From Eubacteriales bacterium (GTDB lineage: Bacteria; Bacillota; Clostridia; Oscillospirales; CAG-272), in contig JAZSPB010000076.1 in NCBI GenBank assembly GCA_045537235.1, forward strand, positions 41-64,040: 64,000 nt of DNA, in the 5' to 3' direction. Positions within the stretch are counted from its first letter, which is position 1. Each line of letters starts with the position of its first letter. Positions 1 through 64,000 of the stretch are shown one piece after another. A model generated the notes under the pieces. It was given only the letters and a program-made list of their open reading frames with translations, made no database searches and was not told the origin of the DNA. The position numbers were made by a program, and so were the translations under genes.

Positions 1-90
1 GAGGGATTGTTTTGAGTAAAAATTTAACCTTTTACAATCCCTCCGTCACGGCAAGCCGTGCCACCTCCCTTTACACAAGGGAGGCTGTTT
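1..90. repeat. REP-like clostridial palindromic element, cut by the window start
   Basis: GAGGGATTGT (1-10) / ACAATCCCTC (34-43) inverted pair, followed by stacked hairpins CACGGC-AA-GCCGTG and CCTCCCTT...AAGGGAGG. Confidence 0.6.
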
Positions 91-314
91 TTTACCTCCC
101 GGAAGGTAGTCACATAGGCTTTTGATATGCTAATGTCAAAAGTGACTTTACGTTTCTTTTGGCAAAATCTTGTTGTCTTTAATTAAGTCAGCGCTTGCGA
201 GGAAAAGAGGACGGAGAACATTTACATTCTCCGTCCTCTCACCATTGGTGGGTAAACCTTATTTCGTTAAACTGTTCTTCAGAGTACAGCCCATTGCCGT
301 CCCTCTCTTTTTAA

Positions 315-1355
315 TCATAATGATTCATTCCATGTCAACGCATCACAAAAATAGGCATTGGTATTGGCGCGGAGACCCTTTTCGTTTTCAACAGAAAGGC
401 GGAAGAAGATGTCGGTCTCGGGGTGAAGCTCAAATGTTGCTTCGGTCAAATATTTGCCATCTTCGGCATGAATCTGCCGTGAATGCCGCGCGCCGCAGTG
501 GAGTCGGATATGCTTGGCGGGAGAACAGGTGATATGTACCTTGTTATCTTCAATGTACAGTTCATGGATCTCAGGTCCCATGGAGGCATAGAAATTGCCT
601 TGCTCAAGGGCGCGAGTAACGGTTCGGTAGTCCAGCCGATCGGCGCGGATGACGGTGAAGCCACCAAAAGAATCGTGTGACCAAGGGTTTCCCGCTGCGG
701 TGCGGTTGTGATTGTCATCGGCAGCTATACAGAAAATACGATTGCCTGTGCGGAGTATATCATCGTAAACCTTGGGATTATAATCTTCATAGCCCATTTC
801 GTAGCAACCGTAGTTGCAGATCTCCATGGCGTGCATTCCGCGGTAATTGGCATACTGCTCATAATTTTCCAGCGACCATCCGGGGTGGTTGTAGGTCACA
901 AAAAATCCGTTGTCACGTCCCATCTGCATCATTTCGCTGATGCCTTCGACCGAATATTCGCGAACATAGTCAGGGAGGGATTCATCAAATTGCACTAATT
1001 CCTTATACTCGGGAGCGTTGCCGAATAGATAGCGTTCCCTGTGCCAGCAGACCTGCTTGAAATTGTCCGGTTCGATAGCAATGAGGCACATATGGCAAGT
1101 TTTTCTGGGGTGCGGTCTCGACTTTTCCTCATTGATTTCCATTTCATAACCGCGGAGCGGCAAAAAATTCTCGTCGGCAAGGTCAGAGTGGTCGATCATA
1201 ATGTCGTGGTCTGTATAAGCCACGATGGCGTAGCCTTGCTCTTTATAGGCGTCTTTGATCTGTTCAGGGGTAAGACTGCCGTCCGACAGAGTGGAGTGGC
1301 AGTGCAGGTTGGCTTTATAATCATTGCCATTTTGGGGCAAAAGGTATTGTTTCAT
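315..1355 (-). CDS. PHP-domain metallohydrolase (CehA/McbA-like)
   Basis: NLHCHSTLSDG, TDHD, NHP and ADDNH metal-binding motifs; AGGAGG RBS before ATG at 1355. Confidence 0.8.
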   Translation of the reverse strand: MKQYLLPQNGNDYKANLHCHSTLSDGSLTPEQIKDAYKEQGYAIVAYTDHDIMIDHSDLADENFLPLRGYEMEINEEKSRPHPRKTCHMCLIAIEPDNFKQVCWHRERYLFGNAPEYKELVQFDESLPDYVREYSVEGISEMMQMGRDNGFFVTYNHPGWSLENYEQYANYRGMHAMEICNYGCYEMGYEDYNPKVYDDILRTGNRIFCIAADDNHNRTAAGNPWSHDSFGGFTVIRADRLDYRTVTRALEQGNFYASMGPEIHELYIEDNKVHITCSPAKHIRLHCGARHSRQIHAEDGKYLTEATFELHPETDIFFRLSVENEKGLRANTNAYFCDALTWNESL

Positions 1356-1525
1356 AGTGTCCTCCTTTTTTCGGCTTTCGCCTTTTTTCAAAAATATTAT
1401 ATCAATATTATATCACGGAAGTTGGTCATTTTCAATACTTGTTGGGATTTTTTTTGGATGCCCTTGTACTCGATTCAAATTTGTGATATAATATAATGAA
1501 ATGATTTATGCGGGGAGGGAAGCGC

Positions 1526-1912
1526 ATGGCACACCGGATGAGAGTGAAGCCGACAGTCGGAGATCTTTTGGTCATCGCCGCTGTCTGTCTTTTGGCACTT
1601 TTAATGTTTCTGATTCCCGTTTTTGCCAACCGCTCCGCATCGTATGTCAGAGTTACGACTGAGTTTGGGGAAACTAGCTTTTTGATTTCTCTTGATGGCG
1701 ATTTTTCTCGCACGATAGAATCGGCGGGGTATGCATTGACGGTCACGGTTTCGAATGGAACGGTTTGCGTTTCCGACTCTACTTGCTCCGATCGTGTTTG
1801 TGTCAACAGCGGAACGATTTCTCGCGGCGGCGAGGTTATTATCTGCGCGCCTGCGGGCGTGACGGTGGAGATTCTTTCGGCTGGGGAGGAGGCGGACTAT
1901 GTCATCGGTTGA
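1526..1912 (+). CDS. NusG domain II (Lin0431-like) membrane-anchored protein
   Basis: N-terminal TM; C-S-D-R-V-C...G-T-I...I-I-C-A-P motif; precedes Gx transporter and apbE. Confidence 0.8.
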   Translation: MAHRMRVKPTVGDLLVIAAVCLLALLMFLIPVFANRSASYVRVTTEFGETSFLISLDGDFSRTIESAGYALTVTVSNGTVCVSDSTCSDRVCVNSGTISRGGEVIICAPAGVTVEILSAGEEADYVIG

Positions 1913-2438
1913 TCGCAAAGTAACTCGCCGTGTAGCGGTAGATGCCTTGTTTTTGGTGCTTGCTTTGGCGCTTTCCTACATAGAGGTGCTGATCCCGATT
2001 GGCAACCTTGTTCCGCTTCCCGGCTTCAAATTGGGATTGGCGAATATTCTTATTATGATACTGTTGTGGCGCGTGGGCATATCGGACGGTGCAGTTGTCT
2101 CGTCTTTGCGTGTTTTGATCATGGGTTTGCTGTTCGGCACGCCTGTCAGTATATTCTTTTCCTTTGGCGGCGCACTTTTTTCTTTCCTTGTACTCGTACT
2201 TCTGAAGCGGCTTTCGGGGCGGTTTGTCAGTTTTATCGGGGTTTCGGTCTTGTCCGCCTCGGCTCATAATATCGGTCAGTTGATATGCGCGGGGATATTG
2301 TTTGATTTTCGTGTGGTTTTTAGTTATTTGCCTCTGTTGCTGATCGCCTCGGTGGTTTTTGGGGCGGTTTCGGGCGTGATCGTCAACCGTATTTACCCGT
2401 CCTTGGAAAAAATAAAGCTTGAGGGATATGATTTATGA
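1899..2438 (+). CDS. Gx transporter family / heptaprenyl diphosphate synthase component I
   Basis: PGFKLGLANI and AHNIGQL motifs; hydrophobic throughout. Confidence 0.85.
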   Translation: MSSVDRKVTRRVAVDALFLVLALALSYIEVLIPIGNLVPLPGFKLGLANILIMILLWRVGISDGAVVSSLRVLIMGLLFGTPVSIFFSFGGALFSFLVLVLLKRLSGRFVSFIGVSVLSASAHNIGQLICAGILFDFRVVFSYLPLLLIASVVFGAVSGVIVNRIYPSLEKIKLEGYDL

Positions 2439-3460
2439 AAAAGGTTGCAACATTTTTTTGCTTATTGCTGTGCCTGTCCTTTTTGTTCTCTTGCGACACA
2501 GTGCCCGAATACCAAAAGCAAAGTTTTTTTGCTATGGACACCCTGGCGGAAATTCGCATTTACTCGGATCACGAAAAGGTTACCGAGGTCTTTGCGGAAT
2601 GCAAGGCTTTGACGGCGGAGCTTGAGAAAGCAATCTCTGTGACATATGAGGGCGGCGACCTTGTTAGATTTAATGCCTCGGAGTCGGGCATTGAAGACGC
2701 ATCCGAGCATCTTTTAGCACTGATTGCCATTTCCTCGGAAATATCCCGTTTGACGGGAGGAAGTTTTGATATTCGCGCCGGCGCTTTGATTGCACTTTGG
2801 AAACAGTGCGAAGAGGAAGGGCGTCTTCCCACCGATGCTGAAATTGCCGCCGCAGTCGCCCTTGTTGATGGCGATATCTCGACCGTTGGTACCGAGGTTT
2901 CCAAGTCCGATGCGGCGCTCAAGCTGGATTTTGGCGCGGTTGGTAAAGGCTATGCAGCCGATCTGTTGAAAGCAGAGCTTTTAAAAAAGGGTGTTTCTTG
3001 CGGTATGATCTCTTTTGTCAGTTCTATTACCGTTTTTGGTGAGCGGGAGACAGGCGATTTCCGCATCGCTATTCGCCGTCCCGATGCCTCGGGAGAAATT
3101 GCGGGTTATATTACGCTTCGCGATATGTCGCTGTCGGTTTCCGGTAACTATGAACGGTATTACGAAATCGGCGGTCAAAAGTACGATCACATTCTGGATC
3201 CTGCCACGGGGTATCCTGCCGATAATCGTATCGACAGTGTTGTAGTCACCACACCGAACGGTGCCTATGCCGATGCACTTTCTACTGCAATCACCGTTAT
3301 GGGGGCAGAGGAGACATTGGCGCTTTATCAAAACGGAAGCATCCCCTTTGAGGCCGCCATTTTTTGTGGCAATGAGATTCTCGTGACCGATGGCTTTTCC
3401 GAGAACTTTTCGCCGGTGGACGGGCGCTATACCGTGGTTCGTCTATCCGATCGCATTTGA
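2435..3460 (+). CDS. apbE: FAD:protein FMN transferase ApbE (lipoprotein)
   Basis: Lipobox LFSC; FFAMDT, LDFGAVGKGYAAD, SVSGNYER, HILDPATGYP, ADALSTA. Confidence 0.92.
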   Translation: MKKVATFFCLLLCLSFLFSCDTVPEYQKQSFFAMDTLAEIRIYSDHEKVTEVFAECKALTAELEKAISVTYEGGDLVRFNASESGIEDASEHLLALIAISSEISRLTGGSFDIRAGALIALWKQCEEEGRLPTDAEIAAAVALVDGDISTVGTEVSKSDAALKLDFGAVGKGYAADLLKAELLKKGVSCGMISFVSSITVFGERETGDFRIAIRRPDASGEIAGYITLRDMSLSVSGNYERYYEIGGQKYDHILDPATGYPADNRIDSVVVTTPNGAYADALSTAITVMGAEETLALYQNGSIPFEAAIFCGNEILVTDGFSENFSPVDGRYTVVRLSDRI

Positions 3461-3472
3461 AAAGAGGAGATT

Positions 3473-4369
3473 ATGCAAAATTCATTTTCTTATACAACCA
3501 AATCCGAGTTGGCAGGGATTTCCGTGAAAAACCCTTGTTGCCGCCGTGCGCTTACCTTTGGCTTAATGTACGCGGCTGTTGAGGAGAACGGTGAGATCGT
3601 GGTGAGTTTTTCCCACGAGGCGGTTTCCGGGCTGTTTGGTGCATTGGTAAAAGAGTCCTTTGGTCGAGAAACCACTTTGACTAAACGAACGATAGTTGGT
3701 CGAGAGACATGGTCTCACCGTTTTTTCGCCAAGCGCGCCGCCAATTTCATTTTGGCAATGGATGTCGATGCTCCGAGCAATTTTATGGAGCTTGTTGGTT
3801 TTAAATGCGCCGGCTGCCGTCAGGCTTTTTTACGAGGTGTCTTTTTGGCGGTCGGAACGGTTACCGATCCTGCCAAGGGATATCATGCGGAATTGTTGTT
3901 GAATAGTGGGCATCGCGCCGATAAGATGGACGATTTTTTGGCACTTTGCGGCATTCCCGCAAGACGCATCGAGCGACGGGGAAAGATCGGGCTCTATTAT
4001 AAAAACAGCACGGCGATCGAGGAGTTCTTTGCGGAAATGGCGGCCAACAATGCGGTCTTTGAGCTGATGAATACCAAGATTGAAAAAGAGATCCGCAACC
4101 AAGAGAACCGCGCCACCAATTGTGTGGCAAAAAATATATCGCGGTCGGTGGATGCCATTCGCAAGCAAGTGAATGCCATTGAACATTTGCGCGACCGAGA
4201 GATGCTGGAAGGACTTCCCGACGATCTGCGTGTTACAGCTGAATTGCGCTTGAAGTTCGATGAAGCCTCGCTGGCAGAGCTTGCTATGGCGCACACTCCA
4301 CCCATATCCAAATCCGGACTTAATCATCGTTTGACGCGGTTGGTAGAGCTTTCGGAAAAATTGAAATGA
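3473..4369 (+). CDS. whiA: DNA-binding protein WhiA
   Basis: AFLRGVFLAVGTVTDP, NRATNC and SKSGLNHRL motifs. Confidence 0.92.
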   Translation: MQNSFSYTTKSELAGISVKNPCCRRALTFGLMYAAVEENGEIVVSFSHEAVSGLFGALVKESFGRETTLTKRTIVGRETWSHRFFAKRAANFILAMDVDAPSNFMELVGFKCAGCRQAFLRGVFLAVGTVTDPAKGYHAELLLNSGHRADKMDDFLALCGIPARRIERRGKIGLYYKNSTAIEEFFAEMAANNAVFELMNTKIEKEIRNQENRATNCVAKNISRSVDAIRKQVNAIEHLRDREMLEGLPDDLRVTAELRLKFDEASLAELAMAHTPPISKSGLNHRLTRLVELSEKLK

Positions 4370-4386
4370 ACAAGAAAGGGCAGCCT

Positions 4387-7300
4387 ATGTCGGACTTTGT
4401 ACATCTGCATTTGCATAGTGAATACAGCCTGCTTGACGGAGCTTGTCGCATCTCGGATATCCCGAAACGTGCGGCAGAATGCGGTCATCGTGCGGTAGCC
4501 ATTACCGATCACGGCGTTATGTACGGTGCGGTCGCCTTTTATCGCGCTTGCCGTGAGCAGGGGATCAAGCCGATCATCGGCTGTGAGGTGTATGTGGCTT
4601 CCCGTTCGCGCCTTACCAAATCGGCGGACGGTGACAATCGAACCGACCACTTGGTGCTTCTTTGCGAAAATGAGACGGGATACCGCAACTTGATCGCCTT
4701 GGTCTCTGCGGGCTTTACCGAAGGTTTTTATTCCAAGCCGCGTGTTGATTTGGAGCTTTTGCGCCGTCATTCTGAAGGGCTGATTGCTCTTTCCGCGTGT
4801 CTTGCCGGTCATATTCCGCGGCTTTTGACGGGGGGAGATTACGAGGGCGCAGTCAGCTATGCTCGCGAGATGTCCGCGATCTTTGGAAGTGAAAATTTTT
4901 ATATTGAGCTTCAGGATCACGGCATGGAAGAACAACGGCAGATATTGCCGCTTCTTTCACGTTTGGCCGAGGAATGCGGACTGCCAATGGTGGCAACCAA
5001 TGACTGCCACTACTTGCGTCGAGAGGATGCCTATGCCCAAGCGGTCTTGATGTGTGTTCAGACCAACAGTGTCATAACCAATGGTCGTCCTATCGGTTTT
5101 GAAACAGATGAATTTTATTATAAAACGACTGAGGAAATGGAAGCCCTGTTTGGGCGCTACCAAGGTGCAATTGAGAACACGGTGAAGATCGCGGATCGGT
5201 GCAATTTTGATTTTTCCTTTGACCAAATATATCTTCCCAAATTTAGATGCCCCGGCGGAGAGAGTGCCACCGAGCACCTCACGGACTTGGCACATAAAGG
5301 CTTAAAGCGTCTCGTGAAAGAGGGAAAGATCCGTTTTGGTGACCGTGATGAGAAAACCTATATAGACCGCATGGAATATGAGCTTTCGGTAATCGACAAG
5401 ATGGGATATTCCGACTATTTCCTCATCGTGCAAGATTATGTTAATTTTGCCAAAGCCAATGGCATCCCCGTGGGACCCGGCAGAGGATCGGGGGCGGGAA
5501 GTCTTGTAGCTTTTGCGGTGGGAATTACCGATATTGACCCCATCCGCTTTGATTTGCTGTTTGAGAGATTTCTCAATCCCGAACGCGTCAGTATGCCCGA
5601 TATCGATATCGACTTTTGCTATAACCGCCGTGATGAAGTCATTCGATATGTCGGTGAGCGGTACGGAAGCGACCATGTGTCACAGATCGCTACCTTCGGT
5701 ACTCTTGCGGCGAAAGCGGTCATTCGAGATGTGGGGCGTGCAATGGGCATGGCCTATTCCGAGGTTGACCCCATCGCACGCATGATTCCTCACGAGCTGG
5801 ATATTACCATCGATGCGGCGCTGAAGCTGCCCGAGCTTCGGGAGGAGTATGATTCCTCTCCCAAGATCAAACAGTTGATCGATACGGCACGAGCCTTGGA
5901 GGGGATGCCTCGCAATGTGTCCATCCATGCGGCAGGGGTGGTCATTACCGACAAGCCTCTGACCGATCATGTTCCGCTTTCGCAAAGTAACGGAATAGTG
6001 ATCACCCAATATGACATGAACACCATAGCATCTTTGGGATTGCTCAAATTCGATTTCTTGGCACTTCGAAACCTGACAGTCATCCGCGATGCCGAGATTC
6101 AGGTCAGGGAACAGCTCCCCGATTTCGATATAGAGAAGATTCCGCTTGACGATGCGGCTACCTATGAGATGATCGCTTCCGGCAACACTTCGGGCGTTTT
6201 TCAGCTGGAGTCGGGCGGAATGAGACAGATGCTTGTCAACCTGCGCCCCGATTGTTTTGAGGACATTGTGGCGGCTATCTCGCTTTACCGCCCCGGTCCT
6301 ATGGACTCAATACCCAAATATATTGAAAACAAAAAAGACAGAAGCAAGATTCGGTACGTTACCCCCATCCTCGCCCCCATTTTGGATTCCACATACGGCT
6401 GTATCGTGTATCAAGAGCAGGTCATGGAGGTCTTTCGACGCGTGGCGGGCTATACCTTCGGACACGCTGATCTTGTGCGCCGCGCCATGGCCAAAAAGCA
6501 CGCAGACGAATTGGAAGCCGAGCGCGACACCTTTGTGGCAGGAGCAGAGAAAAACGGTGTTTCTCACAAGGATGCCGTAGCACTTTTTGAGAGCATGGCG
6601 GATTTTGCCAGCTATGCTTTTAACAAGAGCCACGCGGCGGCTTATGCGGTGGTATCCTACCGAATTGCCTATCTAAAGCTTCACCATCCCAGAGAATATA
6701 TGGCAGCGCTTTTGACCTCTGTGCTGGGAAATATGACCAAGGTGGCCGAGTATATTGCAGAATGCGGCAAAATGTCGATCCGCGTACTGCCGCCCGATAT
6801 CAACCACAGTAATATTTATTTTCATGTCGATGGCGAAAACATCCGTTTTGGACTTTTGGCGCTTAAAAATGTGGGCAAGAGCTTTTCCGAGCATATTCTG
6901 CGCGAGCGTCAAGGCAAGCCTTTTACGTCCTTTGAGGATTTTGTGGAACGAATGTCGGGACACGATCTCAATAAGCGACAGGTGGAGACACTTATCAAAG
7001 CCGGTGCATTTGACAGCCTCGGTGTTTATCGAAGCCGTCTGGTTTCGTCTTATGAAAAAATTCTCGAAGCCAACAGTGATGCCGGACGGGGGAATCTGGA
7101 AGGACAGTTGGATATGTTTTCCGATCCCTCCATTGTTGTGAGCAAGCCGGCTTATGAATATCCTCAGATTCCCGAATATACGCCTCGCGAGCTTTTGTTG
7201 CTGGAGAAGGAGTGCTCGGGAATGTACTTCACAGGACACCTGTTGGACGGTTATTCCAATCATATTGCCGCCGTTGGCGGTACCCCTATTACTAAACTGA

Positions 7301-7923
7301 CCGACCCCGAGCAGAGCATCGTATTTTCCGAGCGGGATCGTGTGACTGTAACGGGAATGATCAGCGAGGTATCGGTGAAAAATACCAAAAATGATGACCG
7401 AATGGCATTCTTTACACTGGAGGACAAGTACGCGGGGGTCGAATGCATCCTGTTTCCCAATGCCTATGAAAAATATTCCTACCTTGTACGCATTGATTCT
7501 GCCGTTATCGTGATGGGTACTGTTTCCAAACGCGACGAGGATGGCATCAAAATTCTTGTTAACAGTATGATTGAGCTGGAGGACAATGCTACCTATACTT
7601 CCCATTTTTCCCAAACGCCGAAAGCCGCCTCCGAAACCGCTCAAACCGAAACACCTCGACCGCGCCCCACCACACCTCCTACAAAAACACGCCCCACCAA
7701 AATCTATCTTCGAGTCCCGTCCATGACCGACGAAAAGGCAAAAAAAGCGGTCAACCTGGTCGATATCTTCGAGGCAGAAGGAATCATGCCGTCTCTCGCC
7801 GTTCAATTTTATGATAGCGAGAAAAAGTCCTATGTCCCTTATGAGAAACGTCTTTCTTCCACCGCCTTTGTTATAGGAGAGCTTCAAGCCCTTTTAGGCA
7901 CTGAAAATGTAGTCATACATTAG
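4387..7923 (+). CDS. dnaE: DNA polymerase III alpha subunit
   Basis: FVHLHLHSEYSLLDG, GPGRGSGAGS, PDIDIDF, YAFNKSHA; C-terminal OB fold. Confidence 0.98.
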   Translation: MSDFVHLHLHSEYSLLDGACRISDIPKRAAECGHRAVAITDHGVMYGAVAFYRACREQGIKPIIGCEVYVASRSRLTKSADGDNRTDHLVLLCENETGYRNLIALVSAGFTEGFYSKPRVDLELLRRHSEGLIALSACLAGHIPRLLTGGDYEGAVSYAREMSAIFGSENFYIELQDHGMEEQRQILPLLSRLAEECGLPMVATNDCHYLRREDAYAQAVLMCVQTNSVITNGRPIGFETDEFYYKTTEEMEALFGRYQGAIENTVKIADRCNFDFSFDQIYLPKFRCPGGESATEHLTDLAHKGLKRLVKEGKIRFGDRDEKTYIDRMEYELSVIDKMGYSDYFLIVQDYVNFAKANGIPVGPGRGSGAGSLVAFAVGITDIDPIRFDLLFERFLNPERVSMPDIDIDFCYNRRDEVIRYVGERYGSDHVSQIATFGTLAAKAVIRDVGRAMGMAYSEVDPIARMIPHELDITIDAALKLPELREEYDSSPKIKQLIDTARALEGMPRNVSIHAAGVVITDKPLTDHVPLSQSNGIVITQYDMNTIASLGLLKFDFLALRNLTVIRDAEIQVREQLPDFDIEKIPLDDAATYEMIASGNTSGVFQLESGGMRQMLVNLRPDCFEDIVAAISLYRPGPMDSIPKYIENKKDRSKIRYVTPILAPILDSTYGCIVYQEQVMEVFRRVAGYTFGHADLVRRAMAKKHADELEAERDTFVAGAEKNGVSHKDAVALFESMADFASYAFNKSHAAAYAVVSYRIAYLKLHHPREYMAALLTSVLGNMTKVAEYIAECGKMSIRVLPPDINHSNIYFHVDGENIRFGLLALKNVGKSFSEHILRERQGKPFTSFEDFVERMSGHDLNKRQVETLIKAGAFDSLGVYRSRLVSSYEKILEANSDAGRGNLEGQLDMFSDPSIVVSKPAYEYPQIPEYTPRELLLLEKECSGMYFTGHLLDGYSNHIAAVGGTPITKLTDPEQSIVFSERDRVTVTGMISEVSVKNTKNDDRMAFFTLEDKYAGVECILFPNAYEKYSYLVRIDSAVIVMGTVSKRDEDGIKILVNSMIELEDNATYTSHFSQTPKAASETAQTETPRPRPTTPPTKTRPTKIYLRVPSMTDEKAKKAVNLVDIFEAEGIMPSLAVQFYDSEKKSYVPYEKRLSSTAFVIGELQALLGTENVVIH

Positions 7924-7934
7924 ACCGCCGCCTG

Positions 7935-8117
7935 CGGGCGGGGAGGTCGCTTTTTTGAAAAAAAGCTCCGCAAAAAACTTTTGATCCGCGCCCTTTTTGT
8001 AGTTTGCGCGAACATAGCGAAACACCAAGGGGTGCAGTATGTTCGCTCAAACTTTGGCAAGGGCGCGGAACAAAAGTTTTTGCGGAGCTTTTTTCAAAAA
8101 GCGACCTCCCTCGCCCG
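7935..8117. repeat. Long palindromic intergenic repeat, copy A (fullest copy)
   Basis: GGGAGGTCGCTTTTTTGAAAAAAAGCTCCGCAAAAAACTTTTG ... CAAAAGTTTTTGCGGAGCTTTTTTCAAAAAGCGACCTCCC; nearly the whole ~180 bp can pair. Confidence 0.9.
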
Positions 8118-8195
8118 TCCAAGTTTTGCCGCCCATAATGTAAAAGGTTATGAGGCATAATAAGGTCGAAAAAACATGGCAAAAGGAGTAGTGAT

Positions 8196-10676
8196 ATGGC
8201 AAGAGAACGCATTCGTAAGAAGCATAGATGGTGGAGGGCGATCGGTGTTCTTTTGACCGGTGTTTTTGTTGCTGTGACGGGGCTGTATTTTTATGTTTCG
8301 ACCAATTTTGAAACCGAGGCCGATGCATCGCTTTTCGGTATGACGATAGCCGATTCTACCACTCGCTTTTATTATTGCGATACGGGGACGGATCATACTT
8401 ATGATGCATCAAAGATTGTGGAATTGGATGAGACACTGAAGGGGACGCGTCATATGTTGTACTGCGATTATGAGGATATGCCGAAAAAGCTGATTGAGGC
8501 ATTTGTCGCAATTGAAGATAAGCGCTTTTTTGAGCATGAGGGAGTGGATCTTTATCGGAGCGCCGCCGCTGCTGCCAATTATCTTTTGGGATTTGATGAC
8601 CGTTTCGGTGCCTCAACCATTACGCAACAGTTGGTTAAGAATGTGACGGGAAATAACGAGGTTACCGTTAAACGAAAAATTCAAGAGATGCTTTATGCGT
8701 ATGATTTGGAAAAAAAGTTGACCAAGGAGGAAATCCTCACCTGCTATTTGAATGTTATCAACCTGGCAGAAGGATGCTACGGCGTAGGGGCAGCATCCGA
8801 TATTTACTTTTCCAAAGCGGTATCCGATCTCAACATTCTTGAATGTGCATGCATTGCGGCCATAACCAACAGCCCCACCTATTATGATCCCATCCGCAAT
8901 CCCGAACACAACAGGGAGCGGCGAGATGTGATCCTTACCGCCATGCATGAACAAGGCTATCTGACCGATCGGGAGTATCAAGAAAATTATGGGGCGGAAT
9001 TGATATTAAATGTTAATGAGGCAGTGCTTCGAGAGCGCGTCAATTCGTGGTATGTGGACATGGTGGTGGAGGATGTGATAAACGATCTTGTCCTACAATA
9101 CGGCTATTCCCGGGAGACGGCGGCACGGATGGTCTATAACGGAGGTCTTCGCATTGTTACCGCCATGGATGCTCGGGTGCAGCAAACAGTGGAGCAATAC
9201 TATGAAAAGGCCGTGCGTTTCAGCGGTTGTAAGGCGCAGTCATCTATGATCGTGATTCATCCCACAAGCGGTGATATCCTCGGTGTAGCGGGTGCGGTAG
9301 GTACCAAAACAGGCAACCGCATTCAAAGCTATGCCACGGATGCCAAGCGTCCCTCCGGTTCCACCGTTAAGCCGCTTTCGGTCTATGCTCCGGCACTGGA
9401 GGACGGAAAGATCACCTATGCTACGGTATATGATGATGTCCCCGTGGAGTTTATCCGAACCGCGAGCGGATATCAACCGTGGCCGCACAATGCCAATATG
9501 GTTTATCGGGGGCTGACCAATGTCAATTTCGCTTTGTCTCACTCTTTGAACACCGTGGCTTTGAGAGTGCTTGACGATGTTGGCATCGAGCGTTCCTTTC
9601 GCTTTTTGCATGATACTCTTGGTGTTGAAAGTGTGATCGAGAAAGAGGCACTTGACGGTGGCGGTTACTTGACCGATAAGGCGCCCGCCGCGCTGGCGCT
9701 GGGGCAGATGAACCGAGGGGTGACCTTGCGAGAAATGACCGCCGCCTACAGCATATTTTCGAATAAGGGACAGTATAACGCTCCCCGTTCTTACTATAAA
9801 GTATACGATTCCATGGGCAGGGAATTGCTGTCAAACGAGACGGAAAGCCGATATGCGATCAGCTCGGGCAATGCCACGGTAATGACCGAAATGCTCAAGC
9901 ACGTCATTTCCACGGGAACAGCCAAGAGCATTACGTTGGACAATTTCATTGACGTAGCGGGAAAAACGGGAACGACGCAGAACAACTGCGATAAGTGGTT
10001 TATTGCGTATACTCCTTACTGCCTTTGCGGTGTGTGGTATGGGTATGAATATCCGGAGCCGATCGTGGGGGTGGAGAAAAACCGATACCTTGAGATTTGG
10101 AATGATGTGATGTCCGATCTCCATCTCCATTATTATATTCCCGAGGGAGGCAGGAGGCATTTTGAACGCGATGCCAATGTTGTTACCGCCACTTTTTGTC
10201 GCGATTCGGGAAAGTGCATGAATACCGACTGCTATCTTGATCCGAGAAATAATCGGGCAGAGGTGGGATATTTCGTCAAAGGAACACAACCTATCGGGTA
10301 TTGCACCTGTCATACCGCCGTCAACTACGATGCCGAAGAAGGCGGTGTAGTTTGCGAAGGGTGTGAATGTGAAAAGATAACGCGCGTGGGGCTGTTGCGC
10401 GTCAATCGACTCTTTCCCATTCCCGTTCGAATTACCGATGCACAATACACCTGTCGCGATCTGCCTCCGGGATTTGAGCCGTTGGCGGAGGAGGGAAAGC
10501 CCTACTTTGCCGACTCGGTCTCCGACTACCGATATTTGGGATATTCGGCGGCAGAACAACCGTACAATCGCGCTTGTACCAAGCATTTAAACTATGCAGA
10601 ACGTATTTTGGAAAAACAGTTGGCCGATAACGACACGGAATCGGAGCAATCGACAAACGATCCAGATAGGGAATAA
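8196..10676 (+). CDS. Class A penicillin-binding protein (PBP1A family)
   Basis: Transglycosylase motifs EDKRFFEHEG and GASTITQQLVKN; transpeptidase STVK, SLN and KTG; Cys-rich C-terminal extension. Confidence 0.95.
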   Translation: MARERIRKKHRWWRAIGVLLTGVFVAVTGLYFYVSTNFETEADASLFGMTIADSTTRFYYCDTGTDHTYDASKIVELDETLKGTRHMLYCDYEDMPKKLIEAFVAIEDKRFFEHEGVDLYRSAAAAANYLLGFDDRFGASTITQQLVKNVTGNNEVTVKRKIQEMLYAYDLEKKLTKEEILTCYLNVINLAEGCYGVGAASDIYFSKAVSDLNILECACIAAITNSPTYYDPIRNPEHNRERRDVILTAMHEQGYLTDREYQENYGAELILNVNEAVLRERVNSWYVDMVVEDVINDLVLQYGYSRETAARMVYNGGLRIVTAMDARVQQTVEQYYEKAVRFSGCKAQSSMIVIHPTSGDILGVAGAVGTKTGNRIQSYATDAKRPSGSTVKPLSVYAPALEDGKITYATVYDDVPVEFIRTASGYQPWPHNANMVYRGLTNVNFALSHSLNTVALRVLDDVGIERSFRFLHDTLGVESVIEKEALDGGGYLTDKAPAALALGQMNRGVTLREMTAAYSIFSNKGQYNAPRSYYKVYDSMGRELLSNETESRYAISSGNATVMTEMLKHVISTGTAKSITLDNFIDVAGKTGTTQNNCDKWFIAYTPYCLCGVWYGYEYPEPIVGVEKNRYLEIWNDVMSDLHLHYYIPEGGRRHFERDANVVTATFCRDSGKCMNTDCYLDPRNNRAEVGYFVKGTQPIGYCTCHTAVNYDAEEGGVVCEGCECEKITRVGLLRVNRLFPIPVRITDAQYTCRDLPPGFEPLAEEGKPYFADSVSDYRYLGYSAAEQPYNRACTKHLNYAERILEKQLADNDTESEQSTNDPDRE

Positions 10677-10699
10677 AACCCAAAATCACCTCATATAGT
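10671..10699 (+). promoter_or_regulatory. Putative sigmaE promoter of the TspO-like gene
   Basis: GAATAAA-N14-CATATAGT; overlaps the 5' arm of a 12-bp inverted repeat (10682-10693 / 10712-10723). Confidence 0.6.
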
Positions 10700-10725
10700 G
10701 GTAAGGAACTGTGAGGTGATTTTTT

Positions 10726-11238
10726 ATGTCATCGTGTGGATCGCAAATGCGCTCGTTTTTCAGAAAGATCCATGTGGGAGCCGCCGTCGGAACGGCAATC
10801 TTTCTTGTGGCGGTCTGGTGGATCGTTTTTTGTATGATTGGTACGCCGAGGCGGTTGCTGTATTTTTTGTCCGGGTGTCCTTTTGTGCTGCCATCTTGGA
10901 TGCTTATTCTGCTTTTGTTTGTTTTCTTTGCACTCAGCGGATTTTGCGTAGGCGCGGTGTTGTTTGCTGAACGGTGCACCGACGAGATCTCTAAATACCG
11001 TGGGGCGTTTTTCTTCAGCATCGCCATTACCGCCGGCTATCTTTGGTATGCTATGACTTTCGGTGCCGCCCTTTTTTTACCGGCAATTTTGTTGGCTGCC
11101 GTAATGGTTGCGGGGCTTGTGATCACGGCTGTTAATTTTAGTCGATGCTCCTGCGTGGTGTCCAAAGGAATGTGGATCGCCGCAGGGTGGGGCGTTTATT
11201 TGTTGCTTTTTAGTGTGGTTTGTTTTTTCTTTTTGTAA
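10726..11238 (+). CDS. Membrane protein, TspO/MBR (tryptophan-rich sensory protein)-like
   Basis: About five hydrophobic helices; LPSW, LWYAMTFG and W-x-x-Y pattern; GAGGTG RBS. Confidence 0.5.
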   Translation: MSSCGSQMRSFFRKIHVGAAVGTAIFLVAVWWIVFCMIGTPRRLLYFLSGCPFVLPSWMLILLLFVFFALSGFCVGAVLFAERCTDEISKYRGAFFFSIAITAGYLWYAMTFGAALFLPAILLAAVMVAGLVITAVNFSRCSCVVSKGMWIAAGWGVYLLLFSVVCFFFL

Positions 11239-11320
11239 AAATTTTGTAATCTGTTGACAAACGAGAGAGAATGTAGTATAATTTAGTTACTATTATTCAA
11301 ACATTTTTGGAGGTAAAATT

Positions 11321-11821
11321 ATGAAATTCGTTAAGATTCTTTCTTTGATTCTTGCGCTTCTCATGATCGGTGGCGCGATGGTTGCTTGCGGCGGCGGTAC
11401 CGAGACCGATGCACAGACGGAGAGCGATACCGAGGCAGAGGGCGGCGATGATACTTCGAAAGATATCGAAACCACTGATGAGCCCCTTACCGTAAACATC
11501 GTTGTAAAGAAGACTCAGGACGGTGAAGTTGTATACAGAAGCGAGCCCAACGGCTATAAGTACGAGGGTGAAATCCTTACCGTTCAGGAGATTTTTGTCG
11601 AGTTCATGAGCTCCGAGTATGATATCGAGCCCGAGTTTAACGATGAAGGCGAGCTGGTAAAGGTTGGTGACCTTGTGAAGGCTGACAACACCTACTTCTG
11701 GCTGTTCAGCATTGCGAAGCATCCTCAGGGTGAGGCGCAGGCAGAGCCCGTTGACGGAAACATCGACGAGTACGATGATATTGAAGAAAACGATACCATC
11801 GTTATCTACTTGAACAAGTAA
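11321..11821 (+). CDS. Acidic lipoprotein, possibly DUF4430-like
   Basis: Lipobox MVAC; D/E/T-rich linker; own sigmaA-like promoter (TTGACA near 11254) and GGAGG RBS. Confidence 0.6.
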   Translation: MKFVKILSLILALLMIGGAMVACGGGTETDAQTESDTEAEGGDDTSKDIETTDEPLTVNIVVKKTQDGEVVYRSEPNGYKYEGEILTVQEIFVEFMSSEYDIEPEFNDEGELVKVGDLVKADNTYFWLFSIAKHPQGEAQAEPVDGNIDEYDDIEENDTIVIYLNK

Positions 11822-11833
11822 TTTTGAATGAAT

Positions 11834-11865
11834 AACCGCTGAGGGAGACTTCAGCGGTTTTTTTG
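11834..11865 (+). terminator. Rho-independent terminator
   Basis: AACCGCTGA...TCAGCGGTT followed by a T-tract. Confidence 0.7.
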
Positions 11866-11969
11866 AGCCTTTTCAGGCTCTTTTTTTATGCCAACGGAAA
11901 GTGACAAATTTTTCATTTGTTGTATGATACAATGGAAATCGAGCAACACGGAAGAAAGGAAATAAGTCA

Positions 11970-12329
11970 ATGATAAAAAACACAGGAACCTTTGACGTAA
12001 GTATGGAAGGCAAAACCATGGTGGTATCGCTATTGGGGGAGATCGACCATCATAACGCATCGGTGCTTCGAACAGGGATCGACAAGTTGATCTACGAAAA
12101 ACGACCGGACAAGCTGGTACTGGATCTCAAATGTATTGATTTTATGGACAGTTCGGGGTTGGGATTGATCATGGGGCGGTATTCGCTGGTTCGGGAACTG
12201 GGTGGAGAGATGTCCTTGCGTGATCCCTGTAAGAATGTTTTGAAGATTTGTAAGCTTGCGGGGATGGAGCGATTGATACGAATCGAAAGATCGGTATCAG
12301 ACAAAATAAAGAATGAAAAGAAAGGATAA
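11970..12329 (+). CDS. spoIIAA: Anti-sigma F factor antagonist
   Basis: GEIDHH and FMDSSGLGLIMGRY motifs; operon order. Confidence 0.95.
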   Translation: MIKNTGTFDVSMEGKTMVVSLLGEIDHHNASVLRTGIDKLIYEKRPDKLVLDLKCIDFMDSSGLGLIMGRYSLVRELGGEMSLRDPCKNVLKICKLAGMERLIRIERSVSDKIKNEKKG

Positions 12330-12335
12330 GGATCC

Positions 12336-12803
12336 ATGAGACAAAATAAATTTTCGGGGACGGTTATCAATGAAATGAAGTTGGTATTGCCGTCTCTTTC
12401 GGTGAATGAAGGAACGGCGAGGTCGGTGATTGCCGCTTTTTGCTCTCAATTGAATCCCACAGCAACCGAAATTGCCGATATCAAATGTGCGGTATCAGAG
12501 GCGGTGACCAACTGTATTGTTCATGCTTACCGAGGGGGAATCGGACGAATTTACATAGGTGTCAGATTGTATGAGGAAAGGATCGTACGCGTATCGGTCA
12601 AAGATCTTGGATGTGGCATTGTTGATATCAAGAAGGCGAGACAGCCATTGTATACCACCGATTCCGAGAACGAGCGAAGCGGCATGGGATTTACCGTGAT
12701 GGAGAATTTTATGGATAAGCTCACCGTAAGCTCGCGTCCGGGCAAGGGAACGACGATCGTTATGTATAAGTGTATCAATCCTCCGTCGCTTTCTGACCTA
12801 TGA
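12336..12803 (+). CDS. spoIIAB: Anti-sigma F factor
   Basis: AVSEAVTNCIVHAY and ERSGMGFTVME motifs. Confidence 0.96.
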   Translation: MRQNKFSGTVINEMKLVLPSLSVNEGTARSVIAAFCSQLNPTATEIADIKCAVSEAVTNCIVHAYRGGIGRIYIGVRLYEERIVRVSVKDLGCGIVDIKKARQPLYTTDSENERSGMGFTVMENFMDKLTVSSRPGKGTTIVMYKCINPPSLSDL

Positions 12804-13579
12804 ACGGAACAGAAGGGAACGAAGAAAACATAATGCAATCCGACGAAAAATATGCCAAGAACCGCGAACTGATTCAAGCGGCACAAAGTGAGGACGAGCA
12901 GGTCGCGACATCCGCAACAGAAGCTCTTTTAGATATCAATATGGGCTTGGTGCGAAGTCTTGCCTTCCGTTTTCGGGATCGGGGAACCGAACTGGAGGAT
13001 CTGATCCAGATCGGAATCATAGGTATGATCAAGGCCATACGCAGCTTTGATCTTTCGCGGGAAACTACGTTTTCCACCTATGCGGTCCCCCTTATCATAG
13101 GAGAGATCCGTCGGCATTTGCGAGATGACGGTCTTATTAAGGTCAGCCGATACCATCGAAAGTTGGGACTGGAGCTGATGAATGCCAGAAATCGAATCGT
13201 CTCCCAGCGAGGTTATGAGCCGGGAATCGAAGAATTGGCGGCATTGTGCGAAGTCTCACCGGAGGATGCGGCGATCGCCATAGATGCCATTTCCCCCGTA
13301 GCTTCTCTTTCGGAGGTGGTTGGCGGCGATGACAGCAATCTAACTTTGGAAAGCCGTATTGCCGATGACGACAATGAGATCGAACGGATTTCAGACAGCA
13401 TCGCGCTCCGACAAGCCATTTCCCATATGCCGGAGATGTGGAAAAAAATATTGCTTCTTCGCTATTATCGAAATCTGACACAGCAGGAGACCGCCGAGCG
13501 CTTGGGGTTATCTCAAGTGAAGGTGTCGCGTGAGGAAAAAAAGATCATGGCTTTTCTGCGAGGAGAACTTGTAGGATAA
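12800..13579 (+). CDS. sigF: RNA polymerase sporulation sigma factor F
   Basis: EDLIQIG, FSTYAVPLIIGEIRR and SQVKVSR motifs; follows spoIIAB. Confidence 0.93.
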   Translation: MNGTEGNEENIMQSDEKYAKNRELIQAAQSEDEQVATSATEALLDINMGLVRSLAFRFRDRGTELEDLIQIGIIGMIKAIRSFDLSRETTFSTYAVPLIIGEIRRHLRDDGLIKVSRYHRKLGLELMNARNRIVSQRGYEPGIEELAALCEVSPEDAAIAIDAISPVASLSEVVGGDDSNLTLESRIADDDNEIERISDSIALRQAISHMPEMWKKILLLRYYRNLTQQETAERLGLSQVKVSREEKKIMAFLRGELVG

Positions 13580-13589
13580 TGCCAAATAA

Positions 13590-13704
13590 GAAAAGCTCCG
13601 CAAGAAACTTTTCTACCCCCCGTGATGTGCTATGGCACTTCGCCATGTTCGCACCCAATGAAGGGGGATTGATAGAAAGTTTTTTGCGGAGCTTTTTTCA
13701 AAAA
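13590..13704. repeat. Long palindromic intergenic repeat, copy B
   Basis: AAAAGCTCCGCAAGAAACTTT ... AAAGTTTTTTGCGGAGCTTTTTTCAAAAA between convergent sigF and htrA. Confidence 0.85.
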
Positions 13705-13738
13705 CAAGCTTTCGCCCTGTACTCGCAGCGGCGTTTTC

Positions 13739-15214
13739 TTACTTAAGGGAAGAGGATTGCCCTAACGTGATCGAGAGCCAAAGAATTTCATTGTTTCTCC
13801 AAACTTCCAGCTTGAGTTTGTCTCCCACACGACTGTTGGAAATAATTTCCGTCAATGTTTCTTTATATTCGCAAGTGATATCATTGACCTTGAGGATAAT
13901 ATCATCGGGTTGCAGATGGATTGCCGCATCAAATCCGGGTGAAATACTTATTACCCGACAACCGCTTTCGGGAGCCGTGTAGAGGGAATAATCAGCGATC
14001 CCATACTCTTCAAGCATTTCCACATCCCAAATCGGAATGTAGATGCGCTCTCCGTATATGGTTTCATAAACCACCTGTTCTTCGCCCGACTCGGTGGTTC
14101 TTACCAGAAAAATGGAGTCTCCCGAATGGAAGTAGGTGGTACCTTTTACTACAGTTTGTGCCGTGATGCCGAGTGCGGCTCCCTCGTAGGCACTACCGCC
14201 GTTGGAAATGGTCAATTCACCGTTATTGATAATATCCCAAAGCATATCGATCACGCCATCGATGGGGATGGCAAAGCCCATACCCTCATACTCGCTTCCT
14301 GCGATCTTCATGGAAACAATACCGATCACCTCTCCATCCATATTGAAGAGAGGTCCACCCGAGTTTCCGGGATTGACACTGGTGTCTGTCTGGAGAAGCG
14401 TGATAACCTTGTTGACCGTTCCGTTTTCATTTTTTGCGGCGTACTTTCGATCCAAAGCCGAAATATAACCAGAAGTCATGGTTCCTCGATATTGGATGCT
14501 GTAAGGTGTTCCGATGGCCATGACCTGCTCACCTACTTGTGCTTTGGAGGATTTGCCGATCGTTGCCGGTCTTAAACCGCGTTGGTTGACCTTGATGATG
14601 GCGATGTCATTGAGCTCGTCGCCGTCAATATATTCGGCTTCTACTGTGTTGCCCGTGTGTAGGATCACATTGATCTTTGTGGCACCTTCCACCACATGGT
14701 AGTTGGTGGCGATATAGCCGTCTGAGGTCATAATGATACCCGAGCCCGTGCCGCCGCCTGTGTCGGAGATAGCACTGATGGCAACATAGGAGGGGTAACA
14801 TTCATCGTAGAGTGCTTCCAAGGAGGCTCCTCCTGCACCGCCGGAGAGACCTGAAGGAATCTTTATCAAGAGAACCGCAAACAGAGAGAGAATGGCAAGA
14901 AGAAATGCCGTGCTCATGATGATGGCAAAATTGCGAACCCCACGAATGTCCGAACCATCCTTTTTGTTGCTGTCATAAAGGTTTTGTTCGGTATAGTCCC
15001 AACGGAATGCATAGGCTTCTGTTTGTTGGGGAGCAATGGGGGGCGTGGGGAGGTCAGGAGATTGCTCCACTGTCTTTTCCGCATCTGTTTCTCCCTGCAA
15101 AGACGATGCTTCCGCAGGGGGATTTTCCGACGAAGCCGTTACAGTCTCGTCGGGAGTCGATTCGGATTCTGTTTTTTCTATATTGTCTTGGATGTTGTTT
15201 TTCTTATCCTCCAT
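13739..15214 (-). CDS. htrA: HtrA/DegP-family serine protease with PDZ domain
   Basis: Acidic N-tail and TM; TNYHV, DIAII and NPGNSGGPL triad motifs; C-terminal PDZ. Confidence 0.92.
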   Translation of the reverse strand: MEDKKNNIQDNIEKTESESTPDETVTASSENPPAEASSLQGETDAEKTVEQSPDLPTPPIAPQQTEAYAFRWDYTEQNLYDSNKKDGSDIRGVRNFAIIMSTAFLLAILSLFAVLLIKIPSGLSGGAGGASLEALYDECYPSYVAISAISDTGGGTGSGIIMTSDGYIATNYHVVEGATKINVILHTGNTVEAEYIDGDELNDIAIIKVNQRGLRPATIGKSSKAQVGEQVMAIGTPYSIQYRGTMTSGYISALDRKYAAKNENGTVNKVITLLQTDTSVNPGNSGGPLFNMDGEVIGIVSMKIAGSEYEGMGFAIPIDGVIDMLWDIINNGELTISNGGSAYEGAALGITAQTVVKGTTYFHSGDSIFLVRTTESGEEQVVYETIYGERIYIPIWDVEMLEEYGIADYSLYTAPESGCRVISISPGFDAAIHLQPDDIILKVNDITCEYKETLTEIISNSRVGDKLKLEVWRNNEILWLSITLGQSSSLK

Positions 15215-15250
15215 GTTGATCCTTTCTGCCGCGCGGTGCGCATTTTATTT

Positions 15251-16780
15251 TTACGGCGAGTGTGTTGTCAAATTGTTCTTTGTGTTACTCTGTATGTCGC
15301 GAGGAAGAGTGAAGAAAAATTCACAGAACCGATGGTGTTCGCTGTTTACCCAGAGCTTTTCTTGATGAGCATCTATAATGGTTTTGGAAATGAACATCCC
15401 CAAGCCGACCCCGCTTTTGTCAAGACCGCGGCTTTTATCGGCTTTGTAGAATCGTTCAAAAACGAAGGGAAGATCCTCGGGGGCGATACCTTCACCTTGG
15501 TTGTATACGCTGACGGTGATCTTTCTTTGTTTGCCATCGTGCTTGGTGTCGTTTCCTGACTCATCGGTATAGCGAATGCGAATTCGATAATCGCCGCCTT
15601 CCGATGCGAATTTGATACCGTTGTCGCAGATATTGTATAGGATTTGATGAATGGCATCGCGGTCAGCGACCACAAACATCCGTTCCTCATCGCAAAGGAA
15701 TTCCACATTGAGCTTTTTTTCATCAATTTTCTGCTCAAAGGAAATGAGGATCAATCGCGCCAATTCACAGATGTCAAAGCCGGTCATGTTGAACTTTCTG
15801 TCGCCCGCCTGTAGACGGGAGATGTCCAAAAGGGAAGAAACCAATCGAGAAAGACGACGGACTTCGTCTTTGATTATGCCCAGATAATGGCTTTGTTCCT
15901 CCTTGGGAATGGCGCCGATGAGAATGTTGTCAATAAAGCCGGAAATGGTCGTCATGGGAGTTCGAAGGTCATGAGAAACATTTGCCATAAAGGTATTTCT
16001 CATATTCTCCAGATTCTCCAATGAATGCGCCATGTTGTTGAAGGCCATGGCCAGTTCTGCAACCTCATCTTTGCCTCTTACAGGAACTCGGACATCAAAC
16101 TGTCCCACTGCAAAACGCTTGGCGGCCTTGCTCATTTCGCGCAAGGGTCCCGTGATCATTTCCGTGATGAAATAAACGGCGATCAGTGTAGCCACCATCA
16201 CCCAAAGTGATGAGGCCAAAATAGTTTCGATCATGTCGCGCAGAAGAACGAGCAAAGAGTTACTGGAGTAGCTCGCGATGACGACACCTCGGACAACTTG
16301 CATTTCGTCGGTGACGGGGATGGCATAGGACAAGTGAGATTTCTCAAAAAGCCCGGATATCGTCCCGGTAACGTGAGCGGATTCTCCCGCGAGAACCTTA
16401 GTTCGCGTTGGCTCGGGAAGCCAATAGTCCTTTTCAAAATTTCCGGTATCCTCTTCGTTGGCGTAAAGCAACAGACGGCCTTCGTCATCGGCAAGCATGA
16501 TGGTAATGCCTTCACTGTTGGCGGAAACGGAGGTAAAGACCTCGAACACTTCGTTTTTGTCAATTGAAACAAAATCTTCAAGCGAGGAATAGTCCGAACG
16601 CTCATAGTTCAATGCCAAATAGGCTTCCGCCGTTCTTGCGGCATTTTTTGCGGTTTCAGTTCTGACCGAGGTGGAGTATTCTGTAACCAACGACAGAATG
16701 ATCGACAAGATCATGCTAAAGCTGATGACGATAATGAGTATGAAAGTGGTGATATATTTGGCAAATACGCTTTTGAACAT
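15251..16780 (-). CDS. HAMP-domain sensor histidine kinase
   Basis: Two TMs, HAMP, H-box SHDLRTP, FERFYKAD and GVGLGM. Confidence 0.95.
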   Translation of the reverse strand: MFKSVFAKYITTFILIIVISFSMILSIILSLVTEYSTSVRTETAKNAARTAEAYLALNYERSDYSSLEDFVSIDKNEVFEVFTSVSANSEGITIMLADDEGRLLLYANEEDTGNFEKDYWLPEPTRTKVLAGESAHVTGTISGLFEKSHLSYAIPVTDEMQVVRGVVIASYSSNSLLVLLRDMIETILASSLWVMVATLIAVYFITEMITGPLREMSKAAKRFAVGQFDVRVPVRGKDEVAELAMAFNNMAHSLENLENMRNTFMANVSHDLRTPMTTISGFIDNILIGAIPKEEQSHYLGIIKDEVRRLSRLVSSLLDISRLQAGDRKFNMTGFDICELARLILISFEQKIDEKKLNVEFLCDEERMFVVADRDAIHQILYNICDNGIKFASEGGDYRIRIRYTDESGNDTKHDGKQRKITVSVYNQGEGIAPEDLPFVFERFYKADKSRGLDKSGVGLGMFISKTIIDAHQEKLWVNSEHHRFCEFFFTLPRDIQSNTKNNLTTHSP

Positions 16781-16816
16781 ACGTCCCCCTTCATAAATGT
16801 GGGCAGTGCGCCGAGG

Positions 16817-17509
16817 TTAGCTCAAGATCTCAAACTTGTAGCCAACACCCCAAACGGTTTTGAGCAACCACTTATCCGAAACGCCCTCCAGCTTTTCGCG
16901 AAGGCGCTTCACATGTACATCGACCGTTCTCGAGTCGCCCAAATAGTCAAAACCCCAAACCTTGTCCAAGAGCTGGTCGCGGGTGAATACACGGTTGTAA
17001 TTGGAGGCGAGGAAGTAGAGAAGTTCCAGCTCCTTGGGGGGGATATCAATGGATTTGCCGCGAAGCTTAAGCTCGTATTTTTGCAGACTGATCTCGATGT
17101 TGTCAAATTTGATGACCTCATCGTCGTTACGAGTGGAGTGAGTCTGATAGCGGCGAAGCACGGCCTTGACGCGAGCAGAAAGCTCTTTCATGTCGAAGGG
17201 CTTGACCACGAAATCATCGGCACCCAGCTCCAGACCCAGTACCTTATCAAACACCTCACCCTTGGCGGTGATCATAATGACGGGCTTGGACGAGATCTCA
17301 CGAATTTCGCGGCAGACCTGCCAACCGTCTTTCTTGGGGAGCATAATATCCAGAAGTACAAGGTCAGGCTCGTACATCTTGAAAAAATTAACGCCGTCCA
17401 CGCCGTTGTTGGCGATGCGAATTTCATAGCCCTCGTTTTCAAAATAGATTTTGAGCACATCGCAAATGGCAGCATCGTCGTCTACGATCAGTATTTTGGT
17501 ATCCATCAT
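16817..17509 (-). CDS. OmpR-family response regulator
   Basis: ILIVDDD, LLDIMLP, GADDFVVKPF and RTVDVHVKRLREK. Confidence 0.96.
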   Translation of the reverse strand: MMDTKILIVDDDAAICDVLKIYFENEGYEIRIANNGVDGVNFFKMYEPDLVLLDIMLPKKDGWQVCREIREISSKPVIMITAKGEVFDKVLGLELGADDFVVKPFDMKELSARVKAVLRRYQTHSTRNDDEVIKFDNIEISLQKYELKLRGKSIDIPPKELELLYFLASNYNRVFTRDQLLDKVWGFDYLGDSRTVDVHVKRLREKLEGVSDKWLLKTVWGVGYKFEILS

Positions 17510-17557
17510 AAAAGGGAACCTTCCTTTCTGTAAAGTCATCCATTTAAAGTATACATT

Positions 17558-17590
17558 ATTATATGGGAAAAGCTGTGAAGAATCCGTGAA
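17558..17590 (-). promoter_or_regulatory. Promoter with possible OmpR-type autoregulatory direct repeat
   Basis: Minus-strand TATAAT (17558-17563); TTCAC-N6-TTCAC (17575-17590) around the -35 region. Confidence 0.4.
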
Positions 17591-17785
17591 TTTTGTGGAA
17601 ATTCGCGAAAAATATGCATACATATAAATTATACCATTAAATTACAGATTTGAAAATAGATTTTTGTAAATTTTATAAAATATTTTTTCAAAGCAAAACC
17701 CAAGGCAATAAGACTTGACATTTTGTGAAATAAGGTGTATAATAATTCGGTATATGATCTTCGAAAGAAAGGCATGGAAAAATCA

Positions 17786-18883
17786 ATGAAGTTAGGTATC
17801 GTAGGTCTTCCCAATGTGGGAAAGAGTACCCTTTTTAATGCACTGACCAGTGCCGGAGCCGAGTCGGCAAACTATCCCTTCTGCACCATTGAGCCAAACG
17901 TAGGCGTGGTAGCAGTGCCGGACAAGCGTCTGGATGTTTTGGCAGAAATGTACAATCCCGAAAAATACACCCCCGCTGTCATCGAGTTCGTGGACATAGC
18001 AGGTCTTGTTCGCGGCGCTTCGAAGGGGGAAGGTTTGGGAAATAAATTTCTCTCTCACATCCGTGAGGTGGATGCGATCATTCACGTCATCCGTTGCTTT
18101 GAGGACGATAATATTATCCATGTAGATGGTAAGGTCGACCCGCTTCGTGACCTTGAGACCATCAACTTGGAGCTGATCTTCTCGGACATTGAGATTCTTG
18201 ACCGCCGTATCGACCGTGTGAAGAAGGCTATGAAGGGCGATAAGAGCTTGGCCGCCGAGGTCGAGCTTTTGGAGCGCATCAAGTCTGTTCTGGAAGAAGG
18301 AAAGTGCGCAAGAACCATTGAGTTTACCGAGGATGAGTTGGAGCTGCTTGGTAACGATACGCCTCTGCTCACACTCAAGCCCATTATTTATGTTGCCAAT
18401 GTCAGCGAGGATGAAGCAGGTGAGGAACCTGTGGGAAATCCTCTTTATATGGCACTCAAGGAATATGCCGCATCCGAGCATTCCGAGATTATTGCCGTTT
18501 GTGCCGGTATCGAGGCGGAGATTGCGGAATTGGAGCCCGAAGAGAAAAAAGCTTTCTTGGAAGATATGGGAATCGTCGAGAGCGGTCTTGATCGCTTGAT
18601 CCGCGCAAGCTACGCACTTCTGGGGCTGATCAGTTACCTTACCGCAGGTCCCAAGGAGGTTCGTGCGTGGACGATCACCAAGGGAACCCGAGCCCCCCAA
18701 GCGGCAGGAAAGATCCACAGTGATTTTGAACGCGGCTTTATCCGCGCCGAGGTGGTATCTTTTGATGACCTGGTAAGACTTGGCAACATGAACGCTGTCA
18801 AAGAGGCGGGCTTGATGCGAAGCGAGGGCAAGGAATACGTCATTGCTGATGGCGATATCGTTCTGTTCCGATTCAATGTTTGA
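17786..18883 (+). CDS. ychF: Redox-regulated ATPase YchF
   Basis: [28 protein letters not shown] and TGS domain. Confidence 0.98.
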
Positions 18884-18914
18884 TCGTTTTGATCAACCGA
18901 TATGATCGGGAGGT

Positions 18915-19059
18915 TCTTCTAAAACACTCCGCAAAATCTTGTTCCATGCCTCCCGTGAAGTTTGCACAATCACAACTCTTCCAAAAGAGTTTGGTTTGTT
19001 TGCACTTCCTTTATTCGGCAAAAGGATCCAAAGTTTTTGCGGAGCTTTTTTCAAAAAAG
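18915..19059. repeat. Long palindromic intergenic repeat, copy C (left arm degenerate)
   Basis: CTCCGCAAAA ... AAAGTTTTTGCGGAGCTTTTTTCAAAAAAG. Confidence 0.8.
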
Positions 19060-19112
19060 TAATCTCCGCGTCGCCACCCGAAAATCATTAAAAAGAAGGG
19101 AAGTCTATCAAC

Positions 19113-20360
19113 ATGAGAATGAGAAAAAAGAAAAACGGAGCCGCCAGAATCGAGGCTTGCAGCGACTTGCTGATCCGCGATACGACCGCGCTCTTTGAAA
19201 ATCCCGAATTTGCATTTTCCGAGTCGCGTCCTCTATACATCGAGATCGGATGCGGAAAGGGAAATTTTGCTTGCGGTATGGCGACCAAGTACCCCGACCG
19301 TAATTTTATTGCTATGGAACGAGTGGCAGACGTGGCTTGTTTGGCATTGGAAAAAGCGAAAGCTTGTGCCGAGGAACGTCCCGATAATCTTCGTTTTCTC
19401 ATCGGAGATGCCAAAAATTTGACCGAATGGCTTCCCGCTCACTCGGTAGACGGATTGTACCTCAATTTTAGTGACCCATGGCCCAAATCGGGTCATGCCA
19501 AGCGCCGTTTGACCTATCGCGGATTCCTCGAGCTTTACCGTCATGTGCTCAAGCCCGACGGAAAGCTGTATCTCAAAACCGACAACCAAGGGCTTTTTGA
19601 TTTCAGTCTTGAGGAATTTGCCGCCGCAGGACTGGTGACCGAATGGTTGACGAGAGATCTGCACAATTCCGACCGAGCCGAGGGCAATGTGATGACCGAA
19701 TATGAGACCAATTTCTCCTCGCAAGGAATGCCCATCTATTCCGCAGTCGTTCGCTTTGCTGAAACGGATAAAAAGAAAAAACACTCGTTGGAGATGTCCG
19801 ATCTTATGCTCCGTCAGCGTAGCTACCGCAGCTTTGACGAGAGCGTTCGTATCCCTCGTGAACAGTTGGTAGACTTTGTGAATAACGCACGGCTGATCCC
19901 GTCCTCCATGAATATCCAACCTCTTAAGTATAAGATCGTTACCGATCCTGTCGAATGCGATATTATGCTGGCTCAAACTAAGTGGGCAGCGGCATTGCCT
20001 CATTTGCATATCCCCCCCGAAGGTCATGCCCCCACGGCATATGTGGTCATTTGCGTTGACACTGCAATATCGGATAAGGACATTTTTGCCCGTGACGTGG
20101 GGATCGCCGCCGAGGTTATTATGCTGTCCGCAGTGGAAAAGGGATACGGCGGTTGCATGATCGGCAATTATTTGCCTAATAAGCTGGCGGAAGCCATGAA
20201 TCTTCCCGAAGGCGTTTTGCCCAAGCTGGTGCTGGGTCTTGGTAAGCCCGACGAAACAGTGGTGCTTGTTGACATGACCGAGAAGGGAACAGCCTATTAC
20301 CGAGATGAGAACGGCATTCACTACGTTCCCAAGCGGAGCCTGGAAGACATCATTCTGTAA
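19113..20360 (+). CDS. trmB: tRNA (guanine-N7) methyltransferase TrmB fused to a nitroreductase domain
   Basis: EIGCGKG, LNFSDPWPK and MTEYE in the first ~215 aa; then RSYRSF, PSSMNIQP, DVGIAA and GYGGCMIG in the same frame. Confidence 0.9.
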   Translation: MRMRKKKNGAARIEACSDLLIRDTTALFENPEFAFSESRPLYIEIGCGKGNFACGMATKYPDRNFIAMERVADVACLALEKAKACAEERPDNLRFLIGDAKNLTEWLPAHSVDGLYLNFSDPWPKSGHAKRRLTYRGFLELYRHVLKPDGKLYLKTDNQGLFDFSLEEFAAAGLVTEWLTRDLHNSDRAEGNVMTEYETNFSSQGMPIYSAVVRFAETDKKKKHSLEMSDLMLRQRSYRSFDESVRIPREQLVDFVNNARLIPSSMNIQPLKYKIVTDPVECDIMLAQTKWAAALPHLHIPPEGHAPTAYVVICVDTAISDKDIFARDVGIAAEVIMLSAVEKGYGGCMIGNYLPNKLAEAMNLPEGVLPKLVLGLGKPDETVVLVDMTEKGTAYYRDENGIHYVPKRSLEDIIL

Positions 20361-20371
20361 AGGACGAATAC

Positions 20372-21301
20372 ATGGATAGTAAGCAGGAAAAAATAGGAAT
20401 TGAGCCATGCGGCGTTTTGATCGTAAACAAGCATAAGGGTGTCACATCTCACGATATCGTTAACCGCATACGCCGACTTTTTAAAACGCGCCGCGTAGGG
20501 CATACGGGAACGTTGGATCCGCTGGCCACGGGTGTTCTTGTGGTGCTTGTGGGACGAGCGGCCAAGGCAGCGGAGTATCTTGTCAGCGACAGCAAACGGT
20601 ATACGGCGCTTTTGCGGTTGGGTCTTACCACAGACAGTGAGGATATTACGGGAACGGTTCTGAGCGAGACCGCGAGTCTTCCCGATGCTGACCAAGTGAT
20701 TCGCGTATGTCGGACGTTTCAAGGCGATATTTTGCAGATCCCTCCCATGTACAGCGCCCTTAAAGTGGGTGGAAAAAAGCTGGTCGATCTTGCCAGACGG
20801 GGAGAGACCGTGGAGAGAACCGCTCGCCCCGTAACCATTCATGAGATTGCCTGTACTCCCACCGAGGTTTCGTCAGATTTTGTTCTCTCGGTCAAATGCT
20901 CGTCGGGAACCTACATTCGTACACTTTGTGCCGATATCGGGCAAGCGCTCGGTTGCGGTGCTGTCATGGCGGCGTTGGAGAGAACCGAAACGGGTGGCTT
21001 TGACATCGCCGTAAGCCATACGGTGGAAGAGCTTGAAAGCATGACCGATGAGGAACGCCAATCGCTTTTGGTGCCGGTGGAGAGCTTGTTTGTGACGCTT
21101 CCATCTGTGACACTTGAGCCTTTTTATGAGCGGCTGAGTCGAAGCGGATGCGAGATCTATCAGAAAAAGATCAAGACCGATCTTGCGGTCGGAACCCGAG
21201 TCAGAATGCACGATCACCAAGGCAATTTCTACGCTTTGGGAGAGGTTCGCGATTATGAGGACGGAAGCGCTGTCAAGGCAATCAAGTTGTTTGAACTTTG
21301 A
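20372..21301 (+). CDS. truB: tRNA pseudouridine(55) synthase
   Basis: GHTGTLDPLATG, QIPPMYSA and GTYIRTL. Confidence 0.97.
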   Translation: MDSKQEKIGIEPCGVLIVNKHKGVTSHDIVNRIRRLFKTRRVGHTGTLDPLATGVLVVLVGRAAKAAEYLVSDSKRYTALLRLGLTTDSEDITGTVLSETASLPDADQVIRVCRTFQGDILQIPPMYSALKVGGKKLVDLARRGETVERTARPVTIHEIACTPTEVSSDFVLSVKCSSGTYIRTLCADIGQALGCGAVMAALERTETGGFDIAVSHTVEELESMTDEERQSLLVPVESLFVTLPSVTLEPFYERLSRSGCEIYQKKIKTDLAVGTRVRMHDHQGNFYALGEVRDYEDGSAVKAIKLFEL

Positions 21302-21316
21302 GAAAGGGGAAATGCT

Positions 21317-22264
21317 ATGGAAACCGTTATGACTGTTGTGAAAATTCTGTGGGGACCTTTGGTTGGTTCGGTGATCGGATATATCACCAACTATATTGCG
21401 GTCAAAATGCTGTTCCATCCCCATAAGCCGTGGATGATCGGAAAATTCCGTGTTCCCTTTACCCCCGGTATTGTTCCGCGTCGACAAAAGGAATTGGCCA
21501 AGGCCATCGGTGATGCCGTGGGTAACCATCTTTTTACGGGTGGGGATCTTAAGGAACTGTTTTTAACCGAACAAACCAAGGAGCGGATCGTGGATATCGC
21601 CATGGATGCGTTGGATCTGTCCTTGGCATTTAAGGAGACTGATAAGCCCTTGCCGACCACCAATCAATTGGTTCATACCTATCTCAAGGATGAACAGATC
21701 GCCGGGGTTAAGGAAGGAGTGACGAATTTCCTTACCGACCGTATCATGGATGCGTTGGAGCACATGAATGTCGGTGCTATAATTGCCGAGCAAGGCGCAG
21801 CCTCACTCTTGGATAAAAAGAGTGGAAACAGCGAGAAAAAAAGTGCGCTGAATGTGCTTTCTATGTTTATCAACGAACACACGATCCACGCCTTTCTGCC
21901 CCAGTTTGCCGAAAAGATCAACACCTATATTGCCGAAAACGGAAGAGATATGGTGCACGGCGCGGTCTTAGGACAGATTGAGCAGTATTCCAACCGTCCC
22001 CTTCACGATATTTTGGCATACACCAGCGAGGAACAGATCCGCACAGTCATTGGAGTGATCTATGAAAAGCTGATCTCGGGTGTCGGTGACCGATTCTCCG
22101 AGGTGCTGGATATCTCTGCCGCAGTAGAGAGTAAGGTGGCAGCCATGAGTGTCAAGGAAACCGAGGCGCTTTGTATGCAAGTTATGAAAAAAGAACTTAA
22201 TACCATTGTCAATCTCGGTGCCCTTATAGGTTTTGTTCTCGGTATCTTCAATCTTTTGACATAA
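21317..22264 (+). CDS. DUF445 family membrane protein
   Basis: IGYITNYIAVKMLFHP, PFTPGIVP and C-terminal LGALIGFVLG. Confidence 0.88.
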   Translation: METVMTVVKILWGPLVGSVIGYITNYIAVKMLFHPHKPWMIGKFRVPFTPGIVPRRQKELAKAIGDAVGNHLFTGGDLKELFLTEQTKERIVDIAMDALDLSLAFKETDKPLPTTNQLVHTYLKDEQIAGVKEGVTNFLTDRIMDALEHMNVGAIIAEQGAASLLDKKSGNSEKKSALNVLSMFINEHTIHAFLPQFAEKINTYIAENGRDMVHGAVLGQIEQYSNRPLHDILAYTSEEQIRTVIGVIYEKLISGVGDRFSEVLDISAAVESKVAAMSVKETEALCMQVMKKELNTIVNLGALIGFVLGIFNLLT

Positions 22265-22278
22265 TAAAATTTGATATA

Positions 22279-22326
22279 AAAAACCTTCTGCCCTTTCGGT
22301 GAAGCCCGAGACAGAAGGTTTTTTTA
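22279..22326. terminator. Bidirectional terminator
   Basis: AAAAAACCTTCTG ... CAGAAGGTTTTTTT between convergent genes. Confidence 0.75.
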
Positions 22327-22331
22327 TTGAA

Positions 22332-23807
22332 TCATCTCTTTTTGCGTCGGATGATACAGAACATACCAAAACCGATGCAAATGAGAGGAAGAACGATGGT
22401 AAGGATGACCGATAAAAGACCGGAGGAGGTCTCGCTGACCGTTAGAGGATTTGTGTTCAAGGGGATCAGCTCTGTTGTGGGGAGATTGCTCTCACCGCAG
22501 ATCCAATGGACGGCATTGAGGAAGGCTGTGTGGTTTCCTCCGCCGACCACCTGATTGGCAGAAGAGGACATAAAGGCTTCTCCGTCGATAGCGAACCAAA
22601 TGAGTTTGGCGCCGTTGGTCTTTTGCGCGACGGCTCCCACACAGAAGGCACGGCTTTCGGCGCCTTCCGGCTTTTGAAGCTTTTCCGCATCGGCGGGGAG
22701 CAGATAGGATCCCGCAGAAGATGTGAAAAGTTGAGTTACACTGACGCCGTCAGGGAGCGATTCGGAAATGCCGATGCCGTGAGAAACGGGAACGATCACT
22801 CTTGAAACTCCGTCAAAAATATCGTGAGAGGTCAAGGAGGGGATAAAGGAATACGGAGCCGAGGCGCTGTAGTATCGGGTACTGTCGGTCTCGATGACAA
22901 GTCCTTGCTCGGCGGAAAGTCCCATAGCGGTGCTTATTTTCTCAAGGTTAGGAAGTGTGCCCACTGTGGGAGAGGTGAACAGCATGATCGTCCCGCCGTT
23001 GTTCATGTAATGAAGAAGAGCGGTTGCCTCGCTATTGCTGACGTCACTTTTGGGCGTGTTGATGATCAACATGTCGCAATCCTCGGGGACAGATGAAAGT
23101 TTGGCAAGATTTATGGAATTTACGGTGATGTTTCCCACGTCCAATTGCTCGGACAACTCGGTACTCAACGCGGCTTCGGAGTGCCCGGTAAGCAGATAGA
23201 CCGTGGGCAGATCGGTTCCCGTCACATAGTTGATAGCGTTGAGCATAAGAGCTTCCCCGTCAAAAACATAATAGGGGGACATGCCGTAGTAGTAATAGTA
23301 ATACATCGCGGTCGTTTGATCTACTTTTCCCACCTCGTCAATATAGAGTTGGAAAAAGTCGGAGCCGTTGATGATACGAGTGCGCAGGGGGCTTTTTACA
23401 ATAACACTCAAATCGGCTACGCTTTCCGTGTTAAGGTTGAGTTCGGTAATGTAGTCGGTTCGGATGGACGTGTCGATGATGGAATAGGATACCTTGCCGC
23501 TGACTGCTGCCAGCTTGTCAAGAAAGGCATCCAACTGCACACCGTCACTCGAAAGAGCCGATTCGCCGCCTGCGGCAGTCAAATAAATATCAACGGGGAT
23601 CGCGGTCTTGGAGACGATGCGCTTGGTGTTGTCCGAAACCGAATAGAGGTGATTTTCGGTCATGTCCATTTCCCGAATGTCGGCGGGAAGCACAGAGCAG
23701 GCAAAGTTGATCAGTATCAAGGCAAGCAACAGGACAACGGCAACGGTCAGTGTGATCAGCCCGTTTTTGGTCATACGATTGCGGTATTCTTTTTGGGATT
23801 TATTCAT
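22332..23807 (-). CDS. GldG-like ABC transporter auxiliary protein
   Basis: DMTENHLYSVS, VYLLTGHSE and LIINTPKSD motifs; N- and C-terminal TMs. Confidence 0.82.
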   Translation of the reverse strand: MNKSQKEYRNRMTKNGLITLTVAVVLLLALILINFACSVLPADIREMDMTENHLYSVSDNTKRIVSKTAIPVDIYLTAAGGESALSSDGVQLDAFLDKLAAVSGKVSYSIIDTSIRTDYITELNLNTESVADLSVIVKSPLRTRIINGSDFFQLYIDEVGKVDQTTAMYYYYYYGMSPYYVFDGEALMLNAINYVTGTDLPTVYLLTGHSEAALSTELSEQLDVGNITVNSINLAKLSSVPEDCDMLIINTPKSDVSNSEATALLHYMNNGGTIMLFTSPTVGTLPNLEKISTAMGLSAEQGLVIETDSTRYYSASAPYSFIPSLTSHDIFDGVSRVIVPVSHGIGISESLPDGVSVTQLFTSSAGSYLLPADAEKLQKPEGAESRAFCVGAVAQKTNGAKLIWFAIDGEAFMSSSANQVVGGGNHTAFLNAVHWICGESNLPTTELIPLNTNPLTVSETSSGLLSVILTIVLPLICIGFGMFCIIRRKKR

Positions 23808-23842
23808 ACTTGTTCCTTCCTTTCTTAATATAGGGCATATGG

Positions 23843-24706
23843 TCAGCTCCAACGCTTTTTCTCGGCTGACAGAACGGTCAGAGTGAAGAAAAACAGCGAG
23901 AAGGACAAGTAAAGCACAACGGTGGGAATGTCGAAAATGCCGTAGGCAAAGATGTTAAACCGATTGAAAAGAGCCAGCTTGGATAGGAGCGCGGGAAAAA
24001 GCCCCTCGAAGAGCGATCGGTTGATGGCATAGACAATGACAGTCGGTATAATGCAAAGTGTTCCCACACCGCAAGCTACGGGGATGTTCCTGGAGAGGTA
24101 ATAACCTATCAGAGAAACAAGAATCCAAGCTACGATCAAACAGACCAAGGATGCTTGCGAAGAAGAGGGGATCATAGCACCGACAGTGCGAAACAGATAG
24201 ATCAAAAAGGTTGCACCAAAACTGAGGATCGCCGCCATGACTTGACTTTCGGCAAGCGCGGAAAGGAACATTCCCAGCGCGATAAGTGCCGCGCCCAAAA
24301 GGAAAAAGGCAACCATACAGGAATAGGCAGACCCCAAATTGACAGATCCGAAAGCGCTCAAGACCAAAGGGTAAACCGAGATGATCAAAGTGGGGATCGC
24401 CAAGACAGCAAGCATGGCCAAATACTTCCCGAGAATGATCCGAGACATCTTTATGGGAAGGGAATACAAGAGGCGGTCGGTCTTGGCTTTTCTGTCCTCG
24501 GTCATGGAACGCATGGTGAGAATGGGGATGACAAGAAGAAGTACATTGCAAGTGCTTTGCACGGTGTATTCAAACGCAGCCTGTCCGTTCCGAAGGTGAA
24601 AATTTGTGGCGAAAATACCGGCAAAGAACAGCAGGATTGCGGTAAACAGAAAGCCGGTCATGCTGATGAAATAGGATTTGAATTCTCGTTTGAAAATGGC
24701 GGTCAT
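23843..24706 (-). CDS. ABC-2 permease (GldF-like)
   Basis: MTAIFKREFKSYF, IPILTMR and IILGKYLA. Confidence 0.88.
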   Translation of the reverse strand: MTAIFKREFKSYFISMTGFLFTAILLFFAGIFATNFHLRNGQAAFEYTVQSTCNVLLLVIPILTMRSMTEDRKAKTDRLLYSLPIKMSRIILGKYLAMLAVLAIPTLIISVYPLVLSAFGSVNLGSAYSCMVAFFLLGAALIALGMFLSALAESQVMAAILSFGATFLIYLFRTVGAMIPSSSQASLVCLIVAWILVSLIGYYLSRNIPVACGVGTLCIIPTVIVYAINRSLFEGLFPALLSKLALFNRFNIFAYGIFDIPTVVLYLSFSLFFFTLTVLSAEKKRWS

Positions 24707-25746
24707 ATTTCGTCATCCTCCTTGCTTTGTGTTGTCTTTGGGGCAGAGAATTGGGGAACATAATCGTTGTCCTCGTCCTCATCCTCAACCTCCTCCTCGT
24801 CTTCGGGTTCGATATCGGGTGTCGTCAGCTTGAGGAAGATGTCTTCCAAAGTCATACGTTCGGTCGCCATATGCAGGAGCGATACGCGCGCATCGGCAAA
24901 GGCCGAGAAAACAGTCTCGCGGATGTCCCTTCCTTCTTCGGCTGTGAGCGTGATGTGGGTACATCCCTCGTTGGGGAAAAATTCGGCGGTGTATTCGGCA
25001 ATGTCGGACACCGTTTTTAGAATTTCTTCGCATCTGTCCATAGTGCCTTTGGCTACCAGCTTGAGTCGATCGCCGGTGTTCATGGTCAATTCCAACTGTT
25101 CAGGTGTATCGTTGGCAACAAGGCGACCTTGGGAAAGGATCATAATTTGATCGCAGACTGCACTGATCTCACCGAGAATATGGCTGGAAAGAATGACCGT
25201 TTTGGTCTTTCCGAGTTCACGGATCAGGTCACGGATCTCGATGATCTGCTTGGGATCAAGTCCTACCGTCGGCTCATCTAAAATGATCACCTCCGGATCA
25301 CCCAAAAGCGCTTGCGCAATGCCGACGCGTTGACAGTATCCCTTGGAAAAATTCCCCATCAACTTGTCTGCCACATCGGTGATGGAGGTCTGCTCCATAA
25401 CGCGGTTGACCTGCAAATAGGTTTTTTCCGCGCCGACACCCTTTGCTTCCGCCACGAAGGTGAGGTACTCACGAGGAGTCATGTCGAGGTAGAGCGGGGG
25501 ATTTTCAGGCAGATAGCCAATGTGCTTTTTGGCGGCATTGGGGTCTTTGAAAATATCATGTCCACCGACCGTGACGCTGCCCGAGGTGGCGGCAATGCAG
25601 CCGGTGATTATATTCATTGTAGAGGATTTTCCGGCGCCGTTGGGACCGAGAAACCCATAGATCTTTCCGGCTTCGATGTCAAAGCTGACATTCTCTACCG
25701 CCGACTTGTTTCCGTACCGTTTGGTTAAATTTCTGACTTGTATCAA
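24703..25746 (-). CDS. ABC transporter ATP-binding protein (GldA-like)
   Basis: GPNGAGKS, SKGYCQR and ILDEPT; TTG start after GGAGG. Confidence 0.92.
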   Translation of the reverse strand: MIQVRNLTKRYGNKSAVENVSFDIEAGKIYGFLGPNGAGKSSTMNIITGCIAATSGSVTVGGHDIFKDPNAAKKHIGYLPENPPLYLDMTPREYLTFVAEAKGVGAEKTYLQVNRVMEQTSITDVADKLMGNFSKGYCQRVGIAQALLGDPEVIILDEPTVGLDPKQIIEIRDLIRELGKTKTVILSSHILGEISAVCDQIMILSQGRLVANDTPEQLELTMNTGDRLKLVAKGTMDRCEEILKTVSDIAEYTAEFFPNEGCTHITLTAEEGRDIRETVFSAFADARVSLLHMATERMTLEDIFLKLTTPDIEPEDEEEVEDEDEDNDYVPQFSAPKTTQSKEDDEI

Positions 25747-25976
25747 AAGTTTACGCCTCCGTTTTTCGATTTTTTTGTCAAAATACATATAATATTATAA
25801 TTATAAATTGATAATGTGTCAACTATTTGTCTTGAATTTGAAAAAAATATGATGCTTTTTTATAAAAACGTAACAAAATTAGGTAAAAATGCAAAAAAGG
25901 ACTTGCAATTTCGTTCGATTTGTTGTATAATATGATGTGTATAAGATGTGTTTATGTTGTATATATATAATTTGAG

Positions 25977-27299
25977 ATGGGAAAGGGGTTTTGGGTATTG
26001 TCAACAAAAAAACAGAACCTTTTTTTCAGCAACGAAGGAAACGGAGATTCTTCTCTTTGTGCGTGGCGAGATGACGGTTGGCTGAACTACCGTCGCGCAC
26101 AGGAAAGATCGACTTCGGATTTTCCGCTTAACATTTATCAAGTGTCCTTGAAGGATTGGAAATGTCGGGAAAACGGGGAGCTGTGTACAAGCGAGGAGAT
26201 TGCCCCCGAGCTTGCATGCTATTCCAAGCAAATGGGATATACACATATCGAACTTTTGCCCGCAGACCTTTCTCCTCAAGAGATGGCAGCATTTGTTGGT
26301 ACCTTGCACGAGGCGGGTATCGGCGTGATATTGGATCTTATCTCTCGGGTGTCCGACTTCGATTGGGAGGCGGAGGTTGCCCGTTGTGTGTTTGAATATC
26401 ATGCGGACGGACTTTGTCTCTCTTGTGATGCGATCATGCTTGGTCATATTCACAATCTTATGAAGGCAACGTGCCCCGATGTTTTGCTTTTGGCGGATTC
26501 CGCTTTGGCAGATGTACGGCATCTGTCCTCGCTGTTTATTCCGCAGTATCGGCAGTGGACGGAAAACGTTTTGTGTTGCTTTGCCTGCGAAGCGGATTTG
26601 CGTCGTGGGCGTTTGGATGATCTTTTTGATAAAGATGGCTTGGAATCGTTTTCGCACCAATTGCTTTCGCTTTCTTGCAAGGATCTTTCGTGCGGCGGAA
26701 GCTCGCTTCTTGACCGAATGTCTGGAGATTATTGGCAGAAATTTGCGAGCATCCGTGCGCTTTTGGGATATATGCTGACCGTGCCCGGCAAAAAAAGGAT
26801 CTTTATGGGATGCGAGATCGGTGAGTTTCGCGCATGGAATGAGGGCGAGAGGATGGAATGGTTCCTCTTGGATCATGATGCCCATGCACGGCTTCAGCTT
26901 TTCTTTGCTCAAATGAACTGGTTTTATCTGACACAACCGGCGCTTTGGAATGACGGTGCGGAAAGCTTTCAAAATCTATCCGAGAATCGAGGAAAAAGCG
27001 TTTTGTGCTACCGTCGAGTATCGCGGGACGGAGAGACGCTGTTGACCGTTGTCAATCTTACGCCTGCCGTACATCATGAATATGAGATCGGTGTTCCCGA
27101 GGGAGGCGAGTACGAGGAATTGATCAATTCCGACCACCTTTCCTTTGGCGGGAGCGGTGTTATAAATGCTAGCCCCATTTTTACCGAATCAAACCGTTTC
27201 GGTCGATTCGATCACACTTTGAGGATTACCGTGCCTCCGCTTGCTGTCTGTGTTTTCCGTTGTCGGAAACGCAACGCGCCCGAAGACACAATATCATAA
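25977..27299 (+). CDS. Degenerate GlgB-like protein (probably inactive branching-enzyme homologue)
   Basis: GlgB-like segments PLNIYQV, QMGYTHIELLP, MSGDYWQKFA, PGKKRIFMGCEIG and FGGSG; catalytic motifs altered; N-terminal CBM48 absent. Confidence 0.75.
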   Translation: MGKGFWVLSTKKQNLFFSNEGNGDSSLCAWRDDGWLNYRRAQERSTSDFPLNIYQVSLKDWKCRENGELCTSEEIAPELACYSKQMGYTHIELLPADLSPQEMAAFVGTLHEAGIGVILDLISRVSDFDWEAEVARCVFEYHADGLCLSCDAIMLGHIHNLMKATCPDVLLLADSALADVRHLSSLFIPQYRQWTENVLCCFACEADLRRGRLDDLFDKDGLESFSHQLLSLSCKDLSCGGSSLLDRMSGDYWQKFASIRALLGYMLTVPGKKRIFMGCEIGEFRAWNEGERMEWFLLDHDAHARLQLFFAQMNWFYLTQPALWNDGAESFQNLSENRGKSVLCYRRVSRDGETLLTVVNLTPAVHHEYEIGVPEGGEYEELINSDHLSFGGSGVINASPIFTESNRFGRFDHTLRITVPPLAVCVFRCRKRNAPEDTIS

Positions 27300-27334
27300 A
27301 TTATCGACAATAAAAAATTTTTCGGAGGTGCTTT

Positions 27335-28531
27335 ATGTTCAAGAAAAAAGAAAGCGTAGCGATGCTTCTTGCCGGCGGGCAGGGAAGCCGATTGTACGCG
27401 CTGACTTACAAAACCGCAAAGCCCGCAGTTTCCTTTGGAGGAAAGTATCGTATCATCGATTTTCCTCTTTCCAACTGCACTAACTCCGGCATTGATACCG
27501 TGGGTGTTTTGACCCAGTATCAGCCCCTTGTGCTCAATGAGTACATCGGAAACGGTCTACCCTGGGATCTTGACCGTGCCTTTGGTGGTGTTTCCATTCT
27601 TCCGCCCTATCAGGCCAAGGATTCTGCCGATTGGTATAAGGGTACGGCGAATGCGATCTATCAAAATATTGAATTTATTGAGCGTTATGATCCCGAGTAT
27701 GTTCTGGTGCTTTCGGGAGACCATATTTATAAGATGGATTATTCCAAAATGCTGGATTACCACAAACAGATGGGGGCCGACTGTACCATTGCGGTTATTG
27801 ATGTTCCGTTGGAGGAAGCCAGCCGCTTCGGTATTATGAGCACCAATCCCGATAACTCGATCTACAAATTCTCCGAAAAACCAAAGAATCCCGACAGTAC
27901 CAAGGCTTCTATGGGTATCTATGTATTTACCAAGGAAAAATTGGTCAAGTATTTGAAGGAAGATGCGGCCGATCCCGAGTCCTCCAATGACTTTGGAAAG
28001 AATATCATTCCCAATATGTTGGCCGCCGGCGAAAAGATGTATGCCTACTCCTTCGAGGGCTATTGGAAGGATGTGGGAACCATCGCATCGCTTTGGGAAG
28101 CCAATATGGATATGCTGGGTGATAATCCCGTTCTTAACCTCAACGATGAGAGCTGGCGTATTTTCTCCCGCTATCAAAACGAAAGTCCTCAGTATGTCGG
28201 TCCCGATGCCAGTATTGAAAACTGCACCATCACCGAAGGTTGCGAGATCCACGGAACGGTTATCAACTCGGTTCTCGGTGAGGGTGTTAAGATCATGGAA
28301 GGCGCTTGTGTGCGTGACTCGGTCATCATGAGCCGCGTTACGATCGGCAAGGATTCTGTTGTTGAGTATTCTATCCTTGACGAAGGTGTAACGGTGGGCG
28401 AGGGGGTCAAGATCGGTAAACCCCGTACGGAGGCATCGGGCATTACCGTGATCGGATCGGGTGTATGTGTACCCGCAAATCGAACCATAGGCGACAACGA
28501 AATGATCGCTGAAATGAAGGAGGGACAGTAA
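27335..28531 (+). CDS. glgC: Glucose-1-phosphate adenylyltransferase
   Basis: [26 protein letters not shown] and YWKDVGT. Confidence 0.97.
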
Positions 28532-28532
28532 A

Positions 28533-29666
28533 ATGACTGCAGCAGGCTTGATTTTTTCCAATATACATGACCAGTCCATTGCGGAGCTTACCAACCGCAG
28601 AACCATTGCCAGCGTTCCCTTCGGTTGCCGTTACCGTCTGATCGATTTTGCGCTGTCCAACATGGTGAATTCCAACATTACCAAGGTTGGTATCATTACA
28701 CATAATAACTATCAGTCGCTCCTTGACCACATCGGTACGGGTAAGGACTGGGATCTCTCCCGTCGTTCGGGCGGTATCAAGATCCTTCCTCCGTTTATCA
28801 CCTCCTTTACCGGTCCTGCAGCCAATAAGCTGTATACCACCCGCTTGGAAGCATTGATGGGAGTTACCAACTTTATCACGCGTTGCAACGAGGAGCATAT
28901 TGTGCTTTCCGACTGCGATGCCGTTTGCAATATCAATATTGCCGACGTGCTGGAGCAGCATGAGAAAAACGATGCCGATATCACTATCGTGAGCACCAAG
29001 AAGTCCTTTGATGAGCACGCTTACAATTCGTCTATCATTTGCGTAGAGGCTTCTGGCGACGGTCGTCTTACCGGTGTTTCCAAATTCAAACCCACAAGCG
29101 GCGTGGAGGAGATCAGTACCAACCTGATGGTCGTGAAGCGTAAGTATCTTTTGAATGTGTTGAGCGAGGCGGCTGCGCGCGATTATGACAGCTTCTACTT
29201 GGATATCATCGCAAAGAGATTGGAGCGCGATCGGTATTTTGTTTACCATTATGAGGGATACTATAATATCATTGGGTCTCTTGAAGGCTATTTTGCCTGC
29301 AATATGGAGCTTTTGAATCCCAAGACTCGCCGTGAGATCTTCGAGGTGCCCAATTTCCCCGTATATACCAAGGTCAGAAACTCAGCCCCCACCAAGTATA
29401 CAAGCAGTGCCAAAGTTAAGAACTCCTACATCGCAGACGGCTGTGTGATCGACGGTACGGTAGAGAATTCTATTATCTTCCGTGGTGTCAAGGTAGGGAA
29501 GGGCGCCGTGATCCGCAATTCTATCATCCTTCAGGATACCTACATCGGTTCGGATGTTTCGCTTAACTGTGTGATCACCGACAAAAACGTGGTTATCAAC
29601 GACGGTCGCGTGCTTTCCGGTCACCAGACCATGCCCTTCTTCATCGGAAAAGGCGTTCGTGTATAA
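28533..29666 (+). CDS. glgD: ADP-glucose pyrophosphorylase subunit GlgD
   Basis: ASVPFGCRYRLIDFALSNM and GKDWDL; follows glgC. Confidence 0.95.
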   Translation: MTAAGLIFSNIHDQSIAELTNRRTIASVPFGCRYRLIDFALSNMVNSNITKVGIITHNNYQSLLDHIGTGKDWDLSRRSGGIKILPPFITSFTGPAANKLYTTRLEALMGVTNFITRCNEEHIVLSDCDAVCNINIADVLEQHEKNDADITIVSTKKSFDEHAYNSSIICVEASGDGRLTGVSKFKPTSGVEEISTNLMVVKRKYLLNVLSEAAARDYDSFYLDIIAKRLERDRYFVYHYEGYYNIIGSLEGYFACNMELLNPKTRREIFEVPNFPVYTKVRNSAPTKYTSSAKVKNSYIADGCVIDGTVENSIIFRGVKVGKGAVIRNSIILQDTYIGSDVSLNCVITDKNVVINDGRVLSGHQTMPFFIGKGVRV

Positions 29667-29684
29667 CCGAGGAGGAAAGTATCA

Positions 29685-31124
29685 ATGAGTAAGATCCTTT
29701 TTGTAGGCGCCGAGGCCATGCCCTTTGCGGCAACAGGCGGTCTCGGCGATGTAATGGGCTCACTTCCCGCGGCCATGAAGGCGGCAGAGCCTGACAGTGA
29801 CATTCGCGTTGTTATGCCTCTTTACGGAATGGTAAATGACAAATGGCGTTCCGAGATGAAGGATGAGGCGGTTTTTGAAGTCAAGTTGGCATGGCGCAAT
29901 ATTTATTGCGGCGTCAAAAGCCTTGTCAAGGACGGTGTGACTTACTACTTCATCGATAACGAATATTATTTCAAACGCGATACCTTGTACGGTCATTATG
30001 ATGACGGCGAACGCTATGCCTTTTTCTGCATGGCGGTAATGGAGATGCTTGGGCAAGTTGATTTTATGCCCGATGTTCTCCATGCCCATGATTGGCAATC
30101 GGCACTCAGTGTTGTGTATTTGAACTGTCTCTATCGCCATGTGAGCGGATATGACAAAATTAAGACAGTTTTCACCATTCACAACATTGAATACCAAGGA
30201 AAATATGATTTTAGTATCCTTTATGATGTTTTTGCACTTGGTCATGAGTGCCACGGATTGATGGAGTATGACGGATGCATCAACTTGATGAAGGGTGCGA
30301 TCGTGTGCGCAGATATTGTGTCTACCGTAAGCCCTCGGTATGCCCAGGAAATTCGTTCTCCTCAGTATGCTCATGGTTTGGAGCACATTATTTGCCGGAG
30401 TGAGAATAAATTGCGCGGTATTTTGAACGGTATCGACTATGTTTACTACAATCCCGAGACGGATGCCGTGATTACGGAAAACTTTTCCTCCAATTCGGTT
30501 GAAAAGAAGATTGCGAACAAGCTGGCACTCCAAAAGGCAGTGGGGCTACCCGAAAATGCCGATGTTCCTATGCTCGCCATTATCTCTCGACTGGCATCCC
30601 ACAAGGGTCTTGACATCGTTTCCGAAATGGCTTACGGCTTGCTTCAGTATAATGATGTTCAGCTTGTGGTCCTCGGAAAGGGAGAGGCGCGATACGAGCA
30701 ATTTTTCCGCAACCTAGAAAGAGATTTCCCGGGAAAAGCCAAGGCGCTTATCGAATACGATCGCGATCTTTCCAAACGCATCTATGCTGCGGCAGATATC
30801 TTTGTCATGCCTTCGGCCAGTGAGCCTTGCGGCTTGTCGCAGATGATCGCCTCCCGTTACGGCGCCATCCCCGTAGTCAGAGAAACGGGCGGTCTTTACG
30901 ACTCGATCAAGGGCTATTGGGAAAAAGACGGAGAGTTGATGGGCAATGGCTTCACCTTTGCCGGCTACTCTGCCGCCGAGCTTTTTGACCGCATCAATGC
31001 CGCCGTTGAATTGTGGCACAACAAGGAAAAACGCGACAGATTCGTTCAGAAGATCATGAATGTGGACTTCTCTTGGAGTGTGTCCGCGAAGAGTTATTTT
31101 GATATGTACAACAGCATTCTGTAA
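29685..31124 (+). CDS. glgA: Glycogen synthase
   Basis: TGGLGDV, HAHDWQ, TIHNIEYQG and EPCGLSQM. Confidence 0.96.
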   Translation: MSKILFVGAEAMPFAATGGLGDVMGSLPAAMKAAEPDSDIRVVMPLYGMVNDKWRSEMKDEAVFEVKLAWRNIYCGVKSLVKDGVTYYFIDNEYYFKRDTLYGHYDDGERYAFFCMAVMEMLGQVDFMPDVLHAHDWQSALSVVYLNCLYRHVSGYDKIKTVFTIHNIEYQGKYDFSILYDVFALGHECHGLMEYDGCINLMKGAIVCADIVSTVSPRYAQEIRSPQYAHGLEHIICRSENKLRGILNGIDYVYYNPETDAVITENFSSNSVEKKIANKLALQKAVGLPENADVPMLAIISRLASHKGLDIVSEMAYGLLQYNDVQLVVLGKGEARYEQFFRNLERDFPGKAKALIEYDRDLSKRIYAAADIFVMPSASEPCGLSQMIASRYGAIPVVRETGGLYDSIKGYWEKDGELMGNGFTFAGYSAAELFDRINAAVELWHNKEKRDRFVQKIMNVDFSWSVSAKSYFDMYNSIL

Positions 31125-31217
31125 GCTGTAGACATTATATTTTATCGATTACGGCGCGTGAGTGACCAAAGCCCGCGCGCCGTGATCAATTCCAAAAAAG
31201 AAAGGCAAAACCATCCC

Positions 31218-33653
31218 ATGGCAAATTCACCAACAGTAAAACAGGTAAAAGAAAACCTCGAGTCCAAATTGTCCAGACAGTTCGGCTGTACCGCGGCCGA
31301 GGCGTCTCGCGATCAGATGTACAAGGCGGCGGCGCTTACTATCAAGGACATTCTCGCCGCCAAGCGCGGCGATTTTAAGAAACGGGTCAACAAGACCGGC
31401 TCCAAGCGCGTATATTATATGTGCATGGAATTCCTTCTTGGTCGTTCGCTGAAAACCAATCTTTGCAACCTCGGTTTGGATAAGGCATATAGCGAGGCGC
31501 TCAAGTCTCTCGGCTTTGAGCTTGAAGACCTTTACGAATGCGAGCCCGATGCAGGTCTTGGCAACGGCGGTCTTGGTCGTCTTGCGGCTTGCTTTATGGA
31601 TTCGCTTTCTTCTCTCGATTATCCCGCAACCGGATTCTCCATCTGCTACGAATATGGTCTTTTCAAGCAAATGATCGTTGACGGTATGCAGATTGAGCTT
31701 CCCGATATTTGGCTTCCCGGCGGAGAGGTGTGGCTGGTTCCCAGAACCGACCGTATCTATCATGTCAAAATGGGCGGTCGCGTTCGTGAGGAGTGGAAGG
31801 ACGGACATCTTGAGGTCATTTATGAGGACTGCGAGGAGATCGAGGCGGTTCCTTACGACATGATGATTTCCGGCTCCGACAGCGAGGCGGTCAGCCAGCT
31901 TCGTTTGTGGAAGGCACGCGATATTCATAATTTCAATATGGGTCTGTTCTCTCAAGGACAGTACACTCGCGCACTTGAGGAAAGCACCAATGCGGAGATC
32001 ATCTCCAAGGTGCTCTATCCTTCGGACAACCACACCGAGGGCAAGCTGCTTCGCTTGTCTCAGCAGTATTTCTTGGTTTCCGCATCGGTGCAGAGTATTA
32101 TCCGTGATCATATGGCGGTTTACGGAACCATTGAGAATCTTCCCGATAAGGTAGCCATTCATATCAACGACACCCATCCCGCACTGTGCATTCCCGAGCT
32201 GATGCGCATTTTGATCGACGAGTATTTCTTGTCTTGGGATCGCGCATGGGATATCGTTACCCGCACCGTTTCCTATACCAATCATACCGTCATGCCCGAA
32301 GCGCTTGAGAGATGGAATGAGGATCTGTTTAAGCTTAAACTGCCCCGTATTTATGCTATTGTCAAGGAGATCAATGAGCGCTTCTGCCGTGATGCATGGA
32401 AGTTCTTCCCGGGCAACTGGAACAGCATTTCCCGCATGAGCGTGGTCGGCTACGGAGAGGTCAGAATGGCCAACCTTTCGGTCATCGCTTCCCATTCGGT
32501 CAACGGTGTTTCCAAGCTTCATTCGGATATTCTTAAAAGCAACACCTTCAAGGATTTCTATAAGATGTATCCGTACAAGTTTGATAATGTGACCAACGGA
32601 ATCGCGCATCGCAGATGGCTTTGCTATTCCAACCCCAAGCTTGCCGAGTTACTGGACAATTGCATCGGCACGGGCTACCGCAAGAATCCCGAGGAGCTGG
32701 CGAATTTTGCCAAGTTTGCGGATGACGAGACAGTGTTGACCGCAGTGCGCGATATTAAGCACCAAAACAAGATCGCCTTCTCCAATCTTTTGATGAAGAA
32801 AACAGGCAAGGCTATTGATACCCATTCGATCTTCGACGTTCAGATCAAGCGCCTGCATGAGTATAAGCGCCAGCTTCTGAATGCCTTGAATATCATTGGT
32901 ATCTATCTTGACCTCAAGGAGAACCCCGATCTGGATATCCAGCCACAGACCTTTATTTTCGGTGCCAAGGCCGCGCCCGGCTATCAGATGGCCAAGCAGA
33001 TCATCAAGCTCCTTTGCTATATCAGCAAGGATATTGATCAGAATCCCACGATCCGCGAAAAGTTGCAGGTCGTCTTCCTTGAAGATTACAACGTCAGCCT
33101 TGCTGAGTCCCTCATTCCTTCTGCGGAGATCAGTGAACAGATCTCTCTGGCAGGTAAGGAGGCAAGCGGAACCGGCTGTATGAAGTTGATGATCAACGGC
33201 GCACTTACCATCGGTACTCTTGACGGTGCCAATGTCGAGATGCTTGCCGCAGCAGGGGATGACAATATGTTTATCTTCGGTCTTACCAGTAATGAGGTGG
33301 ATGAGTTGTGGCTCCGCGGCTATAATTCGGCTCTTTATTATGCGAATAATGACCGCCTGAAGAAGATCGTCAACTACTTGAATGTGGGCTTTGCGGGCGA
33401 GTCCTTCTCGGATATCGCAACCTATCTGCTTTCGGGCTACGGTATTGCAGACCCCTATATGTGTCTTGCGGACTTCGAGTCCTACCGACAGGCTCATGAG
33501 AAGGCCATCGCGGCATATCAAGATAAGAACAAGTGGAACCGTATGTCCTTGATGAATATTGCATCTGCCGGACATTTCGCCGCAGACCGCAGTATTGAGG
33601 AGTATGCACAGCGTATTTGGAAGCTTAAGAAATTACCCAAAGTCGGAGATTGA
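31218..33653 (+). CDS. glgP: Glycogen phosphorylase
   Basis: GLGNGGLGRLAACF, KRLHEYKRQ and EASGTGCMK (PLP lysine). Confidence 0.97.
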   Translation: MANSPTVKQVKENLESKLSRQFGCTAAEASRDQMYKAAALTIKDILAAKRGDFKKRVNKTGSKRVYYMCMEFLLGRSLKTNLCNLGLDKAYSEALKSLGFELEDLYECEPDAGLGNGGLGRLAACFMDSLSSLDYPATGFSICYEYGLFKQMIVDGMQIELPDIWLPGGEVWLVPRTDRIYHVKMGGRVREEWKDGHLEVIYEDCEEIEAVPYDMMISGSDSEAVSQLRLWKARDIHNFNMGLFSQGQYTRALEESTNAEIISKVLYPSDNHTEGKLLRLSQQYFLVSASVQSIIRDHMAVYGTIENLPDKVAIHINDTHPALCIPELMRILIDEYFLSWDRAWDIVTRTVSYTNHTVMPEALERWNEDLFKLKLPRIYAIVKEINERFCRDAWKFFPGNWNSISRMSVVGYGEVRMANLSVIASHSVNGVSKLHSDILKSNTFKDFYKMYPYKFDNVTNGIAHRRWLCYSNPKLAELLDNCIGTGYRKNPEELANFAKFADDETVLTAVRDIKHQNKIAFSNLLMKKTGKAIDTHSIFDVQIKRLHEYKRQLLNALNIIGIYLDLKENPDLDIQPQTFIFGAKAAPGYQMAKQIIKLLCYISKDIDQNPTIREKLQVVFLEDYNVSLAESLIPSAEISEQISLAGKEASGTGCMKLMINGALTIGTLDGANVEMLAAAGDDNMFIFGLTSNEVDELWLRGYNSALYYANNDRLKKIVNYLNVGFAGESFSDIATYLLSGYGIADPYMCLADFESYRQAHEKAIAAYQDKNKWNRMSLMNIASAGHFAADRSIEEYAQRIWKLKKLPKVGD

Positions 33654-33656
33654 TCT

Positions 33657-35570
33657 ATGCTTGCGAGACTGCATCAATGCCTCGAGGCGGGTGCTATGCC
33701 CGTCATAATCAAAACGGTTGGCCGAGAGGATGTTTCCTCACGAGGGGCATTTGCTCTCGGCTCCGTCCTTTGTTTTTGCATCAAATGTCCTCGCCGTCTC
33801 GGTGTTCGCGCCATTGTTATGCGTATCGCACGAGACGGGGAGGAGACGCACGATATCCCCCTGTCCTTTTTTGACACCCGTGGCGGTGAGGATTGGTATC
33901 GGTGTGAGCTTTCTCTTGATGCCGAGCTTTGCGGGGGCAAGGACGGACTCTTTTATTACGAGTTTCTTTTTTTGCGTGGTTTGGACACGCTTTTTTCGCA
34001 TACTTATAACAATGTAGACATCACATTAAGCGATCATTCGGAGCATAAGTTCCGACTTTTGGTTCACCGTTCGGATTTCTGTGTTCCCGATTGGTTCGCA
34101 GGCGGAACGATGTACCATGTGTTTGTTGATCGCTTTTTTCGCGGTGCAGGGAAGACTGCAATGCGCGACGATGCGATCATGAATGAGGACTGGTACGGAG
34201 GCATCAAGCAGTTTGCTCCTTATCCCGGGGCACCTGTGGCCAACAATGAGTTTTTCGGCGGAAATCTTTGGGGCGTTGCGGATAAACTGGACTATCTGTC
34301 CTCTCTTGGCGTAACGACCCTCTATCTCAGTCCCATCTTTAAGGCTTATTCCAACCACAAATACGACACGGGCGACTATATGAAGGTCGACGAAATGTTC
34401 GGCGGAGAAGAAGCCCTTGATTGGTTGATTCAAAAAGCCAAAACATACGGAATGCGCGTCATTCTCGACGGTGTGTTCAATCATACCGGTGATGATAGCC
34501 GCTATTTCAATCGTTACGGAAAATATGACTCTCTCGGAGCCTATCAAACGAAGGATTCACCGTATCACGATTGGTATTGCTTCGAAAAATTCCCCGACGA
34601 TTATAAATCATGGTGGGGAATTGAGATCTTGCCCAAAATCAACCCCGATTCCGAGGCTTGTCGGCATTTTCTTGCCGGCACGGGCGGTGTAGCCGAAAAG
34701 TATATCAAAAAGGGAATCGGCGGCTGGCGGTTGGATGTGGCGGACGAGCTTTCGGATGCCTTCCTTGATCTTTTGTCCGAAACCGTCAAGAAGGTGTCTG
34801 ACGGTGAAGGATTGATCATCGGTGAGGTGTGGGAAAATGCCGCCGATAAGATCGCGTACGGAAAAAGGCGCCGTTATTTCCGCGGCGGTCAGCTTGACAG
34901 CGTTATGAATTATCCTTTGCGAAATGCCATTCTTTCTTTTGTCAAGGATGGTGATGCCATGGCTTTTTATAACGGATTGACCGAGTTGTATGCCTCCTAT
35001 CCCCGCGCTGTTTGTGATTCACTGATGAATCTTCTCGGAACTCATGATACCGAGCGTATCCTTTCGGTTTTGGGAGATACGGAGATCGAAGACCTGGATA
35101 ATCAAACTCTCTCTTGTCACCGTATGTCAGCGGAGGCAAGAGCCAAGGGAGTGGCACTTCTTAAAATGGCTTCTGCTTTGCAATATACTGTTTTCGGTGT
35201 GCCGTCTCTGTTCTATGGAGACGAGGTCGGTGTGGAGGGCGGACACGATCCCTTCTGCCGTATGCCGTATCCATGGGGTCAAGAAGATGGTGAACTGTTG
35301 GCACACTATCGGAAATTGGGGGCGCTTCGCCGTGAGCATTCGGTCTTCGCACACGGTGCGTTCGCGTTTCTTTCGGTTGGGGACGGTTTTGTTTCTTTTG
35401 AGAGATATGACAGCTCCGAGCGTATTGTTGTGGCGGTCAATCGCAGTTCTCACTCTGTAACCCTCGATTTGGGAACTTTGTCACGGGACATTCTTTGCGG
35501 AGAGTCCTTTGAATCCACCGTCGAGATCGCCCCGGATACGGTTCGTATTCTTGAAGTGGTGAGCCTGTAA
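33657..35570 (+). CDS. GH13 neopullulanase/amylopullulanase-type glycoside hydrolase
   Basis: DGVFNH, GWRLDVADE, GEVWE and LGTHDT motifs. Confidence 0.92.
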   Translation: MLARLHQCLEAGAMPVIIKTVGREDVSSRGAFALGSVLCFCIKCPRRLGVRAIVMRIARDGEETHDIPLSFFDTRGGEDWYRCELSLDAELCGGKDGLFYYEFLFLRGLDTLFSHTYNNVDITLSDHSEHKFRLLVHRSDFCVPDWFAGGTMYHVFVDRFFRGAGKTAMRDDAIMNEDWYGGIKQFAPYPGAPVANNEFFGGNLWGVADKLDYLSSLGVTTLYLSPIFKAYSNHKYDTGDYMKVDEMFGGEEALDWLIQKAKTYGMRVILDGVFNHTGDDSRYFNRYGKYDSLGAYQTKDSPYHDWYCFEKFPDDYKSWWGIEILPKINPDSEACRHFLAGTGGVAEKYIKKGIGGWRLDVADELSDAFLDLLSETVKKVSDGEGLIIGEVWENAADKIAYGKRRRYFRGGQLDSVMNYPLRNAILSFVKDGDAMAFYNGLTELYASYPRAVCDSLMNLLGTHDTERILSVLGDTEIEDLDNQTLSCHRMSAEARAKGVALLKMASALQYTVFGVPSLFYGDEVGVEGGHDPFCRMPYPWGQEDGELLAHYRKLGALRREHSVFAHGAFAFLSVGDGFVSFERYDSSERIVVAVNRSSHSVTLDLGTLSRDILCGESFESTVEIAPDTVRILEVVSL

Positions 35571-35584
35571 GAAAGGAGTCGTCA

Positions 35585-35923
35585 ATGTTCAAAAAACTGT
35601 TTGAAAAAATGGCAAGAAACAGCAACCCCGACAGTAAGCGGTATAAATACGATATGGCCAAGCGCATCTGCGGTCATCATGTTCGCTATGTAACCGAAAA
35701 AAACGGTGACGTGGATGAGGTGATCGGTCGAGAAGGTGCTCTCAATATGCGCGACGGCGAATTGCTCGTTTTTGCCTCTTCGGATATACTGATGCGCTGT
35801 GATATTGAACAGATGCAAGCGTGGGAATTGCTTTCCAAGGACGGTGTTGTCATTACAGCACCCGATAAAGAGCACGGCGGAATGGAACGAACCATCATCG
35901 TTTACTATGTTTACTATCGCTGA
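35585..35923 (+). CDS. Hypothetical protein
   Basis: Strong RBS AAGGAG; 112 aa; co-oriented with the glycogen operon. Confidence 0.75.
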   Translation: MFKKLFEKMARNSNPDSKRYKYDMAKRICGHHVRYVTEKNGDVDEVIGREGALNMRDGELLVFASSDILMRCDIEQMQAWELLSKDGVVITAPDKEHGGMERTIIVYYVYYR

Positions 35924-35936
35924 GAAAGGAGTAGCC

Positions 35937-36884
35937 GTGAAATCGTTTGTCAAGCTGCTTACACTAGTGTTTTCTGCGTTTTTCATTTTCCCGAGTTGCT
36001 CCGGAGCAGCCGTCTATTTGACATATGAAGAAGGGGATTATGAGATTCTTGACGGGGATGCCGTGTCATCGGAATCCTTTGATGCGATCGAGATCCGTTG
36101 GGGACGGGGAGATGTGAATATCGTAGCCGGAGATCATGACGGTGTGCTTATTTTTGAAGATTATGAGCAACCAAATTCTCCGGCAACAGACGAGCTTGCC
36201 CGTTATTGTATTGAGGATGGAAAGTTGGTCATTCAGTTTTGTGCACCTAAAAAACTGCTTTCCGGTATTAAGAAAAACTTGACCGTTTCCATTTCAAATT
36301 CGCTTGCCGAAATGCTGTCCGATATTGCCGTAGTGTCGACGGCGGGCGCACTTTTGATCGACTCGGTCTGTTCGGACAATATCAATATTGTCACGGCAGG
36401 AGGAAGTATATCGATGCAATCGGTATCGGCAAGCGGTATTGACATTGATATGGCCTCGGCTTCTTTAAATTTTAATTATGTCAGTGTTTCGGATAAGCTT
36501 TCTCTTGTATGTGCCTCGGCTGATATTTCCATGAAGGAAACCGATGCTGATATTTTGAGTTTGAGTGGTATGTCTTGTGATCTTGATGTTGAAGGGAATT
36601 TGGAGGTCGTTGATATAGACGCCACATCTGTTAATGCCAAGCTTCTTTTGAACGGCGAAAGAATATCCCGCATGGATGGAAACTTTGTAAGTGGAAATGT
36701 CACGGTATATCTTTCCGAAGAGATGGACGGCTTTAAAGCAAAGATCGAAGGCTTGTCCACATCCTTTTCTACGGATTTTGAAACGCGGAAGCGGGGAGAA
36801 GAGTACATATACGGAAATGGACGTGCTGTGTTTTCCTTTAGCGGTGCCAGTGGTAGTCTGGAGATCCAAAAAATAACCGAATAA
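35937..36884 (+). CDS. DUF4097-like beta-strand repeat exported protein
   Basis: Signal/lipoprotein-type N-terminus; repeated S-G/A-D-I beta units; GTG start after AAGGAG. Confidence 0.7.
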   Translation: MKSFVKLLTLVFSAFFIFPSCSGAAVYLTYEEGDYEILDGDAVSSESFDAIEIRWGRGDVNIVAGDHDGVLIFEDYEQPNSPATDELARYCIEDGKLVIQFCAPKKLLSGIKKNLTVSISNSLAEMLSDIAVVSTAGALLIDSVCSDNINIVTAGGSISMQSVSASGIDIDMASASLNFNYVSVSDKLSLVCASADISMKETDADILSLSGMSCDLDVEGNLEVVDIDATSVNAKLLLNGERISRMDGNFVSGNVTVYLSEEMDGFKAKIEGLSTSFSTDFETRKRGEEYIYGNGRAVFSFSGASGSLEIQKITE

Positions 36885-36925
36885 AAAAAGCCGAAAGGGT
36901 GAGGGATCCTTTCGGCTTTTTATTT
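36884..36925. terminator. Bidirectional terminator
   Basis: AAAAAGCCGAAAGG ... CCTTTCGGCTTTT. Confidence 0.8.
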
Positions 36926-36952
36926 TTTGAATGATTTAAGTAGCTGGATGCA

Positions 36953-37381
36953 TCATACAAGAGCCTTGCCCAAGCGCGCAGCAACGTCATCGGCAATTTT
37001 TTCAGCCGCCGCGGCATCCTTGCCCAATGCTTCAAAACGGATATCTCCTTCGATCTTGGAAAAGGCCTCTCCGAGAGCGGCTGCCATAAGTCCTGCAGAA
37101 GAAAAAGCGAAATCTCCGTCGGTCATGATACGGATGCAACCGTCATCTTCAGCATACAAGACCCCTTGTTCAAAAAGTGAATAGATCTCGTCATAAGTTT
37201 CCTCTACATCCATCGAATCAAACTTGGCCAACTCGTAACGCAGAGAAGTGGGGCAGATACGGGTGAGGGGGGGCTGGATCGCGCCCATCATTTTAAATTG
37301 CAAAGTGTTTGGTTGCATGATCGTACCGCAGGTACTGTCATATGCATATTTTTTTCCTTCAAAACGAAATGTATAAAGCAT
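36953..37381 (-). CDS. Stand-alone RRE/PqqD-like protein resembling the N-terminus of SCIFF maturase ScfB
   Basis: YAYDSTCGTI ... DVEETYDEIYSLFEQGVLYAED pattern; lies downstream of yajC and the TIGR04086-like gene; no CxxxCxxC. Confidence 0.55.
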   Translation of the reverse strand: MLYTFRFEGKKYAYDSTCGTIMQPNTLQFKMMGAIQPPLTRICPTSLRYELAKFDSMDVEETYDEIYSLFEQGVLYAEDDGCIRIMTDGDFAFSSAGLMAAALGEAFSKIEGDIRFEALGKDAAAAEKIADDVAARLGKALV

Positions 37382-37419
37382 ATTTTTACTGTCCTTTCGT
37401 ATTGGATCCTTCAAAATTT

Positions 37420-37896
37420 TTATTTTCTTCGGGGGGATTTTTTCTTTCTCTTTTTGTTGCTGACCATGAGTGCACCGAGGAGGGCAAAGATCGCGGAAGC
37501 GCAACGCAATGCCACCGTTGATGCAAGTCCCGTTTCGGACGCAAAGGAGGGATAGGGGATCATGGATACTGCCAGCAATAGGATCAACAGGAATCCCGCT
37601 GTGAGCGCACCGCAGAGAAGTGCCGCGCTTCGGTTTCCCAAGGCAGACACGGCACCGCCCATCAAGGCAGCAAGATACAGAACCGTAAGTGCCGCAGGAG
37701 TTACATATCGCCCGGGGTCTGCCGTATTGTAAACCATGACCGAAGCGATGAGCAAAAGGAGTGCGCCAATCAAAAGCGCCGCCAAAAATCCGCGCAAGGA
37801 CGCGGGAAGTATGCCCATAGGTGTTTTGCTTTTTATGGCACCCGTGAGGCCGCGCTTAGGAGAGTGTCCCTGTTTTTTGGAAGTTTTGCTATTCAT
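37420..37896 (-). CDS. TIGR04086-like four-TM membrane protein
   Basis: Four hydrophobic helices, basic C-tail; conserved position after yajC. Confidence 0.7.
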   Translation of the reverse strand: MNSKTSKKQGHSPKRGLTGAIKSKTPMGILPASLRGFLAALLIGALLLLIASVMVYNTADPGRYVTPAALTVLYLAALMGGAVSALGNRSAALLCGALTAGFLLILLLAVSMIPYPSFASETGLASTVALRCASAIFALLGALMVSNKKRKKKSPRRK

Positions 37897-37972
37897 AAAA
37901 CGCCTCCGCAAAATATAATTTCATTCAACTATATTCTTGCGAAGGCTACTTTATGAGAGCTTGACCGAAAAA

Positions 37973-38311
37973 TCAGCCGTTGTTCTGTGCATCTTCCGCG
38001 TGAACATCCACGTTGCGAACTGCGCTCTTAAGAATGCGGATCTTGGTGCCGTCGCGGCTGGTCTCAAGAACAAGAGTTTCGTCCTTGATGCTGACGATCT
38101 TACCGATGATGCCGCCAATGGTGGTGATCTCATCGCCAACCACCAGATTGTTGCGCATATTGTTGACTTCCTTTTCCTGCTTCTTTTGAGGTCTGATCAT
38201 GAAGAAGTAGAGAAGGACAAACATACCAACGATCATGATGATAGATCCCCACTGCGCCAAGAAGCCTCCGTTTTCTGCTCCTGTTGCAGTGTTTTCAAGC
38301 AAAGTGATCAT
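37973..38311 (-). CDS. yajC: Preprotein translocase subunit YajC
   Basis: YFFMIRPQKKQ and GDEITTIGGIIG. Confidence 0.95.
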   Translation of the reverse strand: MITLLENTATGAENGGFLAQWGSIIMIVGMFVLLYFFMIRPQKKQEKEVNNMRNNLVVGDEITTIGGIIGKIVSIKDETLVLETSRDGTKIRILKSAVRNVDVHAEDAQNNG

Positions 38312-38519
38312 TTGGATCCTCCTATAATTTGAATTTGATACCATTATAACCCATCTTGACGCGGAAAGCAACAGGAATTTGTAAATATTTTAGAAGTTTA
38401 TGCACTTTTTCCGTGAAAATTTCATTCCGCGCAAAAAATATTCGACTATGGTTGAAATTTATGGGAAAGTATGGTATAATATCTTTGTATATATTGTAAA
38501 TTTCGAAATGGAAGACACT

Positions 38520-39029
38520 ATGGAAAAGAAACAGTATCTTGAATGCGGAAAAATCATCAATACCCACGGTGTGCGCGGTGCGGTCAAGCTGGAATCGTGG
38601 TGTAATAGTCCCGAGGAGCTTGCCGAACTTTCGCGCGTATTTATCAAGCGCGGTGACAGTATGGATATGCTGACGGTCAAGCACGCATCGGTGTTCAAGC
38701 AGTTTGTTATTGCAGAGATCGAGGAGATATGTGATATTGATACGGCGGCGGCACTCAAAAATACCGTTCTCTATGCCGCTCGCGAGGATTTTCAATTGGA
38801 GGAAGGCGACTATTTCATCGCTGATCTGATCGGTTTGCCCGTAATCGATGCGGAGAGCGGGAAAAACTACGGCACCCTTGCGGATGTTATCAATCGCGGT
38901 GCATCGGATATTTATGTTGTCAATACGCCCGACGGTGAGCGCATGATGCCTGCGGTGGAGGAGTTTGTCAAGCGTGTAGATGTGGAGAACGGCATCTATA
39001 TTTCTCCCATCGAAGGAATGTTTGATTGA
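38520..39029 (+). CDS. rimM: Ribosome maturation factor RimM
   Basis: GKIINTHGVRG and YFIADLIG; PRC barrel. Confidence 0.95.
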   Translation: MEKKQYLECGKIINTHGVRGAVKLESWCNSPEELAELSRVFIKRGDSMDMLTVKHASVFKQFVIAEIEEICDIDTAAALKNTVLYAAREDFQLEEGDYFIADLIGLPVIDAESGKNYGTLADVINRGASDIYVVNTPDGERMMPAVEEFVKRVDVENGIYISPIEGMFD

Positions 39030-39048
39030 CGAAAGGTACGGTTGTGCA

Positions 39049-39768
39049 ATGAGATTTGACATTATGACCCTTTTTCCCGATCTTGTAGACTACGTGCTGG
39101 GAGAAAGCATAATCGGTCGCGCGCAAAAAAGCGGCGTGATCTCGGTCTTTACTCATAATATTCGAGACTATTCGGAAAATAAGCACCGACGGGTAGATGA
39201 CACCCCCTATGGAGGCGGAATGGGAATGCTCATGGCGGCACCTCCAATCTATAACTGCTATTCGGCGATCTTGGAGGACTCCGAGGCTGACCGAAAAGAG
39301 CTTCGCCGCCATGTGGTATATCTTTCCCCTCGGGGCAGTATCCTGAATCATAAAAAAGCTTTGGAGCTGTCCTCTTACGATCAGTTGATCCTGCTTTGCG
39401 GACATTACGAAGGGGTAGATCATCGCATCATAGAGGAGATCGTGGACGAGGAGATATCCATCGGTGATTATGTTTTGACCGGTGGAGAGATCCCCGCGTG
39501 TATTTTGGTGGATGCTGTGGCGCGTTGTGTGGACGGTGTGCTTTCGGACAGAGAGTGTTTTGAAAAGGAAAGCATTTCTTGCGGACTTTTGGAATACCCC
39601 CAATATACGCGCCCGTATGAATTTCACGGCAAAAAGGTTCCCGATGTTTTGATTTCCGGGCACCACGAAAATATTGAAAAATGGCGATATGAGCAGTCGT
39701 TGGCACTGACAAAGGAAAGGCGCCCCGATCTGTTAGCCGGAGAGGAGAAAGAAACGCTTGAAGCATAA
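39049..39768 (+). CDS. trmD: tRNA (guanine37-N1) methyltransferase
   Basis: VDDTPYGGG, CGHYEG and SIGDYVLTGGE. Confidence 0.97.
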   Translation: MRFDIMTLFPDLVDYVLGESIIGRAQKSGVISVFTHNIRDYSENKHRRVDDTPYGGGMGMLMAAPPIYNCYSAILEDSEADRKELRRHVVYLSPRGSILNHKKALELSSYDQLILLCGHYEGVDHRIIEEIVDEEISIGDYVLTGGEIPACILVDAVARCVDGVLSDRECFEKESISCGLLEYPQYTRPYEFHGKKVPDVLISGHHENIEKWRYEQSLALTKERRPDLLAGEEKETLEA

Positions 39769-41749
39769 TGGAATGCCTCGCTCGACCCAATTGGGCGAAG
39801 GAAAACAAAGTTTAAACGATAAAATATACAGCAGTGTGCTCGCCAAGCGCTTCCGCCGTTTTGTCAACTGGCTGTACAGCCTTTTGATCAACGGATTTTT
39901 CGGCAAGATCTTTACCGCTTATTCTGCCGAGGAGGAGTTGTTTTTTAATAGCCGCATATACCGCGTTTTCAGCGGTGCCAATCGGGTTCGGCGTGTTGCC
40001 TCGGACGTCAAGTCCCGTATGGCAAGGCTGTTTGAGAGCAGTAGGATTCTCAAGGGCTTGGGGAATTTGACTGCCTCGTTGATCCATCGAAGGGTCAAGA
40101 CCTATGGCGCGTTTCTTTTGGCTCTGGGCGGTTACGGCTTGGTAACGCATCTTGTCCGTGTGCTGATCTTGGCTATGGCGAGCATCGATCTTTCGGTTAT
40201 TTTGACTTGCCTTGGTTTTGTGCTTTTCGGAATGATCATGCTGGCATCCCAGGAGACGTTTGCCGAAGCTGCGCAAAAGAGCAGACTCATGCGTGTTATT
40301 CTGTTTGATTGGTTGGGAATTCCTCGAGATACCTTTTTGACCAAACAGACTTTTCCCAAACGATATAAAAGTGTAGTGGCATTCGGTATGCTTTTGGGGG
40401 CACTCACGTTCTTTGTACATCCCGGGTATTATATTTTAGCAGCTTTGGTTCTGCTCGCGGTGGCGCTGATCTTTGGATTCCCCGAGATCGGTGTTCTCGG
40501 AATGGTGGCTTTGGTTCCGCTGTCTTCACTTTTTTCGCACCCGTCTATCGTTCTCCTTACGGTAGTTCTTTTGACGGGAATCAGCTATTATATCAAGGTG
40601 ATTCGCGGTAAGAGAGTTTTTAAATTAAATTTGATCGATGCGGCGATCTTTATGTTTGCCGTCATCCTTCTTCTGAGTGGAGTTTTCAGCGCGGGCGGCA
40701 CGGCTTCGACCTTGTCGGCATTGTTGTATTTTGCTTTGCTCATGGGATATTTTCTCACGGTAAATTTGATTCGTACCAAGGATTGGGTGCGTCGGTGTGT
40801 CGGCACATTCTTGATATTTGCTGCTCTTATTTCTGTCGTTGGAGTCGCGCAATTCTTTACCGGAACGGTCAATGTGTCATGGGTAGATACCAAGATCTTT
40901 TCCGATATCGGTGTCAGAATTACGGCAACCTTTGACAATCCCAATGTCTATGCAAGCTATTTGCTTTTGGTCATTCCTTTTGTTTCCACCTTCTTGCTCC
41001 GCCGCGGCACTTCAACGCCAAAGATCCCGTCTTTGATCTGCCTGATTTTGCTGGGATGGTGTCTTGTGGAAACCTGGAGCCGAGGTGCGTGGCTTGGTGC
41101 AATTGCGGCATTTGTTTTGTTTCTCTTGATATACAGCCGTCATTCGGTGGCTTACCTTTTGCTGGGCGGGGCATTGTTGCCTACGGTCGTTTGGGTGCTT
41201 CCCAATGCCGTGGTTTCTCGTTTTGTCAGCATCGGAAGTGCGTCCGATTCCTCCTCGCTCTACCGTATTTCCGCATGGCGCGGCGTAGGGCAGATGCTAA
41301 AGGAAAATTGGCTTGGCGGAATCGGTGTGGGGGAGTCGGCTTTCTCAACGGTATATCCTGCGTTTTCCTATGCGGGGATCGAGGGGATCCACCATACCCA
41401 CAATCTGTATTTGCAGATCTTCAGCGAAACGGGCATCGTAGGGCTTTTGGTGTTTGTTTTTGTTTTGATTTTGTTTGTGCAGAATTGCTTTGAATTTATT
41501 TATAAAACGCGCAATCGAGGCGAAAAGACGGTGGTCATTGCCGGTATGACGGCCATTGCCGCATCCCTTGTTATGGGATTGACCGATCACATTTGGTACA
41601 GTTATCGGGTATTTCTTATGTTTTGGGTCGTCATAGGCATTGTGAATGCCTATATCCGTATCGGTCTCGCGGAGCTCAAGCGTTTTGACCATTATGAAAA
41701 CAATTCGTTCTATTCGGTCGATTTTGATCTGAATGTAGATAATTTGTGA
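39758..41749 (+). CDS. O-antigen ligase/polymerase-family membrane protein
   Basis: Multi-TM; RITATFDNPN, TWSRGAW and HTHNLYLQ. Confidence 0.85.
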   Translation: MKHNGMPRSTQLGEGKQSLNDKIYSSVLAKRFRRFVNWLYSLLINGFFGKIFTAYSAEEELFFNSRIYRVFSGANRVRRVASDVKSRMARLFESSRILKGLGNLTASLIHRRVKTYGAFLLALGGYGLVTHLVRVLILAMASIDLSVILTCLGFVLFGMIMLASQETFAEAAQKSRLMRVILFDWLGIPRDTFLTKQTFPKRYKSVVAFGMLLGALTFFVHPGYYILAALVLLAVALIFGFPEIGVLGMVALVPLSSLFSHPSIVLLTVVLLTGISYYIKVIRGKRVFKLNLIDAAIFMFAVILLLSGVFSAGGTASTLSALLYFALLMGYFLTVNLIRTKDWVRRCVGTFLIFAALISVVGVAQFFTGTVNVSWVDTKIFSDIGVRITATFDNPNVYASYLLLVIPFVSTFLLRRGTSTPKIPSLICLILLGWCLVETWSRGAWLGAIAAFVLFLLIYSRHSVAYLLLGGALLPTVVWVLPNAVVSRFVSIGSASDSSSLYRISAWRGVGQMLKENWLGGIGVGESAFSTVYPAFSYAGIEGIHHTHNLYLQIFSETGIVGLLVFVFVLILFVQNCFEFIYKTRNRGEKTVVIAGMTAIAASLVMGLTDHIWYSYRVFLMFWVVIGIVNAYIRIGLAELKRFDHYENNSFYSVDFDLNVDNL

Positions 41750-41770
41750 TAAAATGGGAAGGTGAGAAAA

Positions 41771-42292
41771 ATGGAAGAAAGAACCAGTGGCTTTAAGCCG
41801 ATAAAAAAGAAAAAAGGAAGATTCAACCCCGTCGATCTTTTGATAACCTTGATTGTAATCGCATTGATCGCAGCCGTGATCCTGGTATTCGATCCCTTTT
41901 CCCTTGGATTGTTTGACGGAGATGCCAAGGAGGTTCGGCTGGAATATACAATTCGAATCGATAATGTAGAGGGTGCTCTGGTAGAGAAGATTCACAATGG
42001 CGATGAGGTCGTTGATGCCGCAGTAAAGACGTCGCTGGGCTATGTAAGCTCGGTAGAGAACGATATTCCGCATACAGAGCCTTATTATAACAGCGACAAT
42101 GACGAGGTCAGCATGAAGGAATATCCCGACCGCTATGACCTTGTGGTGACCGTGACAGCCAATGCGGTTTATACCGAAGGTGTGGGCTATACGGTCAACG
42201 GACGCCGCGTTGCCGTGGGGACTGCGTTTTATCTGATGTTCCCCGAATATCTCGGCAATGGAAACTGTATCAGCTTCAGAGAGATCGGATAA
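41771..42292 (+). CDS. DUF4330-like membrane-anchored protein
   Basis: RFNPVDLLI followed by a TM and a beta-rich domain. Confidence 0.7.
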   Translation: MEERTSGFKPIKKKKGRFNPVDLLITLIVIALIAAVILVFDPFSLGLFDGDAKEVRLEYTIRIDNVEGALVEKIHNGDEVVDAAVKTSLGYVSSVENDIPHTEPYYNSDNDEVSMKEYPDRYDLVVTVTANAVYTEGVGYTVNGRRVAVGTAFYLMFPEYLGNGNCISFREIG

Positions 42293-42304
42293 GGAGGAAA
42301 GTCA

Positions 42305-42808
42305 ATGGGACGCAAAAATACAGACGGAGCGACCAAGAGTCGTTTTAATGTGATTGATGTTTTGATCGTGCTGATCGTTATTCTGTGTATCGCGGCACTG
42401 ATCGTTCGCTTTGGAAACTTTGGCGGACGTACAACATCGGATAGATTGGAATCGTACGATGTTTATTTTTCTGTTACCGATATCGTCTACACCTCCGAGG
42501 ATGCTTTTGGGCCGGGGGATACGGTGACCTTGGTGGACAAGGGAATCGTTCTTGGCGAATTGGTGGGATTGGAGAGTATTTTGCCGGCAGAATTCGTCGC
42601 CCGCGATAAGAGCGGCAATTTGATCGTTGTCAATTATCCCGAATCCACTCGGATCGATGTGACAGGCAAGATCATCTCGCAGGGAAATATGACGGATAAC
42701 GGTTACCTTGTTGGCGGTACGACCTATGTTGCCTCGGGGACCAAGTATTCCGTGCAGACAGAGCATATGGATTTTGTTCTGACGATTACCGACATTGTCG
42801 AAAAATAA
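42305..42808 (+). CDS. DUF4330-like membrane-anchored protein (tandem paralogue)
   Basis: RFNVIDVLI followed by a TM; same architecture as the preceding gene. Confidence 0.7.
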   Translation: MGRKNTDGATKSRFNVIDVLIVLIVILCIAALIVRFGNFGGRTTSDRLESYDVYFSVTDIVYTSEDAFGPGDTVTLVDKGIVLGELVGLESILPAEFVARDKSGNLIVVNYPESTRIDVTGKIISQGNMTDNGYLVGGTTYVASGTKYSVQTEHMDFVLTITDIVEK

Positions 42809-43000
42809 GAGATTTTTACAGCTATTTGTCAAAAATGTTAAACAACCGTAAAAAATGTATATTAAATTTCATCAAAAACCACGACGAAAGCCTATTGACT
42901 TTTACCGTCGAATTTTGATATACTTATATATACATGGGTGTAAGTCGAAGCCGATTGAGGTGTTCAACCCGTAGAATTATATTTTCGAGGAGCGAATAAA

Positions 43001-43273
43001 ATGATATCCAGAGAAGTTACCATCACCAATAGCATCGGTTTGCACGCGAGACCCGCCACTTTCTTCATTCAGAAGGCCAATGCATATAAGGCTTCTGTTT
43101 GGGTGGAGAAGGAAGATCGCAGAGTGAACGCAAAGAGCCTTTTGGGTGTTCTTTCCCTTGGCATCGCACAGGGCATGACCGTGACCTTGCTTGCCGACGG
43201 TCAGGATGAAGAGGATGCTCTTGACGGACTGATGAATCTGATCAATACCGGATTCACCGAGTTTGCAGGCTAA
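43001..43273 (+). CDS. ptsH: Phosphocarrier protein HPr
   Basis: GLHARPA and VNAKSLLGVLSLG. Confidence 0.93.
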   Translation: MISREVTITNSIGLHARPATFFIQKANAYKASVWVEKEDRRVNAKSLLGVLSLGIAQGMTVTLLADGQDEEDALDGLMNLINTGFTEFAG

Positions 43274-43349
43274 TTCTTTGAACGCTATCGGCGGGGTTTT
43301 TACCTCGCCTTTTTTCATTTTATAAGTGCCTGTTGCGTAGGTCGGTGAA

Positions 43350-43483
43350 AACTCTTTTGATCCGTGCCCTTGAGGAAGTTCGAGCGAACAAAGCGACTCT
43401 CCAATCCGTGCAGTATATATGCACCAATGAAACCAAGAGCACGGATCAAAAGTTTTTTGCGGAGCTTTTTTCAAAAAAGCAAC
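43350..43483. repeat. Long palindromic intergenic repeat, copy D
   Basis: CTTTTGATCCGTGC ... GCACGGATCAAAAGTTTTTTGCGGAGCTTTTTTCAAAAAAGC. Confidence 0.85.
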
Positions 43484-43531
43484 ATCTTTGCGCCCGTAGG
43501 CACCCAAAACACAACGAAAGGGGATCAGAAA

Positions 43532-45367
43532 ATGCAAAACAGTGACCGCGTGGCGCGTCTTTTGGAAAAAGCCAATACGTTACCCCTTTGTCCGGGTGTG
43601 TACATTATGAAGAATTCTGCGGGCAAGGTGATTTATGTAGGAAAATCGCGCAAACTGAAAAATCGAGTGTCCCAGTATTTTCAAAACAGCGCCAAAAATG
43701 TTAAAACGTACAAAATGGTCTCATCTGTGGATAATTTTGACTATATTGTTTGTAATACCGAGATCGAGGCATTGACCCTTGAAAATACACTGATCAAGCA
43801 GTATAACCCTAAATATAACATCAAGCTCAAGGATGCCAAATCTTATCCGTATATCAAGATCACGCATGAGGAATATCCGAGACTGATCTATACACGAACG
43901 CGCTCGAATGACAAAGCGACCTACTACGGTCCTTATACGGGCACGGCTACGGTGTTTTCCGTTTTGACACTTTTGCATAAAAGCTTCGGCATTCCGTCCT
44001 GCAACCGCCGATTTCCGAGAGATATTGGAAAAGAAAGACCTTGTATCTATAAGCAGATGGGACAATGCTGCGGCGTATGTACGGGAGAGGTCAGCGCAGA
44101 GGAATACCGCTCGCTGATTCGGTCGGCATCCGACATCCTACGCGGAAATATTCGAGAAACGCGCAAGCGGTTGGAAGAAAAAATGTATGAGTATGCCGAG
44201 AAGGAGAACTTTGAAGCCGCCATCCGCTATCGCAATACCATGAATGCGTTGGACAAACTGTCCGAAAAGCAGAAGGTTGTGGCCTCCGCGAAAGAAAACC
44301 ATGACGTGATCGGTATTTTCGACGGCGATGTTTGTACGGGACTTTCGGTTCTTAATGTTCGCGAGGGTGTGCTGGTCAACAAGTCCGATTATGTGTTCGG
44401 AAGCGACCGTATTTTGGATGAAAGCGGGATCAGTACCTTCTTGTGTGAATACTATCGCGGAAAGGGAGACGTCCCTCATGAGATCTTGATCTCCTTTGAG
44501 ATGGAGGAGGAAGAGCGCTTGCTGATTGGCGAATATCTTTCTTCCATATCCGAAAAGAAGGTCGAGCTTCGCACACCCGAGCGGGGTGACAAACGTGCTC
44601 TTTGTAAAATGGCGGTAGAGAATGCCGAGCAGGCGGCTCGACAGTATGTTTCAGATGCCGAGCGCTCGGATACCGTTCTTGCGGGATTGGCGGCATTGCT
44701 CGGTCTTGAGGCATTGCCGACAAGGATTGAGGCTTATGATATCTCCAATCTCGGTGCCGAGCATAAAACCGCAGGTATGATCGTTTGCGAAGATGGCAAG
44801 CTTAAACCTGCCGATTATCGAAGCTTCAGCATCAAGGGAGTAGCAGGTACGGATGACTACGCGTGTATGTGCGAGACCATGCGGCGGCGCTTTGCGCATC
44901 TTTCGGATGACAGCGGCTCTTTCTCGCAGATTCCCGATCTGATCCTGCTTGACGGTGGGCGCGGTCATGTTTCTTGTGTGCGCGAAGTGCTTTCCGAAAT
45001 GGATTTGGATATTCCCGTATTTGGTATGGTCAAGGACGATTTTCATAAAACACGCGCCCTTTGTGATGAAGAACGGGAGATCAGCATTGCCCGCGAACAG
45101 CAGATCTTTGTTTTCATATATAAACTCCAAGAAGAAGTACACCGATATACCGTGGGGCGTATGACAAACGCCAAGCTCAAAACGCTCAAGACTTCTTCGC
45201 TGGAGGTCATCAAGGGAATCGGTCCCAAAAAGGCAAGAGCCATTCTTTTGAAATTCGGTACGTTGGAAGCCGTAAAAAAAGCCGATGCGGATGCCGTTGC
45301 TCAAACGCCCGGTGTCAGTCGATCCGACGCGGAGGCTGTCGTTCGCTATTTTGAGGAGCATTCGTAA
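43532..45367 (+). CDS. uvrC: Excinuclease ABC subunit C
   Basis: GIY-YIG motif PGVYIMK...IYVGKS, RIEAYDISN, PDLILLDGG and HhH. Confidence 0.97.
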   Translation: MQNSDRVARLLEKANTLPLCPGVYIMKNSAGKVIYVGKSRKLKNRVSQYFQNSAKNVKTYKMVSSVDNFDYIVCNTEIEALTLENTLIKQYNPKYNIKLKDAKSYPYIKITHEEYPRLIYTRTRSNDKATYYGPYTGTATVFSVLTLLHKSFGIPSCNRRFPRDIGKERPCIYKQMGQCCGVCTGEVSAEEYRSLIRSASDILRGNIRETRKRLEEKMYEYAEKENFEAAIRYRNTMNALDKLSEKQKVVASAKENHDVIGIFDGDVCTGLSVLNVREGVLVNKSDYVFGSDRILDESGISTFLCEYYRGKGDVPHEILISFEMEEEERLLIGEYLSSISEKKVELRTPERGDKRALCKMAVENAEQAARQYVSDAERSDTVLAGLAALLGLEALPTRIEAYDISNLGAEHKTAGMIVCEDGKLKPADYRSFSIKGVAGTDDYACMCETMRRRFAHLSDDSGSFSQIPDLILLDGGRGHVSCVREVLSEMDLDIPVFGMVKDDFHKTRALCDEEREISIAREQQIFVFIYKLQEEVHRYTVGRMTNAKLKTLKTSSLEVIKGIGPKKARAILLKFGTLEAVKKADADAVAQTPGVSRSDAEAVVRYFEEHS

Positions 45368-45381
45368 GAAAGGAAATGTCT

Positions 45382-45942
45382 ATGAGAATCATAACCGGAA
45401 GTGCAAGAGGTACTAAGCTGTTGACGCTTGACGGACTCAATACTCGTCCTACAGCCGAGCGCGCCAAAGAGGCGATTTTTTCCAAGCTTCAATTTGACTT
45501 GGAGGGAAGAAGTGTTCTTGATCTGTTTGCAGGCTCGGGGCAAATGGGGCTGGAGGCTCTCAGTCGCGGTGCTTCTCATGCCGTATTTTGCGACAAAGCT
45601 CGCGAGTCGGTAGAGATCATTACCAAGAATGCCGAAAAGACACGGCTCAAGGAAAAATGTACCATTCTTTGCACCGACCATGCTGACTGTGTCCGACGTA
45701 TGGCGATGATGAATAAACAATTTGATATTGTTTTTCTTGATCCCCCCTATGCCTCGACACTGATAGCCGACTCGTTGACAAGACTTTGCCAAGAAGGACT
45801 TTTGAAAAAAGGTGCTCTTATTGTATGCGAAAGCGGTAGCCCCGATATTGTCCCCCCGGACGCATTGGAGCTTGTAAAACAAACCAAATACGGTGTGGCA
45901 TATGTGACCATTCTTACACCAAAGCAGGAGGTGCTGTCATGA
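45382..45942 (+). CDS. rsmD: 16S rRNA (guanine966-N2) methyltransferase
   Basis: MRIITG, LDLFAGSG and FLDPPY. Confidence 0.95.
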   Translation: MRIITGSARGTKLLTLDGLNTRPTAERAKEAIFSKLQFDLEGRSVLDLFAGSGQMGLEALSRGASHAVFCDKARESVEIITKNAEKTRLKEKCTILCTDHADCVRRMAMMNKQFDIVFLDPPYASTLIADSLTRLCQEGLLKKGALIVCESGSPDIVPPDALELVKQTKYGVAYVTILTPKQEVLS

Positions 45943-46433
45943 GTATCGCGGTTATTCCCGGCAGCTTTGACCCCATGACTGTGGGGCACGTTAATGTGAT
46001 AGAGAGAGCAGCGACCATGTTTGACGAGGTGGTCGTAGCGGTTATGATCAATCCCAATAAAGTTTACCGTTTTTCCGTGACCGAAAAGACCGAGTTGGCA
46101 GTGCTTTCCTGTGCCCACATTCCCAATGTCCGAGTTATTGCCGATGAGGGGATGCTGGTTGATCTTGTGGAGAGACTTGGGGCGTGTGCTATTGTAAAAG
46201 GAATCCGTACGATTAAGGATTTTCGGTATGAGCAAACCATGGCCTATTGGAATCGTGCCCACAATCCTCATGCCGAAACTCTGTATCTTCCTTGTGATAA
46301 GCGTTTTTCACGGGTCAGCTCAACTCTTGTGCGCCAACGAATCGAGCAAGGAAAATCGCTTGACGGACTCATGATGCCAAAAGCCATTGAAAAAATTGTC
46401 GAATGGTGTGGGACTTGTCCTTCAAAAAAATGA
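45939..46433 (+). CDS. coaD: Phosphopantetheine adenylyltransferase
   Basis: PGSFDPMTVGH, KGIR and VSSTLVR. Confidence 0.95.
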   Translation: MSIAVIPGSFDPMTVGHVNVIERAATMFDEVVVAVMINPNKVYRFSVTEKTELAVLSCAHIPNVRVIADEGMLVDLVERLGACAIVKGIRTIKDFRYEQTMAYWNRAHNPHAETLYLPCDKRFSRVSSTLVRQRIEQGKSLDGLMMPKAIEKIVEWCGTCPSKK

Positions 46434-46442
46434 ACAAGCAAG

Positions 46443-46471
46443 TTCTAAATATTAAGCCTCCTCCATATAGT
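46443..46471 (+). promoter_or_regulatory. Putative sigmaE promoter of spoIVA
   Basis: TTCTAAA-N14-CATATAGT; spoIVA is an established sigmaE-regulon gene. Confidence 0.7.
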
Positions 46472-46520
46472 TTACTGAATTGAAAAATTGTCAATCAGTA
46501 AACATATGGAGGATATTTTT

Positions 46521-47999
46521 ATGGCGGAATACAGTATCTATCGGGACATCGCAACACGTACCGGCGGCGACATTTACGTTGGCGTTGTCGGTCCTGTCAG
46601 AAGCGGAAAATCTACATTTATAAAACGCTTCATGGAGGCGATGGTGCTTCCCAATATCAGCGACCCGCACGCCAAGGATCGGGCACGCGATGAGATGCCT
46701 CAAAGCGCGGCAGGCAAGACGGTAATGACCACCGAACCCAAATTCATTCCCGATGAGGCAGTGGAGATCAATCTTGACGGCGGCGTAAGTATGCGCGTCA
46801 AAATGGTGGATTGTGTGGGATATATCATTCCCGAGGCGCTGGGCGCCATTGAGAACGGTCAACCTCGTATGGTGCGCACACCGTGGCGAGAGGAGCCTAT
46901 GCCCTTTGTGGAGGCAGCCGAGATGGGAACCGAAAAGGTCATTAACGAGCATGCCACCATCGGAATGTTGGTCAGTACCGATGGCAGTATCGGAGATATT
47001 TCCCGTGAAAGCTATGTGGAAGCCGAGGAACGCATCGTAAATGAACTGAAAGCCATTGGTAAGCCGTTTGCCATGATCCTCAATTCTGCCAATCCCACAG
47101 CCGAAGCCTCGGTAAAGCTGGCATATGAGTTGGAAGCCAAATACTGTGTTCCCGTAGCTTTGGTGAGCTGTCTGGAGCTGGATGCCGAGGATATTCGGCA
47201 GATTCTTGAGTTGGTTCTCCATGAATTTCCCGTCAGCGAGATGCGTGTAAAATTTCCGACATGGGTTTCCGCTCTGGAGACTACCCACCCCATCCGTGCG
47301 TCACTTTCGGAGGCGGTAAGAAGATGCGTTGCCAATATTCGAAAGATCGGGGATGTAAACGGTGCATTTGACGAGCTGAAAAACAATGAAAATGTGGAAG
47401 AGGTTTCCATTGATCGCATAGACCTGGGAAACGGCTGTGCACAGATATCGACAAAGCTTAATGACGGACTGTTTTACGAAACAGTCAGCCAGCTTACGGG
47501 TATGGAGATTGCCGATGATAAAAATCTGATATCCACTCTCCGTGAATTGGCGGCGATGAAGTCCAAATACGATCGCGTGGCAGAGGCATTGGAAGATGCT
47601 ACCGATAAGGGCTACGGCATCGTCATGCCGGATATTGAGGAGCTGCATCTGGAGGAGCCTGAAATCGTCAAGCAGGCGGGAGGATATGGAGTTAAACTTC
47701 GTGCCGCAGCCCAGTCCATTCACATGATCCGCGCCAATATCGAAACAGAGATCAATCCCATCGTAGGAAGCGAGCAGCAGTCCGAGGAGTTGATCAAATA
47801 TATGCTTCGCGAATTTGAGGAAGACCCTCGCCGCATTTGGGAGTCCAATATGTTTGGTAAGAGTCTGTATGAACTGATGAACGAGGGGTTGCATACGAAG
47901 CTTTCCAACATTCCCGAGGAGTCCCGCACTCGACTTTCGGAGACCTTGGAACGTATAATCAACGAGGGAAGTGGCGGCCTGATTTGTATTATTCTTTGA
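46521..47999 (+). CDS. spoIVA: Stage IV sporulation protein A
   Basis: GVVGPVRSGKSTFIKRFM, MTTEPKFIP and C-terminal GGLICIIL. Confidence 0.98.
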   Translation: MAEYSIYRDIATRTGGDIYVGVVGPVRSGKSTFIKRFMEAMVLPNISDPHAKDRARDEMPQSAAGKTVMTTEPKFIPDEAVEINLDGGVSMRVKMVDCVGYIIPEALGAIENGQPRMVRTPWREEPMPFVEAAEMGTEKVINEHATIGMLVSTDGSIGDISRESYVEAEERIVNELKAIGKPFAMILNSANPTAEASVKLAYELEAKYCVPVALVSCLELDAEDIRQILELVLHEFPVSEMRVKFPTWVSALETTHPIRASLSEAVRRCVANIRKIGDVNGAFDELKNNENVEEVSIDRIDLGNGCAQISTKLNDGLFYETVSQLTGMEIADDKNLISTLRELAAMKSKYDRVAEALEDATDKGYGIVMPDIEELHLEEPEIVKQAGGYGVKLRAAAQSIHMIRANIETEINPIVGSEQQSEELIKYMLREFEEDPRRIWESNMFGKSLYELMNEGLHTKLSNIPEESRTRLSETLERIINEGSGGLICIIL

Positions 48000-48145
48000 C
48001 TTTTTCTTGTTTGGGGAGTCGTTTCGGCGGCTCCTTCTTTTGTAAAATAGGGGAGGACAAGTCTTACTGCCTTTTTCTTTCTTCCGAACATTCCAAGGTG
48101 TGTGGGGGAGACCAACAGCGGTTTTCTGCGATTCTTGAATAAATG

Positions 48146-48173
48146 AACCGATTTTTCATAAAAGCATATGCTA
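48146..48173 (+). promoter_or_regulatory. Possible mother-cell (sigmaK/sigmaE-type) promoter of the split GH18 gene
   Basis: -10 CATATGCTA (48165-48173) with AACC 15 bp upstream; alternative GAATAAA-N13-CATAAAAG just upstream. Confidence 0.45.
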
Positions 48174-48204
48174 TATTGAAATACCAACACAGAAAGGAAT
48201 CGTC

Positions 48205-49052
48205 ATGGTCATTTATACAGTGAAAAACGGAGATTCGCTATACAACATCGCAAGAGCTTATGGAACCACGCCCGATCGAGTCGTTGCAGATAACGATCTG
48301 AAGGATCCCTCAAAACTTGTCGTCGGTCAGACATTGGTTATCCAACAGCCGCTGGTATCCTACCGCGTACGGAGCGGAGACACGGTATATTCGATCTCCC
48401 AACAGTTTGGCGTCAGCCTGAATCAGCTTTATCGCAACAATCCCGTCCTTATGGGAGGAAATAATCTTGTTGTAGGGCAGTCGCTCAACATTGTTCTCCC
48501 TCAAGTACAAAACGACCGCGAGATCGAGGTCAACGGTTATGTATATCCTTCTGTCAGCCGCGAAACACTCATGCGCACCTTGCCGTATCTTACTTATATT
48601 ACGGTTTTTACTTATCGAATTGGAGAAGACGGAACTTTAGAGGACGTTGATGACGAGGAGATCATAGAAATGGCGCGGCAATACGGGGTAGCGCCCATTA
48701 TGCAGATTTCATCGGTTACCGAACGGGGAACCTTTTCCTCCGAAATTGCGGCGCGAATCTTGTCGGACGAAGCATTGCAAGACACGATCATTGAAAATGT
48801 TTTGGCGGTTTTGAGTGAAAAACGGTATGTGGGCGTTGATGTGGATTTTGAATATGTGGAAGGGCAATATGCGGATGCCTATGTGACCTTTCTCGAAAAA
48901 TTACACGCGCGATTGAGTTCCGAGGGATATCAACTGTTTGTCGCTCTTGCCCCAAAATACAATGCCGACCAAGAAGGGCTGCTATACGAAGGGCACGATT
49001 ACGCAGGTGCTGGTGCAGCCGCGGACGGTGTGACACTGATGACGTATGAATG
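48205..49052 (+). CDS. 5' half of an interrupted LysM2-GH18 spore hydrolase (YdhD/YaaH-SleL family)
   Basis: Two LysM repeats, EVNGYVYP, catalytic DVDFE, LLYEGHDY; family similarity stops at LMTYE and the frame runs ~19 unrelated codons to a stop at 49110. Confidence 0.92.
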
Positions 49053-49075
49053 TGTCATTTTTTCTTGCAAGATTC
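49039..49075 (+). other. attL recombination site
   Basis: ATGACG-TATGAATG-T-GTCATTTTTTCT; element-side arm 49054-49065 is the reverse complement of 56474-56485. Confidence 0.88.
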
Positions 49076-49118
49076 AAAAATATAATGCCGAATCTTATAA
49101 ATGCGTATGAGAATTCAG

Positions 49119-50618
49119 TTACAGACGGGGGAAAAGATCAATGGTTACGGCACGGGTTTGGCTGTCTTTGCGATAGGTGAGCTTGGCGAGAATTTCTTTG
49201 TACATATGGTGCTTTTCTTCAGCGGACAGCGTATCATAGGTGTCGAACAGATGTTGGATCTTGGGCTTGAAAACAGTATTCGGTGTGAGATTCTTTTCGC
49301 TCGCTTGAAGTTGCTTTTCCATCGCGTCTCTTTGGACACGATACTCTTCCAACCGAGTCTCAATGACAGCGCGGCGAGATATAAATGTGGGAATGTCATA
49401 GACACCTTGTTCAAGAAAGTCAAGTGCTTTTTGGAGTTGGAGTCGAAGTTTTTGGGTTTTGCTGTCGATATGGAAAAGCGCCTTCCGGACGAGAGTTGTT
49501 TCGGTCGCGCAGGGTGAATTTTGAAGATTGGCATAACAACGCATTCGGGAGAGCAGGGAATCCTTGACAGCCTTTTCCATGATGAAAAAGAGGGATGACA
49601 TCACATGACAATTTCGGTCAGAGCACATAATACGGCGCTCCTTTCCCGAGGAAGCACCTGTCATTTTGGCACCGCATTCCGCGCAATAGGCAATGCCGGA
49701 GAATACATTGTAGAATTGATGACCGCGAGCGGTCTGGTTGGTGCGGTTGACCGATCGAACATAACAGGCTTTTTCAAAAGTGTCATCATCGATGATGGCG
49801 GGGTGCCGACCTTCATAAACGGGGCAGTCGAAGTCATAATGACGGGATTTCACAACGGAGCCGTCTACCAGTTTTTTATTGGTTTTTTTATAGGAACAGC
49901 GGATCTTTCCTGTGTAGACAATATTGCGAAGAATAGTCGAAACAACGACCGGACTCCACGGAACACCGGTTCGCGAGGGAATGTGAAGCTCATTGAGGTG
50001 CTCCGCAAGACGGGTGAAGCCGAGACCTTGTTCAATATAGATATGAAACATATATTTGACCGTTTCCGCTTCTTCGGGATCGATTTCAAGGGTGTTTCCT
50101 TTATCGCCTTTGATTTTGGCGATCCGATATCCAAAAGGGGCTACACTTCCCATAAACCGTCCCTCGGCGGCGGAGCGTTTTCTTCCTCGCTCAAGGCGGC
50201 GATTGATGAGCATATATTCTTTGCGCGACATGAAGAGATTAAATTCAAAAAATTCTTCATCATATTCATTGGCGGGATCGTAGGTCTTGTAGGGGGTGAT
50301 GATTTTTGTGTTGGTGTATTTGAAGGTTTGCGTGATGATCCCCTGATCGATGGAGTTGCCGCGGGAGAGGCGGTCAGGATCCACACAAAGAACACCTTCG
50401 ACCTCGCCCATCTCAACGAGGCGAAGGAGCTTTTGCATTTCGGGACGTTCGATCAAAGATTCGCCGGAGACGACTTCTTCAAAAGAACGGGCGATGGTGA
50501 TACCTTGAGAGCTTGCGAAGGATTCCAGGAGAATACGGTGCCGTTTCAGTGTTTCTTCCACGGACAGTTCGTTATAGTCGCGGTCATAGCGGGATTTTCG
50601 AATGTAAGATATGTACAT
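49119..50618 (-). CDS. Large serine recombinase (SpoIVCA-like, 499 aa)
   Basis: YIRKSR catalytic motif, EEVVSGES, DPDRLSRG, APFGY recombinase domain, CAECG...CSDRNC zinc ribbon and coiled coil; AAGGAG RBS. Confidence 0.95.
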   Translation of the reverse strand: MYISYIRKSRYDRDYNELSVEETLKRHRILLESFASSQGITIARSFEEVVSGESLIERPEMQKLLRLVEMGEVEGVLCVDPDRLSRGNSIDQGIITQTFKYTNTKIITPYKTYDPANEYDEEFFEFNLFMSRKEYMLINRRLERGRKRSAAEGRFMGSVAPFGYRIAKIKGDKGNTLEIDPEEAETVKYMFHIYIEQGLGFTRLAEHLNELHIPSRTGVPWSPVVVSTILRNIVYTGKIRCSYKKTNKKLVDGSVVKSRHYDFDCPVYEGRHPAIIDDDTFEKACYVRSVNRTNQTARGHQFYNVFSGIAYCAECGAKMTGASSGKERRIMCSDRNCHVMSSLFFIMEKAVKDSLLSRMRCYANLQNSPCATETTLVRKALFHIDSKTQKLRLQLQKALDFLEQGVYDIPTFISRRAVIETRLEEYRVQRDAMEKQLQASEKNLTPNTVFKPKIQHLFDTYDTLSAEEKHHMYKEILAKLTYRKDSQTRAVTIDLFPRL

Positions 50619-50662
50619 AAAGACTCCTTTCGTGGTTAACGACGGGAAGGGAATTCTTTTTG

Positions 50663-50691
50663 ATTTTATGTGGGCAAAATAAGAGATATGT
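50663..50691 (-). promoter_or_regulatory. Putative sigmaE promoter of the recombinase
   Basis: Minus strand ACATATC-N14-CATAAAAT, about 45 bp upstream of the ATG. Confidence 0.7.
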
Positions 50692-50820
50692 TTGGCGGAT
50701 TGATCTTTCATGATTGGAACAGATCGCGACAAAGACCGCGTTGAAGCATTTGAATGGATAAGTCCCGAAAGGAAAGAAATTCTTTTTCAGAACATAGGAT
50801 TTAGAGAAAGGAGTGATGAT

Positions 50821-51003
50821 ATGGCAGTGGTAACGATCTACCGTTATGAGGAGTTGAATGTGACGGTTTTGATTCACGATGATGAAATGCTGTCCGAAAA
50901 GGAACGTCGAGAGGTGGTGGAGCGGCTGTTTCGTTATGAGGAGGAGGCTTGTGCTCGGACGCATTGTCGAGATGGGCAGAAAGAGGGTGAAGGACGATCA
51001 TAG
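50821..51003 (+). CDS. Small 60-aa protein divergent from the recombinase; candidate recombination directionality factor
   Basis: Strong RBS AGAAAGGAG; CATAGGAT -10-like box at 50793-50800; MAVVTIYRY...VLIHDD resembles small clostridial prophage proteins. Confidence 0.65.
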   Translation: MAVVTIYRYEELNVTVLIHDDEMLSEKERREVVERLFRYEEEACARTHCRDGQKEGEGRS

Positions 51004-51140
51004 AGGGATGGCTTACAGATAAGTTTCTTATTATACAAACAACAGTTGAATTCGAAACAACCGAGTGATAAAAAATATGTAGGTGAATTTCTCTTGAAAA
51101 CGGCAAGGAAAAGTTGTGTGGAAAGGATGCGACATAAAAT

Positions 51141-51168
51141 TTTAGCCCCGCTTTTGGCGGGGCTTTTT
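51141..51168. terminator. Terminator hairpin between convergent genes
   Basis: AGCCCCGC-TTTTG-GCGGGGCT followed by a T-tract. Confidence 0.75.
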
Positions 51169-51169
51169 A

Positions 51170-51877
51170 CTAAAAAAAGAATAGGGAACCTACATCATAA
51201 AGTCCCTCATCCGAGAGGGAGATGACATCAAACCCGTGAGCGGAACAAAACGATAAAATGTTTTTTCCGTCGGGATGTGTCAAAATGTCGCCACAGAAAA
51301 ACACAGTATGATTGCAAACACCCGAGGCACCGCCGATAAAGCCGTGGTCGAAGCCGTCAAGCGCAACGTGTCCTTCGGAGATGCGCAACACATTGATCGA
51401 AAGTGCACGGCACGTCTTTTCCATCGCGGGATCGGCGGTAATGACGGCTTTGTCCCCGAGCGTTACGGTGGAGCATTTTGCATATCCTTGGTTGGTGTTG
51501 AATATTGAGATCCCATGTTCCTCTGCATAAAGCTGTACTGCTTTAGCCATGTTGGTGCGCCGTCCTATGACATGGTTGCCAAGGATCGCGAGATTGAGGG
51601 AGACATCGCATGGATATTCAGCGCCTACCGCATCGTCGGTCAGCGTCAGCGAAAGGGAAGTCGCGTTAATTATTCGGTCGATTGTTTCTTTGGCCTCGGT
51701 ATAATATTTTTTGTGAACAAACATTCGGTCACCAAGAGGAAGGATCAGCATATCGGGATGGGATGCCACTCTTGGATCAAATGTCGAAAACGGGGGCAGA
51801 GAAATAATAGAAAAGCCTCGCGTTAAAAGCGTCGTGCGACATTTTTCCGAAATTCGGATATCGGTTACAGCAAGCAT
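51170..51877 (-). CDS. DUF6873-like (GME-fold) protein
   Basis: SHPDM, YPCDV, QGYAKCS, HGFIGGASG and LYDVGS motifs; GGAGG RBS. Confidence 0.75.
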   Translation of the reverse strand: MLAVTDIRISEKCRTTLLTRGFSIISLPPFSTFDPRVASHPDMLILPLGDRMFVHKKYYTEAKETIDRIINATSLSLTLTDDAVGAEYPCDVSLNLAILGNHVIGRRTNMAKAVQLYAEEHGISIFNTNQGYAKCSTVTLGDKAVITADPAMEKTCRALSINVLRISEGHVALDGFDHGFIGGASGVCNHTVFFCGDILTHPDGKNILSFCSAHGFDVISLSDEGLYDVGSLFFF

Positions 51878-51902
51878 AATACCTCCAAAAGTGTGCGCCT
51901 GT

Positions 51903-52086
51903 GGGCGAGGGAGGTCGCTTTTTTGAAAAAAAGCTCCGCAAAAAACTTTTGATCTACGCTCTTTTTTGGGGTTGCGCGAACATAGTGAGACACCGGTTGC
52001 TCAAACATCAGCAGGGGCGAGGAGCAAAAGTTTTTGTGCGCTTTTGAAGAAAGTGTGCTTTTTTCAAAAAGTGACCTATCCCGTCC
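51903..52086. repeat. Long palindromic intergenic repeat, copy E (inside the element)
   Basis: GGGAGGTCGCTTTTTTGAAAAAAAGCTCCGCAAAAAACTTTTGATC identical to the left arm of copy A; right arm degenerate. Confidence 0.88.
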
Positions 52087-52149
52087 ACAGGCGAACAAAA
52101 ATAAAGCCGGCAGACATGAACGACTGCCGGAAACTTTATGACCGCACAA

Positions 52150-52335
52150 TTAAGCGCGGGTGATCTTGCCCGAACGCAGGCAACGGGAACAAACGGCAAC
52201 GGTCGTAGGGGTACCGTCAACGATTGCCTTTACCTTACGAATGTTGGGCTTCCAACATCTGTTGGTCTTGCGGTGGGAGTGGGAAACGTTCTGTCCGAAG
52301 ACAACGCCCTTTCCACAAATGCTGCACTTTGCCAT
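52150..52335 (-). CDS. rpmB: 50S ribosomal protein L28 (zinc-binding form)
   Basis: MAKCSICGK...VSHSHRKTNRCWKPNI...CSRCLRSG; AGGAGG RBS. Confidence 0.97.
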   Translation of the reverse strand: MAKCSICGKGVVFGQNVSHSHRKTNRCWKPNIRKVKAIVDGTPTTVAVCSRCLRSGKITRA

Positions 52336-52400
52336 TTTGACACCTCCTGTATGCGGCTTCACGCATTGATGCGAGTTGAACTCATTACATAACGAGATAT

Positions 52401-52429
52401 ATTATACCATAACCGAGGGGAAAATGCAA
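52401..52429 (-). promoter_or_regulatory. sigmaA promoter of rpmB
   Basis: Minus strand TTGCAT-N17-TATAAT with extended -10 TG. Confidence 0.75.
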
Positions 52430-52450
52430 TAGTTTTTTGAAAATTTTTTC

Positions 52451-53761
52451 TCACAAAATGGATTTTTCTTTCTTTTTTTCAATGCAGGGGACGGATTTTT
52501 GACCGTAGACCGCTCCCGAGCCTTGTGCTGACTCAATGCGGAGCAGACGATTGTACTTGGCTACGCGCTCGCTTCTGCAAGGTGCTCCCGATTTGATATA
52601 GGGGGCATTTACCGCGACGGCGATATCCGCCAGTGTTGTGTCTTCCGTCTCGCCGGAGCGATGGGAGAGAATAAAGCCGTAATGGGCATCCTTCGCCGAG
52701 TGGATGACATTCAAGGTCTCGCTGAGTGTGCCGATCTGATTGGGTTTGATGAGAATAGCATTTCCCATGGCTTCTCGAATTCCCTTGGCAAGACGGGAAA
52801 CATTGGTCACAAACAGGTCATCTCCCACCAGCATGATTCGCTTTCCGAGACGCTCGGTCATCTTTTTCCACGCATCAAAATCTTCTTCGCCAAGACCGTC
52901 TTCGATGGATATGATGGGGTAACGGTCGACATATCGTTCGTAGGTGGCGATCAGTTCATCGGCGCTTTTTACTTCGTCTCGTTTGAACATATGATATTTT
53001 CCGTCCTCGCGATACCAACCGCTGGCTGCCACATCCAACGCGATCTTGACTTCGTCGGTGGTGTAACCGGATTTCTCAATGGCGCGACAGATCAGCTCAA
53101 TGGCTTCTTCGTCCGATTCCAAGTCAGGGGCATAGCCGCCTTCATCTCCCACAGTGGCGGTTCTTCTCATTCCTTTTAGGATATTTCCAAGTGTGTGATA
53201 GATCTCGCTTCCCATACGAAGACCTTCCGAAAAGCTTTCCGCGCCAACGGGCAAGATCATGAACTCCTGAATTTCCACATTGTTAGCCGCATGAGCGCCA
53301 CCGTTGAGAATGTTCATCATGGGAACGGGAATGCGGTATGCGTCAATGCCTCCGAGGTAGCGATAAAGGGGAATGCCGTAATGATTGGCAGCAGCGCGTG
53401 CATTTGCCATGGAAACCGCCAGAATGGCATTGGCACCTAAACGGGACTTATTTTCGGTGCCGTCCAGTTCACAAAGGATACGGTCAAGTTCATGCTGTTC
53501 ACAAGCATTGATGCCCGAAATGGCGGGAGAAATAACTTTACAGACGTTGTAAACCGCCTTCATAACACTTTTTCCGTGATAATAGGCGGCGTCTGCATCC
53601 CGTTTTTCGTGGGCTTCAAATTTGCCGGTCGAGGCGCCCGATGGAACGCTGGCCACTCCCACAGTTCCGTCATTTAGAAAAACCGTGGCCTCCACCGTGG
53701 GATTGCCTCGCGAGTCAAGGATCTCCCGCGCGCAACATTTAACAATTTGAGGTTTGCTCAT
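52451..53761 (-). CDS. eno: Enolase
   Basis: [48 protein letters not shown] and SHRSGET all present. Confidence 0.96.
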
Positions 53762-53924
53762 TTTATTTGCTTCCTTTCTTTTTCTCTACCGTTATTATTG
53801 GCAATTGAGGGGATTTTATTCTGCTTGCTGAAATATGAATGTTGGGCTTTTAAAGGGCAGAGCGAAAAGGACCTGGGGATATCCTCAACGGATTCTTTGC
53901 TTGCATTGAATTCGTCTTTGGGGG

Positions 53925-53953
53925 TTGACAATGATAATAAAGTGGGCTATACT
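53925..53953 (+). promoter_or_regulatory. Internal sigmaA promoter
   Basis: TTGACA-N17-TATACT embedded in the polyvalent reading frame. Confidence 0.65.
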
Positions 53954-54290
53954 GAATATGCCAAAAAGAAAAGGAAAAAAGTATATCGAGGCGGTGTAAT
54001 CATTCGTCGCGGCAAGGTGGTAAGTAACGGCAAGCGAACACAGACGGACTCCTTGATCGATAATGTTTTTCCTCCATATGACCCCTTTGTTAAGCACGGA
54101 AGTGAAGCGCATCGTTTGGCATTGGATTGGGCCTATAAGGCAGATACCAAGGCAGGGGACATGACTTTGATCTCGTATCATGACAGGTGGTATTTGGTTC
54201 AGAAATTCGATGATGCAGATTCAAAGTATTTAATTCGTCGCCGTGTTTTGAAGGCGGAATTTGAGAAAGTAAGCAAGGAGATTGAAGAAA

Positions 54291-54548
54291 ATGGAAAGAG
54301 CGGAGATATCAGCTCCATACAAAGAAGACTTACTCGGAATGATAAACGCAATAAATCGGGTTATTCCTTTAAGGAAAGAGAATCAAGTGTTGATCGTGAT
54401 GTTATTGAACACAGACGAGAAGGTCAATCAGTGGTTCGAATGGTTACGACCGAGAGTGACGGGCGAGAACGATCTGGACGCGACGGAGGCGGAGATCGTG
54501 AGGGCAGCGGTCAGGATAGACAATGGGAAGGATCCGAACGAGAGCTAA
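54291..54548 (+). CDS. Nested out-of-frame 85-aa protein inside the polyvalent ORF
   Basis: AAGGAG RBS at 54275-54280; amphipathic helical sequence while the host frame becomes R/G/E/S-rich low complexity. Confidence 0.6.
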   Translation: MERAEISAPYKEDLLGMINAINRVIPLRKENQVLIVMLLNTDEKVNQWFEWLRPRVTGENDLDATEAEIVRAAVRIDNGKDPNES

Positions 54549-55521
54549 CCCAAGAAGATCGTGAGGCATATGCGGCGTTTACAAGTGAACTTGGGGCGCA
54601 TATGTCGGAGGCTATTCTTGGCAATGAGGATTTTATTGACCGTGTGGTGCGCTCCGATGCTTCACTGACCGAGAAGGTGATCGGGAAGATCAGAAGCTTG
54701 AAGGAAGCCTTTGCTCGCATTGGAGATGCTGAGGCGCAGGCACAGCATAAGAGGTTGGTCGAGGCTGAAAAGCGGTATCTTAAGGCCATCAAGGCGGCGG
54801 GGTATCAGTATCGAGGCGGTAAGGTTTTGGTGTCGGAGGAGGAAAAAGAAAACACCGCGGAGGGCGGTGTCATTCAAGAGGCGGATCGTGTAAAATATTC
54901 TTTGAAAATCAAGCATACAGACGGCTCGATAGAAGAGTTGGCAGATGCAAGAAGTCTGACTGAGGAACAAGCTAAAAATTATCTCAAGCAAGCCAAGACC
55001 GGTGCTTTGCAAGGCCATACGTATATACCTGTTAGAAAAGACACACCACAAGTAATTATTGACACACTCAAACAAGTCAATGAGAATGTGGATGACTATT
55101 CTTTGGTGATGCAAGTAGGAAAGGCCAGACAGGCAATGTCTACAGAGAAATCAGGCAGTCGCAGACAAAAGCGAGGAAACAATGTCAGAAAACATGGATT
55201 GGGTCCCAAGGAGATAGTGACTATTATGAGTTGCCTTGACGATCCTACTGCGATAATATATCAAACCAATCGTGTAGACAAAAGTGGCAAAGATCTTCCC
55301 AATAATGTTGCAGTGGTTGTGGAGTATTCTGTAAGCGGTAACGAAAGCATTGCCGTGATAGAATTCGATAGTTCTATTCCGGCAGAAACAATCGGATTAG
55401 AGCAGGGGGATACAAGATATCATACGGTTGTTACGGTATTTGAGCCGGACACAATGCGAGATGATGTGGCGTTTGATTATGTGTCTGAATTGTTGTCTAA
55501 CCCCAACAACATTCTTTTGAC

Positions 55522-55594
55522 AATAGAAAGAGGACAACCCGCAAGAAGTGCCACCCGGGAGAAACATCCCAACACTTCAAGCAAACTGCCCTCT
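55522..55594 (-). ncRNA. Candidate antisense hairpin sRNA
   Basis: Minus-strand TTGACA-N16-TATAAT (55601-55628); 14-bp and 8-bp stems whose mismatches are all G-U pairs on the minus strand. Confidence 0.45.
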
Positions 55595-56080
55595 AATCCT
55601 ATTATATCCAAAAATTCAGAAATGTCAACCCCAAAACCGAAATTTTCTTTGAAGGAAAAAGGAGAGCGGGGCGAAAACAAAAAGTCCAATTCTTATACCA
55701 AAGAAGAAGCACGCGCCATGGTAGATAAGATCATGGAGGTGTTTGTGGGAGAGGGATATCATGGCAAACTTCCGGGCAAGAGAACCGAGGCGATTGATCG
55801 GGCACATATGATATTGAATAGCGCAGAGCCCGGAAAACGCGGAAGTGCGGCGTTGGATTTTGCGGATTATATTCTTCGTCATGCGGTGCTGGAGGATACG
55901 GTTGACGTGGATGAGGTTGCCCCCTATATGGAGAAGGTCGATCAGCTCAAGCCCTATTTGCGGCGATTGAATCTTGAGGAGCTTCGGGATGAAATTCGGC
56001 ATCATTATGATACTGACAGAAGTCTGCAATGGTGCTTGCCGGTGTTGAGGCGGTGAAAATGTATTATGAGTCGTTTAAGC

Positions 56081-56149
56081 AAAAAAACACGGGTCGTCAA
56101 GCCGCCGCGTCTGATTTAACAGAGGTCAACAAGCTCCATCGCCGTGTCG
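56081..56149 (-). ncRNA. Second candidate antisense hairpin sRNA
   Basis: Minus-strand TTGACA-N17-TACATT (56155-56183); ends pair (ACACGG/CCGTGT) and are followed by a U-tract. Confidence 0.4.
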
Positions 56150-56463
56150 TTTATAATGTATCAGAATTTCTTTCATTTGTCAAGAGCAAACTAAGGTACT
56201 TGTCATACGATATGCTTTTATTGGAACAAAAAAGTAAAAGAGAGACATTTTTCGAAACAATTCAATATATCGAATAGAAAAACGGCAAAAAATATATTGT
56301 AAATAATTGTATTCAAAAAGAGAATATTAACATGAAATGAGAAGCAATGGAGATGAGCGAAAAGCCGAGAAGAAACTTAAATTCTTTTGGGAAATTCGTT
56401 TGGGACCGTCAGAGGTGTAGAAGAATCGAGAGGGTATTCTCATAATTCCCGGGCAGTTGTTCC

Positions 56464-56494
56464 CGACCTTTTGAGAAAAAATGACCTATGAATG
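56464..56494 (+). other. attR recombination site
   Basis: AGAAAAAATGAC-C-TATGAATG then GGGATAT, resuming the WGY codons. Confidence 0.88.
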
Positions 56495-56945
56495 GGGATA
56501 TTCAAGAGGTGAACCGCAAGCGGTATCCCCGGTGGATAAAGTGCGTCGCGTAGTCGAGTACGGCGTGACGGAGATCCCTCCCGAAAAAATATTTTTGGGA
56601 ATGCCAAACTACGGTTATGATTGGCGGTTGCCCTTCGTAATGGGTGAAACGGTGGCGCGGTCACTTTCCAATGTGGAGGCGGTAGATCTTGCCAAGACCA
56701 ATCGCGCGGCAATTTTGTTTGACGAAGTAGCGCAGTCGCCGTATTTTAACTACTTTATAAGAGAGAACGGACGAAATACGGAGCACATCGTTTGGTTTGA
56801 AGATGCAAAAAGCGTAGCGGCAATGCTGGGGCTGGTCGAGGAGTTCGGTTTGCGCGGTTTCACCGTGTGGAATTTGATGCGTTACTTTCCTCAGTTGTGG
56901 CTTGTTCTCAATAACACCTTCCGCATCCGAAAAACACTTTCTTGA
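56487..56945 (+). CDS. 3' half of the interrupted LysM2-GH18 spore hydrolase
   Basis: YEWGYSRGEPQAVSP, EIPPEKIFLGMPNYGYDWRLP, AQSPYFNY, HIVWFEDAKS and FPQLWLVL continue the family sequence. Confidence 0.92.
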   Translation, partial: YEWGYSRGEPQAVSPVDKVRRVVEYGVTEIPPEKIFLGMPNYGYDWRLPFVMGETVARSLSNVEAVDLAKTNRAAILFDEVAQSPYFNYFIRENGRNTEHIVWFEDAKSVAAMLGLVEEFGLRGFTVWNLMRYFPQLWLVLNNTFRIRKTLS

Positions 56946-57004
56946 TCTGTAAATTTGGGAATTCCTGCAAAAGCGGTAAAAAAGGATATTCAATGCCTAT
57001 AATA

Positions 57005-57042
57005 AAAGCCGAAGGTCTTTTTTGGATATGACCTTCGGCAAA
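57005..57042. terminator. Terminator between convergent genes
   Basis: GCCGAAGGTC ... GACCTTCGGC. Confidence 0.7.
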
Positions 57043-57050
57043 ATTTTTAA

Positions 57051-58130
57051 TTATTTATCTGCTCTTTTTTTCAAAATGGTGTTCATATATACCAGCCAGT
57101 CGCGTCGGCTGAAATAATGGGAGCCGTCACGGAGATGATAACAAACATTTCCCTCATGAAAATCAGCCCCGGGGACGGGAAGCCTGTCGGGGGCGACAAA
57201 TCCCGAAAGTCCCAAATTTTCCCACGCGCGGGAGGCTGCTACGCAGGAAAGATACTCGGAGTCGGGATCGGCCCAGGTATCCTCCTCCGCCGAGCCGATC
57301 AGAACAACGCGAGGGGCAATGGTGGCAAGGAGCATATGTTGGTCGAATGTCAATGCTTTGTGATCTACATATTTTTTATAATTTTCACAGAACCAGTAGG
57401 GGAATGTCTTGGTAATGTTGGAGATCTGCTCGCCCACCTTGCCGCGCGTAATGGCAGTGCCGCTGCATCCGGAATCATTGGAGATGACATAGCGGAAGCG
57501 TTCGTCCAACATACCGGTTACCAGTGCGGTCTTTCCCAATCGAGAGTGACCGGCTACCGCACCGTGCTCATGATCCAATTGATCCAATGTCATTGCATAG
57601 TCCATCACGCGCATATTAGCCCATGCCCACATGAGAATCTTGCCGGTATCGTTTCCGTTTTTCCGAATGCCGTCGGGGAACAGAATGCCTGCAAGACCGT
57701 TGGTCATATCGTTATTGTCGGAGGTTATATTTTGATAGCAAAGTTCAAAAACGGCAAAACCGTTGTTGATAATTTCTTCGACGGGAAGATATTTGCTTGG
57801 TACTAAATATTCAAAGTCGTTGTGAACTATGAACGGATATTTACCTTTTTTATTAGGAATGACCGCCGTGAAGGGGAAGGAAAAATCTTTTCCGCAGACC
57901 TCGACATGAGCAACGATCTCATATTTGGTGGCCGCACCTGCGCAGAATCTACGCTGTGCTCCATTGGGTGGAATGACTTCGAATTCCACTTTGGTCGGCT
58001 CGGGAACGGGCAGTCCGTATTCCTCATTGAAAAGCGTTGTTTTATATTTTTCACGGATGGTACTCCATGTGTTGAAATCAAAAGCATCAAGCTCACAGAT
58101 ACCTCTTTCTTTCAGCATTTTTTTTAACAT
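57051..58130 (-). CDS. CE15-like (glucuronoyl esterase family) alpha/beta hydrolase
   Basis: WAW...RVMDY, GHSRLGK, SGCSG, DQHMLLATIAPR and DTWADP. Confidence 0.85.
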   Translation of the reverse strand: MLKKMLKERGICELDAFDFNTWSTIREKYKTTLFNEEYGLPVPEPTKVEFEVIPPNGAQRRFCAGAATKYEIVAHVEVCGKDFSFPFTAVIPNKKGKYPFIVHNDFEYLVPSKYLPVEEIINNGFAVFELCYQNITSDNNDMTNGLAGILFPDGIRKNGNDTGKILMWAWANMRVMDYAMTLDQLDHEHGAVAGHSRLGKTALVTGMLDERFRYVISNDSGCSGTAITRGKVGEQISNITKTFPYWFCENYKKYVDHKALTFDQHMLLATIAPRVVLIGSAEEDTWADPDSEYLSCVAASRAWENLGLSGFVAPDRLPVPGADFHEGNVCYHLRDGSHYFSRRDWLVYMNTILKKRADK

Positions 58131-58312
58131 TCTTTTGCCCTCCTGTTCAAAATTTCACACTTGATTATAGCAAAATTATTTTTCTGTGTCAATAAAATGC
58201 GTGTTTTTTTCAAAAAAATGCAAACATTTCCAAAAAAGTAAAGAAAAGAGTTGAAATATTCAAAAATATGGTGTAAAATAAATATGTATTGCTTATAAAA
58301 AGGAATGTTTTG

Positions 58313-59632
58313 ATGATACCACAAAAAAGAGTTATTTCACCGTCACTGACTTTGGATGCGGTGCAAACCGACCGATTTAAGACCGAGACACTTTCGGTCA
58401 GTATAGCGGTTCCCATGTCAAGGGACTTGACGCCTGTTCAGGTGTTGGTTCTGTCCATTCTAAAACGGGGAACCGAGAAATTTCCGACCCAGCGAGATAT
58501 TAATCGCCGTTTGGATGAGTTGTATGCGGCAGGGATCGGTATTCGCACCGACCGATACGGAAATACCAATCTTCTTGGCTTTTATGCCGAGCTTTTGAGC
58601 GAGGAATATGCCGACCGAAAGACTGATATTTTTGACGGTGCCTTGGATGTGATTCTCCAAATGCTTTTTTGTCCCTTGACCGATTCGAACGGGCATTTTC
58701 TTGCCCATTACATTGAGAGTGAAAAGGACAATTTATGCGATGCCATTGAAGCGCAGATCAATAACCCCCGTTCTTATGCCGCGGCGCGTTGTCGCGAGAT
58801 CATGTTTGAAGGGGATGATTACGGAGCTCCCATTTTGGGAACCGTGGAGCAGATTCGTTCTGTGACACCCGAAGAACTGACCGAGGCGTATCAGAGCTTG
58901 ATTCGTGACCACGCTTTCCGTGTTTTTTATCTTGGCTCCAAGAGCGCAGATGAAGTGAGTTCTCGGATTGAGAAGAAACTATTGTCATATATTTCGGGAA
59001 ACGACTCCCAATGCAAAACAGTTGGCTCTTGCGTGAAGACGATTAGAAAAGTAAAGAGAGTAGAGCAGGAAATGCCGCTTTCGCAAGGCAAGCTGGTTAT
59101 GGGCTTCCGTACGGGTATCCATGTTTTTGATGGTGAATTTTATCCTATGCTCGTATTCCTTGATATATACGGCGCATCTCCCATCTCCAAACTTTTTATG
59201 AATGTGCGAGAGCGTTTGGGACTTTGCTATTATTGCAGTGCTACTTACGATATTTACAAGGGCGTGATGTTTGTTTCTTCGGGTGTCGCCCCTCAAACGC
59301 GAGAGAAAGCGGAGTCGGAGATCTTGGCACAGTTGGAAGAGATCTGTCGGGGCAATATTTCCAAAAGCGAATTTGAAGCTGCCAAAAAATCCATCCTCGG
59401 AAGCTACCGTTCCATTTCCGATATGCCATCAACCTTGGAGTCCTATTATACGGGACGCGATCTTTTTGGTGTTCGCTGTACGGTTGAAGAATTCATGAAA
59501 AATATCGAACGTGTGACCGTTGATCAGGTGATCGAGGTGGCGCGGAAGGTGTCCTTGGATACCGTTTATTTCTTGAGTGGCGGCAATTCAACGGGGAAGG
59601 AGAACGAAGATGAGTACAATGACTTTGTTTGA
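58313..59632 (+). CDS. M16 peptidase-like protein, non-catalytic (YmfF-like)
   Basis: TDRFKT, QGKLVMG and SKLFMNVRERLGLCYY; no HxxEH. Confidence 0.85.
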   Translation: MIPQKRVISPSLTLDAVQTDRFKTETLSVSIAVPMSRDLTPVQVLVLSILKRGTEKFPTQRDINRRLDELYAAGIGIRTDRYGNTNLLGFYAELLSEEYADRKTDIFDGALDVILQMLFCPLTDSNGHFLAHYIESEKDNLCDAIEAQINNPRSYAAARCREIMFEGDDYGAPILGTVEQIRSVTPEELTEAYQSLIRDHAFRVFYLGSKSADEVSSRIEKKLLSYISGNDSQCKTVGSCVKTIRKVKRVEQEMPLSQGKLVMGFRTGIHVFDGEFYPMLVFLDIYGASPISKLFMNVRERLGLCYYCSATYDIYKGVMFVSSGVAPQTREKAESEILAQLEEICRGNISKSEFEAAKKSILGSYRSISDMPSTLESYYTGRDLFGVRCTVEEFMKNIERVTVDQVIEVARKVSLDTVYFLSGGNSTGKENEDEYNDFV

Positions 59633-60911
59633 AAATCCGAATCTCGGTGAAAAATATTTCCGTTTTACTCATAAAAGCGGATTGGATATCTATGTGTTCC
59701 CCAAAAAGCTATCATCCTGCTATGCCGTGTTCGGAACCAAGTACGGCTCTATTGACAACTGTTTCCAAATCAAGGGAAGGAAGGATTTTATTCAGGTTCC
59801 CGACGGGATCGCTCACTACTTGGAGCACCGTATGTTTACCCAATCGGACGGAAGTGATATTACTGAGCGGTTTTCCGATTGCGGTGCGGATTCCAATGCG
59901 TATACGACCTATACAAAGACGGTCTATCTTTTCAGCACCACCGAGCAGGTAGAGGAGGCTTTATCGGCGCTCTTGGATTTTGTTACCGATCCGCACTTTA
60001 CCCCGGAGTTGGTGGAGCGCGAGCGCGGCATTATCGTTCAAGAGATCCGAATGGGCGAAGATAATCCCTATAACCGTTGCTTTGACCAAATGATGGAGGC
60101 GCTTTATCACTGTCACAGTGTCAGGAGTAATGTGGCCGGCACTGCTGAATCGGTAGGAGAGATTACGGCCGATATGTTGAATCAGTGCTATCAAACCTTC
60201 TATAATCCGAAAAATATGGCTCTTGTGGTGTGCGGTGATATTGCACCGGAAACCGTTGCCGCGATTGCGGACAAAACTCTCCCCGCGAATTTTGTGTCTA
60301 AAGAGATAGAGCGACATTATGCCGATGAGCCGGAAACGGTAAGGTCGGCAGTGATCGAATGTGAGATGGCGGTTTCCAAACCCATGTTTTCCATTGGCAT
60401 TAAGGATTCTTGCATTCCCGAAGATGACTGTGAGAGGATGCACCGTTACGCCGCCATGTCGATCCTTTGCGATGCTGTCTTTTCCCGCTCGGGAGAGCTT
60501 TACAACTCTATGTTTGAGGACGGCATGATCTCTCCCGATTTTTCTGCATCGTATTCGATCGCGCAGACCTTTGCTTTTACCGCGATTTCGGGCGATGCGG
60601 ATGATCCCATGACTGTGCTTGCCCGAATCAAAAAGCACTTGACCGAGCTTGCACAAAAGGGAATTGCTCCCGAGGATGTGGAGCGAAGCCGACGTGTGCT
60701 GTATTCGGAATACGTCAAGGATTTCGACTCCACCGAGGAGATCGCCAACAATATGATCGACTTCATCATGGACGGTGCCGATCTTTTGGATTTTGGCGAG
60801 CAGTTGAAAAGCGTCACCGTAGAAGAACTGAACCAATTGCTTCACACCGCTTTTCGTGATGAATATTTTGCAATTTCGGTCGTTCGACCGCAGAGAAAGG
60901 AGAAAATATGA
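59610..60911 (+). CDS. M16 zinc peptidase (YmfH-like)
   Basis: PDGIAHYLEHRMF, NAYTT and ERGIIVQEI. Confidence 0.9.
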   Translation: MSTMTLFENPNLGEKYFRFTHKSGLDIYVFPKKLSSCYAVFGTKYGSIDNCFQIKGRKDFIQVPDGIAHYLEHRMFTQSDGSDITERFSDCGADSNAYTTYTKTVYLFSTTEQVEEALSALLDFVTDPHFTPELVERERGIIVQEIRMGEDNPYNRCFDQMMEALYHCHSVRSNVAGTAESVGEITADMLNQCYQTFYNPKNMALVVCGDIAPETVAAIADKTLPANFVSKEIERHYADEPETVRSAVIECEMAVSKPMFSIGIKDSCIPEDDCERMHRYAAMSILCDAVFSRSGELYNSMFEDGMISPDFSASYSIAQTFAFTAISGDADDPMTVLARIKKHLTELAQKGIAPEDVERSRRVLYSEYVKDFDSTEEIANNMIDFIMDGADLLDFGEQLKSVTVEELNQLLHTAFRDEYFAISVVRPQRKEKI

Positions 60912-61777
60912 AAGACATCGTAACCATTTCTTTTCCCGGCCTCGGCATTGAGGAATTTGAAGTCAATAAGGTGCTCTTTTCCATCGGTTCGCTAAGTGTT
61001 CGGTGGTACGGCATCTTTGTGACTCTTGGCATTTTAGCAGCGTTTGTTTATGTTTTTTACCGCGTTAAACAGTCTGAGTTCAATCCGGATGATATCTTGG
61101 ATATTGGGCTTTTCACCGTGATCTCAGGTGTGATCGGTGCAAGACTTTACTGGGTGATCTTTTTTGGCAATATCAAGTCCTTCTGGGATATTTTTGCCGT
61201 ATGGAATGGCGGACTTGCCATTTACGGCGGTATCATCGGCGGTGTGCTGGCTATCTTCCTTACGGCTCGCTACAAAAAAATGAAATTCCTTCCGTTGGCC
61301 GATATGGCAGGCCCCGGCGTGATGATCGCTCAAGCCATTGGTCGCTGGGGAAATTTCTTCAACGGTGAGGCACACGGCGGCGTTGTGGCAGAGGGAAGCC
61401 CCTTGTACTTCCTTCGGATGGGACTTTATCCCAACGATATTGACGGTGTATTTGGCATGGCATATGTTCATCCCACCTTCCTTTATGAGTGTCTGTGGAA
61501 TGTTTTGGGCTTTGTGCTTATCAACATTTTTTATAAAAAGAGACGCTTTGACGGTGAAGTGGCGCTTTGGTACTTGGCTTGGTACGGATTCGGCAGAATG
61601 TTCATTGAGGGACTTCGTACCGACAGCCTGATGATCGGTCCCTTCCGCGTGTCGCAATTGCTGGGCGGTGCCTGCTTTGTTGTATTTACTGCTATTTGGA
61701 TCGTGGGAAGCGTTCGTTATCACAAACGGAAAATGGCCGAGGGAACTGTTCCCGCAGTGGCTGATGAACAGGAATAA
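60908..61777 (+). CDS. lgt: Prolipoprotein diacylglyceryl transferase
   Basis: VRWYG, GARLY, GGLAIYGG, IGRWGNFFN, HPTFLYE and EGLRTD. Confidence 0.97.
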   Translation: MKDIVTISFPGLGIEEFEVNKVLFSIGSLSVRWYGIFVTLGILAAFVYVFYRVKQSEFNPDDILDIGLFTVISGVIGARLYWVIFFGNIKSFWDIFAVWNGGLAIYGGIIGGVLAIFLTARYKKMKFLPLADMAGPGVMIAQAIGRWGNFFNGEAHGGVVAEGSPLYFLRMGLYPNDIDGVFGMAYVHPTFLYECLWNVLGFVLINIFYKKRRFDGEVALWYLAWYGFGRMFIEGLRTDSLMIGPFRVSQLLGGACFVVFTAIWIVGSVRYHKRKMAEGTVPAVADEQE

Positions 61778-61802
61778 ACAAAACTCAAAAAGGAGATAAA
61801 AA

Positions 61803-62657
61803 ATGGCAAAAATCATTGACGGAAAAGCAATCTCTGCACAGATCAGACAGGAGATCGCACAGCAGACCAAGCAGTTTGCGGAAGAAAGCGGATTTCTTCC
61901 CGGACTCGCTGTTGTTATCGTAGGACAAGATCCTGCCTCTCAAGTATACGTACGCAATAAACGCCGCGCCTGTGAGGAGGTCGGTTTCTATTCCGAAGCC
62001 TACGAGCTTCCCGAAAGCACCACCCAGGAAGAGCTGGAAACACTTGTGGACAAGCTGAACAACGATCCCAAGATCCACGGTATCCTTGTTCAACTGCCTC
62101 TCCCCAAGCATCTTGACGAGACGGCAGTGCTTCTCAAGATTCGCCCCGACAAGGACGTGGATGCATTCCATCCTTATAATGTGGGCAAGATCATGATCGG
62201 AGATTACAGCTTTTTGCCTTGTACTCCTGCCGGAGTTATGGCGCTTTTAGAGCGAACCGGCGTAGAGATCGCAGGAAAAAATTGTGTGGTGATCGGTCGT
62301 TCCAATATTGTGGGGAAGCCGATGGCAATGCTGTTGCTTCATGCTAATGGTACCGTAACTATCTGTCACAGCAAGACGAAAAATCTTGCCGAAGTGTGCC
62401 GCGAGGCGGATATTCTCGTGGTGGCGATCGGACGTGCCGATTTTGTGGGTGCCGATATGGTCAAGCCCGGTGCCGTAGTTATCGATGTGGGTATGAATCG
62501 TAAGGCTGACGGAAAATTGACGGGAGATGTGAATTTTGCCGAAGTGGAGCCGATCGCAGAAGCCATTACACCGGTTCCCGGCGGCGTTGGTCCCATGACC
62601 ATCACCATGTTGATGCAGAACACGCTGACCGCCGCACGCGATACTTTGAAGAAATGA
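61803..62657 (+). CDS. folD: Methylenetetrahydrofolate dehydrogenase/cyclohydrolase
   Basis: YVRNK, KDVDAF, PCTPAG, GRSNIVGKP and TPVPGGVGPMT. Confidence 0.97.
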   Translation: MAKIIDGKAISAQIRQEIAQQTKQFAEESGFLPGLAVVIVGQDPASQVYVRNKRRACEEVGFYSEAYELPESTTQEELETLVDKLNNDPKIHGILVQLPLPKHLDETAVLLKIRPDKDVDAFHPYNVGKIMIGDYSFLPCTPAGVMALLERTGVEIAGKNCVVIGRSNIVGKPMAMLLLHANGTVTICHSKTKNLAEVCREADILVVAIGRADFVGADMVKPGAVVIDVGMNRKADGKLTGDVNFAEVEPIAEAITPVPGGVGPMTITMLMQNTLTAARDTLKK

Positions 62658-63358
62658 TAGGAATTCGAGTTGCCGATATCAATATCCTTTTGCAAAATCG
62701 GTACGCGTATACCGAGGCGCTTTGCCGAGAGTATGTGACAGAGTTTGCGCATCCCGATTTTTCAGTGGTCGCAACCGATAAGGATATTGCCGAGGAAATA
62801 AAGATTGCCGACATTCCCATTGATGCCGATTACGCCGAGTCGGTCTGCCTCCATCGAGAGATTGCGGAGCGGTTATGGGCGCACGATGCCTTCCTGCTTC
62901 ATTCTGCACTGATCGAGTGCGATGGAGAGGGATATGCTTTTGCTGCAAGAAGCGGTGTAGGAAAATCAACTCACATAGGGCTTTGGAAAAAGAATTTCGG
63001 TGACCGTGTGCGCATTATCAACGGAGATAAACCCATTATAAGGTTGACCGAGGAGGGAATTATGGCCTACGGAACGCCGTGGAACGGAAAAGAGCGGTAC
63101 GGAGAAAACCGTCGGTGTCCGCTTCGTGCGCTTTGTTTCCTTGAACGCGGTATTGAGAATGCCATTGTTCCCATTTCCACCGACGAAGCCGTTTCCCGAA
63201 TTTTCCCCCAGATATATCTTCCCAAAAGTGCCGAAGGTGCCACGGCAACACTGGATCTTTTAGATTCGTTTGTTGATCGCGTTTCCTTCTTCCGCCTTGC
63301 TTGCAACATGGAGGACGAAGCGGCTCTTGTGGCACATCAAGCCATGTCTGCGTTTTAA
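62654..63358 (+). CDS. HPr-kinase-like P-loop protein
   Basis: LLHS, ARSGVGKSTH, INGDKP and YGTPWNGK. Confidence 0.75.
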   Translation: MIGIRVADINILLQNRYAYTEALCREYVTEFAHPDFSVVATDKDIAEEIKIADIPIDADYAESVCLHREIAERLWAHDAFLLHSALIECDGEGYAFAARSGVGKSTHIGLWKKNFGDRVRIINGDKPIIRLTEEGIMAYGTPWNGKERYGENRRCPLRALCFLERGIENAIVPISTDEAVSRIFPQIYLPKSAEGATATLDLLDSFVDRVSFFRLACNMEDEAALVAHQAMSAF

Positions 63359-63364
63359 GAAAGG

Positions 63365-63640
63365 ATGAGCAATATGAAGATCAAAAACGGATTTATCGCA
63401 AGAAAAGTAGGAGGCAATCGCGTAGTTGTAGCTACGGGTGAGGCAAGCCGTCAATTCAGCGGCGTGATTCATCTCAATGGTTGCGGCGGTCTTCTTTGGG
63501 ATGTGTTGACCAAGGGAGCCGACAGAACGACCTTGGTAGCGGCGGTCTTGGATACTTATGATATTGATCGAACAACCGCCGAAAAAGATGTGGATTCCTT
63601 TGTATCAACACTTCGTGAGGCGGGCGTGTTGGATGATTGA
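63365..63640 (+). CDS. PqqD-family (RRE) protein
   Basis: MKIKNGFIARKV, LNGCGGLLWDVL and YDID...DVDSFVSTLREAGVL. Confidence 0.85.
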   Translation: MSNMKIKNGFIARKVGGNRVVVATGEASRQFSGVIHLNGCGGLLWDVLTKGADRTTLVAAVLDTYDIDRTTAEKDVDSFVSTLREAGVLDD

Positions 63641-64000
63641 CTTTTCTCTTGACGAATACATTCCCCTCATACGCGAGGTTATAGGCAGCGGCGGTGAGTT
63701 TCGGCTGTATCCCCACGGCACCAGTATGTTACCGCTTTTGCGTCAAGGTGTCGATTCTGTAGCCTTGGTTGCGTGCCAAGAAATGAGCCGTGGCGATATT
63801 CTCTTATATCAACGGGCAAACGGTCAATATGTCCTCCACCGTCTAATGCGCATTCACCGCGACGGAAGCTTGCTGTTCAGCGGGGATAACCATATGACCG
63901 TTGAGAAGGGAATTGCCCCAAACGATATTATCGCGACCGTTACTGCTGTCTACCGCGGTGAAAAGCGAAAAGAACGCAATTCTTTTTGGATGCGATTGTA
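63633..64000 (+). CDS. S24/S26-family peptidase-like protein, truncated by the window end (not in the ORF track)
   Basis: My translation from ATG 63633: MIDFSLDEY...GTSMLPLLRQG...GDILLYQR...YVLHRL...GDN; open to the window end. Confidence 0.8.
   Translation, partial: MIDFSLDEYIPLIREVIGSGGEFRLYPHGTSMLPLLRQGVDSVALVACQEMSRGDILLYQRANGQYVLHRLMRIHRDGSLLFSGDNHMTVEKGIAPNDIIATVTAVYRGEKRKERNSFWMRL

Follow-up and report, generated by a model that had tools for sequence, protein, structure and literature searches.

A sleL/yaaH-type gene split by an element that carries a large serine recombinase and the host's eno-rpmB block

A sleL/yaaH-type gene in two parts downstream of spoIVA

The window, i.e., the whole 64-kb stretch of DNA that was analyzed, contains spoIVA followed by a gene in two separated parts (Table 1). 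The 5′ ORF (48205..49110, + strand) encodes two LysM domains and positions 64-182 of the GH18 profile, and the 3′ ORF (56481..56945, + strand) encodes positions 215-314 (Pfam); as it now stands, the 5′ ORF runs on into the intervening element and reaches a stop at 49110. Residues 3-282 of the 5′ part match residues 6-287 of YaaH structure 4s3k (E 2.7e-44), and residues 1-152 of the 3′ part match residues 284-432 (E 1.5e-41). A previous sequence-only reading of this DNA had described a GH18 gene broken after spoIVA that resumes downstream on the same strand and can be rejoined in frame, and the present analysis bore out both points. In silico deletion of 49053-56494 (7442 bp), which that reading had proposed, fused 48205-49052 to 56495-56945 and gave a 1299-nt frame with a single, terminal stop; the encoded 432-aa LysM2-GH18 protein retains an intact catalytic GVDVDFE motif. 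Uninterrupted alleles, suggested as a comparison by the same reading, were found in eight same-genus genomes. The fused protein aligned to 8/8 of them without gaps at 63-78% identity (over residues 1-431 or 1-429 in seven alleles, and 35-431 in one allele at a contig end).

The fused product is collinear, end to end, with the solved YaaH/cortical-lytic enzyme (SleL) structures 4s3k and 4s3j, and it possesses the hallmarks of these proteins: two LysM domains, a GH18 barrel with D-x-D-x-E, and a length of ~430 aa. The split gene is therefore assigned to the SleL/YaaH type of spore cortex hydrolase genes, with hydrolase activity and spore location predicted for its product. In B. subtilis, yaaH is expressed in the mother cell.

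Immediately 5′ of the split gene, ~40 bp (48165-48204) match the region upstream of the GH18 gene in the related genome G007. An AC-N16-CATATGCTA sequence at 48147-48173 bears a weak likeness to a sigma-K consensus.

Table 1. Features of the split gene, the intervening element, and their surroundings
Feature	Position	Strand	Description and basis
spoIVA	46488..47999	+	Pfam SpoIVA_ATPase, middle and C domains; adjoins split gene
Terminator-like hairpin	48013-48036		3′ of spoIVA
5′ part of split sleL/yaaH-type gene	48205..49052	+	Two LysM and GH18 N-half; codons 1-282 plus 2 nt
attL	49039..49064	+	Gene-side arm, core TATGAATG (49045-49052), element-side arm GTCATTTTTTC (49054-49064)
Large serine recombinase	49119..50618	-	499 aa (gene call); Pfam PF00239, PF07508, PF13408
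60-aa acidic orphan ORF	50821..51003	+	Divergent from recombinase; ribosome-binding site GAAAGGAG
Two-way terminator-like hairpin	51144..51164		Left edge of native block
Native host block DUF6873-rpmB-eno	51170..53804	-	Pfam; order and orientation as in relatives
DUF6873 gene	51170-51877	-	Pfam
Dispersed-repeat insertion	51878-52096		219 bp, inside native block
rpmB (L28)	52150-52362	-	Pfam
eno (enolase)	52451-53761	-	Pfam; ~43 bp of eno upstream DNA also in block
Large ORF	53825..56056	+	743 aa (gene call); relative on viral contig L164
Third core copy TATGAATG	53834..53841	+	30 bp past eno-side breakpoint
TTGACA-17-TATACT	53925-53953		Within large ORF
82-aa ORF	56029..56277	+	No Pfam, NCBIfam, or PHROG match
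attR	56475..56500	+	Element-side arm GAAAAAATGAC (56475-56485), core TATGAATG (56487-56494), then gene
3′ part of split gene	56495..56945	+	Last base of codon 283, codons 284-432, stop

Attachment sites, recombinase, and a candidate directionality factor

Both the repeat shared by the two junctions and the 499-aa large serine recombinase beside the left one had been claimed from the sequence, and both were found. The junctions are identical at 13/14 positions, with a common core of 8 bp. The bare 8-mer occurs five times in the 64-kb window vs. 2.84 expected, so it is not rare in itself and counts through its position at both ends of the homology gap; the 14-mer ATGACNTATGAATG occurs without mismatch in the window only at the two junctions. 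The 11-bp element-side arms are exact reverse complements and flank a 10-bp spacer that includes the core. With this perfect inverted repeat, the element-side flanks have the form expected of an attP.

The recombinase is convergent with the 5′ part of the gene, with 55 bp between its end and the attL arm (49064 to 49119); its ORF extends over 49119..50732 (- strand), beyond the recorded gene call. The protein is full length, with Resolvase, Recombinase, and Zn_ribbon_recom domains all above Pfam cut-offs, and it matches the PHROG 95 integrase (E 2.7e-86). Its nearest full-length relatives (P0002-P0010) share 60-69% identity. R7 and S9 are invariant in 10/10 aligned clade members, S9 being presumably the nucleophile by analogy. 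The best NCBIfam matches, CcrB and XisF, are both far below their cut-offs, and the recombinase was placed outside the XisF family on these grounds (second-best match, E 2.5e-24, 86 bits vs. a cut-off of 375). A coiled coil probably lies in the ~110-residue stretch that separates the zinc ribbon from the C terminus.

A search with the divergent 60-aa ORF returned no relatives but itself, so its reality as a gene is argued from its ribosome-binding site and one structural model. The model of its complex with the recombinase scored 0.66, vs. 0.19 for the best control (the mark for such models is reached by 58/80 solved complexes and 2/110 mismatched pairs). Across three runs, at least 67% of contacts agreed and the partner pLDDT was at least 55. 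The modeled interface joins recombinase residues 346-361 and 488-499 to ORF residues 5-24, and the contacted residues flank the coiled coil just past the zinc ribbon, at the coiled-coil base. In the SPbeta system, the directionality factor SprB is reported to contact its integrase at the second DNA-binding domain and at the coiled-coil base (PMC11722253), the same region as in the model. The 60-aa ORF is thus a candidate recombination directionality factor. No convincing sporulation-type promoter was seen for the recombinase or the 60-aa ORF in a comparison by eye with a consensus.

The large ORF is fragment-like and related to the central part of polyvalent proteins (2000-3900 aa) from mobile elements, which we regard as a lead, and the 82-aa ORF had no match in Pfam, NCBIfam, or PHROG. 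Among five element proteins compared to PHROGs, the integrase was the sole match, and Pfam revealed nothing phage-like. Identification of the element as a prophage was considered and rejected, given that no structural, packaging, or lysis genes were detected with PHROG or Pfam; the same databases gave no sign of any transfer or packaging gene left in the element.

A native host block inside the element

Colinearity with G007 extends to 47995, and spoIVA is the last gene colinear with relatives ahead of a rearranged block. In six relatives, spoIVA and the intact GH18 gene flank DUF6873-rpmB-eno, placing it upstream of the latter gene; here it lies inside the element. Its eno is as similar to that of G007 (84.8% identity) as spoIVA is (84.6%), and the trapped eno and rpmB are the only enolase and L28 genes of the assembly. 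The block is native and entered the element by a three-breakpoint rearrangement, so the element consists of a 4.8-kb remnant and 2.6 kb of host DNA. Intervening DNA that is all foreign is typical of skin-like elements, if not strictly defining, and here ~2.6 kb is the host's own. The sequence-only reading of a skin-like element was correct about the interruption but did not notice that 51170-53804 is native.

An odd gene order could in principle reflect chimeric metagenome assembly. The source is a draft genome in 187 contigs (completeness 84%, contamination 3%), and depth in public runs is low (~3-6). Against this, separately assembled contigs bridge the joint of spoIVA and the 5′ part of the GH18 gene (X1 record 2, 47286-48366, two differences), that of eno and the large ORF (X1 record 6, 52407-54026), and attR, the last in two studies (X1 record 7 and X2 record 16). 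X1 is not fully independent, as it may be the source sample, and the contig pieces listed include neither attL nor the joint of the recombinase and DUF6873. The breakpoints have no repeats able to mislead an assembler, and an artefact is highly improbable.

A recurrent insertion site and the case for excision

The interruption is not a one-off. In an order-wide sample, the gene is split at the same MTYEWGY motif in 11 of 135 genomes that carry it, as it is in 14/109 metagenome or viral loci. The smallest of the elements at this site measures 5 kb and the largest 44 kb. In one pair of empty and occupied sites, identity is 99.73% across the 16.6 kb that lead up to the junction. All 10 split genes examined (G000 and nine others; G235, with a fragmented 3′ half, was excluded) have retained both halves as well as the D-x-D-x-E catalytic Glu. 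These data identify the MTYEWGY site as an insertion hotspot.

We consider it moderately probable that the locus holds an integrated, decayed, and block-swapped element that is excised in the mother cell to rebuild a spore hydrolase gene. A mobile element, now degenerate, would once have entered the conserved MTYEWGY codons of the single sleL/yaaH-type gene through recombination of attP with attB. Most of it would then have decayed, leaving the recombinase, the 60-aa ORF, the polyvalent-protein gene fragment, and the 82-aa ORF, and a later three-breakpoint block swap would have put the host's DUF6873-rpmB-eno between its two halves. At sporulation, the recombinase and a small factor would recombine attL with attR within the core in the terminal mother cell, to give a 7442-bp circle and the rebuilt 432-aa gene, and the forespore would retain the interrupted copy. 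The skin-like strategy proposed earlier for a spore hydrolase gene stands in its anatomy, but the element is not simply a mobile element and the case is not isolated.

The insertion might instead be inert, i.e., a dispensable spore gene was inactivated, its halves look intact owing to a recent insertion or slow decay, and no cell type carries out excision. Among 13 same-genus genomes, five gave no match to the gene, and the syntenic site in G004 and G012 lacks it; it may therefore be dispensable, and an uncorrected insertion could then be tolerated. In G843, the 3′ half of the split gene contains a stop, which shows that decay does befall some split copies. We detected neither an attB nor an attP junction in the assembly, and hence no excised form; such joints were also absent from assembled contigs of public runs, which says nothing either way on excision. 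Furthermore, serine integrases are reported to need a cofactor for excision, and the directionality factor here is a candidate from modeling. However, the loss of all recognizable phage or conjugation functions and the block swap point to an old element, in which the recombinase and the two att sites are nonetheless intact, as are the two gene halves and the catalytic motif. The same features are likewise intact in G181, where a 5.2-kb remnant occupies the site. The small partner is also modeled at the site where directionality factors bind. That the recombinase has stayed intact in an otherwise decayed element, and one that cannot be lost, speaks for continued selection for excision, and we regard the inert insertion as rather unlikely.

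Excision could also occur in growing cells, randomly or on stress, without any tie to the mother cell, the element then behaving as an integrative mobile element or a phage-type regulatory switch. Some related insertions are true prophages, such as the 20-kb G122 element with terminase, baseplate, amidase, and DnaB genes at the same GH18 site, and the yin element of yabG was seen in excised form at every time point (PMC10747680). Two features make this explanation quite improbable: the segment holds the only enolase and L28 genes, so excision followed by loss should kill a dividing cell, and the element has no transfer or packaging genes left according to Pfam and PHROG.

Mother-cell excision would place the locus beside known systems. 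The skin element in sigK is kept in the germ line and is served by SpoIVCA and Skr in B. subtilis and by CD1231 and CD1234 in C. difficile (PMC6957869, PMC5025042). Like skin, the element described here is a decayed one in a sporulation-type gene, with its own large serine recombinase beside a junction, precise frame restoration, and, in the 60-aa candidate, a possible counterpart of the small separate directionality factor. Unlike skin, it contains native essential genes, its recombinase is not a close relative, and its target encodes a spore cortex hydrolase-type protein in place of a sigma factor, which means that sporulation itself would be able to proceed without excision. In B. cereus, the gin element of gerE uses GirC and GirX and crosses over in a 9-bp core inside the coding frame (PMC5595907). 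Both gin and the present element are small and lack phage genes, with a serine recombinase, an extra factor (a candidate here), and an in-frame core; gin, as described there, has three recombinase genes and restriction-modification genes, whereas one recombinase and host housekeeping genes are found here. SPbeta in spsM (SprA and SprB), vfbin in spoVFB, vrin in spoVR, and yin in yabG sit in mother-cell sporulation genes and are cut out to rebuild them, and the G122 element resembles SPbeta in being a prophage; the present target gene differs from all of these, and its element is a remnant plus host DNA. The serine recombinase XisF removes the fdxN element, one of the heterocyst elements of Anabaena, in a terminally differentiated cell (PMC6957869), in another phylum with a different developmental program and target.

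The sporulation genes named as rebuilt by DNA rearrangement in the literature consulted are sigK, spoVFB, spoVR, spsM, gerE, and yabG, and we found no published report of a sleL/yaaH-type gene as the target of an intervening element. If excision takes place, a spore-wall enzyme gene would join this short list, in a case from uncultured gut Clostridia, whose spread from host to host is governed by sporulation. What is new here is the host's eno-rpmB block inside the element and the hotspot at MTYEWGY. By swallowing essential host genes, the intervening element of the window can no longer be lost, an outcome that we did not meet in the literature. A broader and more speculative proposal, which we hold to be unlikely, is that capture of eno-rpmB, far from being a neutral accident, makes the element a permanent, domesticated developmental switch kept in the germ line, that sleL rebuilding is common in the sporulation of gut Clostridia, and that several recombinase lineages converged on one 31-bp stretch. 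Under capture, only the terminal mother cell could afford excision, because a dividing cell that lost its only eno and L28 genes would die. The hotspot also supplies a natural set of large serine integrases that share one conserved 31-bp target, useful for studying the evolution of target choice: several recombinase lineages are represented, with crossovers at three or more positions and with both gene placements.

The split gene and its junctions

The GH18 gene that follows coaD and spoIVA in the window is broken within its conserved LMTYE/WGY motif. Joining positions 48205-49052 to 56495-56945 in silico removed 7442 bp and gave a 432-aa frame, which aligned without gaps to all eight fetched uninterrupted genes of the same genus (63-78% identity; residues 1-429 or 1-431 in seven, the eighth gene ending at a contig end). 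In a sequence search, the 5' part matched the solved "spore germination protein YaaH" (4s3k; residues 6-287, E = 2.7e-44) and the solved "cortical-lytic enzyme" 4s3j, and the 3' part matched 4s3k over residues 284-432 (E = 1.5e-41); YdhD (3cz8) was a poorer match than either structure. On these similarities the gene is assigned to the sleL/yaaH type. Its catalytic stretch, GVDVDFE, is intact, and no other GH18 gene is found in the assembly. In Bacillus, such a gene is expressed in the mother cell. The sequence-only reading had described this split of a LysM2-GH18 gene, with a repeat shared by the junctions, in-frame rejoining to 432 aa and release of 7442 bp, and it holds in every detail: the fused product is collinear with the YaaH structure, YdhD being less close, and shows no gap against homologues, including all eight intact alleles from the genus.

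Zero-mismatch occurrences of the 14-mer ATGACNTATGAATG in the window are confined to the two junctions, attL and attR. The 8-bp core within it is not rare by itself (2.84 copies would be expected in the window, and five are present), and its placement at both junctions is what matters. The element-side flanks of attL and attR are exact reverse complements, so the rejoined element site (attP) would consist of two 11-bp arms in perfect inverted repeat on either side of a 10-bp spacer, the spacer centre falling within the shared core. This arrangement is that expected of a serine-integrase attP. The junction words of attP and of the rejoined gene (attB) were absent from the whole assembly. Among the Logan contigs of four public runs, neither the 49052>56495 joint nor the circle joint was present, assembled contigs being uninformative on excision; other joints in these contigs lay in conserved rpmB/eno sequence or were short-sided, and were taken to come from other organisms. 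Two further sequences were considered as leads to the mechanism of the block swap described below: the third core copy, 30 bp beyond the eno-side breakpoint, has flanks unlike the att arms, and an attR-like 22-mer at 52058 proved to belong to a dispersed repeat.

Features of the split gene, the element and the rearranged block
Feature	Position	Strand	Remarks
ORF with two LysM domains and first part of GH18	48205-49110	+	GH18 profile positions 64-182
ORF with last part of GH18	56481-56945	+	GH18 profile positions 215-314
Shared core, attL	49045-49052		TATGAATG
Shared core, attR	56487-56494		TATGAATG
attL element-side flank	49054-49064		GTCATTTTTTC
attR element-side flank	56475-56485		GAAAAAATGAC
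Third core copy	53834-53841	same strand as att cores	TATGAATG; CTGAAATATGAATG, 2 mismatches to the 14-mer
Large serine recombinase	55 bases past attL arm	-	499 aa
Acidic 60-aa ORF	50821-51003	divergent from recombinase	GAAAGGAG ribosome-binding site
Breakpoint 1	between 48013-48036 and 51144-51164		between two terminators
Breakpoint 2	old eno-GH18 spacer		about 43 bp kept with eno, about 40 bp with the gene
Breakpoint 3	inside the element

A native block inside the element

The sequence-only reading took the interior as an excisable 7442-bp segment. The released length stands, but the segment is not all foreign and encloses a native host block. The order coaD (+), spoIVA (+), DUF6873 (-), rpmB (-), eno (-) is found in four of six relatives' loci (genomes G007, G001, G004 and G012), and eno lies directly upstream of, and divergent from, an intact GH18 gene in six genomes (G001, G002, G007, G008, G009 and G010). 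In the window, spoIVA is followed by the 5' gene part, attL, the recombinase and the 60-aa ORF, and only then by DUF6873, rpmB and eno, all on the minus strand; to the right of eno come a large ORF, an 82-aa ORF, attR and the 3' gene part. The block (51170-53804) has swapped places with a segment that comprises the 5' gene part plus the element's left half, through three breakpoints, with no change of orientation and with no repeats at any of the three. Identity to G007 is 84.8% for eno and 84.6% for spoIVA, and identity to G001 is 77% and 78%; these matching values indicate that the DUF6873-rpmB-eno block is native. The trapped eno and rpmB are the sole enolase and L28 genes of the assembly (84% complete) by tblastn and Pfam profile.

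Separately assembled contigs span the joints of spoIVA with the 5' gene part and of eno with the large ORF, and attR, the last also in a contig from another study's run; the attL and recombinase/DUF6873 joints were not among the contig pieces listed. As far as checked, the gene order is no invention of the assembler. Gut metagenome runs of two studies, with animal hosts given in their records, contain near-identical contigs; the organism is known from a draft genome alone.

The foreign part of the element is a remnant. Its large ORF matches the middle alone of proteins of 2000-3900 aa, which a feature search suggests, as a lead only, to be polyvalent proteins of phages and conjugative elements. 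NCBIfam and PHROGs gave no match for the large ORF, the 82-aa ORF, a 97-aa ORF or DUF6873, and the element has no phage-family (PHROG) match besides the recombinase. An IMG/VR contig, L164, carries a relative of the large ORF (18255-19121; 35% identity over 300 aa) and also a portion of a related recombinase, which fits a mobile-element origin of the element's right half.

The two spacers of G007 that correspond to breakpoint sites in the window (spoIVA/DUF6873 and eno/GH18) each hold about 860 bp of unmatched DNA (8292-9155 and 11585-12452 of its locus, L033). Between DUF6873 and rpmB, the window has a 219-bp insertion (51878-52096) that is not in G007 and is built of a roughly 60-nt unit in inverted pairs. 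It is a dispersed repeat of intergenic DNA and very abundant, with 497 blastn-short hits over the 2.8-Mb assembly and, in run X1, a summed contig depth of about 11,500 at 51925; Rfam gave no match at E<=0.1 over 47900-57100, which takes in the repeat. The loci of G004 and G012 (L037 and L038) keep coaD-spoIVA-DUF6873-rpmB-eno with no GH18 gene after eno, and their spoIVA-DUF6873 gaps measure 1.8 kb and 4.2 kb; some species of the genus have apparently lost the spore hydrolase gene.

Recombinase, candidate cofactor and proposed excision

The large serine recombinase reported next to the left junction was borne out, with Resolvase, Recombinase and zinc-ribbon domains each above cut-off and a match to the PHROG 95 integrase (E = 2.7e-86). 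Its nearest relatives are nine metagenome clusters (60-69% identity over full length), the next being at <=46%, and the active-site R-x-S is invariant across these ten proteins. Close relatives were found in none of 13 genus genomes (E<=1e-80) and none of 400 family genomes (E<=1e-120). A species-genome scan gave relatives at <=38% identity, without a nearby GH18 gene in the eight loci checked, and the clade profile, run against metagenome and viral sequences, reached at most about 42% over full length. The sister clade (20 rows, about 40-42% identity) comes from 20 metagenome contigs (L062-L080 and L091), several with record names that say human gut, and has no adjoining GH18 gene. The assembly holds four further large serine recombinase genes, on contigs C94, C97, C26 and C138 (L172, L173, L175 and L176), with neighbours that include a D5-like primase, a restriction-fold toxin domain and a YhcG nuclease; the 10 flanking ORFs scanned revealed no split sporulation gene, contig C29 being left out as its flanks were too short.

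The 60-aa ORF, a candidate recombination directionality factor, has no relatives in a collection of 5.8 billion proteins. A complex model with the recombinase scored 0.66, against 0.19 for the best of three controls; 58 of 80 solved complexes and 2 of 110 mismatched pairs attain that mark. Agreement between runs covered at least 67% of contacts, and partner pLDDT was at least 55. The modelled interface comprises recombinase residues 346-361, just past the zinc ribbon, and 488-499, at the C-terminal end. The SPbeta factor, in the available text of PMC11722253, binds the second DNA-binding domain and segments at the coiled-coil base, and the interface modelled here lies in the corresponding region. 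This one complex model with its controls supports binding of the 60-aa ORF to the recombinase. Inspection by eye against a consensus revealed no convincing sporulation promoter upstream of either gene. An all-against-all comparison of small ORFs beside similarly placed recombinases, covering window ORFs other than the 60-aa ORF, gave no match to them.

The locus is best read as a skin-like arrangement. The gene would stay interrupted in the germ line; recombination of attL with attR by the recombinase and a cofactor would rebuild it in the mother cell, and the circle with eno and rpmB would stay behind in a cell that divides no more. At this locus, vegetative cells are unlikely to excise the segment, whose loss should be lethal to them. 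The main competing reading is an insertion that is tolerated and never corrected, as might be suspected from the absence of the gene in 5 of 13 same-genus genomes and from one split copy elsewhere that is decaying; against this, the recombinase, both att sites and both gene halves are all intact in an element that is otherwise stripped and itself not losable. Such retention is the strongest argument for developmental excision, towards which we lean, if only slightly, at this locus.

Available text of the papers searched (PMC4191935, PMC5595907, PMC10747680, PMC6957869, 10.1101/2022.02.25.481979 and PMC11722253) names sigK, spoVFB, spoVR and spsM as interrupted genes, and further gerE, yabG, kamA and spoVK, one paper also writing spoIVFB. 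The target had been put forward as possibly undescribed, and no report of yaaH, sleL, ydhD or GH18 as an interrupted target was found in this literature; supplementary tables and Abe et al. 2013 may add targets, and the claim of a new target is one of "not found" rather than "not in print". Nor did the literature searched, to the extent available, yield a case of essential host genes within such an element.

A recurrent insertion site

For the 3' fragment, a search limited to short proteins yielded 128 relatives (E<=1e-10; 155 candidates), many of them 131-163 aa long and on long contigs, and in several an unrelated leader stands just before TYEWGY, YEWGY or WGY. In a sample of the order, 135 of 401 genomes (that of the window included) have the gene, and 13 of these 135 carry the 3' part in an open frame of <220 aa; two at contig ends were left aside. 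Each of the 10 other genomes checked has the 5' part, up to residue 282, in a separate short frame, and split genes, with the window's, number 11 of 135 over six families. A large serine recombinase (30-38% identity to the window's) adjoins a junction in 9 of the 10, seven times upstream of the 3' part in the same direction and twice converging on the 5' part, the window's arrangement. Elements with both halves on one contig measure about 5.2, 20.4, 40.3 and 43.9 kb; that of G122 is a prophage with terminase, baseplate, amidase and DnaB genes, and the 5.2-kb element of G181 is a remnant.

Shared cores occupy at least three positions in a stretch of about 31 bp (offsets -12 to +19 relative to the codon 282/283 boundary): a TATGA-type core in the window, G122, G250 and G235 (the last by its attL), ATGAATGGGGAT in G154, and a TATAC(A/T)TA-type core in six genomes. 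Joining at the core restored a full-length frame in all nine genomes with both junctions, and the catalytic Glu is kept in 10 of 10 restored products (window included). The recombinase profile drew 109 metagenome and viral loci; in 14 of them a recombinase borders directly on a fragment of the gene. Two metagenome contigs, L087 and L088, share 99.73% identity along 16.6 kb and separate precisely at the GH18 motif (about 16646), the gene being intact in L087 and interrupted by a recombinase element in L088; they are a natural empty/occupied pair and yield a real attB. In a quick tree of 129 recombinases, whose contexts are incomplete, the 23 gene-adjoining ones fall in several separate places and the window's clade is sister to 20 non-adjoining ones, which suggests that the choice of target arose more than once.

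In the class sample, the same motif is the site of the split in 2 of 146 gene-bearing genomes outside the order, and one other is split elsewhere. In G851, from another family, the gene lies in two pieces (C47:19441-20091 and C2:100959-101402), the 5' part ending near residue 218, so that the gene may have a second insertion site.

What the first reader, a model, noticed from the sequence alone, without database searches (positions are those of the whole stretch)
49039..56494. Element ends reconstitute a symmetric attP with a predicted GA crossover
Seen: joining the right and left ends gives AGAAAAAATGAC-CTATGAATGT-GTCATTTTTTCT. This is a perfect 12-bp inverted repeat (56474-56485 / 49054-49065) around a 10-bp spacer centred on GA (49048-49049 and 56490-56491), with a weaker distal A-x-CTT match. 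Known: large serine recombinase attP sites are inverted repeats around a 2-bp crossover, and a non-palindromic dinucleotide sets orientation. Inference: the sites are intact and under selection even though the phage cargo has decayed. The recombinase plus this attB/attP pair is also a candidate new integrase tool.
Basis: partly seen in the sequence, partly recalled or inferred. Interest (0 to 1): 0.75.

Follow-up and report, generated by a model that had tools for sequence, protein, structure and literature searches.

The report
Recombinase element splitting a spore-hydrolase gene
A 7.4-kb DNA segment bounded by serine-recombinase sites splits a spore cell-wall hydrolase gene of an uncultured gut spore-former, and it also encloses the only enolase and ribosomal protein L28 genes found in that genome.

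Summary
TATGAATG occurs at 49045-49052 and 56487-56494. The inner flanks 56474-56485 and 49054-49065 are perfect 12-bp reverse complements, and the dyad centre is GA. Only 3 of 25,841 comparable repeat pairs in the window give 12 bp or more, and the other two come from a dispersed repeat.

The 7,442-bp segment splits a SleL/YaaH-type LysM-LysM-GH18 gene beside spoIVA. That gene is uninterrupted in 15 of 15 orthologues examined. The segment encodes an intact large serine recombinase whose closest solved relative is SprA of SPbeta. This makes it a skin/gin-like intervening element, probably excised in the sporulating mother cell. Excision and a directionality factor are unproven.

The "decayed phage cargo" reading is only partly right, because no phage genes are present. 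The interior holds DUF6873, rpmB and eno. In sister species these lie beside the intact GH18 gene. rpmB and eno are the only copies found in this 84%-complete genome. A third att-like core lies 29 bp from one breakpoint. Selection on the sites could not be tested, because no homologous element with context was retrievable.

The parts
48147..48173 (+). Mother-cell-type (sigma-K-like) promoter motif, AC-N16-CATATGCTA, 32 nt upstream of the GH18 start
   Evidence: one of only 2 strict matches in the 64-kb window, both strands. The consensus is recalled from the B. subtilis literature. Similar cAC-N15-17-CATAT motifs are visible upstream of the G001 and G002 orthologues (sequences printed).
48205..49052 (+). 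5' part of the SleL/YaaH-type gene (2 LysM domains plus the first part of GH18, with the DVDFE catalytic motif). In the integrated state it reads on into the element to a stop at 49110.
   Evidence: The intact G007 orthologue matches PDB 4s3j/4s3k (cortical-lytic enzyme / YaaH) over its full length, E 4.5e-81.
49037..49065 (+). attL: B arm with ATGAC (49039-49043), core TATGAATG (49045-49052) with the predicted crossover GA (49048-49049), and P' arm GTCATTTTTTCT (49054-49065)
49119..50618 (-). Large serine recombinase, 499 aa (Resolvase + Recombinase + zinc ribbon + coiled coil), with an AAGGAG ribosome-binding site upstream
   Evidence: Y5, R7, S9, R10 and four zinc-ribbon Cys are invariant across 36 homologues.
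50710..51003 (+). Orphan ORF, 97 aa (or 60 aa from the ATG at 50821, which has a GAAAGGAG ribosome-binding site), divergent from the recombinase gene. Only a positional candidate for a directionality factor.
   Evidence: No family match and no homologue other than itself.
51144..51164 (.). Bidirectional terminator-like hairpin downstream of DUF6873
51170..51877 (-). DUF6873 gene, native host gene enclosed by the element
   Evidence: Orthologues sit between spoIVA and rpmB in G007 and G001.
51895..52095 (.). Copy of a roughly 200-bp dispersed repeat with 39-nt inverted ends (MITE-like), absent at this spot in G007
   Evidence: I1, D15; 128 matching pieces in the genome, about 40 of them of 90-215 bp. 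It explains the depth spike.
52150..52335 (-). rpmB (ribosomal protein L28, 61 aa), the only copy found in the assembly
52451..53761 (-). eno (enolase), the only copy found in the assembly
   Evidence: 84.8% identical to the G007 orthologue, like spoIVA at 84.6%.
53804..53805 (.). Right-hand breakpoint of the enclosed host block. Homology to the eno-upstream region of G007 stops here.
53826..53842 (+). Third att-like core, TGCTGAAATATGAATGT: 14 of 17 identical to attL 49037-49053, including the 9-mer TATGAATGT
   Evidence: Only 3 sites with 14 or more of 17 matches in the 2.8-Mb genome on both strands, one of them attL itself.
53825..56056 (+). Polyvalent-protein homologue (743-769 aa, start uncertain). 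A sigma-70-like promoter at 53925-53953 lies inside the annotated 5' part.
   Evidence: In one search, 8 of the 22 listed homologues other than the protein itself carry a Pfam domain: 4 PF18760 ART-PolyVal, 3 PF18798 LPD3, 1 PF15644.
56029..56277 (+). 82-aa ORF overlapping the end of the previous gene in another frame, possibly its frameshifted tail
   Evidence: No family match.
56474..56494 (+). attR: P arm AGAAAAAATGAC (56474-56485) and core TATGAATG (56487-56494) with GA at 56490-56491
   Evidence: Contigs from two public runs of different studies bridge it (records 8 and 16).
56487..56945 (+). 3' part of the SleL/YaaH-type gene. The P arm supplies an in-frame ATG-ACC at 56481.

Best explanation
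Window 49053-56494 is a 7,442-bp gene-intervening element of the skin/SPbeta/gin kind. It sits in a SleL/YaaH-type spore peptidoglycan hydrolase gene of an uncultured gut spore-former.

Shown: an intact large serine recombinase (LSR) is encoded next to attL. The ends rebuild a symmetric attP (12-bp perfect arms, 10-bp spacer). Removing the segment restores the gene exactly.

Inferred: the recombinase, together with a directionality factor not yet identified, pairs attL with attR. It makes 2-nt staggered cuts at the central GA, which is the first two bases of the Glu codon in MTYEWGY. It rotates and religates, leaving attB in the chromosome and attP on a circle. This most likely happens in the terminally differentiated mother cell, where a sigma-K-like promoter would then express the rebuilt gene. 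The forespore would keep the integrated copy.

The element is no longer an ordinary mobile element. Its own cargo is reduced to the recombinase, a probably broken polyvalent-protein gene and orphan ORFs. A rearrangement in this lineage has also placed the neighbouring native genes DUF6873-rpmB-eno inside it. Loss of the excised circle from a growing cell should therefore be lethal, which would lock the element into the germ line. This last step is inference.
For: - Site anatomy and chance control.
- Recombinase: Resolvase, Recombinase and Zn_ribbon_recom domains. Catalytic Y5/R7/S9/R10 and four Cys are invariant in 36 homologues. The best solved relative is SprA/YokA of SPbeta, E 3.6e-42 over residues 4-479.
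- Target gene: 2 LysM domains plus GH18, directly after spoIVA. The intact G007 orthologue matches the PDB entries 'cortical-lytic enzyme' and 'spore germination protein YaaH' at E about 1e-80 over its full length.
- Precision of the insertion: in 15 of 15 orthologous loci the two parts abut at the YE[W] codons. The central GA is invariant in 15 of 15, and ATGAC precedes the core in 13 of 15.
- Half-sites: the B, P and P' arms share ATGAC/GTCAT at the same distance from the centre.
- No decay of the split gene: neither half has a stop, the DVDFE motif is present, and there are 20 lineage-specific amino-acid changes against 35 in the intact G007 gene with G001 as outgroup.
- Sporulation capacity: spo0A scores above its curated cut-off, and two full-length sigma-E/K-type genes are present. 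A sigma-K-like motif lies 32 nt upstream of the gene.
- Host genes inside: rpmB, and eno and DUF6873. rpmB and eno are the only copies found. The order spoIVA, DUF6873, rpmB, eno, GH18 holds in G007 and G001. The part of it that fits on G002's contig holds there too. eno lies next to the intact GH18 gene in 7 of 8 congeners.
- Independent sequence: contigs of public runs from two studies bridge attR. One 1,620-nt contig spans eno into the polyvalent-protein gene.
- Precedent: a passage of 10.1101/2021.11.22.469490 cites Abe et al. 2013 for yaaH as a gene hit by phage or transposon integrations. PMC5595907 passages describe the non-phage gin element, with an LSR, an RDF and a symmetric att site whose cleavage is predicted at the central dinucleotide.
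Against: - No excision product of this strain was seen. The only uninterrupted form in the laid runs (table 5c) differs in 14 of 35 adjacent bases and so belongs to a relative.
- No directionality factor is identified. The one positional candidate has no homologue at all, and no sporulation-type promoter motif was found near the recombinase or the small ORFs.
- No homologous element could be examined. Nine protein clusters 60-69% identical to the recombinase exist, but their contigs could not be fetched. Conservation of the sites is therefore untested.
- dS between species is saturated. The lack of decay may simply mean the insertion is young.
- The genome is a metagenome-assembled genome (MAG): 187 contigs, 84% complete, 3% contamination. 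'Only copy' therefore means 'only copy found'.
- Contigs listed from other runs directly bridge only two of the internal junctions.
- GH18 orthologues were not found in 5 of 13 congeners, so the gene may be dispensable.
Confidence: 0.55

Rival explanations
1. Inert insertion. The element integrated once and can no longer excise, so the hydrolase gene is simply knocked out. The symmetric sites survive only because too little time has passed for them to decay.
For: No directionality factor was found. No attB-form or circle-form contig of this strain was seen. Enclosed essential genes would make excision in growing cells harmful. The GH18 gene was not found in 5 of 13 congeners, so it may be dispensable.
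Against: The recombinase gene is full length with every invariant catalytic and zinc-ribbon residue. Both gene halves are open and have fewer lineage-specific changes than the intact G007 orthologue (20 against 35). The 12-bp arms are still perfect, although the element has been resident long enough for a rearrangement, a repeat insertion and probable decay of its own cargo.
Confidence: 0.25
2. Still-mobile integrative element, such as a satellite or a mobilizable island, that moves between cells using its attP and targets the conserved MTYEW-coding sequence.
For: attB is conserved across genera because it encodes a conserved motif. Polyvalent-protein homologues are typical of conjugative elements and phages (recalled). 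The assembly holds four other LSR paralogues in mobile-element contexts.
Against: There are no replication, transfer, packaging or regulatory genes. No copy was found elsewhere: 0 exact matches to either end in the species-representative genome collection, and recombinase relatives there, in 150 family genomes and in metagenome contigs are 40% identical or less. The interior carries native host genes at the same divergence as their chromosomal neighbours.
Confidence: 0.08
3. The att sites are real, but the internal order, with host genes inside, is an assembly artefact of a metagenome bin.
For: The genome is a 187-contig bin with 3% contamination. No listed contig from another run bridges attL or the spoIVA-GH18 junction (343 pieces were not shown).
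Against: The three novel junctions carry no repeat that could mislead an assembler. A 1,620-nt contig in run X1 spans eno and the junction at 53805. An RNA-library contig from a third study spans 51063-51316. A sheep-gut contig from another study spans attR. X1 may, however, be the source sample.
Confidence: 0.07

Closest known systems
gin, the gerE-intervening element of Bacillus cereus ATCC 10987 (GirC recombinase plus GirX directionality factor; PMC5595907, passages read)
   Same: A small non-phage element with an LSR inside a mother-cell sporulation gene. There is a short shared core (9 bp there, 8 bp here) inside an inverted repeat. Cleavage is predicted at the central dinucleotide of the symmetric element site, and attB lacks symmetry.
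   Different: The target gene is different (SleL/YaaH-type GH18). No GirX-like factor is identified. Host housekeeping genes are enclosed. Excision is untested here.
SPbeta prophage in spsM of Bacillus subtilis (SprA plus SprB; PMC4191935 and PMC5499854 as search listing and abstracts, one passage of PMC4191935)
   Same: SprA is the closest solved relative of this recombinase. It uses attL x attR excision to rebuild a mother-cell gene.
   Different: SPbeta is a 134-kb active phage (size recalled). This element is 7.4 kb and has no phage genes.
skin elements in sigK (B. subtilis SpoIVCA; C. difficile CD1231 plus CD1234; PMC5025042 abstract) and the yin element in yabG (PMC10747680, passages)
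   Same: A recombinase-bearing element in a sporulation gene. Excision as a circle restores the gene. The recombinase gene lies next to the 5' gene fragment.
   Different: Those are prophage-like, and none is described in the passages I read as carrying essential host genes. Here the recombinase gene is antiparallel to the split gene.
yaaH as an integration target, attributed to Abe et al. 2013 (Mol Microbiol 90:415) in a passage of 10.1101/2021.11.22.469490; the primary paper is not held
   Same: The same host gene family is named as a recurrent target of phage or transposon integrations in spore-formers.
   Different: I could not see which organisms, sites or recombinases were meant. This case is in an uncultured gut Clostridia lineage.

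Membership tests
Large serine recombinase attP/attB system | Recombinase with an N-terminal resolvase catalytic domain, a recombinase domain, a zinc ribbon and a coiled coil, and with a catalytic serine | tested here: met
   Pfam PF00239, PF07508 and PF13408. Y5, R7, S9, R10 and four Cys are invariant in 36 homologues. Aligned with SprA over residues 4-479.
Large serine recombinase attP/attB system | attP is an imperfect inverted repeat centred on a 2-bp crossover that attB shares; attB is much less symmetric | tested here: met
   12-bp perfect arms, 18 of 26 positions paired about GA, and a best run of 3 in attB. Chance control: 3 of 25,841 pairs.
Large serine recombinase attP/attB system | Non-palindromic central dinucleotide lying inside the sequence shared by attL and attR | tested here: met
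   GA at 49048-49049 and 56490-56491, inside the 8-bp shared core. That cleavage occurs there is inferred, not shown.
Large serine recombinase attP/attB system | Recombination of attP with attB by the recombinase alone, and of attL with attR only when a directionality factor is present | not testable with these tools
   This needs an in vitro or in vivo assay. The one complex prediction planned for a candidate factor never ran because the queue was full.
Sporulation gene-intervening element (skin, SPbeta, vfbin, vrin, gin, yin) | Insertion inside the coding region of a mother-cell-expressed sporulation gene | tested here: inconclusive
   The gene is a full-length SleL/YaaH orthologue next to spoIVA, with a sigma-K-like motif upstream. 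Its expression compartment is inferred from B. subtilis (recalled), not measured.
Sporulation gene-intervening element (skin, SPbeta, vfbin, vrin, gin, yin) | Precise removal restores an intact, conserved open reading frame | tested here: met
   7,442 bp is 2 modulo 3, which matches the frame offset between the two parts. In 15 of 15 orthologues the two parts are contiguous at this exact point.
Sporulation gene-intervening element (skin, SPbeta, vfbin, vrin, gin, yin) | Element-encoded recombinase plus a directionality factor under sporulation control | tested here: inconclusive
   The recombinase is present and intact. No factor or sporulation promoter was found inside the element.
Sporulation gene-intervening element (skin, SPbeta, vfbin, vrin, gin, yin) | Excision as a circle during sporulation, with the integrated form kept in the spore | not testable with these tools
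   Only assembled contigs of public runs were available, and none shows this strain's attB or attP junction.

The most novel reading that the evidence does not exclude
A developmentally excised intervening element has become incurable by enclosing its host's only rpmB and eno genes, which were formerly the target gene's neighbours. Excision is then tolerable only in the terminal mother cell, where it moves two core housekeeping genes onto a non-replicating circle. The att-like core 29 bp from the breakpoint would be the scar of a recombinase-mediated event at a secondary site that brought the host genes in. That would be a way for serine-recombinase elements to acquire chromosomal genes.
Probability: 0.3. 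Interest if true: 0.75.

Novelty: new variant of a known kind. Interest (0 to 1): 0.55.

Why it matters
Serine-recombinase elements that split sporulation genes and rebuild them by excision are a known developmental switch.

What stands out is that native single-copy housekeeping genes lie inside the excisable segment. If real, this gives a simple route by which a selfish element becomes permanently fixed. It also sets up a testable case of programmed removal of essential genes from a terminal cell's chromosome.

The recombinase and its roughly 50-bp sites are also a defined, previously uncharacterised attB/attP pair. One cannot say from sequence that it is more promising as a tool than many others.

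Tried and rejected
- Homologous elements. Nothing closer than 40% was found by recombinase searches of species-representative genomes (best 39%), metagenome contigs (best 29%) and 150 family genomes (best 40%). Exact 21-nt end sequences gave 0 hits.
- Excision in public data. Four runs were laid. All are low-depth assembled contigs, and none shows a joint at 49045/56487 for this strain. One RNA-library contig joins the two gene parts but differs in 14 of 35 neighbouring bases, so I read it as a relative's intact gene.
- Directionality factor. The planned complex prediction was recombinase residues 285-499 with the 60-aa ORF at 50821-51000. It never entered the queue, so there is no result either way.
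- Repeat D15 and inverted repeat I1. I first took these for a relic P arm at 52058-52081. I rejected that because they belong to a dispersed repeat with many copies in the genome.
- Remnant of the GH18 gene at 53762-54400. No homology was found beyond about 30 nt around the third core.
- Repeats at the three rearrangement junctions that might explain capture or misassembly. None was found.
- An att-like site in contig C153 (18 of 21). It lies inside an uninterrupted gene and I treated it as chance.
- dN/dS against G007. dS is saturated, so it says nothing about the time since insertion.
- RNA genes. No tRNA genes were found and no Rfam family matched.
- Literature. Searches found no report of an intervening element carrying essential or housekeeping genes. 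Three searches of an open-access library cannot show that none exists. Abe et al. 2013 is not held.
- Rows dropped. Loci L023-L026 (38% identity or less, or LysM-only matches) were left out of the att alignment.

Full report
**1. The observation.** Searches show TATGAATG at 49045-49052 and again at 56487-56494, 7,442 bp apart. Just inside the right copy lies AGAAAAAATGAC (56474-56485). Just inside the left copy lies its exact reverse complement, GTCATTTTTTCT (49054-49065). Joining the right end to the left end in a script gives two perfect 12-bp arms around a 10-bp spacer. The dyad centre falls between G and A of the core (49048-49049 and 56490-56491). At that centre 18 of 26 positions pair, against 12 at the next-best centre.

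As a control I applied the same joining to all 25,841 pairs of identical 8-mers lying 2-20 kb apart in the window. Three give a perfect inverted run of 12 bp or more. One is this pair. The other two both involve position 7949, which lies in another copy of a dispersed repeat.

**2. What is interrupted.** The left flank (48205-49052) encodes two LysM domains and the first part of a GH18 domain, including DVDFE. The right flank (56487-56945) encodes the rest of GH18. spoIVA lies immediately upstream. Fifteen orthologous loci in related genomes (L008-L022) carry the two parts contiguously, overlapping at the Tyr-Glu-Trp codons. Four weaker hits (L023-L026) were left out.

In all 15 the central GA is present, as the first two bases of the Glu codon in MTYEWGY. 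ATGAC precedes the core in 13 of 15. The intact orthologue of the nearest species matches the solved 'cortical-lytic enzyme' (4s3j) and 'spore germination protein YaaH' (4s3k) over its whole length at E about 1e-80. The target is therefore a SleL/YaaH-type spore peptidoglycan hydrolase. The insertion length, 2 modulo 3, exactly accounts for the frame offset between the halves.

**3. The recombinase and the half-sites.** A 499-aa ORF (49119-50618, minus strand) ends 67 bp from the left core. It has Resolvase, Recombinase and zinc-ribbon domains. Its closest solved relative is SprA/YokA of SPbeta, E 3.6e-42. It keeps Y5, R7, S9, R10 and four zinc-ribbon cysteines, all invariant in an alignment of 36 homologues.

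Three of the four half-sites (B, P and P') carry ATGAC/GTCAT at the same distance from the centre. This is what a shared recombinase-domain contact would predict; that interpretation rests on established knowledge of these enzymes and is recalled. The reconstructed attB is not symmetric, as is usual. The anatomy therefore fits a large-serine-recombinase attP/attB pair with the crossover at GA. That cleavage occurs there is inference.

**4. What the element carries.** There are no phage genes (PHROGs). Besides the recombinase there is an orphan ORF of 97 aa, or 60 aa from an internal start with a good ribosome-binding site. It has no homologue except itself. There is also a 743-769-aa ORF. Of its 22 listed homologues, 8 carry a Pfam domain: 4 carry ART-PolyVal, 3 carry LPD3 and 1 carries PF15644. 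ART-PolyVal and LPD3 are named for polyvalent proteins, which by recall belong to mobile elements. An 82-aa ORF overlaps its end in another frame and may be a frameshifted tail.

The rest is host DNA: DUF6873 (51170-51877), rpmB for ribosomal protein L28 (52150-52335) and eno (52451-53761). A copy of a roughly 200-bp dispersed repeat sits between DUF6873 and rpmB.

**5. The enclosed genes are native neighbours of the target.** In two congeners the order is spoIVA, then DUF6873, rpmB and eno on the opposite strand, then the intact GH18 gene. A third congener shows the same order up to its contig end. eno lies directly upstream of, and divergent from, the intact GH18 gene in 7 of 8 congeners that have the gene. 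In the eighth the contig ends at the gene start.

In this genome the order is different:
- spoIVA
- GH18 5' part
- attL
- recombinase
- orphan ORF
- DUF6873
- rpmB
- eno
- polyvalent-protein gene
- attR
- GH18 3' part

The enclosed genes diverge from the nearest species as their chromosomal neighbours do (eno 84.8%, spoIVA 84.6%). They are therefore the lineage's own copies. They are also the only rpmB and eno found in this assembly, which is 84% complete, so a second copy cannot be excluded.

Homology to the ancestral eno-GH18 spacer is split. About 43 nt stay with eno (to 53804) and about 40 nt stay with the GH18 start (from 48165). None of the three new junctions carries a repeat.

**6. A third att-like core.** Twenty-nine bp to the right of the breakpoint at 53805 lies TGCTGAAATATGAATGT (53826-53842). 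It matches attL 49037-49053 at 14 of 17 positions and includes the 9-mer TATGAATGT. Only three sites in the whole 2.8-Mb assembly, both strands, reach 14 of 17, and attL itself is one of them. The position next to a breakpoint is therefore unlikely to be chance, although I noticed it after the fact.

No further GH18 or recombinase homology surrounds it. It may be the scar of a recombinase-mediated event at a secondary site, or an internal junction of two fused elements. I cannot reconstruct the path, and every scheme I tried needs at least two or three events.

**7. Is the split gene still in use?** Neither half has a stop. With G001 as outgroup, the split gene has 20 lineage-specific amino-acid changes against 35 in the intact G007 gene. 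For spoIVA the counts are 20 against 24. There is thus no sign of relaxed constraint. However, dS between species is saturated, so a recent insertion would look the same.

The genome has spo0A scoring above its curated cut-off, and two full-length sigma-E/K-type genes. A strict AC-N16-CATANNNTA motif (sigma-K type, consensus recalled) lies 32 nt upstream of the gene. It is one of two such matches in the window.

**8. Independent sequence.** Four public runs were laid, all as assembled contigs at low depth. Contigs from two studies bridge attR (records 8 and 16). A 1,620-nt contig spans eno into the polyvalent-protein gene. An RNA-library contig of a third study covers 51063-51316. No listed contig bridges attL, and 343 pieces were not shown. 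One RNA-library contig joins the two gene parts but differs at 14 of 35 adjacent bases; I read it as a relative's intact gene, not as excision. The best holder, X1, may be the sample of origin.

**9. Comparison with what is known.** Passages I read describe recombinase elements in sigK, spsM, spoVFB, spoVR, gerE and yabG. They also describe the gin element as a small non-phage case with a symmetric element site whose cleavage is predicted at the central dinucleotide. A passage of 10.1101/2021.11.22.469490 attributes to Abe et al. [quoted passage not shown] The primary paper is not held.

Earlier notes of this scan list many such elements in gut Clostridia, including one 2.35-kb cassette in a YaaH/SleL-type gene of another genome. 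I did not check these, and they are not independent support. The class and the target gene family are therefore known. I found no report or note of an intervening element that encloses essential host genes (searches; look-up), which is weak negative evidence.

**10. Verdict.** 'Decayed phage cargo' and 'sites under selection' are not established.

The best explanation is a domesticated skin/gin-like intervening element in a SleL/YaaH gene, excised at GA in the mother cell (confidence 0.55). Its unusual property is that the target's native neighbours rpmB and eno now lie inside it. The main rival is an inert insertion (0.25).

The directionality factor, the timing of excision and the history of the rearrangement remain open. 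The one complex prediction I planned never ran because the queue was full.

Noticed in passing
window 51895-52095, also window 7929-8092 and many other contigs of the genome: A roughly 200-bp dispersed repeat with 39-nt inverted ends (MITE-like). A search of the genome gave 128 matching pieces, about 40 of them 90-215 bp long at 71-90% identity. A 35-nt part of it (51914-51949) has depths of 125 to 1,310 in four gut metagenome runs, with many different flanks. It is therefore widespread beyond this genome. One end resembles the element's P arm (18 of 22, D15), which I take to be coincidence.
   Followed up: partly
window 53826-53842: A third att-like core (14 of 17 to attL) lies 29 bp from the breakpoint of the enclosed host block. 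Only 3 such sites occur in the whole genome. Its origin is unexplained.
   Followed up: partly
G000 contig C153, about 13165-13198: A site resembling the reconstructed attP (18 of 21 and 16 of 21 to the two half-site probes) lies inside an uninterrupted ORF of 338 aa. It could be a pseudo-site or chance.
   Followed up: partly
L054 (G007) 11585-12490, between eno and the GH18 gene: The nearest species has a spacer of about 950 bp here where two others have 127 bp. It contains several copies of AATGTCAATA and two copies of a CCGCGAATGGCGGGACCCCCGCAACGG-like hairpin. This looks like another insertion at the same spacer.
   Followed up: no
G000 contigs C94, C97, C29 and C138 (L003-L006): Four further large serine recombinase paralogues, 21-29% identical. 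Within 1.5 kb their neighbours include a D5_N/primase-like gene, a Tox-REase-7 domain gene and a YhcG/DUF1016 nuclease gene. No split sporulation gene was seen at that range.
   Followed up: partly
window 56481-56486: The element's P arm supplies ATG-ACC, mimicking the host's Met-Thr codons ATG-ACG. The 3' gene fragment therefore starts with an in-frame Met-Thr-Tyr-Glu-Trp even in the integrated state.
   Followed up: no
window 55601-55628, minus strand: A perfect 12-of-12 sigma-70-like promoter (TTGACA-16-TATAAT) lies antisense inside the polyvalent-protein gene.
   Followed up: no

Follow-up and report, generated by a model that had tools for sequence, protein, structure and literature searches.

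Within the window (the whole 64,000-nucleotide stretch analysed here) a 7.4 kb insert splits a YaaH/SleL-type LysM-LysM-GH18 gene at 49045-49052/56487-56494, and between its two attachment sites lie a large serine recombinase gene and the only enolase (eno) and ribosomal protein L28 (rpmB) genes detectable in the assembled genome. The reading that we favor, and judge moderately probable, is that this insert is an intervening element of the skin/SPbeta/gin type, small and not a prophage, that would be excised in the mother cell, that captured a neighboring block of chromosome locally, and that may be held in place by an essential-gene lock.

To characterize the interrupted gene we compared its two halves with solved structures and with orthologues from congeners. 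The 5' half (48205..49052, forward strand) encodes two LysM domains and the first part of the GH18 domain, including the conserved DVDFE stretch (Pfam LysM E 2.5e-26, GH18 E 3.8e-09). It matches the solved YaaH 4s3k (residues 6-287, E 2.7e-44) and is 78% identical to residues 1-282 of the orthologue in the nearest congener, G007. Beyond the attL core this half reads out of frame and meets a stop at 49110. The 3' half (56481..56945, forward strand) covers Pfam GH18 profile positions 215-314 and shares 79% identity with the G007 protein. The halves have a four-residue overlap, MTYE, and abut between MTYE and WGYS. Once joined, they match the unsplit orthologues from two congeners over their full length, and the unsplit G007 orthologue in turn aligns end to end with the solved SleL and YaaH (E 3.9e-81 and 3.6e-80, respectively). 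As in known intervening elements, the coding sequence of a sporulation gene is split into two otherwise intact halves that together make up a full protein. Upstream of the gene a CATA-type -10 element is conserved in 6 genomes, as recognized by eye; yaaH of B. subtilis is SigE-dependent. The host's own genome encodes spoIVA (695 bits), a spo0A over the cut-off, and sigE-like and sigK-like genes, and its sigK is unsplit with an open frame of 234 aa. The host is a gut spore-former.

The attL (49045..49052, forward) and attR (56487..56494, forward) cores are the same 8 bp, TATGAATG, in direct orientation and in the same codon phase. They conform to the arrangement of intervening elements, with a short identical direct core at both joints and an in-frame gene predicted upon excision. 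On the element side each core is accompanied by an inverted arm sitting 1 nt off it, and these two 11-nt arms, at 49054..49064 beside attL and 56475..56485 beside attR (both given on the forward strand), are perfect reverse complements of each other. GC content and composition are even over the whole locus.

Next to attL, the recombinase gene (49119..50618, reverse strand) encodes a protein of 499 aa from an MYISYIRKS start, in a frame that is open back to 50732. Its end lies 67 bp from the attL core, matching the intervening-element pattern of an element-encoded recombinase near one att site. Its sequence includes both catalytic motifs (YIRKSR and DRLSRG) and a recombinase domain, together with a coiled-coil region and a zinc ribbon with C312, C315, C332 and C337. 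It matches the Pfam families Resolvase, Recombinase and Zn_ribbon_recom as well as the PHROG 95 integrases (E 1.8e-85), and among solved proteins it is closest to the SPbeta integrase SprA/YokA (E 4e-42, residues 3-478 versus 16-506). To judge from its sequence, the recombinase is intact, being of full length and carrying its catalytic motifs. Relatives were recovered at 5 loci in the species genomes (best 38% identity), none of them with GH18, eno or rpmB in the fetched flanks, and at 11 loci in metagenome contigs (21-29% identity); the 13 congeners gave no match at E<=1e-30.

Divergent from the recombinase gene, and preceded by the ribosome-binding site GAAAGGAG, is orf60 (50821..51003, forward strand), which encodes an acidic protein of 60 aa. 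No relatives of this protein were found: it belongs to no Pfam, NCBIfam or PHROG family, has none among solved structures, and shows no recognizable similarity in sequence to the solved SprB fusion. In a model of its complex with the recombinase the ipSAE reached 0.73, against 0.00 for the best of 3 controls, a mark that is met by 51 of 78 solved complexes and by 2 of 108 mismatched pairs. Agreement of contacts between runs was at least 64% and partner pLDDT at least 48, the fold of orf60 itself being uncertain in the model (pLDDT 48-53). The modeled interface involves two parts of the recombinase, the helix that follows the zinc ribbon (residues 346-361) and the last strand (residues 488-497), which places orf60 at the junction of DBD2 and the coiled coil, and known recombination directionality factors (RDFs) are reported to bind the region matching this interface (PMC12286644). 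On the strength of the model we regard orf60 as a candidate RDF. The SprA-SprB complex is itself already solved, and the pass of the orf60 model may partly reflect likeness to that complex.

The remaining foreign genes of the insert have the character of a remnant. The product of orf769 (53747..56056, forward strand) is a fragment-like relative of giant polyvalent mobile-element proteins, and its true start is probably further in, behind a promoter of the form TTGACA-17-TATACT at 53925-53953. It has no Pfam, NCBIfam or PHROG match of its own. Among 150 family genomes, 5 have ORFs of 1950-3515 aa that match pieces of it and 2 others have shorter matching ORFs (450 and 572 aa), and the 25 relatives found in databases cover 23-63% of its length. 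Several carry polyvalent-protein Pfam domains, which relates orf769 to the polyvalent proteins of phages and conjugative elements. No recombinase or GH18 gene occurs within 20 kb of the best relative, in genome G138. The neighboring orf82 (56029..56277, forward strand) belongs to no Pfam, NCBIfam or PHROG family. In a PHROG search of the four foreign genes (5 queries, with orf60 in two versions) the integrase was the sole match; we rejected a prophage or defective prophage identity, as that search found no structural, packaging, lysis or replication gene. A toxin-antitoxin addiction module was likewise rejected, no ORF of the insert belonging to such a family in Pfam or NCBIfam.

These features bear on the main competing explanation, namely that the insert is a dead scar that no longer excises, that the GH18 gene is inactivated, and that the position of eno and rpmB is without consequence. 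Such a scar would have to accommodate GH18 halves that, by their sequence, show no sign of decay: both are open, both are as conserved as the neighboring genes, and neither has gained divergence relative to the outgroup G001 (67% and 70% identity for the halves versus 64% for the intact G007 gene). It would also have to accommodate the full-length recombinase with its catalytic motifs, the identical att cores with their perfect arms, and the placement of orf60 on the RDF site of the recombinase in the model. A very recent insertion would look alike, and the genus tolerates loss of the gene. GH18 was not found in 5 of the 13 congeners examined (three of the five being 92-93% complete), and these five form one clade in the enolase tree; the gene is thus dispensable in the genus and a dead copy could be borne. 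The messy history of the locus, with three extra joints, and the state of its foreign part, a polyvalent-protein fragment unaccompanied by other mobile-element genes, would also suit a scar. Weakened as it is by the conserved halves, the full-length recombinase, the identical cores and the modeled binding of orf60, we consider this explanation rather unlikely, while it remains the most serious competitor of a functional, developmentally excised element.

The DNA that sets this insert apart is the block between the recombinase module and orf769. Its first gene, on the reverse strand, is a DUF6873 gene (51170..51877, Pfam E 2.9e-60), orthologues of which, with 46-52% identity, occupy the same position in 11 congeners; a two-way terminator hairpin (51144..51164) lies behind it. 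It is accompanied by rpmB (52150..52335, reverse strand), encoding 61 aa from an ATG at 52335. This is likely its true start, having AGGAGG in front, while the ORF tool had chosen a GTG at 52362. The L28 protein carries CxxC...CxxC, scores E 2.2e-22 with PF00830 and 75 bits with TIGR00009 (cut-off 48.3), and is 81-98% identical to its congener counterparts. The third gene, eno (52451..53761, reverse strand), encodes an enolase of 436 aa that scores 609 bits against TIGR01060 (cut-off 300) over model positions 1-419 of 425. The first-pass annotation had placed a DUF6873-like gene, an intact L28 gene and a full enolase between attL and attR, and the Pfam and equivalog scores uphold each of these assignments. 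It had further credited rpmB with a near-consensus sigmaA promoter, a description that holds for one half of the site: the gene's own promoter at 52429-52401 has a perfect extended -10, TGgTATAAT (52409-52401), at a spacing of 17 nt, but its -35, TTGCAT, agrees at 3/6 positions and the promoter was not among the results of a consensus promoter scan. Between DUF6873 and rpmB lies a copy of a palindromic, MITE-like dispersed repeat (51892..52097, arms 51892-51930 and 52059-52097). It was correctly recognized at the outset as chromosomal, having 72 matches in the host's own genome and a fold z-score of -5.5; Logan depth in the repeat's bin is ~1000. The repeat is absent from the matching spacer of G007, which measures 68 bp. 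Upstream of eno, and still joined to it, the ancestral eno/GH18 spacer survives in its eno-side portion (53762..53826), the homology of which with G007 extends to 53804 by blastn and to ~53826 by eye in comparison with the spacers of five congeners.

Gene order in relatives points to where this block came from. DUF6873, rpmB and eno are contiguous in every one of the 10 congener loci retrieved around eno (from a set of 12 loci, two of which belong to other genera). The block adjoins an unsplit GH18 gene in 7 congeners, and in an eighth the two lie at matching contig ends. G007, G001 and G008 share the full order uvrC-rsmD-coaD-spoIVA-[DUF6873 rpmB eno]-GH18, and the far flank (GH18, orf359 and two M16 peptidases) is conserved in G005. 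In an enolase tree built from 16 of the 26 enolase match rows plus the window copy (leaving out the partial genes of G005, G010 and G013 and the rows of G024, G028, G022 and G029), the window enolase is sister to that of G007 with a support of 99/98. Given this congener synteny beside GH18 and the sister relationship of the enolase, the block is, as far as sequence comparison can tell, native chromosome shifted by ~1 kb into the insert and not phage cargo. That the genes belong to the host, to which the single copies in the host's own genome also point, had been read by the first-pass annotation from their appearance; the local shift is an addition to it.

The proposed lock depends on copy number. 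Protein searches and family models recovered one eno and one L28 in the host's own genome, which is 84.25% complete and in 187 contigs, and yielded no further copy of either. A second eno and/or rpmB in the unassembled 16% would make loss of the circle harmless, and there is one precedent among the congeners, in that G004 has a second enolase locus, the product of which shows 58% identity and groups with other orders. We consider a hidden copy improbable, as the copies in the insert are syntenic orthologues of the single copies in all 13 congeners. Exactly one L28 scores above the cut-off in 13/13 of them, and a syntenic eno is likewise found in 13/13, of which 12 are without a second enolase locus, the two matches in G013 being pieces of one gene.

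The joints themselves offer hints as to how the block may have moved. A third exact copy of the att core (53834..53841, forward) sits where the host spacer meets the foreign DNA and is oriented like attL and attR. The exact core occurs 5 times in the window against 2.84 expected, and 3 of these 5 copies lie at joints of the insert. The presence of this third core at the eno-side breakpoint suggests that the recombinase helped to move the block. At the new joint of spoIVA and GH18, just upstream of the GH18 -10 region, the stretch 48121..48170 (forward) repeats, in diverged form, the 50 bp that come first inside attL (49059-49109). Their local alignment score of 33 was reached in 0/500 mononucleotide and 1/5000 dinucleotide shuffles, and the two are reciprocal best non-self matches when the whole window is scanned. 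Neither of the two other rearrangement joints showed a significant att-like site, and when the window was searched by Smith-Waterman with attP and attB reconstructions of 52 nt, only attL and attR rose above background. Two further candidates were rejected: an attP-like appearance, by eye, of the orf60/DUF6873 joint did not stand up to shuffling (185/500 and 120/500), and a 9-mer common to 53873-53888 and the host arm of attR was matched in 12/500 shuffles, which fails over nine comparisons. An intermediate, i.e. the element without the host block, was found neither in the species genomes and metagenome contigs nor in the 13 congeners.

The assembly of this unusual arrangement was examined with separately built Logan contigs. 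Those of X1 bridge three of the five novel joints, namely spoIVA/GH18_N, eno/orf769 and attR (47286-48366, 52407-54026 and 56359-57078, respectively). The attR joint is also bridged by a contig (56310-56602) of X2, which comes from a different study and also has pieces of the recombinase, DUF6873, eno and orf769. Among the contig pieces listed for four runs, none spans attL or the orf60/DUF6873 joint; the 49050/56490 joint is not among them either, and contigs drop rare joined forms. With independent contigs across three of the five joints an assembly artefact is unlikely. Indeed the chimera that the first-pass annotation had raised as a concern, in which GH18_N-recombinase-block-orf769-GH18_C would stem from misjoined strains, seems highly improbable even for a metagenome-assembled genome of 187 contigs with 3% contamination, given that each gene of the locus occurs once and so provides no repeat for misjoining, and given the even composition. 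X1 may be the sample behind the window's own assembly, and the bridging from the second study is limited to attR. One X1 contig tracks spoIVA to 47997 and then diverges, and may represent a relative with another gene order.

If the insert is indeed an excisable element with captured host genes, the following course of events can be proposed. The SprA-like recombinase, with orf60 as its directionality factor, would recombine attL with attR in the mother cell, thereby rejoining the GH18 gene in frame and freeing a 7.4 kb circle. A strictly local rearrangement, after or together with the original insertion, would have relocated DUF6873-rpmB-eno from the spoIVA-to-GH18 interval that it occupies in congeners to the interval between the recombinase module and the polyvalent-protein remnant, probably through the element's own recombinase acting on pseudo-sites. 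In the terminal mother cell excision should be harmless, because the circle would stay in that cell with its genes under their own promoters. A dividing cell would lose the circle, which would not replicate, and with it glycolysis and a ribosomal protein; as the only detectable eno and L28 lie between attL and attR, such a loss should cost the cell both. Precise curing would then be counter-selected and the insert fixed in the germ line. Enolase would be the stronger lock, since L28 may be dispensable in some bacteria. The arrangement may be a selected one, as the first-pass annotation supposed in calling the element domesticated, or an accident with no way back. The boldest form of this proposal, that at every spore maturation the only eno and L28 leave the chromosome on the 7.4 kb circle, under a toxin-free essential-gene lock made by a recombinase reshuffling the adjacent chromosome via pseudo-sites, is put forward tentatively, as a possibility that we rate well below the general reading.

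Sporulation intervening elements, the class that includes skin, SPbeta, vfbin, vrin, gin and yin, are usually described as prophage remnants with foreign and dispensable cargo. Captured host DNA would offer a simple and testable reason for persistence, in that precise loss removes single-copy core genes. If this is true, the insert would be the first intervening element that is in part a mobile remnant and in part indispensable chromosome. The YaaH/SleL-type cortex-lytic enzyme would be a new target gene for this class; open full texts yielded no report of an intervening element in yaaH/sleL or of one carrying essential genes, although supplements of surveys could list a yaaH-type target. The locus also provides a compact pair of recombinase and candidate RDF with defined att sites, and a naturally occurring example of what seems to be rearrangement of chromosomal genes by a serine recombinase around its own site.

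Several known systems share parts of this organization. SPbeta is an active prophage of 134 kb, whereas the insert here measures 7.4 kb, has the integrase as its only phage gene, and resides in a different target gene. It nevertheless resembles the SPbeta/SprA-SprB system of B. subtilis, in which the integrase SprA rebuilds spsM, in having a terminal large serine recombinase, a split sporulation gene, joints that share a short overlapping core and a small adjacent directionality factor, for which orf60 is the candidate here (PMC4191935, PMC5499854). Core host genes inside SPbeta are not reported in the portions of these two papers available to us, and are present in the insert described here. 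With gin in gerE of B. cereus it has in common a non-prophage nature and, presumptively, the pairing of a serine recombinase (GirC in gin) with a small unrelated factor encoded next to it (GirX). The 28.6 kb of gin hold 31 genes and three recombinases, with a 9-bp overlap at the joints, and its cargo, described as exogenous, is lower in GC and includes a restriction-modification system and a recJ homologue (PMC5595907). In contrast, a third of the present insert is the host's own neighboring housekeeping DNA, with even GC. The skin elements in sigK of B. subtilis and C. difficile encode the serine recombinase that excises them from the mother-cell chromosome during development, and in C. difficile the RDF confers cell-type specificity (PMC5025042). 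Their target is a sigma factor gene, such that excision gates regulation, whereas here it is a late structural enzyme that has been lost in part of the genus. The proposed lock is akin to the post-segregational retention of plasmids and islands (by toxin-antitoxin pairs or the essential genes of chromids) in that a cell losing the DNA would not survive. It differs from toxin-antitoxin retention in having no toxin, the penalty being the loss of single-copy core genes, and from post-segregational systems generally in that the DNA is chromosomal and expected to leave only in a non-dividing cell. Excision in a terminal cell by a large serine recombinase is also seen in the heterocyst elements of cyanobacteria (the fdxN element with XisF), which belong to another phylum and interrupt other target genes; the recombinase of the window matches the XisF model with E 2e-24, far below the cut-off of that model.

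In the window, uvrC, rsmD and coaD (from 43 kb) are followed by spoIVA (46488-47999, +; TIGR02836, 695 bits) and then by GH18_N (48205-49052, +), the 5' half of a LysM-LysM-GH18 gene whose 3' half, GH18_C (56481-56945, +), lies beyond a 7.4 kb insert and precedes a 359-aa ORF (orf359) and two M16-type peptidase genes. The insert contains a large serine recombinase gene (49119-50618, -), a small divergent ORF, orf60 (50821-51003), a DUF6873 gene (51170-51877, -), rpmB for L28 (52150-52335, -), eno for enolase (52451-53761, -), and orf769 with orf82 (53747-56277, +). The two GH18 halves overlap by four residues (MTYE) and align in full with the unsplit orthologues of the nearest congener, G007, and the outgroup G001, with nothing lost or gained; the unsplit G007 protein matches the solved cortex-lytic enzyme SleL (4s3j, E 3.9e-81) and YaaH (4s3k, E 3.6e-80) end to end, and GH18_N matches YaaH residues 6-287. 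Identical 8-bp cores in direct orientation and the same codon phase are located at 49045-49052 and 56487-56494, with perfect 11-nt inverted arms (49054-49064 and 56475-56485) on the element side, one base from the core. By this anatomy the junctions are the predicted attL and attR of a serine integrase, and recombination between them would yield an in-frame GH18 gene and a 7.4 kb circle.

Comparison with 13 congener genomes shows where the middle of the insert comes from. The source genome is metagenome-assembled (2.82 Mb, 187 contigs, 84% complete), and the runs containing the window are animal gut metagenomes. Searches with the proteins and with family models agree in finding one enolase and one L28 in the assembled genome, both within the insert, which supports the single copies on which the essentiality argument of the first-pass annotation depended. 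Each of the 13 congeners has a single L28 scoring above the Pfam cut-off and an enolase 71-84% identical to the window copy; a second enolase occurs only in G004 (G004:C1:6061-7293), is 58% identical, groups with other families of the order and is likely a horizontal acquisition. Of the 12 loci fetched around eno, 10 are from congeners; DUF6873-rpmB-eno is contiguous and in the same orientation in all 10, and likewise in G005. The order uvrC-rsmD-coaD-spoIVA followed by this block recurs in five congeners (G007, G001, G008, G004 and G012), although in G004, G012 and G007 additional genes separate spoIVA from the block. An unsplit GH18 gene divergently adjoins eno in seven (G007, G001, G002, G008, G009, G010 and G013), while in G005 GH18 and eno lie at matching contig ends and the far flank, GH18-orf359-peptidase-peptidase, is that of the window. 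As near and far flanks both match congeners, the outer flanks are ancestral and the change strictly local: gene order points to an ancestral spoIVA-[block]-GH18 having become spoIVA-GH18_N-[recombinase, orf60]-[block]-[orf769, orf82]-GH18_C. The window's enolase is placed by the tree as sister to that of G007 (99/98) within the genus clade, on an end branch of 0.079, shorter than the 0.11 of G007. A palindromic MITE-like repeat of about 200 nt occupies the DUF6873/rpmB spacer (51880-52110), with a further copy near 7929-8116; it has 72 matches across the source genome, a fold z-score of -5.5, and a Logan contig depth of about 1000 in this bin in three gut runs, and is therefore widespread in these communities. 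It is missing from the corresponding G007 spacer. Synteny, the enolase tree and this genome-wide repeat thus uphold the first-pass view of rpmB and eno as host genes, and the block is chromosome rather than cargo.

The recombinase contains resolvase, recombinase and zinc-ribbon domains with the catalytic motifs YIRKSR and DRLSRG, matches phage integrase PHROG 95 (E 1.8e-85), and has as its closest solved protein the SPbeta integrase SprA/YokA (E 4e-42, residues 3-478), which is reported to rebuild spsM in B. subtilis sporulation (PMC4191935, PMC5499854). We recovered neither a family match (Pfam, NCBIfam, PHROG) nor a solved relative for orf60. Its modelled complex with the recombinase gave an ipSAE of 0.73 versus 0.00 for the best of three controls; 51 of 78 solved complexes attain this mark, as do 2 of 108 mismatched pairs. 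Because a SprA-SprB complex has been solved, resemblance to it may account for part of the result. Contact agreement between runs was at least 64%, and orf60, with a pLDDT of at least 48, is uncertain in its own fold. In the model, an orf60 strand lies alongside the recombinase's final strand (488-497) and the helix after its zinc ribbon (346-361), coinciding with the DBD2/coiled-coil junction that known recombination directionality factors (RDFs) are described as binding, often via strand addition (PMC12286644). The modelled complex makes orf60 a plausible candidate RDF. No Pfam or PHROG family was found for orf769, pieces of which match ORFs of 1950-3515 aa in five genomes, and of 450 and 572 aa in two more, among 150 family genomes. 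Its 25 database relatives show coverage of 23-63% of length, and several carry the Pfam accessions PF18760, PF18798 and PF18812, domains found in the polyvalent proteins that phages and conjugative elements encode. An 11/12 promoter-like site (53925-53953, +) precedes the probable real start of orf769, and a perfect TTGACA-16-TATAAT site lies antisense within it (55601-55628, -). No mobile-element genes other than the recombinase and orf769 were found in the insert, which is therefore non-prophage-like; the gin element in gerE is described in the same terms (PMC5595907).

The insert has the structure of the class comprising skin, SPbeta and gin, and probably works as they do. It is set apart by its target gene, its small size and its scarcity of foreign genes, but most of all by enclosing the host's own single-copy core genes. 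Full-text searches of open-access literature listed no report of a yaaH/sleL target or of essential genes in an intervening element.

Both halves of the GH18 gene are open and, at 67% and 70% identity to the outgroup G001, have diverged from it no further than the unsplit G007 gene (64%). Recombinase, att cores and inverted arms are all intact, and the source genome has spo0A above cut-off, best-matching genes for the sigE and sigK models, and an unsplit sigK. Given these features and the candidate RDF, we lean towards a developmental excision that still works. It is rather doubtful that the insert is a dead scar that no longer excises. In favour of such a scar, searches of the 13 congeners found no YaaH/SleL-type gene in five (G003, G004, G006, G011 and G012); all five fall into a single clade of the enolase tree (100/100), which suggests that this germination enzyme was lost once within the genus and is dispensable. 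The open, undiverged halves and the intact recombinase, cores and arms with their candidate RDF speak against decay. An assembly chimera is unlikely, as Logan contigs of run X1, which may be the source sample, bridge spoIVA/GH18_N (47286-48366), eno/orf769 (52407-54026) and attR (56359-57078), a contig of run X2 from another study, which also has pieces of recombinase, DUF6873, eno and orf769, bridges attR (56310-56602), and every locus gene is single in the genome, leaving no repeat to misjoin across. One X1 contig tracks spoIVA to its stop codon (47997) and then enters unrelated sequence; it may derive from a co-resident relative with another order downstream of spoIVA.

If excision works, the mother cell would place eno and rpmB on the circle, each with its own promoter; that of rpmB, annotated at first pass as near-consensus sigmaA, does have a perfect extended -10, but its -35 is weak. 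Excision would be cost-free in the mother cell, which will lyse, whereas a dividing cell would give rise to daughters lacking both enolase and L28. Of the two, enolase makes the stronger lock; L28 is reported to be disruptable in at least one minimal bacterium (10.1101/2021.01.31.429008). Such a lock follows logically from the anatomy and is no evidence of selection; the arrangement may be a neutral but irreversible accident.

The joints bear on how the block was captured. The ancestral eno/GH18 spacer, 121-126 bp in four congeners, is cut cleanly in the window, about 65 bp staying with eno and the promoter-proximal part with GH18_N. A third exact att core, oriented as attL and attR, lies at most 10 bp from the eno-side cut; the window has five core copies versus 2.84 expected, three of them at insert joints. 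The most economical formal path would involve two events: excision, between pseudo-sites, of a circle of block, spacer, GH18_N, attL and recombinase module, and reinsertion of the same circle in another register. The intermediate state, an insert without the host block, was not found in the species genomes, metagenome contigs and 13 congeners searched. GH18_N has on either side a copy of a 50-bp direct repeat (48121-48170 and 49059-49109). The first copy, just before the GH18 -10 region where spoIVA and GH18_N now meet, is a diverged version of the second, the first 50 bp inside attL; only 1 of 5000 dinucleotide shuffles attains their score, and within the window each is the best hit of the other. 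The two-event path leaves this copy unaccounted for. The window scan and shuffle tests gave no significant att-like site at the other two rearrangement joints.

G007 has an eno/GH18 spacer of 950 bp (L028, its fetched locus, 10543-11490), compared to about 125 bp elsewhere. Within it a short AATGTCAATAG-like motif occurs several times and a 28-nt GC-rich stretch twice, so that it resembles a further small inserted repeat element. Across the genus, the spacer between spoIVA and DUF6873 is a hot spot for insertions: G007 has a 239-aa ORF there (L028 7331-8050), G004 a 558-aa ORF (locus L030 6531-8207) and G012 about 4.2 kb (locus L031 4119-8319), while G001 and G008 have just one two-way terminator.
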